This document shows positions 1 through 32,000 of a stretch of 32,000 nucleotides of DNA, in pieces. A model generated the notes under the pieces. It worked only from the letters and a program-made list of their open reading frames with translations. It did not search any database and had not been told where the DNA came from. Source of the stretch: Candidatus Nitrospira inopinata (lineage in GTDB: Bacteria; Nitrospirota; Nitrospiria; Nitrospirales; Nitrospiraceae); assembly GCF_001458695.1 (NCBI RefSeq), contig NZ_LN885086.1, forward strand, positions 2,880,001 to 2,912,000, in the 5' to 3' direction. The stretch's first letter is position 1, and each line of letters opens with the position of its first letter. The position numbers were made by a program, and so were the translations under genes.

Positions 1-216
1 GACCATGCTGTTTTTTATCTGACGCTCAGGCGACGCGGTGAGCGACGGCGGGCACATGATGGTCCCGTCCATCGGACAGGCCATACTCCCTTCCACCAGG
101 ATCGCCGTTTCTTCTGCTTCAGACAGATCGGGCAAGGCGCACATTGATCCAATCACCTGACAGAAGGTGAAAACAATGGCAATCGCAACGAATCGGAAAG
201 CTGGCGGTGAACTCAT
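1..216 (-). CDS. Hypothetical small exported/membrane protein, N-terminal part only (ORF runs off the left edge)
   Basis: ATG at 214-216 (minus) opens 72 stop-free codons down to position 1: MSSPPAFRFVAIAIVFTFCQVIGSMCALPDLSEAEETAILVEGSMACPMDGTIMCPPSLTASPERQIKNSMV. It has a hydrophobic N-terminus followed by a Cys/Met-rich stretch. The N-terminus resembles that of the 16363-16740 ORF (FVAI.IV then C.LP.L). It is absent from the ORF track because it has no stop in the window. No clear SD. Confidence 0.35.
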   Translation of the reverse strand, partial: MSSPPAFRFVAIAIVFTFCQVIGSMCALPDLSEAEETAILVEGSMACPMDGTIMCPPSLTASPERQIKNSMV

Positions 217-563
217 TGACAATGACATAACGTTAGTATGTAACACCTCTGGCCAACAGGTCAAGTAGGCAACTCAGCACAGGTTCCTTCATCTGCCTGT
301 GCTAAATACGACGACAATGGCGGCCTCAATACACGCCTATAATTTCCTTAACTTAAACCTTATGCCCACGGCTCAGTCACTTTGTTCCTCTATGCTAAGT
401 TCACGGCGGTTTTATAACTACCTCTTTACTCATCACTTATTTCCTCAACCTGACCAGACAGCTCAGTATCGCCACAGAGCGGAACTTGCCGACTCGCGAT
501 CGGTGACATGCTTATCTCTCTTTTGTTTTTTTGCGGGCCGGCTCTGGCCGCCTTGAGATGAGG

Positions 564-2474
564 TTAAGACACGGCTCCTCTCCAACCGACTCGTAACCCG
601 TTCGCTACTGCCAAGAGCTCGCTCAGCTCATGGATGAGAACCACCAGGGCGACGCTGAGGAAACCGCTAACTGCCAGCGGAATAAGCATCGCAAGAAGCA
701 GGAGAGAAAAGGTGATATTCTCCCAACTTATTCGCCTCGCTGTCTGTCCCAACCGCAGCACCTCAGGCACCTTCGCGAGGTCATCGGCCATTAGTGCCAC
801 ATCTGCCGCCTCGATTGCCGCATCGCTTCCCGCTGCCCCCATGGCCACGCCGCAGGTTGCAGCCGCCAGAGCCGGCGCATCGTTGATCCCGTCGCCGACC
901 ATCAGAACCGGCCCATAGCAACGTTCCAACTCCTTGACCGCTTCAACCTTGTCCTCCGGCTTGAGGTCCGCCAGGCTGTCATCAAGGCCGAGGCTCTCCG
1001 CGACAGTTCGGGCCGTGCTCGCGTTATCTCCGGTTAGCATGACAGTCCGGATCCCCAAGCGGCGGAGATCGTCGATGACATCCCTCGCCCCGTCGCGGAC
1101 ACGATCCTGTAAGATGAGCAGGCCGTACAGGTTGTGATTTGCCCCAACGAGAACGACCGTTTTTCCTTGGGCTTGCTGTGTCTGCACCTTCTCTCGAACG
1201 GCGTCCAAGGGGATCCCAAGCTCCTCGAACAGCGCCGGACTGCCGACATACCACCTCATGCCATCAGAAGACACCGCGGTAGCTCCCACGCCGGTCAGGG
1301 CCTCAAACTCCTGCATGGACCTCAGAGCAAGCCCTTCAGCCCGTGCCTTCTCAAGGACGGCCCGCGCCAGCGGATGTTCGGAACCATGCTCGATGCCGGC
1401 CGCGACCGCGAGCAATTCGCCTGGTGAGCCGTTGAGAGTGATGAGGTCCGTGACAACCGGCTTGCCGGCAGTGAGGGTGCCCGTTTTATCGAAGGCTGCC
1501 ACGCGGATACTCCCGAGATGCTCCAGATGCACGCCGCCCTTGATGAGAATGCCATGCTTGCCTGCCCAGCCAATCGCGGCGGCGGTCGCCACGGGCGTCG
1601 ACATCACCAGCGCGCATGGCGCAGCCGCGACTAAGAGCACCACCGCGCGCTCAGCCCAATCCTCCAGTGGCAAACCGAAAAGCCAGGGCACAAGGAGAAA
1701 CCCGACCGACACCAGCAACACAGCGGGGCTGTAGCGGCGACCGAAGCGCTCGATCCACTGCTGAGCTTGCCCCTTGCGCTCCTGCGCCGCTTCCACCAGA
1801 TGAATAATCTTGGCCAGGGTGTTGTCTTGAAACGACGCGGTCGCCTCGATCTCCAGGAGGCCTTGTCGGTTGAGCGTTCCGGCAAAGACTTTCATGCCGG
1901 GGACCTTATCGACCGGAATGGATTCACCGGTGACTGCCGCTTCGTCCAGGCTGGAATTTCCGATCCGAATCACTCCGTCGGTCGGAATGGTCTCGCCTGG
2001 CCGGGCGAGGAACCGGTCTCCCACCTGCAGGGCTTCGGCGGGAATCGTGACTTCCTGGCCGTTGCGAAGGACATGAGCCTCTTTGGGCGCAAGGTCCAGG
2101 AGCGCCCGAATAGCCGAGCGCGTGCGCGCGTAGGTATATTCTTCCAAGCCCTCGGCCGACCCGTAGAGGAACACCAGGAAGGCGGCTTCATCCCACAGCC
2201 CTAGGATGCCGGACCCGACGGTGGCCGCCAGCATGAGGAAGTCGATTCCGATGACCCGCTCGTGGATCAGGGACTCCAGGGCTTCCCAGCCCCAGTGGTA
2301 GCCGCCCAGCGGAATGGCCACAAAATAGAACAGAGCTTCGGTCCGCTCAGACACCACACCCAGATGAGCCAGCGCAAATCCCACGCCTGCCAGCATGCCA
2401 GCTATCAGCGCATTACGCAGGACCGGGTATTGCCACCATGAGCCAGCAAAGCCTCCCTCGTGCTCTTTGTCCAT
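564..2474 (-). CDS. Heavy-metal translocating P1B-type ATPase with no N-terminal HMA domain
   Basis: 636-637 aa ORF with the P-type signatures DKTGTLT, SEHPLA, TGDN and GDGINDAPAL. The transmembrane metal motif is AAAPCALVMSTP. Hydrophobic helices begin almost at the N-terminus and there is no GMxCxxC domain. ATG at 2474 lies 6 nt after GGGGAG; GTG at 2477 is an alternative start. Confidence 0.93.
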   Translation of the reverse strand: MDKEHEGGFAGSWWQYPVLRNALIAGMLAGVGFALAHLGVVSERTEALFYFVAIPLGGYHWGWEALESLIHERVIGIDFLMLAATVGSGILGLWDEAAFLVFLYGSAEGLEEYTYARTRSAIRALLDLAPKEAHVLRNGQEVTIPAEALQVGDRFLARPGETIPTDGVIRIGNSSLDEAAVTGESIPVDKVPGMKVFAGTLNRQGLLEIEATASFQDNTLAKIIHLVEAAQERKGQAQQWIERFGRRYSPAVLLVSVGFLLVPWLFGLPLEDWAERAVVLLVAAAPCALVMSTPVATAAAIGWAGKHGILIKGGVHLEHLGSIRVAAFDKTGTLTAGKPVVTDLITLNGSPGELLAVAAGIEHGSEHPLARAVLEKARAEGLALRSMQEFEALTGVGATAVSSDGMRWYVGSPALFEELGIPLDAVREKVQTQQAQGKTVVLVGANHNLYGLLILQDRVRDGARDVIDDLRRLGIRTVMLTGDNASTARTVAESLGLDDSLADLKPEDKVEAVKELERCYGPVLMVGDGINDAPALAAATCGVAMGAAGSDAAIEAADVALMADDLAKVPEVLRLGQTARRISWENITFSLLLLAMLIPLAVSGFLSVALVVLIHELSELLAVANGLRVGWRGAVS

Positions 2475-2566
2475 CACCTTCTCCCCAGTGTTCGTCGGTC
2501 CTTACCTGCTACCGTGAAAGCGGTGCACATGGAGCTCTCATTCAACTTCCGCCCCTTTTCGGTTTC

Positions 2567-2800
2567 TTAAAGGAGATCGTTGCGCTTCTCTTCGAATTCC
2601 TCTTTGCTGATCTCCCCACGGGCGTAGCGCTTTTTCAGAATCTCCAACGCTGAGTCCGGTTCTGGTGACGCTGAGCCAGGCCGTCCTTGTTCTAACCATG
2701 ACTTGAGCTACAGTAGGGCCTCGACAATGCCCACCCCCAAGAAAGCGACCATCGACACACAACCAGTCAAGACCCAAAGTCCCATCAGTGATTCGTGCAT
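2567..2800 (-). pseudogene. Small TM + SHOCT-domain protein gene interrupted by an in-frame TAG at codon 31
   Basis: Hand translation of the minus strand gives MHESLMGLWVLTGCVSMVAFLGVGIVEALL-TAG-LKSWLEQGRPGSASPEPDSALEILKKRYARGEISKEEFEEKRNDLL-TAA. The first part is a single TM helix. The second part ends in the classic SHOCT signature (L.ILK.RYARGEIS.EEFE.K...L). TAG is at 2708-2710 and is in frame with both halves. A strong SD (GAAGGGAGGG) lies 6 nt before the ATG at 2800. Neither half is in the ORF track because both are under 60 aa. Confidence 0.6.
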
Positions 2801-2822
2801 GCAGGCCCTCCCTTCTGAAGGC

Positions 2823-5800
2823 CTATTGGGCGTTCTTCAAACGACGCCTCCACGCTTCTCGAAGACGCTCCTCCCAGACATACAACGTGGGAAGGACGAG
2901 GAGCGTGAGCGCCGTCGATGTCACAAGTCCGCCGATCACCACGGTCGCCAGCGGGCGTTGCACCTCTGCACCAGCGGACGTCGAGAGCGCCATGGGCACA
3001 AACCCAAGACTGGCCACCAGCGCGGTCATCAAGACCGGCCGCATGCGAATGAGCGCACCTTCATACGCTGCTTCTTCTGCCGAATGCCCTTGCTTGCGAA
3101 GATCCAGAATGTAGGACATCAGCACAACGCCGTTGAGAACGGCCACGCCGAAGAGTGCGATGAAGCCGACCCCGGCGGAGATCGAAAAAGGCATCCCACG
3201 CAGTGCCAAGGCCAAAATACCCCCAGTTGCCGCCAGCGGCACATTGAGGTAGATGAGCAGCGCCGGCTTGACGCTATTGAACGCCGTGTACAAGAGGACA
3301 AAGATAAGAAACAGCGCGATCGGTACGACGATGGCCAGCCGAGCAGACGCGCGCTGCAGATTTTCAAACTCACCCCCCCATTCAATCCAGTACCCTGGCG
3401 GCAGCGTCACGTGACTCGCCACCGCTTTCTGCGCTGCGCCGACAAACCCGGCGAGATCTCGCCCGCGCACATTGGTCTCGACGGCCAGCCGCCGTTGGAT
3501 ATTTTCTCGGCTGATTTGCGCCAGCCCGGTTTCGATACGAATATCCGCCAATTGCCTGAGGGGAATGAGGCGACCTTCAGAATCGGCGATGCGAATATCC
3601 AGCATGCGCTCGAAATTCTTGCGGTCTTCAGGACTAAATCGCACTTGCATGAAGAACCGGCGATTCCCCTGCACGACTTGACCGACAGTTCGTCCTCCCA
3701 ACGCTGTGACGGTATCCAAAATCTGTTCCGCATTGATGCCGTAGCGAGCGATCTTTTTGCGGTCGATGGCCACCACGTGGTACGGCATGCCGGCCACCTG
3801 CTCAGCCTTGGTGTCTGCCGCGCCGGGAACCTGTGAGACCACCCGGACGACCTGATCGCCGAGGCGGCGGAGAGTCTCCATATCTTCACCAAAAATGGTA
3901 ATCGCAATGTCGGAGCGCACTCCCGCGATCAATTCCTGGACACGGAGCTCAATAGGCTGGGAATAACTGAACGTGTTGCCGGGAACGGTCTTGGTCAACG
4001 CCCGGTTGATCGCATCAATCAAATCGTCCTTCGTCCTGGCGGTCGTCCACTCCGAGTCAGGCTTCAAAATGAGATAGATGTCGCTGACCTCAACACCCAT
4101 CGGATCAGTCGCGATTTCTGCTCGTCCGGTTCTCGACACGACCGTGACCACTTCGGGAAACTCCTTGAGGACCTGCTCAATGCGGGTGGTGGTCCGAACT
4201 GACTCCTCTAGAGAGACACTCGGCAGCCGCCAGGCTTGCAGGGCGATCGCGCCTTCCTCAAGCGTCGGGATGAACTCCGCCCCAAGAAAGGCCGCCACAC
4301 CGAGGCTGGTTGCAAACAACGTGGCAGCGATGCTCCCAGCAATGGCCGGGTGCTGCATCGTCTTTGACAAAAGCGGGCGATACCCTCGCTTGGCTAGCCG
4401 AATGATCCAAGTCTCCTCCTCCTTCACACTGTGGCGAAGGAACAGACTTGCCAGAACCGGCGTCACGGTTAAGGTCAGCACGAGGGACCCGACGAGCGCA
4501 AAGATGACGGTCACGGCCATCGGACGAAACATCTTTCCTTCAATCCCCTGCAGGGTCAGGATCGGCAAGTAGACGATGATAATGATGCCAACCGCAAACA
4601 CGATCGGGCGGAGCACTTCTCGGCCAGCTTCGAGGATCATCAGGCGCGTGTTGACCTCAGACAGGCGCGGGGTACTGTCGGTAGCTCGTCGTCGTTCGGC
4701 AAGATGTCGGATGGTATTCTCAATCATGACGACGGAAGCATCCACAATCAGGCCGAAGTCGATCGCGCCGAGGCTCATCAGGTTGCCGGAGATGCCGGCG
4801 GTCAGCATCCCCGTGAATGCCACCAGCATGGAGAGCGGGATGGCGGCGGCGACAATAAGGCCGGCCCGGAGATTTCCCAGAATGAGAAACAGCACGGCGA
4901 TCACCAGCAGCGCGCCCTCGGTCAAATTGGTACTGACGGTCTTGATGGTTTTTCTGACCAAGTCGGTCCGATCATAATAGGGCTCGATGGTCACACCGGG
5001 GGGCAAGGTCTTCTCGATCTGCTGCAGCTTGGTTTTCACCCGATCCACGACGACGCGTCCATTCTCGCCGATGAGCATCATGACAATGCCCGTGACTGCC
5101 TCGCCGCGACCGTCGCGTGTGACCGCGCCTTGCCGGACCATCGGAGCGAACCGCGCCTTGCCCAAATTGTGGATATAAATAGGCGTCCCGTCGTGCCCTG
5201 TCGCCACGATGATGTTGTCCATGTCCTCTAGTGTCTGCACAAGGCCTTCACCCCTGATCAAATACTGCTCCTGCGCATGTTCGATGTAGCCTCCGCCGGA
5301 ATTGGCGTTGTTCTGTTCGAGCGCCCGGAAGACTCGCTCGAGTGGAATTTTGTAGGAGACCAGTTTGGCGGCATCTAGTTGCACTTCATAGGCCTGCAAC
5401 TCTCCGCCGTAGGTGTTGACTTCCACCACCCCAGGAACGGAGCGGAGCTTGAACGCAATGTCCCAATCCAGAATCGTCCGCAGCTCCATGAGTGAGTAGC
5501 CGTTCCCCTTGACCTCAAACTGGTAAATCTCCCCCAATCCCGTGGAAATCGGTCCTAACTCGGGGTTGCCGAAACGCTCCCCGATCGCCTCACGAGCCCG
5601 GGGCAATCGTTCCATCACGAGGCGCCGGCAGAAGTAGATGTTCATGCCCTCGTCAAAATAGATCGTCACCGCCGAGAGCCCGAACCGGGAGACCGATCGG
5701 ATCAGGGTGATGCCCGGCAGGCCGGACAATGCGGTCTCGACTGGGAACGTGATGAATTGCTCAACCTCGACCGGGGAGAGGCCCCGCCCATTCGTGAGGA

Positions 5801-5945
5801 TCTGGACCTGGTTCGGCGTCACGTCCGGGACGGCATCGATCGGCAGCTGGCGCATGGCATAGACGCCACTGACGACGATGAGCAGGGCAAACACCAGAAT
5901 CAGAAATCGGTTTACGAGCGAAAATTCGAGGACTCGATTCAGCAT
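2823..5945 (-). CDS. czcA: HME-RND inner-membrane efflux pump, CzcA-like (divalent cations)
   Basis: 1040 aa with 12-TM RND architecture. It carries the TM4 motif AIDFGLIVDASVVMIEN and a CzcA-like periplasmic segment AEFIPTLEEGAIALQAWRLPSVSLEES. It is the last gene of a C-B-A operon. Confidence 0.92.
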   Translation of the reverse strand: MLNRVLEFSLVNRFLILVFALLIVVSGVYAMRQLPIDAVPDVTPNQVQILTNGRGLSPVEVEQFITFPVETALSGLPGITLIRSVSRFGLSAVTIYFDEGMNIYFCRRLVMERLPRAREAIGERFGNPELGPISTGLGEIYQFEVKGNGYSLMELRTILDWDIAFKLRSVPGVVEVNTYGGELQAYEVQLDAAKLVSYKIPLERVFRALEQNNANSGGGYIEHAQEQYLIRGEGLVQTLEDMDNIIVATGHDGTPIYIHNLGKARFAPMVRQGAVTRDGRGEAVTGIVMMLIGENGRVVVDRVKTKLQQIEKTLPPGVTIEPYYDRTDLVRKTIKTVSTNLTEGALLVIAVLFLILGNLRAGLIVAAAIPLSMLVAFTGMLTAGISGNLMSLGAIDFGLIVDASVVMIENTIRHLAERRRATDSTPRLSEVNTRLMILEAGREVLRPIVFAVGIIIIVYLPILTLQGIEGKMFRPMAVTVIFALVGSLVLTLTVTPVLASLFLRHSVKEEETWIIRLAKRGYRPLLSKTMQHPAIAGSIAATLFATSLGVAAFLGAEFIPTLEEGAIALQAWRLPSVSLEESVRTTTRIEQVLKEFPEVVTVVSRTGRAEIATDPMGVEVSDIYLILKPDSEWTTARTKDDLIDAINRALTKTVPGNTFSYSQPIELRVQELIAGVRSDIAITIFGEDMETLRRLGDQVVRVVSQVPGAADTKAEQVAGMPYHVVAIDRKKIARYGINAEQILDTVTALGGRTVGQVVQGNRRFFMQVRFSPEDRKNFERMLDIRIADSEGRLIPLRQLADIRIETGLAQISRENIQRRLAVETNVRGRDLAGFVGAAQKAVASHVTLPPGYWIEWGGEFENLQRASARLAIVVPIALFLIFVLLYTAFNSVKPALLIYLNVPLAATGGILALALRGMPFSISAGVGFIALFGVAVLNGVVLMSYILDLRKQGHSAEEAAYEGALIRMRPVLMTALVASLGFVPMALSTSAGAEVQRPLATVVIGGLVTSTALTLLVLPTLYVWEERLREAWRRRLKNAQ

Positions 5946-5974
5946 AACAGGTGGCCTCCGAGGGGCATCAGTCG

Positions 5975-7276
5975 CTAACCTCCACCTATCTGTTCTTTCA
6001 GTAACATTGACTTGAGATAGAAAGCCCCGATCGTCACGACCCTCTCACCCTCACGCAAGCCCGAGCGAATTTCGCTGTAGGGTGGTGATTGCCGTCCCAC
6101 GGTTACCTGCCTCACCTCATACGTGCCTGGATTCTTTTCCACAAACGCCATGGTCTTGTCGTTCACCTGTTGAAGAGCATCCAGCGGCGCGACGAGCGCA
6201 TCATCGCCGCGCCCCGGCAAGATGACTGCGGCTCTGGCAAACATGCCGGGCCGGAGACGACGCTGGGGATTGGGTATTTCGACGCGCGCATCGATCGTGC
6301 GGGTCGCGGGATTCAGGACGTCACTGAGGTAGACGATGGTTCCCTTGAAGGTTTCGCCGGGAAGGGCGTCCACCGTAATCTCCACATCCGCTCCCACTCG
6401 AACAGCCGCGAGATTCTGCTCATAAACGTCCAGGATGATCCACACCCTAGACAAGTCGACGATCGTAAAGGCCGTATCCTTCGGACTGATTAATTCGCCC
6501 AACGTGATCGTCCGTTCGATGACGGTTCCGTTCAAGGAAGAGACCAAAGGAAAATAGGAAAGGGGTTGTTCCTTGGTACTCCAATCGATGTGCTTGATGT
6601 CTCCCTCGGACAGGCCGATGAGTCGTAACGCCTCATGAGCGGCGCGATAGGCGGCAAGGCTCTTCTCATGGCGCCCCTTGGCATCCAGGAATTCCTTTTC
6701 CGAGGTAATCTGCTCTTTGAACAGCCCCTCTTCCCGAACATAGTTCCGGTTATCGACATCGTGATTCGTCTTCGCCTGAAGAAACTCAGATTTCTTTTGG
6801 CCCAGTTCGATGCTGTCCAGGAGGGCCAAGACTTGTCCTGACTTGACCTGTTGACCCAGCACCGCCTTGACCTCGATGACCCGGCCTTCGATGCGAGGAC
6901 TCAGATGCACCAGGCGGTATTCGTTGGGCTTGATCGTGGCTGTGGCCGCGATTTCATCACGAAAGGGGCGGCGTTCGATGACGGTTGTCTGAAACGCTTG
7001 TCCTTCGAGCGCCTCAGGTGGAACTGTCAGTTGAGGTGGCTCACCGACCTGATGACCAGCCTGTTGTTTTTCTTGCTCGGCCCTTGCCTTTGCCTCCGGC
7101 TGCTCCACGCGCGCCTCATTACAGCCCACGGCAAGAAAGACGAGTAGGCTTCCAAGAAGAATATGAGTATCCCACCTCGTACGAGACTTCTTGAAATTCC
7201 CAGAGGCGCGTGGCCGGTCGCCTCGCGCGGAAATGGCTTGCATGCGCGTTCGTGAGAGGACGCTAGGCCAGCTCAT
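5975..7276 (-). CDS. czcB: RND membrane-fusion (periplasmic adaptor) protein, CzcB-like
   Basis: HlyD/CzcB-type adaptor with N-terminal anchor LLVFLAVGCNE, coiled-coil hairpin and beta-barrel segments. It sits between the OMF and RND genes. The start is placed at ATG 7274-7276, which overlaps the czcC stop as ATGA. The track start at 7294 would overlap czcC by 22 nt. Confidence 0.85.
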   Translation of the reverse strand: MSWPSVLSRTRMQAISARGDRPRASGNFKKSRTRWDTHILLGSLLVFLAVGCNEARVEQPEAKARAEQEKQQAGHQVGEPPQLTVPPEALEGQAFQTTVIERRPFRDEIAATATIKPNEYRLVHLSPRIEGRVIEVKAVLGQQVKSGQVLALLDSIELGQKKSEFLQAKTNHDVDNRNYVREEGLFKEQITSEKEFLDAKGRHEKSLAAYRAAHEALRLIGLSEGDIKHIDWSTKEQPLSYFPLVSSLNGTVIERTITLGELISPKDTAFTIVDLSRVWIILDVYEQNLAAVRVGADVEITVDALPGETFKGTIVYLSDVLNPATRTIDARVEIPNPQRRLRPGMFARAAVILPGRGDDALVAPLDALQQVNDKTMAFVEKNPGTYEVRQVTVGRQSPPYSEIRSGLREGERVVTIGAFYLKSMLLKEQIGGG

Positions 7277-8532
7277 CGGAGTTCCCCCGTCCAACGTTCC
7301 AACCGCGCCAGCTCGACGGAAAGATTCGCCCGCGCCTGCGCATACTCTAGCAACATCTGTCTATGCACTCGTTGGGCATCGATGAACTCGAGAAGGCTCG
7401 CCGCGCCTTGCTGAAAACTAATCTTTGCGATCCGTAAGGTCTCTTCCGCCTGTTTCAATAACCCTTTCTCAAACACATCGATCTGGTCCTGTGCGGCGTG
7501 GGCTTCCTCCACAGATTCGGTAATCGCGGCCACGAGTTCATTTTGTGTCCTTACTTGTTCTGCTTCAGCGCGTTCTTTCGCCGATAAGGCCACCGTGATT
7601 TCTCCCTGCCGTCGATACCACAGCGGTATGGGCACACTGAATCGAGCCAAGTAGGCCGTCTCGGCCGCTTCCTGATGAAAGAGGCCGGAGACCGTGACAA
7701 AAGGAATCAGGGATTGGCGTTCCTGTACAATGCTGTGCCCTGCCCGTTCGATTTCTTTTCGGACGCGATGGACCGTCGGATGCTGTTCCATGGCGCTCGC
7801 AATTAAGTCTTCGAGGTTCAGTTCTCGTCGAGATGATACGAAGTCACCTTGGACACCGAAGTTTTTGCCGAGCACACCACCGGTTAGCACATTTAGTCGA
7901 GACCGCGCGACAACCAAGGTGTGTTGAGCGTGATTGAGATCATTGCCGACCTTTTGAACTTCCACATTTGCTTTCAGGGTTTCAAAAGGTCTCGCCTGCC
8001 CGGCATCCACGCGCGCTTTGACGCCGCGGTGGAAGTCCTGCACGATGGCAAGAGCTTCCGTGATCAATTGCGCATTGCGCTGGGCGAGAAGTAGTTGGTA
8101 AAAAGCGATTTTGACATCAGCAAGGACATTCAACCGAGTCGCATCGACAGCCGCCTGAGATCCGGCCAACCCGGCCTCCGCCGCCCGTTGACGGGCTTGG
8201 CGCATACCAGGCCACTCCAGCGGTTGGCTCACCGTTACGCCACGCTCGAAGAACTGGGTATTCCCGAGAGACTCGCGGGTTCTGCCCGGTCCGAAAGTTC
8301 CGTCAATGGATGGATTAGGATAGGCCGACGCGGTTGCTTGAAGCCCTCGACCTCGCGTGACTAGGCTGGCCGCTTCCAATAAACCCGGGTTGGACTGGAG
8401 GGCCAAGCCGAGCATTTCCTCTAATCGATAGGAACGACTTTCCTGAACTTGCGCCAGAACCACGGTGCCGGTGAGGAGGACCGGCAAGAGGGCTCCGGCC
8501 AAAAGCAGAGTTCGCAGCAGCCGATGTACCAT
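7273..8532 (-). CDS. czcC: Outer-membrane efflux factor, CzcC/TolC family
   Basis: 419 aa with a signal peptide (LLLAGALLPVLLTGTVVLAQ) and two OEP-type repeat halves. It is the first gene of the C-B-A operon. SD AAGGAGAAG precedes the ATG at 8532. Confidence 0.88.
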   Translation of the reverse strand: MVHRLLRTLLLAGALLPVLLTGTVVLAQVQESRSYRLEEMLGLALQSNPGLLEAASLVTRGRGLQATASAYPNPSIDGTFGPGRTRESLGNTQFFERGVTVSQPLEWPGMRQARQRAAEAGLAGSQAAVDATRLNVLADVKIAFYQLLLAQRNAQLITEALAIVQDFHRGVKARVDAGQARPFETLKANVEVQKVGNDLNHAQHTLVVARSRLNVLTGGVLGKNFGVQGDFVSSRRELNLEDLIASAMEQHPTVHRVRKEIERAGHSIVQERQSLIPFVTVSGLFHQEAAETAYLARFSVPIPLWYRRQGEITVALSAKERAEAEQVRTQNELVAAITESVEEAHAAQDQIDVFEKGLLKQAEETLRIAKISFQQGAASLLEFIDAQRVHRQMLLEYAQARANLSVELARLERWTGELR

Positions 8533-8610
8533 GACAACTTCTCCTTACTTGTGAGGTACAGTTATTTGCGCATCAACCAGCCGACACAGGTCTTGCATCA
8601 TCAAAATCGA

Positions 8611-8793
8611 TCAAGGTTCGTCGCGATCGGGACCTCCTCGTATTAACAGTAAAGCTGCAACGATGACGTAGGCCACAACCCACTTGATGTTCTCGATGTC
8701 CGACGACACGAACTGCGATATCGGCTCATAACTAAAGAAGACGACCACCAACATCGCAACCCCCACCCAATTCCACCAGCGCATCTCCATCAT
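8611..8793 (-). CDS. Small two-TM membrane protein (60 aa), paralog A
   Basis: MMEMRWWNWVGVAMLVVVFFSYEPISQFVSSDIENIKWVVAYVIVAALLLIRGGPDRDEP. SD AAGGGAG lies 8 nt upstream of the ATG at 8793. It is a paralog of the adjacent 8858-9046 ORF. The longer track ORF (to 8910) has no RBS and overlaps that neighbour. Confidence 0.6.
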   Translation of the reverse strand: MMEMRWWNWVGVAMLVVVFFSYEPISQFVSSDIENIKWVVAYVIVAALLLIRGGPDRDEP

Positions 8794-8857
8794 GAGATTA
8801 GCTCCCTTCATCCTCACGCTCTTAGAGCGCCTATTCGCCTCATCGCACAACCAGGAA

Positions 8858-9046
8858 TCAGGATAGGTCTTGGTCCGGACCTCCTCGTATTGACAATACG
8901 GCCGCAACAATGATGTAGGCTACGACCGGAATAGCCCATAAGATGTTCGTGGTTTCAGACGAGAGAAACAGCCATATCGGTTCAGCAGCGAAGATAAAGA
9001 TCGCCAACATCGCAAATCCCAACCAATTGGTCCAACGCATACCCAT
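8858..9046 (-). CDS. Small two-TM membrane protein (62 aa), paralog B
   Basis: MGMRWTNWLGFAMLAIFIFAAEPIWLFLSSETTNILWAIPVVAYIIVAAVLSIRGGPDQDLS. SD AAAGGAG lies 8 nt upstream of the ATG at 9046. The RBS context is nearly identical to paralog A (AAAGGAGCAATCTCATG versus AAGGGAGCTAATCTCATG). Confidence 0.6.
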   Translation of the reverse strand: MGMRWTNWLGFAMLAIFIFAAEPIWLFLSSETTNILWAIPVVAYIIVAAVLSIRGGPDQDLS

Positions 9047-9160
9047 GAGATTGCTCCTTTTGTTCACCTCTAGACCTTGTATTGAGCCATAGTTTCTGCG
9101 CACTCAATGCAGATAGACAGACGCCAAAAGCTACACGATCGTATAGTGCATGAAGCTTCC

Positions 9161-9185
9161 GCATTGTCCGCATGGCGGACAATGC
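9161..9185. repeat. Perfect 11-bp inverted repeat with a 3-nt centre (GCATTGTCCGC-ATG-GCGGACAATGC)
   Basis: Read directly from the sequence. It lies in the 171-nt gap between the stop of the 9218-9532 ORF and the start of the 8858-9046 ORF. There is no U-tract on either strand. Confidence 0.7.
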
Positions 9186-9217
9186 TTGCCTGCTACGTTG
9201 TGCAAACAGCTGGCGTG

Positions 9218-9532
9218 TTAGACGCTGAGGGGAGGATGGAAGAGGAACACGACGAAGGTCGGGACGTATAGCCTGGGACTTGAGCTTGCCTTATCTGTGC
9301 AAGGAGATAGGGTCTCAGGAAAGGGAAGGAACACCGACTGGAATACAAAATGACAAGGACACCCATGATTCAACACGTTCCCCTCAGGAGACGGAGAATT
9401 GTCCACCATTTCGGCTTGTGCTGACTGGATCGCACCCTGCCATTCACCCAGGCACGAGAGACCGGTGAGTTGGACTCCAAGCAGGAGCACCAGCGCGATA
9501 AGCCACAGATGTGAGTGTCTCGGCTTTAACAT
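9218..9532 (-). CDS. Hypothetical small exported protein with an HGCPCH motif (104 aa)
   Basis: Internal start of the 9218-9793 track ORF: MLKPRHSHLWLIALVLLLGVQLTGLSCLGEWQ...NHGCPCHFVF. The N-terminus is signal-peptide-like. The upstream part of the long ORF overlaps the cusA 3' end and looks non-coding. TGTTATACT (extended -10 like) lies 10 nt upstream of the ATG, and there is no SD. Confidence 0.45.
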   Translation of the reverse strand: MLKPRHSHLWLIALVLLLGVQLTGLSCLGEWQGAIQSAQAEMVDNSPSPEGNVLNHGCPCHFVFQSVFLPFPETLSPCTDKASSSPRLYVPTFVVFLFHPPLSV

Positions 9533-9782
9533 GGACTTCGCTAGTATAACATAGCCGCTGAGAAAACTCCGTCCATTTTTTGTACCGCCTTTTTGTGCAT
9601 TGAGAAGAGTGTGGATTACCAGCGTTCTTTGCGGTCCGGACGGAACAAGCTGATAAGGGGATAGAGGCCAAGAATGTTTGACGCCCCTTCGCCCATGAGC
9701 AGCGCGAGAACGGAGAGAGGCAAGGAGGATGCGATGAGAGCAGAGACAACAGCGATTCTTGTGAGAGATACAGCACCAAGCC

Positions 9783-12700
9783 CTACGGTTCATCCGATTG
9801 GGCTACATCATATGCGGGCACATCCCCCTGTGGCTCCACTGCTGGAGCGCATCGGCTTCGCCACAAGGCATAGAGTACCGGAATCACCAGCAACGTCAAC
9901 ACCGTCGAACTCACCATGCCGCCGATCATCGGCGCGGCAATCCGCTTCATCACATCGGCCCCGGTGCCGGTAGTCCACATGATCGGAAGTAATCCGCCCA
10001 TGATCGCCGCCACCGTCATCATCTTAGGCCGCACTCGTTGAACCGCTCCCTCCATAATAGCGTCACGGAGATCCTGCGCCGTGGCCATGCGACCTTCGCG
10101 CACACGCCGCTCATACGCTTCATCGAGATAGACGAGCATGACCACGCCCGTCTCCGCCGCCACGCCGGCCAGCGCAATGATGCCCACCCAGACCGCCACG
10201 TTGAGGTTGTAGCCCAGGTAATGGAGGTACCAGATGGCTCCGATCACGGCGAAGGGGACGGACAGGAGCACGATCAGGGATTTCGTGAGCGATCGGAAAT
10301 TGAGATACAGGAGCAACAGAATCACGGCCAGTGTTACGGGAACCACCAGCTTCAACCGCTCTTCCGCCCGAACCAGATGTTCGTATTGACCGGTCCAAAT
10401 CAGCCAGTACCCAGAGGGAAGGGAGACCAGGTCACGGACTGCTCGTTGGGCGTCTTGAACATAGCCGCGCAAATCACGGCCGCTGACCGATACCGACACC
10501 AGGCCGGCGAGCGATCCTGCCTCATCCGCGATCGACGGGGGTCCTTGTGTGATCACCATTTCCGCGATTTGGCCGAGAGGGATCTGCGCGCCAGTCGGCG
10601 TGGGAATCAGCACCCGTTTGAGCCGGTCCGGATCGTCGCGCAACTCACGTTTGTAACGAACATTGACCGGATACCGTTCTCGCCCCTCAACCGTGGTCGT
10701 CACGGTTTCTCCTCCGATGGCCGAAGTGATCACCGTTTGCACATCGCCCACCGTCAGGCCATAGCGAGCCGCCTCACGTCGGTTCACGATCACATCCAAG
10801 TAGTAGCCCTCATTGAGCCGTTCGGCGAAGGCGCTCTTGGTGCCGGGCACGGTTGCCAAGGCCTGTTCGATCTCGATGCCGATTCGCTCGATCGTCTTTA
10901 AATCCGGTCCCAGCACCTTGATGCCGACCGGACTTCGGACACCCGTCGTGATCATCTCCGTGCGGGTCTGGATCGGCATCCACCAGATGTTCGGAAATCC
11001 AGGGATGCGCAGTTTGGCATCCATCTCATCAAGCAACCGGTCCCAGGTCATGCCTGGCCGCCACTGCGATTCCGGCTTGAGCGTGACCGTGATCTCGGCC
11101 ATTCCGACGAAGGCTGGATCGGTCGCGGTCGGGGCCTTCCCCATCTTGCCGAACACCCGTTCCACTTCCGGGAAGGTGGTGAGCAACTGATCCTGGACCT
11201 GCAAGACCTTCGTCGCTTCAGGTATCGAAAGGCCTGGGACCGTCGTCGGCATGTAGAGGATGGTGCCCTCGTTCAGCGGCGGCATGAATTCTGCCCCGAG
11301 TCGCGTGAACACCGGCACCGTGATGGCCACCGCCGCTACCGCCAGCCCCAGCGTCAACCACCTGACTCGCAACGCCCCTGAGAGGATGGGCCGATACAAC
11401 GCGATCAGCAACCGGTTCAAGGGATTCTTGGTTTCCGCTCGGATGTGGCCTCGAATCAGGACCACCATGAGTACGGGCGCCAATGTTACCGAGAGCGCGG
11501 TGGCAAAGAGCATCGAAAAGGTCTTGGTATAGGCCAACGGCGTGAACAGTCGCCCTTCCTGGGATTCCAGCGCAAAGATCGGCAGGAAAGACACAGCAAT
11601 CACAAGAAGTGAGAAGAATAGGGGCCGCCCAACTTCTTTCGCAGCAGCGATGATGATTTCCGTTCGGTTGCCTGAGGGAGATTGTTCCAACCGTTTATGG
11701 GCATTCTCGACCATCACAATCGCGGCATCGACCATGGCTCCAATGGCAATGGCGATCCCGCCGAGCGACATGATGTTGGACGTAATCTTCAAGTAGGCCA
11801 TTGGAATAAAAGCGAGCAGCACCGCCACTGGGAGAATGAGGATGGCCACAAGGGCGCTTCGAACATGAAACAGAAAGATCACCGCGATCAGGCTGACGAT
11901 CACACTTTCTTCAAGCAGTTTTTCGCGGAGGACGGCAATCGCGCGATAAATGAGATCAGACCGATCGTAGGTGGGAACTATGCGCACTCCTCCAGGCAAA
12001 GCCGGGGCGATTTCTTGCAGCCTTGCTTTGATCCGCTCGATCACGGCGAGCGCGTTCTCTCCGGCCCGCATGATCACAATCCCGCCGACCGTCTGGCCCT
12101 TGCCGTCCAACTCGGCGATGCCCCGACGCTGATCCGGCCCGAGTTGGACATGCCCGATGTCTCGCACCAGGATCGGCGTGCCCCGTCCATCCGTGCCGAC
12201 CGGAATCAGCTCGATTTCACCAGCCGACTGCAGATAGCCTCGTCCTCGAATGACGTACTCGGTGCCGGCCATCTCCAAAACGCGGCCGCTCACTTCCGCG
12301 TTGCTGTTGCGGACGGCTTCGATGACCCTCTGAATCGGCAGCCGATACGCCGCTAAGGTGTTGGGGTCCACTTCGATTTGGTATTGTTTGACGAATCCAC
12401 CAATCGATGAGACCTCCGCTACGCCTGGCACACTCTCCAATTGGTAACGCAGATACCAATCCTGAAGGCTCCGGAGCTGCGCCAGATCGTGCGTCCCGGA
12501 CTCGTCCACCAACGCATACTGATAGACCCACCCAACACCGGTTGCGTCCGGTCCCAAGGTCGGCGTGACACCGATCGGCAACTTGCCGGTGAGCTTCTGG
12601 AGATATTCGAGGACACGACTTCTTGCCCAGTAGAGATCGGTTCGGTCTTCGAAGATCACATAGACGTAGGAGACTCCGTATTCCGACACCCCTCGGACTC

Positions 12701-12941
12701 GTTTGACTCTGGGTCCCGCGAGCAGAGAGCTCACGACCGGGTAGGTGATCTGATCTTCAATGAGGGTCGGGCTCCGCCCCTGCCATTCGGTATAGACAAT
12801 GACCTGAACATCAGATAGATCCGGGATCGCATCCAACGGCACCTGAAACACCGCCCATAGGCCCCCGCCTGCCAGCAGTAATGTACAGAGGATGACGAGG
12901 ACCGGATTCCGTGCACTCCCTTCAATAAGTCGCGTGATCAT
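9783..12941 (-). CDS. cusA: HME-RND inner-membrane efflux pump, CusA-like (Cu/Ag)
   Basis: 1052 aa. It has the TM4 motif AIAIGAMVDAAIVMVEN typical of CusA. The periplasmic cleft segments carry the methionines used by CusA (AEFMPPLNEGTILYMPTT, FVGMAEITVTLKP, RTEMITTGVRSPVGIKV). Confidence 0.93.
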   Translation of the reverse strand: MITRLIEGSARNPVLVILCTLLLAGGGLWAVFQVPLDAIPDLSDVQVIVYTEWQGRSPTLIEDQITYPVVSSLLAGPRVKRVRGVSEYGVSYVYVIFEDRTDLYWARSRVLEYLQKLTGKLPIGVTPTLGPDATGVGWVYQYALVDESGTHDLAQLRSLQDWYLRYQLESVPGVAEVSSIGGFVKQYQIEVDPNTLAAYRLPIQRVIEAVRNSNAEVSGRVLEMAGTEYVIRGRGYLQSAGEIELIPVGTDGRGTPILVRDIGHVQLGPDQRRGIAELDGKGQTVGGIVIMRAGENALAVIERIKARLQEIAPALPGGVRIVPTYDRSDLIYRAIAVLREKLLEESVIVSLIAVIFLFHVRSALVAILILPVAVLLAFIPMAYLKITSNIMSLGGIAIAIGAMVDAAIVMVENAHKRLEQSPSGNRTEIIIAAAKEVGRPLFFSLLVIAVSFLPIFALESQEGRLFTPLAYTKTFSMLFATALSVTLAPVLMVVLIRGHIRAETKNPLNRLLIALYRPILSGALRVRWLTLGLAVAAVAITVPVFTRLGAEFMPPLNEGTILYMPTTVPGLSIPEATKVLQVQDQLLTTFPEVERVFGKMGKAPTATDPAFVGMAEITVTLKPESQWRPGMTWDRLLDEMDAKLRIPGFPNIWWMPIQTRTEMITTGVRSPVGIKVLGPDLKTIERIGIEIEQALATVPGTKSAFAERLNEGYYLDVIVNRREAARYGLTVGDVQTVITSAIGGETVTTTVEGRERYPVNVRYKRELRDDPDRLKRVLIPTPTGAQIPLGQIAEMVITQGPPSIADEAGSLAGLVSVSVSGRDLRGYVQDAQRAVRDLVSLPSGYWLIWTGQYEHLVRAEERLKLVVPVTLAVILLLLYLNFRSLTKSLIVLLSVPFAVIGAIWYLHYLGYNLNVAVWVGIIALAGVAAETGVVMLVYLDEAYERRVREGRMATAQDLRDAIMEGAVQRVRPKMMTVAAIMGGLLPIMWTTGTGADVMKRIAAPMIGGMVSSTVLTLLVIPVLYALWRSRCAPAVEPQGDVPAYDVAQSDEP

Positions 12942-12991
12942 TGTTTTTCACCCTCCCACCCCGCGGGTTCCGAGACGCCTGCTTCCCCCAA

Positions 12992-14908
12992 CTACATGCC
13001 TCCCCCTGCGACCAGGAAGTGAAACTTTTCAATAACCGGTGGTTGGCCAGGGATGGTCACGGTAACGGTCACGACCCACGTACCGCCCATACCGAACATC
13101 ACCTTGCCTTCATAGAGCCCGTCCTTAGTATGGAGCGCCGTCACCTTGGAATCGGTCATGCCTGGCATCGGCATCGTATAGACGAACAGGACTTGCGCAT
13201 TGGTCACTGGCTTGCCGCTCGGATTCGTCACCCTGAGCCTGAGGAGCACCTCACCGGCCTTGGGTGTTTTAGGCAGAGTCGTGAAGGTCAGGGTGTGTCC
13301 GGCTACCTTACGGGTTTCGGAGATGGCTTTGGTTGAACCCGTCTCCATACCCGGCATGCCGCTCATATCCTTCATGCCTGGCATTTCTTCCATGCCTTTC
13401 ATGCCCTCCATGCCCTTCATTCCTTCCATCCCATGCATGCCTTTCATTCCCTCCATTCCTCTCATACCGGACATACCCTCCATTCCTTGCATCCCCTGCA
13501 TGCCGGACATGCCGTGCATACCTTTCATGCTGTCCATCTCACCCGCCCGCCCTGGCGGCGCCGAGACGCCGCCTTCTCCCATGGCCATCTTGGCCTCATA
13601 GGCGCCGCGCATTTGCCAATCGCCCATGCCGATCCGGCCCATCATGCCCTGCATGCTCGAAGCCGATGCCAATTTACTTTCCGCGTCCAACAAGAAATTG
13701 GCCGAGGTAACGATTCGATCCCCTTCCTTGAGTCCTTCCATCACTTCCACTGCATCCTGACTCCGGCGCCCCAGCTTGACTGAAGCAGGCTCATACCGAC
13801 CTTGCCCCCGATCCATGAACACGAGTTGGCGAAGCCCGGTGTTCAGCACGGCTTCCTTGGGCACGACCAAGGTCCTGATCGCATCGGTCTGCAAAGTCAC
13901 GTTCCCGTACATGCCCGGCTTCAGCTTCAGTTCAGGATTCGGAAATTCAACCCGGACTCGCACCGTGCGGGCTTCGGTATTCAACGTCGGATAGATATAA
14001 GTCACCTTTCCACTGAACATTTCTCCCGGATAGGCGGCGAAGGTGACCGAAGCTGGTTGAGCGACTTTTACGGCAGCCACTTCTGATTCGTAAATATCGG
14101 CAGAGATCCAGGCTGTGGACAAATCCGCGATCTCGTACAGTGTCGTGCCCGGCTCCACATATTTCCCCGGCAAAGCCTCACGTTTCATCACGATCCCGGA
14201 GGAAGGAGCGTAGACTGTGAGCACCGGATCGGCGTGGCCGCGACGCTCAAGCGCCGCGATTTGTGCATCGGTCACATCCCAGAGTCGCAAGCGCTCCCGC
14301 GCACTCGCCACGAGCGCGTCAGCGCCAGCTTTTGCTTCGTCGAGTGGGCTTTCGGCCAGTTGCGCCCGTGTTTTTATGGCGAGGAGATACTCGTCTTGCG
14401 TGACCAAGAGATCCGGCGAGTAGACCGTGAAGAGCGGTTCACCTTTCCGTACCGGTCGACCGATCGAATCGACGAAGACCTTTCGAACCCACCCGGAGGT
14501 TTTCAGCGTCACTTGCGTGAAACCCCGTTCGTCGTAGCCGACCGTGCCGACCGTACGGATCTCTTCCTGCAGCGTTGCGTGGGCTGTCGGGGCACTGCGG
14601 ACGCCGATCAACTGTCTTGCCACAGCTGGAACAGTCACGGCTCCGGACGGAGCGTCCGACATATCTGGCGCTGGTTCGATGTCGCTCATGGATTTCGCGC
14701 CTTCCATTGGCATTCCCTTCATGTCGCCCACGCCCGCCATGCCTTTCATACCTTCCATCCCACGACCCTTCATCTCTCCACTGCTTTGCATCCCCGACAT
14801 ATCGCTCATCATCCGATGCGCGGCGAAGAATCCGGCGGTGATTCCGACGAACAAACTGACGACCGCGACACCGACAACAAGTCTCTTTCTACGCATGTCG
14901 TGATTCAT
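12992..14908 (-). CDS. cusB: CusB-like periplasmic adaptor with Met-rich tracts and an extra C-terminal beta-rich domain
   Basis: HlyD/CusB core spans roughly aa 100-425. The N-terminal Met-rich segment reads MSDMSGMQSSGEMKGRGMEGMKGMAGVGDMKGMPMEG. There is a long (GMx)n tract and a C-terminal domain of about 105 aa (TLTFTTLPKTPKAGEVLLRLRVTNPSGKPV...GTWVVTVTVTIPG) resembling YtkA/FixH-type Ig-like domains. The start is placed at ATG 14908, 7 nt after GGAGGA. ATGs at 14914 and 14938 are alternatives. Confidence 0.88.
   Translation of the reverse strand: MNHDMRRKRLVVGVAVVSLFVGITAGFFAAHRMMSDMSGMQSSGEMKGRGMEGMKGMAGVGDMKGMPMEGAKSMSDIEPAPDMSDAPSGAVTVPAVARQLIGVRSAPTAHATLQEEIRTVGTVGYDERGFTQVTLKTSGWVRKVFVDSIGRPVRKGEPLFTVYSPDLLVTQDEYLLAIKTRAQLAESPLDEAKAGADALVASARERLRLWDVTDAQIAALERRGHADPVLTVYAPSSGIVMKREALPGKYVEPGTTLYEIADLSTAWISADIYESEVAAVKVAQPASVTFAAYPGEMFSGKVTYIYPTLNTEARTVRVRVEFPNPELKLKPGMYGNVTLQTDAIRTLVVPKEAVLNTGLRQLVFMDRGQGRYEPASVKLGRRSQDAVEVMEGLKEGDRIVTSANFLLDAESKLASASSMQGMMGRIGMGDWQMRGAYEAKMAMGEGGVSAPPGRAGEMDSMKGMHGMSGMQGMQGMEGMSGMRGMEGMKGMHGMEGMKGMEGMKGMEEMPGMKDMSGMPGMETGSTKAISETRKVAGHTLTFTTLPKTPKAGEVLLRLRVTNPSGKPVTNAQVLFVYTMPMPGMTDSKVTALHTKDGLYEGKVMFGMGGTWVVTVTVTIPGQPPVIEKFHFLVAGGGM
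13346..13537 (-). repeat. Coding tandem 9-nt (3-codon) periodic repeat encoding (G-M-x)n within cusB
   Basis: Translates to MDSMKGMHGMSGMQGMQGMEGMSGMRGMEGMKGMHGMEGMKGMEGMKGMEEMPGMKDMSGMPGM. That is 22 Met in 64 residues, almost perfectly every third residue. The DNA shows reiterated catgcc/cattcc units. Confidence 0.9.
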
Positions 14909-14924
14909 GGCCATTCCTCCGTTT

Positions 14925-16214
14925 TTAGCTGTTTCCATTCAGGTCGGTTCCGATCACCTGTTCGAGTTCCGCGAGTCGGTGCTCCCGCTCGACCAGCGCT
15001 CGGTAGTACTCATGCTGATATCCTCGCCAAGCCCGCTGCGTATCAATAAGATCCAGAAACCCTCCCTTTCCCACACGATATCCCGCCCGTGCTGCTTCAA
15101 GGTTCTGTACGGCCTGGGGCAGGATCGTGGTGTGATACAACCTCGCCACCTGTTCGCTCGCCCGGACCCTGGCCAAGAGGTCGTTGACTTGAAAACGCGT
15201 CAGGTTTTCCAGCTGGTGCCGTTGTGCGCGCGCAGCTGCAACGGACGCTGTGGCTTCTTGGACGCCTGCGTCATACTTCGGCTTCGTCCAGAATGCGAAG
15301 GGAATGGTCATCGCCACATAGGCGCCAAATCCATCGTTGGCTTGAAAATTCTGGAAACGCTGAAACGCCACGTTGAAGTCCGGGTAGTACTGACGCTGGG
15401 CGAGCGCGCGGGACTGTTCGCCGTGTTGGACCGCCAGTTCGGCGGCTTTCAACTCCGGTCTGGCATTCAGTGCAAGACGGTGCAGGTCGTCGATGGTGGT
15501 ATCGATCGGCGTCGGAGAGGGCTCTTGAGGAATGCCCAAGGGCGATAGGGGGTCCCTGTCCAGGAGCGTGTTCAGTTGCGCTGCGGCCGTCTCGCGACGC
15601 TGTTCCAGGACGGGCAGTTGCTGGTGCAATACAGACAGCTCGACCTGAGCCTTGAGCACATCAGCCTGCGATCCCTTTCCAGTCCGAAACTTCGCGTTTG
15701 CAATCTCGACGAACTGCCTGAGCAATTCGACCTGTTCATGATGAATCTGGATCGCCTTGTGCGCGAGAAACAGGTCGTAGTAGGCCTGCTTGAGGCGGGC
15801 AACCAGCTCCCTTTCTTTCCCATGCAACACCTGTTCGGTCATCTCGGCCGACCGACTCGCTATTTCACCCTTCAGAGCCAGTTTGCCGGGGAACGGGAAA
15901 TTCTGTGAAAGACCGAAGATGCTGTTGTCCGCCCGCGTGACATTGAAGGTCTGCGGGAAATTCCACAAGTGGACTGACAGGGTGGGGTCGTCTAGCGACC
16001 GAGCCTGGGTAATTCGATTCGTGGCCGCCTCCCATTGCTTGCGCGCCGCCACAAGTTCTGGATTTCTGGCCAAGGCTTCCGGGATCAGATCCGGTAACGC
16101 CAATGACAGCTGCGCCGTCTGATCGGCAGCATGGGCGACATGGCGTTCGCCTGTCGCCAAGGCCATGCCTAAAACTGTTATGACCGACAACAAAAATCGA
16201 ATTGGATGAGTCAT
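14925..16214 (-). CDS. cusC: Outer-membrane efflux factor, CusC/TolC family
   Basis: OEP-family protein with signal peptide MTHPIRFLLSVITVLGMALATG. The start is placed at ATG 16214, 7 nt after GGGGAGGA. It is the first gene of the C-B-A operon. Confidence 0.88.
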   Translation of the reverse strand: MTHPIRFLLSVITVLGMALATGERHVAHAADQTAQLSLALPDLIPEALARNPELVAARKQWEAATNRITQARSLDDPTLSVHLWNFPQTFNVTRADNSIFGLSQNFPFPGKLALKGEIASRSAEMTEQVLHGKERELVARLKQAYYDLFLAHKAIQIHHEQVELLRQFVEIANAKFRTGKGSQADVLKAQVELSVLHQQLPVLEQRRETAAAQLNTLLDRDPLSPLGIPQEPSPTPIDTTIDDLHRLALNARPELKAAELAVQHGEQSRALAQRQYYPDFNVAFQRFQNFQANDGFGAYVAMTIPFAFWTKPKYDAGVQEATASVAAARAQRHQLENLTRFQVNDLLARVRASEQVARLYHTTILPQAVQNLEAARAGYRVGKGGFLDLIDTQRAWRGYQHEYYRALVEREHRLAELEQVIGTDLNGNS

Positions 16215-16362
16215 GGGATGGTCCTCCCCAAGAGCTTTCTTGTCCACGCCTGTCGCGGATCTCGGACCCCGGCTTGCTACACAAGAAGCAGCGGGATGAA
16301 CTGAGGTTCAGCGCCGGGCAGATACCGCGATGATGAAACGGTAGAAGGAAGAACCGGGGAGA

Positions 16363-16740
16363 TCAGATACGAAGCACGGTGCTTGGGAGAGACTCATGCG
16401 GAGGAGAACTCGATTCGAGAGAGTGATATGGGTTGGAAATTCGTGCGAGCCGGCAACTCACGGCTGGAAGCGCAACCGGTGCCTGGTCTGCCGCCGACCA
16501 ATGATGGTCCATGTGCAACGAAGTCGACTGTGGGGAGGACTCAATGCCCAGCGTTTTGAAGGCATCACATAACTGCCGAACCGGCTGCTCCTCGGGAGTT
16601 GAACAGCCGTTTGCCATTGACGCATCGGTGGTCCCCGCCAGCGGTAGGAGACAGGCGTAGGCATTGAAACTGAACGCCAGTAGGAACACCACAATGGTTA
16701 TGGCGACAAAAGATCGGGAATGATGGGAACCTAATCGCAT
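16363..16740 (-). CDS. Hypothetical small exported Cys-containing protein immediately upstream of cusC (125 aa)
   Basis: MRLGSHHSRSFVAITIVVFLLAFSFNAYACLLPLAG...GCSTPEEQPVRQLCDAF...HMDHHW. It has an N-terminal signal/anchor. It occupies the position held by small CzcI-type proteins in some czc operons. No domain was recognised. Confidence 0.45.
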   Translation of the reverse strand: MRLGSHHSRSFVAITIVVFLLAFSFNAYACLLPLAGTTDASMANGCSTPEEQPVRQLCDAFKTLGIESSPQSTSLHMDHHWSAADQAPVALPAVSCRLARISNPYHSLESSSPPHESLPSTVLRI

Positions 16741-16807
16741 GCTGTCAGTCTATCCCTCATCCCTGTTACCCGTCAACGGTACTTCTCATACATGAGCCTT
16801 CGATCGG

Positions 16808-16842
16808 CAAATGCAAACAAATCCACCATCCTTCTGGGTGGA
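16808..16842 (-). terminator. Possible intrinsic terminator after the CMD-family gene
   Basis: Minus-strand read: TCCACC-cagaaggat-GGTGGA followed by TTTGTTTGCATTT. It begins about 30 nt after the stop at 16875. The stem is short (6 bp) and the T-tract is interrupted. Confidence 0.35.
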
Positions 16843-16874
16843 AGGGGAGAAATCTACTTCATCGGCATGCCGGC

Positions 16875-17279
16875 TCATGAGGCTCCTTCCTCATCAGTCT
16901 GGTTCCTATCGTCATTCTTACAACAAGCGGATGTCTCTGAGCCTCTCTGACCATCTACACAGTCTTTATACGCCGCGTAGGCCTTGAGAGCCCATTCCTC
17001 ACCAGGACAACCTTGCATCGTCATCGCGACTTCGAGGAATTCAACCAATTCTTCCTGGGTGATGCCCTGCCGGTAGGCCATCCGCACGTAGGCTTGAATG
17101 CAAGGTTCGCAACGAATCGCGATGGAAATCGTCATGGCAGTGAGCAGTTTGTACTTGGTGGCCACGGCTCCATCCCGATACGTCTGTTGCCGCATGCGCA
17201 ACAGCCCTCCGGTAACCACAGGACTCAGCTTCCGCAGTTCGGCAAACAGACCGTTCGCAGTATTCGTCTCCTGAATCAT
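16875..17279 (-). CDS. Carboxymuconolactone decarboxylase (CMD)/AhpD-fold family protein, Cys-rich (134 aa)
   Basis: The core KYKLLTAMTISIAIRCEPCIQAYVRMAYRQGITQEELVEFLEVA matches the CMD/AhpD helix-CxxC-helix pattern. Further Cys occur at QGCPG, KDCVDG and C-terminal SACC. The start is placed at ATG 17279, 7 nt after GAAGGAGG. Confidence 0.75.
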   Translation of the reverse strand: MIQETNTANGLFAELRKLSPVVTGGLLRMRQQTYRDGAVATKYKLLTAMTISIAIRCEPCIQAYVRMAYRQGITQEELVEFLEVAMTMQGCPGEEWALKAYAAYKDCVDGQRGSETSACCKNDDRNQTDEEGAS

Positions 17280-17326
17280 TACCACGCCTCCTTCAAGTTC
17301 GTAGCCTGACAATGGAAGACCGCTAT

Positions 17327-17680
17327 CTATTTATCCCTCAACTGAGCCCTGTATTTCGACAACGGGTTGCCAGCCGCCTCGACGGCCCTCATCAACGTGT
17401 CCACGTTTGTCTTCTGTGGATCAAACGTCACTGACGCGTGGGCATCAGAATAATCGGGGAACACGATCCACTTTTTTCCCGTGCTGAGTCCTACCTCGCT
17501 GACGCCAGGCACTTTGGCTAGGGCGGCTTTGACATCCTTGACGCACCCCCCGCAGGTCATCCCGTCAATCTGCAAAGTGACTGTCTGCTGGCTTTGGCCT
17601 CCAGCCACAAGTCCCTGGAAACCAGCCAGGCTCACGGTCACAACACCGATCACGATCATCGTGTGAACGAGTCTCCACAT
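17327..17680 (-). CDS. merP: Periplasmic heavy-metal-associated (HMA) protein, MerP-like
   Basis: Signal/anchor MWRLVHTMIVIGVVTVSLAG, then an HMA fold with GMTCGGC. It lies directly downstream of merT. The start is placed at ATG 17680, 9 nt after AGGAGG. Confidence 0.8.
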   Translation of the reverse strand: MWRLVHTMIVIGVVTVSLAGFQGLVAGGQSQQTVTLQIDGMTCGGCVKDVKAALAKVPGVSEVGLSTGKKWIVFPDYSDAHASVTFDPQKTNVDTLMRAVEAAGNPLSKYRAQLRDK

Positions 17681-17779
17681 AGTCGGTTTCCTCCTATCCA
17701 TCGCCTCGCTTCCCCAGTAGGGAAAAGGACCGAACAAAAAGTGACGCCCAATAGCCCGCATCTCTCGCTTTCCGGAAAA

Positions 17780-18193
17780 TCATAGGCCCAACCAATACGG
17801 CGCTAGAACCAACACCAGTGCCAATGAGGCCATGATCCAAAGCCATGTCCTATTCCCACCGTTCGGATACCCTTGAGCGCACACTTCCCCTGGCGCACAT
17901 AACGCTGAGTTCGGCTTCCTATAAGCAAGATAAAAGCCGATGCCCAACAGAAGTATCGTCAGGCCGATGAAGGCCGATCGATACGGCAAGAGTCCCTTCA
18001 AGACTCCAGCCGTATCGGCTAAGAAACCCGTAGCCCCGACTCCCACACCAAGCGCCGCGAAGACCAGCGGTCCAATACAGCACACAGAAGCCAGCGACGC
18101 TGCGCTCAATCCACCAATCGAGAGTATCGTCACGGAGCCGCTTGGCGGTTTGGACCCGGAAGCGCGTTCCTGATTCGGACGCATGACCATCAT
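17780..18193 (-). CDS. merT: Mercuric ion transport protein MerT-like
   Basis: It has a vicinal Cys pair in the first TM helix (ASVCCIGPLVFAALG) and a second Cys pair in the loop (LCAPGEVCA). Both match the MerT pattern CC...C.PGEVC. It has three hydrophobic helices. The first ATG overlaps the merR stop (ATGA). ATGs at 18190 and 18184 are alternative starts. Confidence 0.8.
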   Translation of the reverse strand: MMVMRPNQERASGSKPPSGSVTILSIGGLSAASLASVCCIGPLVFAALGVGVGATGFLADTAGVLKGLLPYRSAFIGLTILLLGIGFYLAYRKPNSALCAPGEVCAQGYPNGGNRTWLWIMASLALVLVLAPYWLGL

Positions 18194-18627
18194 CTCCTTG
18201 TTTTGCGCCCTACCTGCCCTCCTATTTCCTTATCCAGTCTATTAAGAATCGGGCAGCGATCGGTCGGCTCTCCAGCTCGGCACGTGCGGATCAAGCTTTT
18301 GAGCGCCCGCGAGAGCGCCAGTAGATCCCGTGTCTTCGCCTCCACCTGTCTGAGCTTTGCCTGTGCCTTTACCTGAATGGTCCCACACCGTGCGACTGAG
18401 CTGACCCGGAGATTCAGTAAGTCAGTGACCTCGCGAAGGGTAAAGCCCAACGCCTGCGCATTCTTGATGAAGCGCAGTCGCCTCAACGCCTCGTCAGAGT
18501 ACACTCGGTATCCAGACGCTTTACGGTCTGTCGGCTGGAGTAGGTTGCGGCGCTCATAGTAGCGAACGGTCTGCGCGTTCACGCTCGCCATCTTGGCAAG
18601 TTGTCCGATCGTCAGTTCCAAGGCCAT
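18190..18627 (-). CDS. merR: MerR-family metalloregulator with the Hg(II)-type three-cysteine pattern
   Basis: N-terminal HTH LTIGQLAKMASVNAQTVRYYERRNLL is followed by a coiled coil. Cys occur at ARCGT, IRTCRAG and DRCP; the last two are 9 residues apart, as in Tn501/Tn21 MerR. The start is placed at ATG 18627, 7 nt after AGAGGG and just downstream of the promoter at 18647-18678. Confidence 0.85.
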   Translation of the reverse strand: MALELTIGQLAKMASVNAQTVRYYERRNLLQPTDRKASGYRVYSDEALRRLRFIKNAQALGFTLREVTDLLNLRVSSVARCGTIQVKAQAKLRQVEAKTRDLLALSRALKSLIRTCRAGEPTDRCPILNRLDKEIGGQVGRKTRR

Positions 18628-18646
18628 AGCGTAACCCTCTTGTCGA

Positions 18647-18678
18647 ATGGTAAACCCTCTACCATGGTACCGAGTCAA
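18647..18678 (-). promoter_or_regulatory. MerR-type promoter/operator with an over-long spacer containing a palindrome
   Basis: Minus-strand read: TTGACT-CGGTACCATGGTAGAGGGTT-TACCAT. The -35 is at 18673-18678 and the -10 at 18647-18652, giving a 19-20 nt spacer depending on -10 register. The perfect 10-bp palindrome TACCATGGTA (18660-18669) sits inside the spacer. The merR ATG is about 20 nt downstream. Confidence 0.6.
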
Positions 18679-18991
18679 TGGGATACAGGTACTGCGTCTA
18701 CCATGACGATTACTCTGTTGTCCGATTACCGCCTACTGCTTCACCACCCGAGGAACCGCCACCGTAATCCGCTTTCATTTCCATCCTTCAGAAGCGGGAC
18801 ACTTTCATCAAGGTTTCGCAGACAGGTGCCTTCTCGCGTCACAACCAGTTGGAGCAGTCCTGAGACCTTTCACACGAACCCACCATGAGTCTCTCTCACC
18901 GACAAGAAGCGCGGCCCAAGAACGTGTGTGCGGCTGACAGGCGTCTGCGAAAGGACCATCGACGAGCGGCGAGAAGATCTGAGCCGGAGCC

Positions 18992-19465
18992 TCACAGCGG
19001 CCAGCCTTGATCCGCAAAACTATAGAGACGGTCGTCACCGAGAATGAGATGGTCGAGTAGCCTGATCCCCAGTAAGTCTCCAGCTTCCCGCAGTCGTGTG
19101 GTGAGCGTCCGATCCTCGACGCTCGGCGTGGGATCGCCGGAAGGGTGGTTGTGCACGGCAATGATCGCGCAGGCATTCAAGAGGATCGCCGGTTTGAAGA
19201 CTTCACGCGGATGCACAATGCTGAGAGTGAGCGAGCCGATCGAGACGATATTCACGCCGATGCTGACATTCTTGGCATCGAGACAACAGACGAGGAACTG
19301 CTCGCGATCGAGACCTACAAAGCATGGACGTAGCGCTGCGGCCGCCGCAGCAGAATCGCGAAGAAGACCGCAGGGAGCGGTGTGACCACCCTCAGGTACG
19401 AGCGTGACCCGGTAGCGTGGAATGAACTGTGGAACGGAAAGTCGGTTGACGGATTGTCTGGCCAT
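18992..19465 (-). CDS. radC: RadC-like JAB/MPN-domain protein (short form, 157 aa)
   Basis: It carries the JAMM motif AIIAVHNHPSGDPTPSVEDRTLTTRL and the conserved C-terminal LLDHLILG. The start is placed at ATG 19465, 8 nt after AGGAGG. It lacks the N-terminal HhH region of long RadC proteins. Confidence 0.8.
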   Translation of the reverse strand: MARQSVNRLSVPQFIPRYRVTLVPEGGHTAPCGLLRDSAAAAAALRPCFVGLDREQFLVCCLDAKNVSIGVNIVSIGSLTLSIVHPREVFKPAILLNACAIIAVHNHPSGDPTPSVEDRTLTTRLREAGDLLGIRLLDHLILGDDRLYSFADQGWPL

Positions 19466-20175
19466 GGTGGCACCTCCTGCATGTTGAACGAACTGGCGCT
19501 TTCGCAGAGACCGAAGCGCCAGGGCAGGACAACGGAGGTGACAGGGGGAGGACTGCCGAAGAAGCACGGGCGAATGAGCAATCAGCGGCGGCCGTGACAG
19601 ATCTGCGCTGGCGCGGGCGCTGCGTCAGACGATCAGTGCGCGGCAGGACATCGGCCTTCCATGGCCGAACAAGTCCGTTCGATCGACGATGACCGATGAC
19701 CGCGCCTGTTCCAGAGCGATGGGACATGGACGGAGTGCCGCAACTGGCAGAGCGGAAGAGGATCAGAAAGAGAAGCTACATCGATGTGGAACCGAGCATG
19801 AATCGAGTGATGGAGACCTTTGCAGGGATTGATCCCAAGCACGAGAAGCGCTGAGCGGCTCACAGCAACCTCACATGCCGATGCGCGTCGCATCGTTCCC
19901 TTCAGGCAACAAGGGCGCTGCTTCATTCAGCTTCAGAAAGAAGTGCGAGCTGACCGTTCGATGGCGGAGACCGTTCTCTGCCGTAACGGCACAGGCATGC
20001 CCCTTCATTCTCGCCGACACAATCCAATCATGTGATCGCCGCAGCTACGTAGTTCCCACAGGCTTGCACTAAAAACTGAACCTCACTACATGTCACCCCC
20101 GTTTGGCGATGAGTGCGCGCACACAAGGCGCTGCAAACTCGCCACAGAGGCCACTTCACAGAAAGGAAGGGGAAG

Positions 20176-20535
20176 ATGGAAGAGGTGATGTCGAGGGTAG
20201 ATGTGACACAGGAGAGGACGTCAGGTACAGGGGCCTTGAGAGGGGCCAGCCGAGGGAATGGACGTCTGATGGCGGCCGCCTCTTGGCTGCTCGGGGTGGT
20301 CATCCTGTTGGAATCGGACCCGGCCTGGGCCCAGATCACCAAGGTGAACACCGTGATGCAGAACGTGCAAACGGTCCTGACGAGTGTGGCGGTGACGCTC
20401 TTTACCGTCGCCATCATGTGGGCGGGGTTCAAGATGGCCTTCAGCCATGCCCAATGGTCCGACGTGAGTAACGTCGTGATCGGCGGCATCTTGGTGGGCG
20501 GCGCCGCGGGCATCGCGGCCTGGTTGATCAACTAA
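20176..20535 (+). CDS. virB2: T4SS pilin, VirB2/TrbC family
   Basis: It has a long leader ending in AWA-Q, followed by two hydrophobic helices (VAVTLFTVAIMWAGF, VVIGGILVGGAAGIAAWLI). It is the first gene of the operon. ATG 20176 follows GAAAGGAAGGGGAAG. Confidence 0.75.
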   Translation: MEEVMSRVDVTQERTSGTGALRGASRGNGRLMAAASWLLGVVILLESDPAWAQITKVNTVMQNVQTVLTSVAVTLFTVAIMWAGFKMAFSHAQWSDVSNVVIGGILVGGAAGIAAWLIN

Positions 20536-20536
20536 C

Positions 20537-20869
20537 ATGGACGGCTTTCGCGATCCCATCTTCACCGGTTGCACGAGGCCCGCGATGTTGGGCGGCGTGC
20601 CGCTCGTGCCGCTGATTCTGATCGGTGGCCTGACTCTGTTGATGTCGGTCTGGCTGTACTACCTCGTGAGCGGCTACGTCTCCCTGGGACTCGTGCTGAT
20701 CACGATTCCCATTGTGCTCTGGATGCGCCAGACGACGAAAATGGACGATCAGCGCTTGCGCCAAATGATGATGCGGGCGCGGATGCGACTTCGGCACGGA
20801 CCGAGCCGCGCGACGTGGGGCGCCATTTCCTATGGCCCCCTGTCATGGAAGACCAGACGTTCATCGTGA
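20537..20869 (+). CDS. virB3: T4SS protein VirB3
   Basis: It has the N-terminal motif DPIFTGCTRPAMLGGVP followed by TM helices. It is about 110 aa and sits immediately upstream of virB4. Confidence 0.8.
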   Translation: MDGFRDPIFTGCTRPAMLGGVPLVPLILIGGLTLLMSVWLYYLVSGYVSLGLVLITIPIVLWMRQTTKMDDQRLRQMMMRARMRLRHGPSRATWGAISYGPLSWKTRRSS

Positions 20870-20886
20870 AAGAGCTGAGGTGCTGA

Positions 20887-23382
20887 GTGTTCTCAATGCT
20901 GCAGGCTGAACAAAGACAAAGTATGAGAACTAGAGCCGCCCTCACACAAGCCGCAGCCGCGCAGATTCCCGCGAGCGACTATATCCCGCTGGGCACGGCG
21001 ATCACGCCCACCGTCATCACCTTGACCGGCGGCGAATACCTGGCCTGTTGGAAGCTGGATGGGATCACGTTCGAAACAGCGGACCGTTCAGAAGTCCTGC
21101 TACGCAAGGAAGCGCTCCACCAGTTTCTCCGATCTTTGGGCGGCGGTTCCTTCGCCGTCTGGTCGCATAAAATTCGGCGTGTCGTGACCGAGCGGTTGCA
21201 TGGCACCTCGCCTAATCCGTTCTGCCAAAGCTTGAGCGATCGTTACTATCAGTCCTTCACTCAGCACCGACAAATGGCGACGGAGCTGTACCTGTCCCTG
21301 CTCTACCGACCGTTTCCTTCCAAGGTCGCGAGCTTCTTCACTCGCATGTCCACGCGCACCCTGGCCCAACGACGAGAGCATGAGACCGCACAGCTGACCA
21401 TCCTAGAAGACATGGGCAAACAGCTCGAAGCGAGTCTGAGTCGCTATGGGCCCACCCGCCTCGGCACCCATGTGAAACAGGACATCCTGTACTCCGACCA
21501 GCTAGCCTTTCTGAGCTACCTCATCAACGGAGTGTGGGAGGAAATCCCCCTGCGCCCGGCACCGCTGGCCTCGTACCTCCCCTCGTCTCGCCTGCACTTC
21601 GGCGACCGGACGGGCATGATGGAAATCTGGCACCCGCGCGAGCGGAAATTCGCCGGGTTTCTCGACATGCAGGAGTACCCGCCGTTCTCTGAGCCGGGCA
21701 TGAACAACGGCCTGCTCTATAGCGACGCCGAGTACATCGAGACCCAGAGCTTTTCATGCCTCAACAAGCGCGCAGCTCTCAAATCGCTCGCCACCCAGAA
21801 AGGACACTTGATCGCCTCGGAAGACGCGGCGACGCGTGAGATCGAACAGATGGACCAGGCCGCGGACGATCTGCAGAGCGGACTCATCGATCTGGGCCAG
21901 TACCATTACAGCCTGGCGATCTTTGGCCACAGGATGGAATCGGTCAGCACCGCGCTCGCCGACGCCCGGGCCGTCTTTCAGGACGGGCCGGGGTTCAAGA
22001 TGGCGCGGGTCGATGTGATCCCCGAATGTGCCTGGTTCGCCCAGATCCCGGGCAACTGGAGCCTGCGACCGCGCGAAGCCGTCATCACCAGCCGGAACTT
22101 TGTCTGTCTCAGTCCCTTTCACAACTTCGCCCGTGGCAAACGAGCAGGCAATCCCTGGGGCGAAGCCTTGGCCCTGTTCAAGACTCCAAGCGGGCAGCCG
22201 TACTATTTTAATTTCCACGTGTCACCGGAGGACCGTGATTCACGCGACGAGAAGTATCCGGGCAACACCTTTATCTGCGGCAGCACCGGGGTAGGCAAGA
22301 CTGCGTTGGAACTGAGCCTCTTGGCCTTCGCGACCAAGTACCAGGGACTCCGCTGTGTGGTTTTCGACAAAGATCGCGGCGCGGAGATCGGAATCCGAGC
22401 CATGGGTGGGACGTATCAGTCCCTGAAACGTGGCATGCCGACCGGCTTTAATCCCTTGCAGCTCGAACCCAACCCTAACAACTGGCAATTCTGCGAACAG
22501 CTCGTGGCCCAACTCGTGAAGCAGCCTGGTAACGAGATTCCACAGCTCACCGCGAAGGAGCAGAGCGAGATCAGCCATGCCGTGCGGACTGTGATGAGTG
22601 AATCGGTCTCACCGGACCTGCGTTGTGTGTCCCTCCTCCGCCAGAATCTGCCTGCGACTGGCGACCAGAGTGTGAGGGCACGGTTGAAGCGATGGACCCG
22701 TGGTCACGCGCTGGGCTGGGCCTTCGACAATCCAAACGATACACACGAGATCAGCGGCGCACGATTATTTGGCTACGACTATACGGACTTTCTGGACGAT
22801 CCCGAAGTTCGCACCCCGATCATGGCCTATCTACTCCATCTCACCGAACGGCTGATCACGGGCGAGCCCTTCATCTATGTCATGGAGGAATTCTGGAAGC
22901 CGCTGCAGGACCCGCTGTTCGCAGACTTCGCCTTCAACAAACAAAAGACCATCCGCAAACAAGCCGGCCTCGGCGTCTTTGTGACGCAATCGCCCTCGGA
23001 CGTACTGCGACACCCGATCGGCAAAACGATGGTGGAGCAAAGCGTGACCCAGATCTTCTTACCCAATCCGCGTGCCGATCATGATGACTATGTCCAAGGC
23101 TTCAAGGTTACGGAAGCGGAATTTCACATCATCAAAAACCTCGGGGAAGCAAGCCGTCTGTTTTTGGTAAAGCAGGGCCACAGCTCGGCGATCGTGCAAT
23201 TCGACCTGGGTGGCATGACGGATCTGTTGAATGTCCTCTCCGGCACGACCGACAACGTGACGCTGCTGGATACGATCAGAAAGGAAGTGGGCGACGATCC
23301 CACAGACTGGCTCCCCCTATTCCATGAACGCATCGCGGCGCGGAAACGTCTCCGGCACGAGCACGAAAGAGGAGTCGTGTAG
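20887..23382 (+). CDS. virB4: T4SS ATPase VirB4
   Basis: 831 aa with Walker A GSTGVGKT. It has CagE/TrbE/VirB4 architecture and sits after virB3. ATG 20896 is an alternative to GTG 20887. Confidence 0.92.
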   Translation: MFSMLQAEQRQSMRTRAALTQAAAAQIPASDYIPLGTAITPTVITLTGGEYLACWKLDGITFETADRSEVLLRKEALHQFLRSLGGGSFAVWSHKIRRVVTERLHGTSPNPFCQSLSDRYYQSFTQHRQMATELYLSLLYRPFPSKVASFFTRMSTRTLAQRREHETAQLTILEDMGKQLEASLSRYGPTRLGTHVKQDILYSDQLAFLSYLINGVWEEIPLRPAPLASYLPSSRLHFGDRTGMMEIWHPRERKFAGFLDMQEYPPFSEPGMNNGLLYSDAEYIETQSFSCLNKRAALKSLATQKGHLIASEDAATREIEQMDQAADDLQSGLIDLGQYHYSLAIFGHRMESVSTALADARAVFQDGPGFKMARVDVIPECAWFAQIPGNWSLRPREAVITSRNFVCLSPFHNFARGKRAGNPWGEALALFKTPSGQPYYFNFHVSPEDRDSRDEKYPGNTFICGSTGVGKTALELSLLAFATKYQGLRCVVFDKDRGAEIGIRAMGGTYQSLKRGMPTGFNPLQLEPNPNNWQFCEQLVAQLVKQPGNEIPQLTAKEQSEISHAVRTVMSESVSPDLRCVSLLRQNLPATGDQSVRARLKRWTRGHALGWAFDNPNDTHEISGARLFGYDYTDFLDDPEVRTPIMAYLLHLTERLITGEPFIYVMEEFWKPLQDPLFADFAFNKQKTIRKQAGLGVFVTQSPSDVLRHPIGKTMVEQSVTQIFLPNPRADHDDYVQGFKVTEAEFHIIKNLGEASRLFLVKQGHSSAIVQFDLGGMTDLLNVLSGTTDNVTLLDTIRKEVGDDPTDWLPLFHERIAARKRLRHEHERGVV

Positions 23383-23391
23383 AGCAACCCC

Positions 23392-24435
23392 ATGGGCATG
23401 GCGACCTACATCGAACAGTCGGTGAACAACGCGTTGGACCACTATGTCGTGACCTCCAGCGATGCCGTGATCGGAGTGCTCACGCCGGTCGCCGTAGGCG
23501 CCATGACGCTCTATGTGATGTGGACCGGGTTTCAAGTCATGCGTGGCGATGTGCAGGAACCAGTCACCGCGCTCGTCTGGCGATGGTTTCGCGTGGCGCT
23601 CATCACCGGGCTGACGTTGAACGGGCCGCAGTATCGGAGTCTCGTAAAGGACGGATTGGACGGGATTCAAGAGGCCTTTGCCTCCGCCTTCGGCGGAGTC
23701 CTCTCGATGGGAGGGACCATCGACCAGATGGCGGACCCCTTCACGACGCTCATGGAAACCCTGTTCACCGAAGCGAGTTCTGGATTGGTCCCGCAATTCT
23801 CACTTTTCATCGCGGGAGCAATCTGCGCCACGGCGTCGATCGTGATGGCCTTCGTCGCGATGGGACTCTTTCTCGTCGCGAAGGTGAGCCTCGCCCTGCT
23901 GCTCGCAGTCGGGCCGGCCTTCATCTTCTGTGCGATGTTTCCCGTGACACAGCGCTATGCGGAGAACTGGCTATCCAGCGCGCTGGTCGCCGTCTTCACC
24001 AATGTCCTCATCATGGCGGTCATCACGTTTCTCGCCAGCCTTCTACGAAATGCCTGTCTGCATGTGCTAAGTGCCTACTCCGCATCTTCGATCCTGGCAG
24101 ATGTCGTCGGCCTGCTGTTTCTCTCCATCACCGCCGCCTATATCTTGCTCCATGTTGCGTCCCTGGGAGCGAGTTTGGCCGGAGGCCTCTCGCTGGGGAA
24201 CCCCGGTGGGGATGCCACCAGGAGTGGGATGATGCTTTTGCATAGCGTCACGTCCGGTCTGAGTCGGTTAGTCCCGTTGGCCCTGTCCTCCACCGGCGGG
24301 TCTTTGAGTGGACCGCGAACCGGGGCGGCCCGCCTGCTGAGCGCGCTGCCTGCCGGGAATCCCCAGCCAGGGAGTGACCTCTATCAACGGGCCTCAATGG
24401 AGCGGTTACGCAATAGCGTCTCGCGAAAGGAGTAA
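23392..24435 (+). CDS. virB6: T4SS inner-membrane protein VirB6/TrbL family
   Basis: 347 aa polytopic membrane protein. It has the VirB6-like N-terminal periplasmic segment and 5-6 TM helices (LTPVAVGAMTLYVMWTGFQVMRG...). Confidence 0.8.
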   Translation: MGMATYIEQSVNNALDHYVVTSSDAVIGVLTPVAVGAMTLYVMWTGFQVMRGDVQEPVTALVWRWFRVALITGLTLNGPQYRSLVKDGLDGIQEAFASAFGGVLSMGGTIDQMADPFTTLMETLFTEASSGLVPQFSLFIAGAICATASIVMAFVAMGLFLVAKVSLALLLAVGPAFIFCAMFPVTQRYAENWLSSALVAVFTNVLIMAVITFLASLLRNACLHVLSAYSASSILADVVGLLFLSITAAYILLHVASLGASLAGGLSLGNPGGDATRSGMMLLHSVTSGLSRLVPLALSSTGGSLSGPRTGAARLLSALPAGNPQPGSDLYQRASMERLRNSVSRKE

Positions 24436-24438
24436 GAC

Positions 24439-25164
24439 ATGTCCCGCGTGAAACAAACAGTGATCGCGATTGGCTTGGTCCTGATGGTCGTCGTTGGTCC
24501 AGAGTCGAAATCCCAAGCCGGAGGGATTCCCGTCATCGACACGGCCAATCTCGTGCAATCCATCGTGCAAGCTCTCGCCTGGATCCAACAGTTCCAACAG
24601 ATGCAGCAACAGATCTTCCAAGCCGACCAGCAAATTCACGCGATCATCGGCTCGCGCAATATGGGCAGTCTCATGAACAACCTCACCCTCGCCGGTGTCG
24701 TCCCCTCCGACGTCAACGCCGTGTACCACGCCATTCGGTCCGGCGGGGTGCAGGGCTTGACTGCGGCGGCCCAGATCATCCGTCACAACCGCATGATCTA
24801 CAACTGTGAGGGCAAAACCGGTGATGCACTGCGCATCTGCCAGAACATGCTGAACCAAACGCCGCAAAGTCAGGCCTACTACGCGAACACCTATCAGATG
24901 TTGCTCGGACGGATGCAACAAATCCGGGCCTTGACGACCCGCATTAATCAGACCGAGGACGAAAAAGGGATTCTGGAACTCAATGGCCGGATCGCCGCCG
25001 AGCAAGCGCAGGTGAGCAACGACACGAATCGGATTCTGACGATGAAATCGATGATCGAGGCGGAAGAAAAAGCGGCACAACAGGAACAGCAGGAACGCGT
25101 CCTGAAGATGTTGGCCCCTGGCACGTCCCGGACCTTCGACCACATAACTCCCTGGACGCCCTAG
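24439..25164 (+). CDS. VirB5/TrbJ-like minor pilus/periplasmic component
   Basis: Signal peptide, then GGIPVIDTANLVQSIVQALAWIQQFQQMQQQI. This is the characteristic TrbJ/VirB5 N-terminal motif followed by a Q-rich helical bundle. 241 aa. Confidence 0.65.
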   Translation: MSRVKQTVIAIGLVLMVVVGPESKSQAGGIPVIDTANLVQSIVQALAWIQQFQQMQQQIFQADQQIHAIIGSRNMGSLMNNLTLAGVVPSDVNAVYHAIRSGGVQGLTAAAQIIRHNRMIYNCEGKTGDALRICQNMLNQTPQSQAYYANTYQMLLGRMQQIRALTTRINQTEDEKGILELNGRIAAEQAQVSNDTNRILTMKSMIEAEEKAAQQEQQERVLKMLAPGTSRTFDHITPWTP

Positions 25165-25228
25165 TCCTGCCCACAGGCAGGAGGCTGAAGGCGAGAGGCG
25201 TAAGGCAAGTGGCAAAAGGATAGAAACG

Positions 25229-25987
25229 ATGACGGAGAAACAGACGGACCCCTCAGTGGTGAACGCGACGGACGAACCGCAATTCTACGATCAGGGCCGC
25301 GACTGGGATACCGACTGGCGGCTGAGGCTCGAGGCGTCGGAACGAAAGGCCTGGTGGGTCGCGGGCACCGCCTGCGCCTTGGCGTTGATACTCGGAATTG
25401 GCATCGCCTGTCTCGCTCCCTTCAAGACCACCGTGCCCTACATCTTCGCGATCGATCGCGCCACCGGCAACGTGGAGCTGGTGAGCGCAGCGGATGATCG
25501 GACCGTGCTGGGCTACCAAGAATTGCTCGATAAACATTGGACGCAGAAATACGTGATCGCACGAGAGTCCTACTCATATCGACTGCTCCAAGCGGACTAT
25601 GACCAGGTCTTGGCGATGAGTACGGATGAAATCGGTCGCGACTACGCGAGCCTCTTTGACGGCGTGCACGCCCGCGATAAGCAGTTGGGGACCGGCATCG
25701 AATGGCGCGTGAACGTGTTGAGCGTGACCGTTCAGAGCGATGCGATTGGACCGAAGGCCACGGTGCGGTTCGAGAAGCAGGTGAAGCGGACCGACACGCA
25801 CAGCGGTGAACCGCCGCAGTATTTCATCGCGACGGTTTCCTACGAGTACCGCCACACGATGAAGGGCCAGGAAAAGGATCTGATCCAGAACCCGCTCGGC
25901 TACAAAGTGACGGGCTATCGGGTGGACGCGGAAATCGGGACGATCACGCCACCGACCTCGGTCCTGTCGATGGTCGAGAAGAAATAG
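25229..25987 (+). CDS. virB8: T4SS protein VirB8
   Basis: Bitopic, with a single TM (WWVAGTACALALILGIGIACLAPF) and a periplasmic NTF2-like domain. The size and position match VirB8. Confidence 0.82.
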   Translation: MTEKQTDPSVVNATDEPQFYDQGRDWDTDWRLRLEASERKAWWVAGTACALALILGIGIACLAPFKTTVPYIFAIDRATGNVELVSAADDRTVLGYQELLDKHWTQKYVIARESYSYRLLQADYDQVLAMSTDEIGRDYASLFDGVHARDKQLGTGIEWRVNVLSVTVQSDAIGPKATVRFEKQVKRTDTHSGEPPQYFIATVSYEYRHTMKGQEKDLIQNPLGYKVTGYRVDAEIGTITPPTSVLSMVEKK

Positions 25988-26002
25988 GGAGGGCACAGGA
26001 TC

Positions 26003-26929
26003 ATGAACGGCAGGAAGAAACACAGAGGGGCGATCACCGGATGGCTCATCGCCGTCCTCCTCTGCTCAGGAGCCTCATCGGACGCGGCGGAAGTCCCGGA
26101 GCCGGGCGACAGAGATCAACGAGTCCGTTACGTGACCTATCAGAAGGATGAAGTGACCAAAGTCACAGTCCGCCGTGGTGTCGTCACGCGCATTGTGCTG
26201 GGAGACGACGAACGCATCGTCATCGCCGGCAGCGGCTTTCTCGCGGACTGTGCGAAGCCGGAAGCGGAATGGTGCATCAGGGCTGATGTCGGGACCAATC
26301 AGGTCTGGGTGAAACCCAGGGACCAGGCGACGCATAACAATCTGGAGATCCGCACGGACAAGCGGGACTACAGCCTGGAGTTCACCGTCGTGGGAGGCGA
26401 TCGCATCGGACGAAAACAGCAGGCCGGGCAGGGAAAGCGCGGAACAGATGAGCCGATGTACCGTGTGATCTTCCGGCATCCACTGGTCCCGTCAAACCCT
26501 GCAGCCATCACGGCGATGCAAGCCTCGGTCCATCGCGCAAAACAAATGCGCGACAAGGCCGACCTCCTCACCGAGCGGCTGAATTCGTTTGTCCCCGAAC
26601 CGCGCAATTGGTCCTATTCGATGGAGGTGCTTCCGGGCGGCGAAGACATTTCTCCAACCCTCGTGTTCGATGACGGCCGCTTCACCTATTTTCTGTTCCC
26701 GCCCAATCGCGAGATCCCCGCCATCTTCTACTTCTCGCCGTTGGGTGAAGAAACCCGCATCAATTTCCACATGGAGAAGGACCTCGCCGTCGTGCAGCGG
26801 ATGGGGCGTCGGTTTGTGTTGCGCTTGGGCGATGCCGTGGTCGGCATCTGGAATGACGCTTACGACAAGACCGGGGTGCCCACCATCGAGGGGACCACCG
26901 TCTCGGGAATCACCAGGACCGTTCGCTGA
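26003..26929 (+). CDS. virB9: T4SS outer-membrane core protein VirB9
   Basis: Signal peptide followed by a CagX/VirB9-type N-terminal segment (RVRYVTYQKDEVTKVTVRRGVVTRIVL). It sits between virB8 and virB10. Confidence 0.82.
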   Translation: MNGRKKHRGAITGWLIAVLLCSGASSDAAEVPEPGDRDQRVRYVTYQKDEVTKVTVRRGVVTRIVLGDDERIVIAGSGFLADCAKPEAEWCIRADVGTNQVWVKPRDQATHNNLEIRTDKRDYSLEFTVVGGDRIGRKQQAGQGKRGTDEPMYRVIFRHPLVPSNPAAITAMQASVHRAKQMRDKADLLTERLNSFVPEPRNWSYSMEVLPGGEDISPTLVFDDGRFTYFLFPPNREIPAIFYFSPLGEETRINFHMEKDLAVVQRMGRRFVLRLGDAVVGIWNDAYDKTGVPTIEGTTVSGITRTVR

Positions 26930-26938
26930 GAAACGAAA

Positions 26939-28336
26939 ATGGAACAACCACAAGAGTCGAACAAGCGAACTGAGCAGAAACCTCCCATCGTCGATGGGAT
27001 TGTGTCGGTCAACCACCAGGCTAGTGGCAGGAATGAGACAGCGGCGCGTGTGGCGTTTCTTGTCGTGATGGCCATTGTGGTCGTCGTGGGACTCGTCTTT
27101 GCAGCTAATACGTTGCACGCGAAGCGGAAGGCGGAAGCCACGCAAGAGGAACGGGCATCGAAGGTGGAGAACAAACCAGCCCAGGTCGGACTCAGGCGGG
27201 TCTTCGAGACCGACCTCGATCCTCTGACACCTCAACACACCACCGCAATCGTGCGGTCGAGCAGCCAGTCCGCTGACCATGCGAGGCGATCGCCCATCGA
27301 CAGAGGAATCGATGACGGAAGCCAATCACTGGGACTGGCTCCTGACCAGACACCAGGCAACCCATCACTCACCAGACGTGCTTCCAGTCGGTTCGGTGGA
27401 GAAGTCCTTGTAACGAACTCCCCTGCTTCGGACAATCCCCGGACTCAACAAGTAGGAACCGGACCAGACGCGGCCATCTCCTTGGTCCGCGAGCTCCTCA
27501 ACGGCGCAAGACAGCCGGACGCGGGGTCAGGGAGCCTGCTGGGCGGACCAGCGATGCCGGTCAGCACGGGGACAGACACAGGAAGCTCGACGCCCCAGTC
27601 GGTCGGGTACATGGGCGGACCCAGCGGCCTGTCGGTTGGCGTGACGAGCGTCGGTCTCGCGGCGCCACCCGGTCCTGCGGCCAGCGGAGCCGGTCCCATC
27701 GGTGGGCTCCTGACGCCATCGGATACCCCAAAAGTCCAAGCCGGTCTCTTGGGTGATCGAAATCTCATCTTGCCAAAAGGCAGAACGATCGACTGCGCCT
27801 TGACCGTGCGGGTGATCAATGAAGTCGCCGGCATGGCGACCTGTGTCTTGAACAGCGATGTCTACAGCGACAACAGCCGCGTGGTGCTCCTCGAACGAGG
27901 ATCGGAAGCGGTCGGCGAATATGCAGCGACCATGGCGCAGGGCCAGCGCCGCCTCTTTCTCCTCTGGACTAGAGTCAAAACTCCAATGGGTGTCGTGATC
28001 AATCTGAATTCACCGGCCGCTGATGCCCTCGGCACTTCTGGGTTGGTCGGCTACGTGGACAACCATTGGTGGGACCGGCTGGGCGCGGCCTTTCTCCTCT
28101 CACTCGTGCAGGACGGGATCGGCTTGGCCACCGCAACGCAGGCTGGTGGCGGGGGCGCGCAGAGTCTGGGGATCTATCAACATTCCGCCACGACGGGAAA
28201 CCGCATGGCCGAACTCATTCTTCAATCGACCATCAACATCAAACCCACGCTCTACAAGAACCAGGGCGACCGCGGGACCATCTTCGTCGCGCGGGATCTG
28301 GATTTCAGCACTGTCTATGAACTGCATCCCCACTGA
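26939..28336 (+). CDS. virB10: T4SS core protein VirB10/TrbI
   Basis: It has an N-terminal TM (VAFLVVMAIVVVVGLVFAA) and a Pro/Gly/Ser-rich linker. The C-terminal TrbI barrel reads DRNLILPKGRTIDCALTVRVINEV...GDRGTIFVARDLDF. Confidence 0.88.
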   Translation: MEQPQESNKRTEQKPPIVDGIVSVNHQASGRNETAARVAFLVVMAIVVVVGLVFAANTLHAKRKAEATQEERASKVENKPAQVGLRRVFETDLDPLTPQHTTAIVRSSSQSADHARRSPIDRGIDDGSQSLGLAPDQTPGNPSLTRRASSRFGGEVLVTNSPASDNPRTQQVGTGPDAAISLVRELLNGARQPDAGSGSLLGGPAMPVSTGTDTGSSTPQSVGYMGGPSGLSVGVTSVGLAAPPGPAASGAGPIGGLLTPSDTPKVQAGLLGDRNLILPKGRTIDCALTVRVINEVAGMATCVLNSDVYSDNSRVVLLERGSEAVGEYAATMAQGQRRLFLLWTRVKTPMGVVINLNSPAADALGTSGLVGYVDNHWWDRLGAAFLLSLVQDGIGLATATQAGGGGAQSLGIYQHSATTGNRMAELILQSTINIKPTLYKNQGDRGTIFVARDLDFSTVYELHPH

Positions 28337-29426
28337 TCTTCTGGCGCACGACACGATGGTGCGCGAGCTGTTACGACCCTTGCTTCGGTACCTCGCGCTC
28401 CCAGGCGCGACCGAGATCGTCGTCAATCGGCCACAGGAAGTCTATATCGAGGTCGGCGCAGCCTGGCAGCATCATCGCTCACCGGACCTGACCCTGGATC
28501 GACTCACTGCCCTCGCCACGGCCATCGCGACAGCGACCGAGCAAGAGATCGGATCGCACCACCCGATTTTGTCCGCCATGTTGCCCGATGGGGAACGGGT
28601 GCAAATCGTGCTGCCACCGGCAGTGGAACTGGGAACCATCTCCATCTCAATCCGGCGCCCCAGCGCATGGATCAAGACACTGGAGGAATATGAAACAGAG
28701 GGAGCCTTCAGCCGCTACGACTGGGCCAAGGCGGCGACGCTGGATCGTCGCGTTTCCGACCTCGATCCCATCGAGCGACAGCTCGTGCAGGATCTGACTC
28801 ATCGTCAATTGGGTCAGTTCATTCGGGCGGCGGTGCTGGCGAAGAAGAACATTGCCGTCGTGGGGGACACAGGCTCCGGTAAAACCACGCTGATGAAATC
28901 GATCTGTCAGGCGATCCCCAAACAGGAACGGCTGATCACCATCGAAGATGTGCGCGAACTGTTGCTTCCCCAGCATGGCAACCGGGTGCATCTCCTCTAC
29001 GCCAAAGGAGGATCGGGAGCGGCAACCATCACACCGTCTGAGTTGATTGCCTCTACGCTCCGCATGAAGCCGGACCGGGTGCTCCTCGCCGAGTTGCGCG
29101 GCGGAGAAGCGTTCGACTTCCTCAAACTCCTCACCACCGGTCACAGTGGATCGATTACCTCCTACCACGCGGAATCCTGTGCTCTTGCGGCCGAACGCTA
29201 TGTCTTTATGTGCAAAGAGCACGAACAGGCCGCGACCTACGATGTGCCGACCCTGAAGCGCCTGGTGGCCTTGACCATCGACGTGATCCTCCATGTGGTG
29301 GCTCAGAATATCGACGACGAGGAAGGACGGCCCATCAGAAAAGATCGCTACGTGGCGGAAGTCCATTATGACCCGATCGCGAAACTCGTGGCGCGATTTG
29401 GAGAAGCCACCCTGGTGAGGGCGTAG
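28317..29426 (+). CDS. virB11: T4SS hexameric ATPase VirB11
   Basis: It has Walker A GDTGSGKTT, the Asp box ITIEDVREL, Walker B VLLAELRGGEA and the His box TGHSGSITSYH. The track start at 28023 lies inside virB10 and was rejected. ATG 28317 overlaps virB10 by 20 nt, and ATG 28356 (MVRELLRPLL) is an equally plausible start. Confidence 0.88.
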   Translation: MNCIPTDLLAHDTMVRELLRPLLRYLALPGATEIVVNRPQEVYIEVGAAWQHHRSPDLTLDRLTALATAIATATEQEIGSHHPILSAMLPDGERVQIVLPPAVELGTISISIRRPSAWIKTLEEYETEGAFSRYDWAKAATLDRRVSDLDPIERQLVQDLTHRQLGQFIRAAVLAKKNIAVVGDTGSGKTTLMKSICQAIPKQERLITIEDVRELLLPQHGNRVHLLYAKGGSGAATITPSELIASTLRMKPDRVLLAELRGGEAFDFLKLLTTGHSGSITSYHAESCALAAERYVFMCKEHEQAATYDVPTLKRLVALTIDVILHVVAQNIDDEEGRPIRKDRYVAEVHYDPIAKLVARFGEATLVRA

Positions 29427-29434
29427 AGGAACCG

Positions 29435-31498
29435 ATGTCACGCAAAAGCATGCGGATCGCGATGGCCTTGTTGCTCTATCTTCCGCTTGGGCTCTGCGGA
29501 GCCGATGCCCTCGCCGGCGCCGTCTTCACGCTCGCCAACAAGCAGATGCCCGAAGCCTTCTCCCTGAGCAGCTGGCCCGACTCCTGGCGAGCCTATCGAG
29601 ACGATCCGATTCAGCGGAAGCGACTGCAATTCTCCGCCGCAGTCGGCGGATTCGTCGGATTCGGTCTCCCGGCGCTACTGCTGGTGTCCCTGACCAACCG
29701 GAAGAAACCGCTCCATGGCGAGGCGCGATTTGCGTCTCATGATGAGATTCAACGGGCTGGACTCTATGGAGAGCGTGGCGTCATCGTGGGAAAAGTCGGG
29801 CGGCGGTACTTGGTCTATGGGGGCCAAGAATTCGTGTTGCTGGCGGCGCCGACCAGATCTGGCAAAGGCGTGAGCATCGTGCTCCCGAACCTCCTCCATT
29901 ACGATGAGTCGGTCGTGGTGTTGGATATCAAAATGGAGAACTTCGCCTACACGTCGAAGTTCCGACAGGCGCACGGTCATCACGTCTACCTGTTCAATCC
30001 CTTTAGCGCGGACGGCCAGACCCATCGTTGGAACCCATTGGATGCGGTCGATCGGGACCCGAATCGCCGTGTAGGTGAGATCCAAGCCATCGGGCAGGTG
30101 CTCTATCCCACGGAGCAGATCAAAGACGCCTTTTGGAATGAGTCTGCCCGCAACCTCTACCTCGGCCTGACCCTCTCTATCATGGAGACTCCCTCCTTAC
30201 CCTGCAGTCTCGGAGAAGTGCTCCGCCAGGCCTCCGGCAAGGGTCAGCCCATCAAGGACTATCTGCAAGACCTCATTGCCACCAGAGCCAAGAGTGACGC
30301 CCCGTTGAGCGACGACTGTACGGCGGCCCTACACCGGTTCTGCGCCACCAGCGAGAATACGATGGCGAGCATTCTCGCGACCCTGACCGCCCCACTCACC
30401 ATCTTCAGTAATCCCATTGTCGATGCGGCGACGAGTGCGACGGATTTCGACCTGAAACAGATGCGCGCGCAGCGGATGTCGATCTATGTCGGCATCCCCG
30501 CCAATCGGCTCAGCGATGCGGCGCTGCTGGTCAACCTGTTCTTCTCCCAACTGATTCACTACAACACCGTCGACTTGCCCGCGACGAATCCCCGCTTGAG
30601 GCACCAGTGCCTCGTGATCCTGGATGAGTTCCCTGCCCTCGGGCGGGTCAATATTCTCGCCAAGGCCGTCGGCTTCATGGCCGGCTACAATCTACGTCTG
30701 CTCCCGATCATTCAGAGCCTCTCCCAGCTCGAATCGGTCTACGGGGAAAAGGACGCGCGCACCTTCGTCACGAACCATGCCTGCCAGATCCTCTTTGCGC
30801 CTCGCGAACAACGAGATGCGCAGCACTATTCCCAGATGTTGGGCACCTATACGGCCGAGGCGATCTCGACCGGCACGAGCCGACCCCTCGCCTGGGGAAG
30901 CGGTAAGCAGGCCTCATCCAGTTCCACCCACTCCGAACAAGCACGGTCTCTGCTGCTACCACAGGAATTGAAGGAACTGGGAGACCAGCGGGCGATCATC
31001 AACCTCATGCATACGAAGCCGATCCTCTGCGACAAGGCCCGCTTCTATGCCGAGCCGGTCTTCATCGATCGGTTGAAGCGCATCAGTCCGTTCCTTGCGT
31101 CGGTCGGGAAGCGGATGCCGACCCAAACGGAACTCGAAGAGGCGGCCTTTGTACGCCGAGAGCTGTCCGTGGAGATTCCCCGGCTCGATTTGGACCTCCA
31201 TCGCGCGAAGGTCGAAAGACGAGTGCGTCCAATACAACCAGATGAGCCGATGGACCTGTCGAAGCTGGCAATGGACCTCACCACCCTCCCGCCGGTCCTG
31301 GCGCACGACACACCGACGCCTGAAGAAGTGAACAATCTGGTCGATGCCTTTGTCGCCCAGCTGCAATGGACCGACAAGGTCGATGACGACATCTCAGAGA
31401 AGATGAGTTCCGTGAGGGAAGAAGGAAGAGCCCAGAGAACAGAGAGGAACGTTGATCGATCCTTGGTGGATCGAGACAGAGAAGAGAGGGACATATGA
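29435..31498 (+). CDS. virD4: Type IV coupling protein VirD4/TraG family
   Basis: 687 aa with N-terminal TM helices, Walker A APTRSGKGVS and Walker B LVILDEFPALG. It carries the TraG/VirD4 motif and an acidic C-terminal tail. Confidence 0.9.
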   Translation: MSRKSMRIAMALLLYLPLGLCGADALAGAVFTLANKQMPEAFSLSSWPDSWRAYRDDPIQRKRLQFSAAVGGFVGFGLPALLLVSLTNRKKPLHGEARFASHDEIQRAGLYGERGVIVGKVGRRYLVYGGQEFVLLAAPTRSGKGVSIVLPNLLHYDESVVVLDIKMENFAYTSKFRQAHGHHVYLFNPFSADGQTHRWNPLDAVDRDPNRRVGEIQAIGQVLYPTEQIKDAFWNESARNLYLGLTLSIMETPSLPCSLGEVLRQASGKGQPIKDYLQDLIATRAKSDAPLSDDCTAALHRFCATSENTMASILATLTAPLTIFSNPIVDAATSATDFDLKQMRAQRMSIYVGIPANRLSDAALLVNLFFSQLIHYNTVDLPATNPRLRHQCLVILDEFPALGRVNILAKAVGFMAGYNLRLLPIIQSLSQLESVYGEKDARTFVTNHACQILFAPREQRDAQHYSQMLGTYTAEAISTGTSRPLAWGSGKQASSSSTHSEQARSLLLPQELKELGDQRAIINLMHTKPILCDKARFYAEPVFIDRLKRISPFLASVGKRMPTQTELEEAAFVRRELSVEIPRLDLDLHRAKVERRVRPIQPDEPMDLSKLAMDLTTLPPVLAHDTPTPEEVNNLVDAFVAQLQWTDKVDDDISEKMSSVREEGRAQRTERNVDRSLVDRDREERDI

Positions 31499-32000
31499 CG
31501 ACATCTATGAAAAGACAGGCGCGACTTCATGTGCTTGTGATTCTGATCGCCTGCACCACTACGCTGGCTTGTGTGCAGAAACCAGTCGTGCCATCCGGTG
31601 CGGCTCGCGTGCCCATCAACAGCGACGAGCTGATTCAGCAATACCGCGAGCGGGTGAAGAGCGACCAGCGCGAGAAGCAGGAGCGGAGTCTCCTCACCAG
31701 GCAGCTGGACAGCCTCACCCAACAGGTCCAGGAGTTGAATACCGCACTGACGCTCGTTCAACTCCAACAGCAAGAACTGGCCAAGGGCAAATCTCGGTTT
31801 AGCCCCACGATGACAAAAACAGCACTTACGAGCAACCCACTTTCCCCAGAGTCGAGAGGGCCACTGACGAACACCCCGCTACCCGGTGAAGGTGACAATT
31901 CTCCGTCTACCTCTGATCAGAGCCTGTCACGGACCGAGGCAACGCAGAGTGAAGAGGAGCGATCAACCTCGGTGGGGCCAGCTTGCAGCGCTGGACCATC
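31495..32000 (+). CDS. Putative lipoprotein with coiled-coil and Ser/Thr/Pro-rich linker, translationally coupled to virD4 (partial, runs off the right edge)
   Basis: ATG 31495-31497 overlaps the virD4 TGA (ATGA). The product reads MTTSMKRQARLHVLVILIACTTTLACVQKP... with lipobox LIAC. A heptad-like stretch QREKQERSLLTRQLDSLTQQVQELNTALTLVQLQQQEL follows, then a low-complexity linker. There are no stops to position 32000. It is absent from the ORF track because it has no stop in the window. Confidence 0.6.
   Translation, partial: MTTSMKRQARLHVLVILIACTTTLACVQKPVVPSGAARVPINSDELIQQYRERVKSDQREKQERSLLTRQLDSLTQQVQELNTALTLVQLQQQELAKGKSRFSPTMTKTALTSNPLSPESRGPLTNTPLPGEGDNSPSTSDQSLSRTEATQSEEERSTSVGPACSAGP

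What the first reader, a model, noticed from the sequence alone, without database searches (positions are those of the whole stretch)
16875..18678. A mer module (merR-merT-merP) with no merA, where a Cys-rich CMD/AhpD-fold protein takes the reductase slot
**Seen in sequence**
- MerR has the three Hg-ligand cysteines at Tn501-like spacing.
- MerT has both Cys pairs (SVCCIGPL and LCAPGEVCA).
- MerP has GMTCGGC.
- No flavoprotein reductase ORF exists anywhere in the 32 kb.
- The next gene, 47 nt downstream with a strong SD, encodes a 134-aa CMD/AhpD-fold protein with a CEPC redox motif. The residue four positions after the second Cys is Tyr, where the AhpD core CxxCxxxH normally has His.
- That protein has four further Cys, including a C-terminal vicinal pair (SACC).

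**Established knowledge**
- MerT/MerP import Hg(II).
- Expressing them without MerA makes cells hypersensitive.
- MerA and MerT both use vicinal Cys pairs for Hg(II) hand-off.

**Inference**
- The CMD protein could be a cytoplasmic Hg(II) acceptor or thiol-redox partner replacing or feeding a distant reductase.
- Alternatively, the module may be repurposed, for example as uptake/sensing of another thiophilic metal linked to the downstream cus operon.
- I do not know of a described mer operon of this composition.
Basis: partly seen in the sequence, partly recalled or inferred. Interest (0 to 1): 0.72.

Follow-up and report, generated by a model that had tools for sequence, protein, structure and literature searches.

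The report
Mercury operon with conserved Cys-rich partner
This is a mercury-sensing and mercury-uptake gene set that has lost its reductase but keeps a small cysteine-rich protein, and that protein sits beside mercury transport, reduction or demethylation genes in many bacterial phyla, so it is probably an unrecognised part of mercury handling.

Summary
On the minus strand lie merR, merT, merP and a 134-aa CMD/AhpD-fold gene, and no merA or merB exists in the 32 kb.

The reading "CMD takes the reductase slot" is not supported. In related Nitrospira loci the same CMD gene lies between merP and a bona fide merA. The fullest form is merR-merT-merP-CMD-merA-orf183-hyp125-cusCBA. The window is a derivative shortened by deletion, and a relic of the orf183 3' end remains at 16788-16853.

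The CMD protein belongs to a distinct subfamily whose invariant residues are CEPC, Tyr in place of the AhpD His, GC(P/V)GE-W, and a C-terminal Cys-Cys. This subfamily sits next to MerT or MerTP, with or without MerA or MerB, under MerR, ArsR or CsoR regulators in at least eight lineages.

Three proteobacterial replicons show the same merA-less merR/merT-merP-CMD set. One is C. metallidurans pMOL30, whose locus was published as "merRTΔP, function ?".

The likeliest role is a cytosolic Hg(II) acceptor or buffer for MerT, which is an inference with no experimental support. I found no paper describing the family as a mer component.

The parts
18647..18678 (-). MerR-type promoter/operator: -35 TTGACT (18678-18673), a 20-nt spacer holding the dyad GGTACCATGGTA, and -10 TACCAT (18652-18647)
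   Evidence: The sequence was read. The same element (TTGACTCNGTACNNTGGTACAGGGTG-TAnnnT) lies upstream of merR in nearly all related loci, with or without merA. The window has one copy, against 0 expected by chance. The resemblance to Tn501 merO (GTAC-N4-GTAC between long-spaced hexamers) is from my memory of that sequence, not a tool result.
18190..18627 (-). merR, a MerR-family metal sensor that is co-directional with and the first gene of the operon
   Evidence: Pfam MerR_1, MerR and MerR-DNA-bind. The best NCBIfam model is MerR TIGR02051, at 125.8 bits against a cut-off of 150.85. C81, C116 and C125 align with the three Cys of an annotated Hg(II) MerR at 46% identity. The best plasmid hits are annotated Hg(II)-responsive MerRs. 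dN/dS is 0.07-0.15.
17780..18193 (-). merT, the inner-membrane Hg(II) transporter
   Evidence: PF02411 at 59.7 bits. It is 41% identical to an annotated MerT, and the CC pair and the C-x6-C pair both align. Its ATG overlaps the merR stop codon.
17327..17680 (-). merP, a periplasmic HMA-domain Hg(II) binding protein (117 aa; an alternative upstream ATG lies at 17701)
   Evidence: HMA domain PF00403. The best NCBIfam model is MerP TIGR02052, below its cut-off. It carries the GMTCGGC motif, a hydrophobic leader, and an AGGAGG Shine-Dalgarno sequence before the ATG at 17680. Orthologues are called at 117 aa.
16875..17279 (-). CMD/AhpD-fold protein of the mer-associated CEPC...Y...GCPGE-W...CC subfamily (134 aa, cytoplasmic)
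   Evidence: PF02627 at 53.8 bits. Across phyla the invariant residues are C57, E58, P59, C60, Y64, G90, C91, E94, W96, C119 and C120. The AF2 model is all-alpha, with a low-confidence tail from residue 113 that carries the CC pair. The closest solved structure is lpg0406, 5dik. dN/dS is 0.09-0.20.
16788..16853 (-). Non-coding relic of the last 22 codons of orf183, a gene that lies after CMD or merA in relatives; it marks a deletion
   Evidence: tblastn with orf183 residues 158-179 of 179 gives 54.5% identity and E = 0.002. The intergenic DNA aligns with the region upstream of hyp125 in L024, L071 and L055.
16747..16776 (-). Promoter-like site (TTGACG-18-TAGACT) upstream of hyp125, possibly a separate start for hyp125-cusCBA
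   Evidence: It is a consensus scan hit only. It lies in the stretch conserved upstream of hyp125 in relatives. This evidence is weak.
16363..16740 (-). hyp125, a small Cys-containing protein with a hydrophobic N-terminal leader that always precedes cusCBA in Nitrospira
   Evidence: It has no Pfam or NCBIfam match. It is syntenic in about 35 of the 80 related loci. dN/dS is 0.19-0.29, but 0.68 against the nearly identical L007, where dS is only 0.054.
9783..16247 (-). cusC-cusB-cusA-like heavy-metal RND efflux genes. This is adjacent context and probably a separate functional unit.
   Evidence: OEP, HlyD_D23 plus YtkA, and ACR_tran/CusA-CzcA TIGR00914.

Best explanation
The window, most likely from a conjugative element of Candidatus Nitrospira inopinata, carries an Hg(II)-responsive operon, merR-merT-merP-cmd. 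It is transcribed from a MerR-type long-spacer promoter upstream of merR.

It is a merA-less derivative of a Nitrospira-type mer operon. In that operon the CMD-fold gene is a regular component placed between merP and merA.

The CMD protein belongs to a distinct cross-phylum subfamily that travels with MerT or MerTP, and in some lineages also with MerA or MerB.

**Proposed mechanism (inferred, not shown)**
- MerP and MerT bring Hg(II) across the inner membrane.
- The cytosolic CMD protein takes Hg(II) from MerT's cytoplasmic Cys pair with the vicinal Cys-Cys on its flexible C-terminal tail.
- It then holds the metal at the CEPC/C91 site.
- Where MerA is present, it passes Hg(II) on to the reductase.
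- Where MerA is absent, as here, it acts as an inducible thiol sink. This would prevent the hypersensitivity that uptake without a reductase otherwise causes.
For: **What is shown by tool results**
1. Identity of the four genes and absence of merA in the window.
2. A conserved merO-like promoter/operator upstream of merR, both in the window and in relatives with and without merA.
3. Gene context in the 80 best Nitrospiraceae loci.
   - 73 have a MerR-family gene within about 2.6 kb upstream of CMD.
   - 13 carry a MerA with the GTCVNIGCVP active site downstream of CMD. Ten of these also show the C-terminal SCCAA/SCCAT; the other three are cut off by the contig end.
   - Up to 19 carry MerA by BLAST.
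   - Cultured N. moscoviensis has merR, a MerB::MerT fusion, merP, CMD and merA in that order.
4. The subfamily is narrow. Only 13 of 1.84 billion cluster representatives score at E <= 1e-30 and 115 at E <= 1e-10. Its invariant residues are CEPC, Y64, GC91, E94, W96 and C119-C120.
5. Independent linkages outside Nitrospira.
   - Zixibacteria: CsoR-MerTP-CMD.
   - Bacteroidota: ArsR-MerTP-DUF2703-CMD.
   - KSB1: ArsR-MerTP-CMD-MerB.
   - Ignavibacteria: ArsR-MerTP-MerA-...-CMD.
   - An unclassified lineage: MerR-x-CMD-MerTP.
   - CMD-MerB pairs in 9 of 42 loci of another clade.
   - merR/merT-merP-CMD without merA in C. metallidurans pMOL30, Ralstonia solanacearum and Methylocapsa polymorpha.
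6. All four genes are under purifying selection in merA-less relatives, with dN/dS of 0.07-0.29.
7. The tail bearing the CC pair is predicted to be flexible.

**From established knowledge (my memory, not a tool result)**
- MerA and MerT use vicinal or paired cysteines for Hg(II) hand-off.
- MerA uses a flexible C-terminal Cys pair.
- E. coli engineered with MerT-MerP plus metallothionein tolerates and accumulates Hg(II).
Against: - No experiment exists on any member of the subfamily.
- No metal-binding geometry could be checked, because the AF2 model has a mean pLDDT of only 65.5 and no coordinates were available.
- The fold is that of thiol-disulfide oxidoreductases, so a redox role is equally natural.
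- Some family members are not mer-linked: L096, L097, L099 and most of the L101-L142 clade.
- CMD accompanies MerA both with and without the NmerA domain, so it is not simply a substitute for NmerA.
- MerR, MerT and MerP fall below the NCBIfam equivalog cut-offs.
- From memory, the MerR Cys spacing is also that of Pb-sensing PbrR.
- Whether N. inopinata has a distant merA elsewhere is not settled.
Confidence: 0.5

Rival explanations
1. The CMD protein is an AhpD-like thiol-disulfide oxidoreductase, not a metal carrier. It would keep the cysteine pairs of MerT, MerA or MerB reduced, or repair Hg-induced thiol and peroxide damage, drawing on a cellular reductant.
For: The fold and CxxC motif are those of AhpD-like reductases. 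The closest structures are lpg0406 and TM1620. One non-mer family member lies near AhpC/thioredoxin genes and two near cytochrome c genes. This role would explain association with MerT, MerA and MerB alike.
Against: The His of the AhpD CxxCxxxH relay is invariably Tyr. No ahpC or reductase partner is co-conserved in the mer loci. The invariant vicinal CC pair on a flexible tail is typical of Hg hand-off rather than redox catalysis. That last point is from memory of MerA, not a tool result.
Confidence: 0.25
2. The CMD protein replaces MerA functionally. It would be a flavin-independent, thiol-driven Hg(II) reductase, or some other MerA-independent detoxifying enzyme.
For: merT(P)-CMD modules with no merA nearby recur in many lineages and are under purifying selection. 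No Nitrospira-type MerA was found on the 3.295-Mb N. inopinata contig among the 120 best MerA clusters.
Against: In at least 13 Nitrospira loci, in N. moscoviensis and in one Ignavibacteria locus, CMD coexists with merA in the same operon. C. metallidurans CH34 has full mer operons elsewhere. From general chemistry, dithiols complex Hg(II) stably rather than reduce it.
Confidence: 0.07
3. The module handles a different thiophilic metal, such as Cu(I), Ag(I), Cd or Pb, and works with the downstream cusCBA pump.
For: Linkage to hyp125-cusCBA is conserved in about half of the Nitrospira loci. The MerR scores for ZntR, CueR and CadR/PbrR models are not far below its MerR score. The Ralstonia module lies beside copABCD.
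Against: The same regulator, operator and CMD gene are found with MerA and MerB in relatives. All three Hg-ligand cysteines are present. hyp125-cusCBA keeps its own conserved upstream region, and the cus link is absent outside Nitrospira.
Confidence: 0.08
4. The window's module is a decaying remnant of a mer operon left by deletion, with no current function.
For: A relic of orf183 shows that a deletion occurred after the CMD gene. Truncated mer remnants are common on plasmids.
Against: All four ORFs are intact and keep every ligand cysteine. dN/dS is 0.07-0.29 across several merA-less species. The promoter/operator is intact apart from one change in the right half-site.
Confidence: 0.05

Closest known systems
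Narrow-spectrum mer operons (Tn501/Tn21 merRTPAD; Gram-positive-type co-directional merR operons)
   Same: It has a MerR with three ligand cysteines, a merO-like long-spacer promoter, a MerT with both Cys pairs, and a MerP with GMTCxxC. Relatives carry a canonical MerA with the C-terminal CC pair.
   Different: There is no merA in the window. merR is co-directional and translationally coupled to merT. An extra CMD-fold gene is present that belongs to no described mer gene family (merC, D, E, F, G, H). MerR, MerT and MerP are divergent, scoring below NCBIfam cut-offs.
'merRTΔP' locus of Cupriavidus metallidurans CH34 plasmid pMOL30 (Rmet_5990-5992; Janssen et al. 2010, PMC2864759, Table 5)
   Same: The composition is the same: merR, merT, merP, then a 124-aa CMD protein 45% identical to the window's, with CEPC, GCVGE-W and a C-terminal CC pair. 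No merA is adjacent.
   Different: merR is divergent there, whereas it is co-directional here. The published description lists only merRTΔP, with mechanism 'HgTra' and function '?', and does not mention the CMD gene. CH34 also has complete mer transposons elsewhere.
AhpD (Mycobacterium tuberculosis alkylhydroperoxidase D) and small hexameric CMD proteins such as Legionella lpg0406 (5dik) and Thermotoga TM1620 (1p8c)
   Same: It shares the all-alpha CMD fold and a CxxC motif at the same position. lpg0406 matches at E = 6.9e-13 over residues 4-106.
   Different: The His of CxxCxxxH is an invariant Tyr. There is an extra invariant Cys in GC(P/V)GE and an added flexible tail ending in Cys-Cys. No ahpC partner is present. 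The AhpD core-domain model scores 17.4 against a cut-off of 27.8.
NmerA / MerP / CopZ HMA metallochaperones
   Same: The proposed job is the same: taking Hg(II) by thiol ligand exchange and handing it to the MerA core. This is inferred.
   Different: The fold is unrelated, all-alpha rather than beta-alpha-beta-beta-alpha-beta. CMD also co-occurs with MerA enzymes that already have NmerA.
Engineered MerT-MerP plus metallothionein Hg-bioaccumulating E. coli (recalled from the literature, not retrieved here)
   Same: The logic is the same: uptake by MerT/MerP is made tolerable by a cytosolic Cys-rich sink, without MerA.
   Different: That system is artificial. Here the pairing is natural, conserved, and uses a structured CMD-fold protein.

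Membership tests
mer operon (Hg resistance, MerR-regulated) | MerR sensor with three Hg-ligand cysteines (Tn501 C79/C114/C123 equivalents) | tested here: met
   C81, C116 and C125 align with the three Cys of an annotated Hg(II)-responsive MerR at 46% identity. TIGR02051 is the best model but falls below its cut-off, 125.8 vs 150.85.
mer operon (Hg resistance, MerR-regulated) | Operator dyad inside a promoter with an over-long (19-20 nt) spacer | tested here: met
   The element reads TTGACT, a 20-nt spacer containing GGTACCATGGTA, then TACCAT, at 18647-18678. It is conserved in nearly all related loci.
mer operon (Hg resistance, MerR-regulated) | MerT with a TM1 Cys-Cys pair and a cytoplasmic Cys pair; MerP with GMTCxxC | tested here: met
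   PF02411 at 59.7 bits, with both pairs aligned. HMA domain with GMTCGGC. Both score below the NCBIfam equivalog cut-offs.
mer operon (Hg resistance, MerR-regulated) | Mercuric reductase MerA in the operon | tested here: not met
   None is present in the 32 kb by Pfam, motif search or tblastn. MerA is present directly after the CMD gene in relatives.
mer operon (Hg resistance, MerR-regulated) | Induction by Hg(II) and an Hg resistance or volatilisation phenotype | not testable with these tools
   This requires reporter, MIC and volatilisation assays.
Pfam CMD (PF02627, carboxymuconolactone decarboxylase family fold) | Sequence match above the gathering threshold, with an all-alpha fold | tested here: met
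   53.8 bits against a cut-off of 23. The AF2 model has six helices, and the top Foldseek hits are CMD-family structures.
AhpD alkylhydroperoxidase | CxxCxxxH catalytic motif (Cys pair plus the relay His) | tested here: not met
   The motif here is CEPCIQAY. Tyr64 is invariant across the subfamily. TIGR00778 scores 17.4 against a cut-off of 27.8.
AhpD alkylhydroperoxidase | Genomic partnership with ahpC | tested here: not met
   No AhpC/Prx gene is present in the window or in the mer-linked loci.
gamma-carboxymuconolactone decarboxylase (PcaC) | Placement in a protocatechuate/beta-ketoadipate (pca) gene context | tested here: not met
   The neighbours are metal-resistance and mer genes only.
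TIGR04169 arsenosugar-biosynthesis-associated peroxidase-like protein (best NCBIfam hit) | Score above the curated cut-off | tested here: not met
   42 bits against a cut-off of 120.
Mer-associated CEPC/CC CMD subfamily (defined here) | Invariant C-E-P-C, Tyr at +4, G-C-(P/V)-G-E-x-W, and a C-terminal Cys-Cys, with adjacency to merT, merTP, merA or merB | tested here: met
   All residues are present. The gene lies directly downstream of merT-merP. The same linkage is seen in Nitrospiraceae, five further lineages and three proteobacterial replicons.

The most novel reading that the evidence does not exclude
MerT/MerP plus this CMD-fold protein forms a self-sufficient, MerA-independent mercury-handling system. 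It would be widespread across phyla, including the merRTΔP locus of pMOL30 and CMD-MerB pairs. In it the CMD protein detoxifies imported or MerB-released Hg(II) without a flavoprotein. It could do so by high-capacity sequestration in an oligomeric Cys cage, or by thiol-driven reduction coupled to a cellular disulfide reductase. This would answer how organisms that have only MerB or only MerT survive without MerA.
Probability: 0.15. Interest if true: 0.85.

Novelty: new variant of a known kind. Interest (0 to 1): 0.62.

Why it matters
Mer operons are a classic model of metal resistance, and their gene inventory is regarded as well known. These results point to a further conserved component. It is a small Cys-rich CMD-fold protein coupled to MerT, MerP, MerA and MerB in Nitrospirota, Zixibacteria, Bacteroidota, KSB1, Ignavibacteria and Alpha- and Betaproteobacteria.

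I found no paper describing it, and the CH34 genome paper's table of metal-resistance gene clusters does not list it.

If it is a cytosolic Hg(II) acceptor, three things follow.
- It would fill the poorly understood step between MerT and MerA.
- It would explain why merA-less uptake modules are maintained.
- It bears on the open question, raised in PMC8261052, of how MerB-only organisms cope with the Hg(II) they produce.

It also matters for interpreting metagenomic counts of mer genes in nitrifiers. Cultured hosts exist for testing: N. moscoviensis, C. metallidurans CH34 and R. solanacearum.

Tried and rejected
- **Canonical merA from plasmids as a reference.** The first three MerR hits I opened were truncated Tn5051-like merR-merT-merP-GDCCVxC remnants. 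I used a class-I active-site motif and the Nitrospira MerA instead.
- **MerT against plasmids.** tblastn at E <= 1e-5 found nothing. This shows divergence only.
- **Literature.**
  - None found a paper linking a CMD/AhpD-family protein to a mer operon.
  - The Monchy 2007 pMOL30 paper is not held.
  - The supplements of Janssen 2010 do not mention Rmet_5989-5992.
- **merA elsewhere in N. inopinata.**
  - This could only be tested indirectly.
  - 'inopinata' is absent from the truncated supplementary MerA tables of PMC8261052, which do list N. moscoviensis.
  - None of the 120 best MerA clusters lies on the 3,295,117-bp contig.
  - Neither result excludes a distant MerA.
- **CMD as a substitute for NmerA.** Rejected, because CMD occurs with MerA both with and without NmerA.
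- **The whole CEPC/CC family as mer-specific.** Rejected, because a Thermodesulfovibrionales-like clade (L101-L142) mostly lacks merT and merR, although 9 of its 42 loci have merB next door.
- **Not attempted.**
  - Cys geometry in the AF2 model, because coordinates are not exposed.
  - A complex prediction with MerT.
  - A phylogeny to time merA loss.


Full report
**1. What is in the window**

The finding lies on the minus strand. From 5' to 3' the elements are:
- A promoter/operator at 18647-18678.
- merR at 18190-18627.
- merT at 17780-18193. Its ATG overlaps the merR stop codon.
- merP at 17327-17680. An alternative ATG lies at 17701.
- After 47 nt and a GGAGG ribosome-binding site, a 134-aa gene at 16875-17279.

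Pfam assigns these genes as follows:

| Gene | Pfam match |
|---|---|
| merR | MerR_1, MerR and MerR-DNA-bind |
| merT | MerT, 59.7 bits |
| merP | HMA |
| 134-aa gene | CMD (PF02627), 53.8 bits against a cut-off of 23 |

For the first three proteins, NCBIfam ranks the MerR, MerT and MerP models first. All three fall below the curated equivalog cut-offs, so these are divergent family members.

Pairwise alignment with an annotated proteobacterial mer locus confirms the ligand residues.
- The three MerR cysteines C81, C116 and C125 align at 46% identity.
- Both MerT cysteine pairs align at 41% identity.

The 134-aa protein has C57-E-P-C60 and Y64 where AhpD has His.

No mercuric reductase is present in the 32 kb.
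- Pfam scans of every substantial ORF found none.
- A six-frame search for the class-I disulfide-oxidoreductase active site found none.
- tblastn with Nitrospira MerA and MerB detected only MerP's HMA motif.

The rest of the window holds:
- Two heavy-metal RND systems.
- A P-type ATPase.
- RadC.
- A full type IV secretion gene set.

The module therefore sits on a conjugative metal-resistance element. The CMD protein is 100% identical to one annotated in Candidatus Nitrospira inopinata on a 3,295,117-bp contig.

**2. The regulatory site**

Upstream of merR the sequence reads TTGACT, then a 20-nt spacer containing the palindrome GGTACCATGGTA, then TACCAT.
- The same element, with consensus TTGACTCNGTACNNTGGTACAGGGTG-TA(A/T)NGT, precedes merR in almost every related locus. 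This holds whether or not the locus has merA.
- The window has one copy, against none expected by chance.
- From my memory of Tn501 merO (TTGACTCCGTACATGAGTACGGAAGTAAGGT), this is the same design: a GTAC-N4-GTAC dyad between over-spaced hexamers.

merR is the first gene of the operon and is co-directional. That differs from the divergent arrangement of Tn21/Tn501.

**3. Relatives show where the CMD gene belongs**

A scan of species-representative genomes returned 141 relatives. The best 80 are almost all from Nitrospira or Nitrospiraceae. I annotated their neighbourhoods by BLAST with the window's proteins.
- A MerR-family gene lies within about 2.6 kb upstream of the CMD gene in 73 of the 80 loci.
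- The arrangement is either merR-merT-merP-CMD or merR-CMD.
- Thirteen loci carry a MerA with the GTCVNIGCVP active site downstream of the CMD gene, most of them directly. Ten of the 13 also show the hallmark C-terminal SCCAA/SCCAT; the other three ORFs are cut off by the contig end.
- BLAST raises the merA count to as many as 19.

The fullest layout is merR-merT-merP-CMD-merA-orf183-hyp125-cusCBA, seen in L071 and L055.

The cultured strain N. moscoviensis has merR, a MerB::MerT fusion, merP, CMD, and merA with NmerA, beside a T4SS coupling-protein gene.

The CMD gene therefore has its own slot between merP and merA. It does not occupy the reductase position.

The window belongs to a group of loci (L007-L014, L019, L031) in which CMD is followed directly by hyp125-cusCBA.
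- The last roughly 95 nt of its 134-nt CMD-hyp125 spacer are homologous to the region upstream of hyp125 in the longer layouts.
- Positions 16788-16853 still encode a recognisable relic of the final 22 residues of orf183.
- The arrangement was therefore produced by deletion.
- Whether merA was lost in that event or earlier, or was never present in this lineage, is not resolved.

The merA-less module is not decaying. dN/dS against other merA-less species is 0.07-0.29 for merR, merT, merP and the CMD gene.

**4. A distinct, cross-phylum, mer-linked subfamily**

A profile search of 1.84 billion cluster representatives found a narrow family. Only 13 representatives score at E <= 1e-30 and 115 at E <= 1e-10.

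More distant members keep the CEPC motif, the GC(P/V)GE-W motif and a C-terminal CC pair. Across lineages the invariant residues are C57, E58, P59, C60, Y64, G90, C91, E94, W96, C119 and C120. C107 is specific to Nitrospira.

Gene context outside Nitrospira:

| Lineage | Arrangement |
|---|---|
| Zixibacteria | CsoR-type regulator, MerTP fusion, CMD |
| Bacteroidota | ArsR, MerTP, DUF2703, CMD |
| KSB1 | ArsR, MerTP, CMD, MerB |
| Ignavibacteria | ArsR, MerTP, MerA, ..., CMD |
| Unclassified lineage | MerR, x, CMD, MerTP |
| Three other contexts | No mer gene |

A metagenome scan added a clade, L101-L142, without merT or merR. In that clade 9 of 42 loci have a MerB gene (PF03243, 116.6 bits) directly downstream of the CMD gene.

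A search of plasmid records found the same merA-less composition as the window in three proteobacteria.
- Ralstonia solanacearum megaplasmids carry merR divergent from merT-merP-CMD, beside copABCD.
- Methylocapsa polymorpha pRX1 carries the same set.
- Cupriavidus metallidurans CH34 pMOL30 carries it too.

The pMOL30 locus is listed in the CH34 genome paper as 'merRTΔP, Rmet_5990-5992, HgTra, function ?'. The fourth gene is not mentioned (PMC2864759).

The linkage has been kept through changes of regulator family, gene order and gene fusion. Shared ancestry of a single locus therefore cannot explain it.

**5. Structure**

- The AF2 model has a mean pLDDT of 65.5. It is a six-helix bundle followed by a low-confidence tail from residue 113 that carries the CC pair.
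- The best structural and sequence matches are small CMD-family proteins. lpg0406 (5dik) matches at E = 6.9e-13 over residues 4-106, followed by TM1620.
- lpg0406 has CPGCIGFH where this family has CEPCIQAY, and GGGP where this family has QGCPGE.
- The family therefore keeps the AhpD-type CxxC but loses the relay His. It gains a third Cys and a flexible vicinal Cys pair.

**6. Mechanism**

*Shown by tool results*
- The gene identities.
- The shared operator.
- The conserved linkage.
- Purifying selection.
- The conserved cysteines.

*Inferred*
- The protein is a cytosolic partner of MerT.
- It takes Hg(II) by thiol ligand exchange, probably first on the mobile CC tail, and holds it at the CEPC/C91 site.
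- It passes the metal to MerA where MerA exists.
- It serves as an inducible sink where MerA does not, as in this window.
- Its pairing with MerB suggests that it may also clear Hg(II) from MerB's active site.

*Analogies from my memory, not retrieved here*
- The C-terminal Cys pair of MerA.
- NmerA.
- Engineered MerT-MerP/metallothionein cells.

*Main rival*
- The main rival is an AhpD-like redox role, keeping Mer cysteines reduced. The fold favours this reading.
- The invariant His-to-Tyr change and the CC tail speak against it.

*Other readings I consider unlikely*
- A true substitute for MerA.
- A role with another metal and the cus pump.
- A dead remnant.
- The reasons are given with each rival explanation.

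**7. Does the host have merA elsewhere?**

This could be tested only indirectly.
- Among the 120 best clusters matching a Nitrospira MerA (at least 72% identity), N. moscoviensis appears twice. No cluster lies on the 3,295,117-bp contig.
- 'inopinata' is absent from the truncated MerA tables of PMC8261052, which do list N. moscoviensis.
- A distant MerA is not excluded.

**8. Novelty and verdict**

- The CMD protein is not in the reductase slot, and the locus arose by deletion.
- The proposal of a conserved merTP-CMD partnership and a cytosolic acceptor role is well supported by comparative genomics.
- None of ten full-text searches found a description of this family as a mer component.
- The library covers only open-access papers and preprints.

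I rate this a new variant of a known kind: a mer system with an unrecognised accessory protein family. Interest is 0.62, because function rests on context alone but is directly testable in cultured hosts.

Noticed in passing
window 18992-31498: The mer/cus island abuts RadC (18992-19567, minus strand) and a complete type IV secretion set: VirB2, B3, B4, B6, a T4SS-family protein (PF07996), B8, B9, B10, B11 and a VirD4 coupling protein (20113-31498, plus strand). The module therefore rides on a conjugative element. The N. moscoviensis mer-CMD locus also lies next to a T4SS coupling-protein gene (L181 1123-2604).
   Followed up: partly
window 16363-16740 (minus strand): hyp125 is a 125-aa protein with a hydrophobic N-terminal leader and several Cys and His residues. 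It has no Pfam or NCBIfam match and always precedes cusCBA in Nitrospira. It may be an unrecognised periplasmic component of this RND system.
   Followed up: partly
L024 8402-8938 (also L071, L055 and about 30 other loci); relic at window 16788-16853: orf183 is a roughly 179-aa protein with a hydrophobic N-terminal leader and no significant Pfam match. It is conserved between CMD or merA and hyp125 in many Nitrospira loci. Only its last 22 codons survive as a relic in the window.
   Followed up: partly
window 12992-14938 (minus strand): The CusB-like adaptor is unusually long at 648 aa. It carries a collagen-like Gly-rich repeat (about residues 430-550) and a C-terminal YtkA-like domain.
   Followed up: no
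L181 3682-5034 (N. moscoviensis chromosome): A single 450-aa gene product combines a MerB (alkylmercury lyase) domain and a MerT domain. This would couple organomercury cleavage physically to the transporter.
   Followed up: no
L048 8391-10127; L056, L085, L081, L043: A roughly 580-aa TPR-repeat protein is inserted between the CMD gene and merA in several Nitrospira mer operons.
   Followed up: partly
L075 8459-9085 and L072 (N. defluvii-type loci): An ECF-type sigma factor with a Cys-rich C-terminus (CGVCSTHGCLNCTCE) follows the CMD gene directly, ahead of a P-type ATPase and cusCBA. It may be a metal-sensing sigma factor with a built-in anti-sigma-like domain.
   Followed up: no
L087-L089 (Salmonella, Klebsiella and Pseudomonas plasmids): Common Tn3-family transposons carry a truncated merR/merT-merP followed by a gene annotated 'GDCCVxC domain-containing (seleno)protein', with no merA annotated. 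This is another recurrent merA-less mer remnant.
   Followed up: no
P0142 (1161 aa) and P0165 (852 aa): Two proteins contain six tandem matches to the CMD profile. Such giant multi-CMD repeat proteins are unusual for a family of about 120-aa single-domain proteins.
   Followed up: no
window 9218-9793 (minus strand) and 564-2477 (minus strand): A 191-aa ORF after cusA has no family match, yet it is conserved in L007 and L031. The 637-aa P-type ATPase shows no N-terminal HMA domain in the Pfam scan.
   Followed up: no
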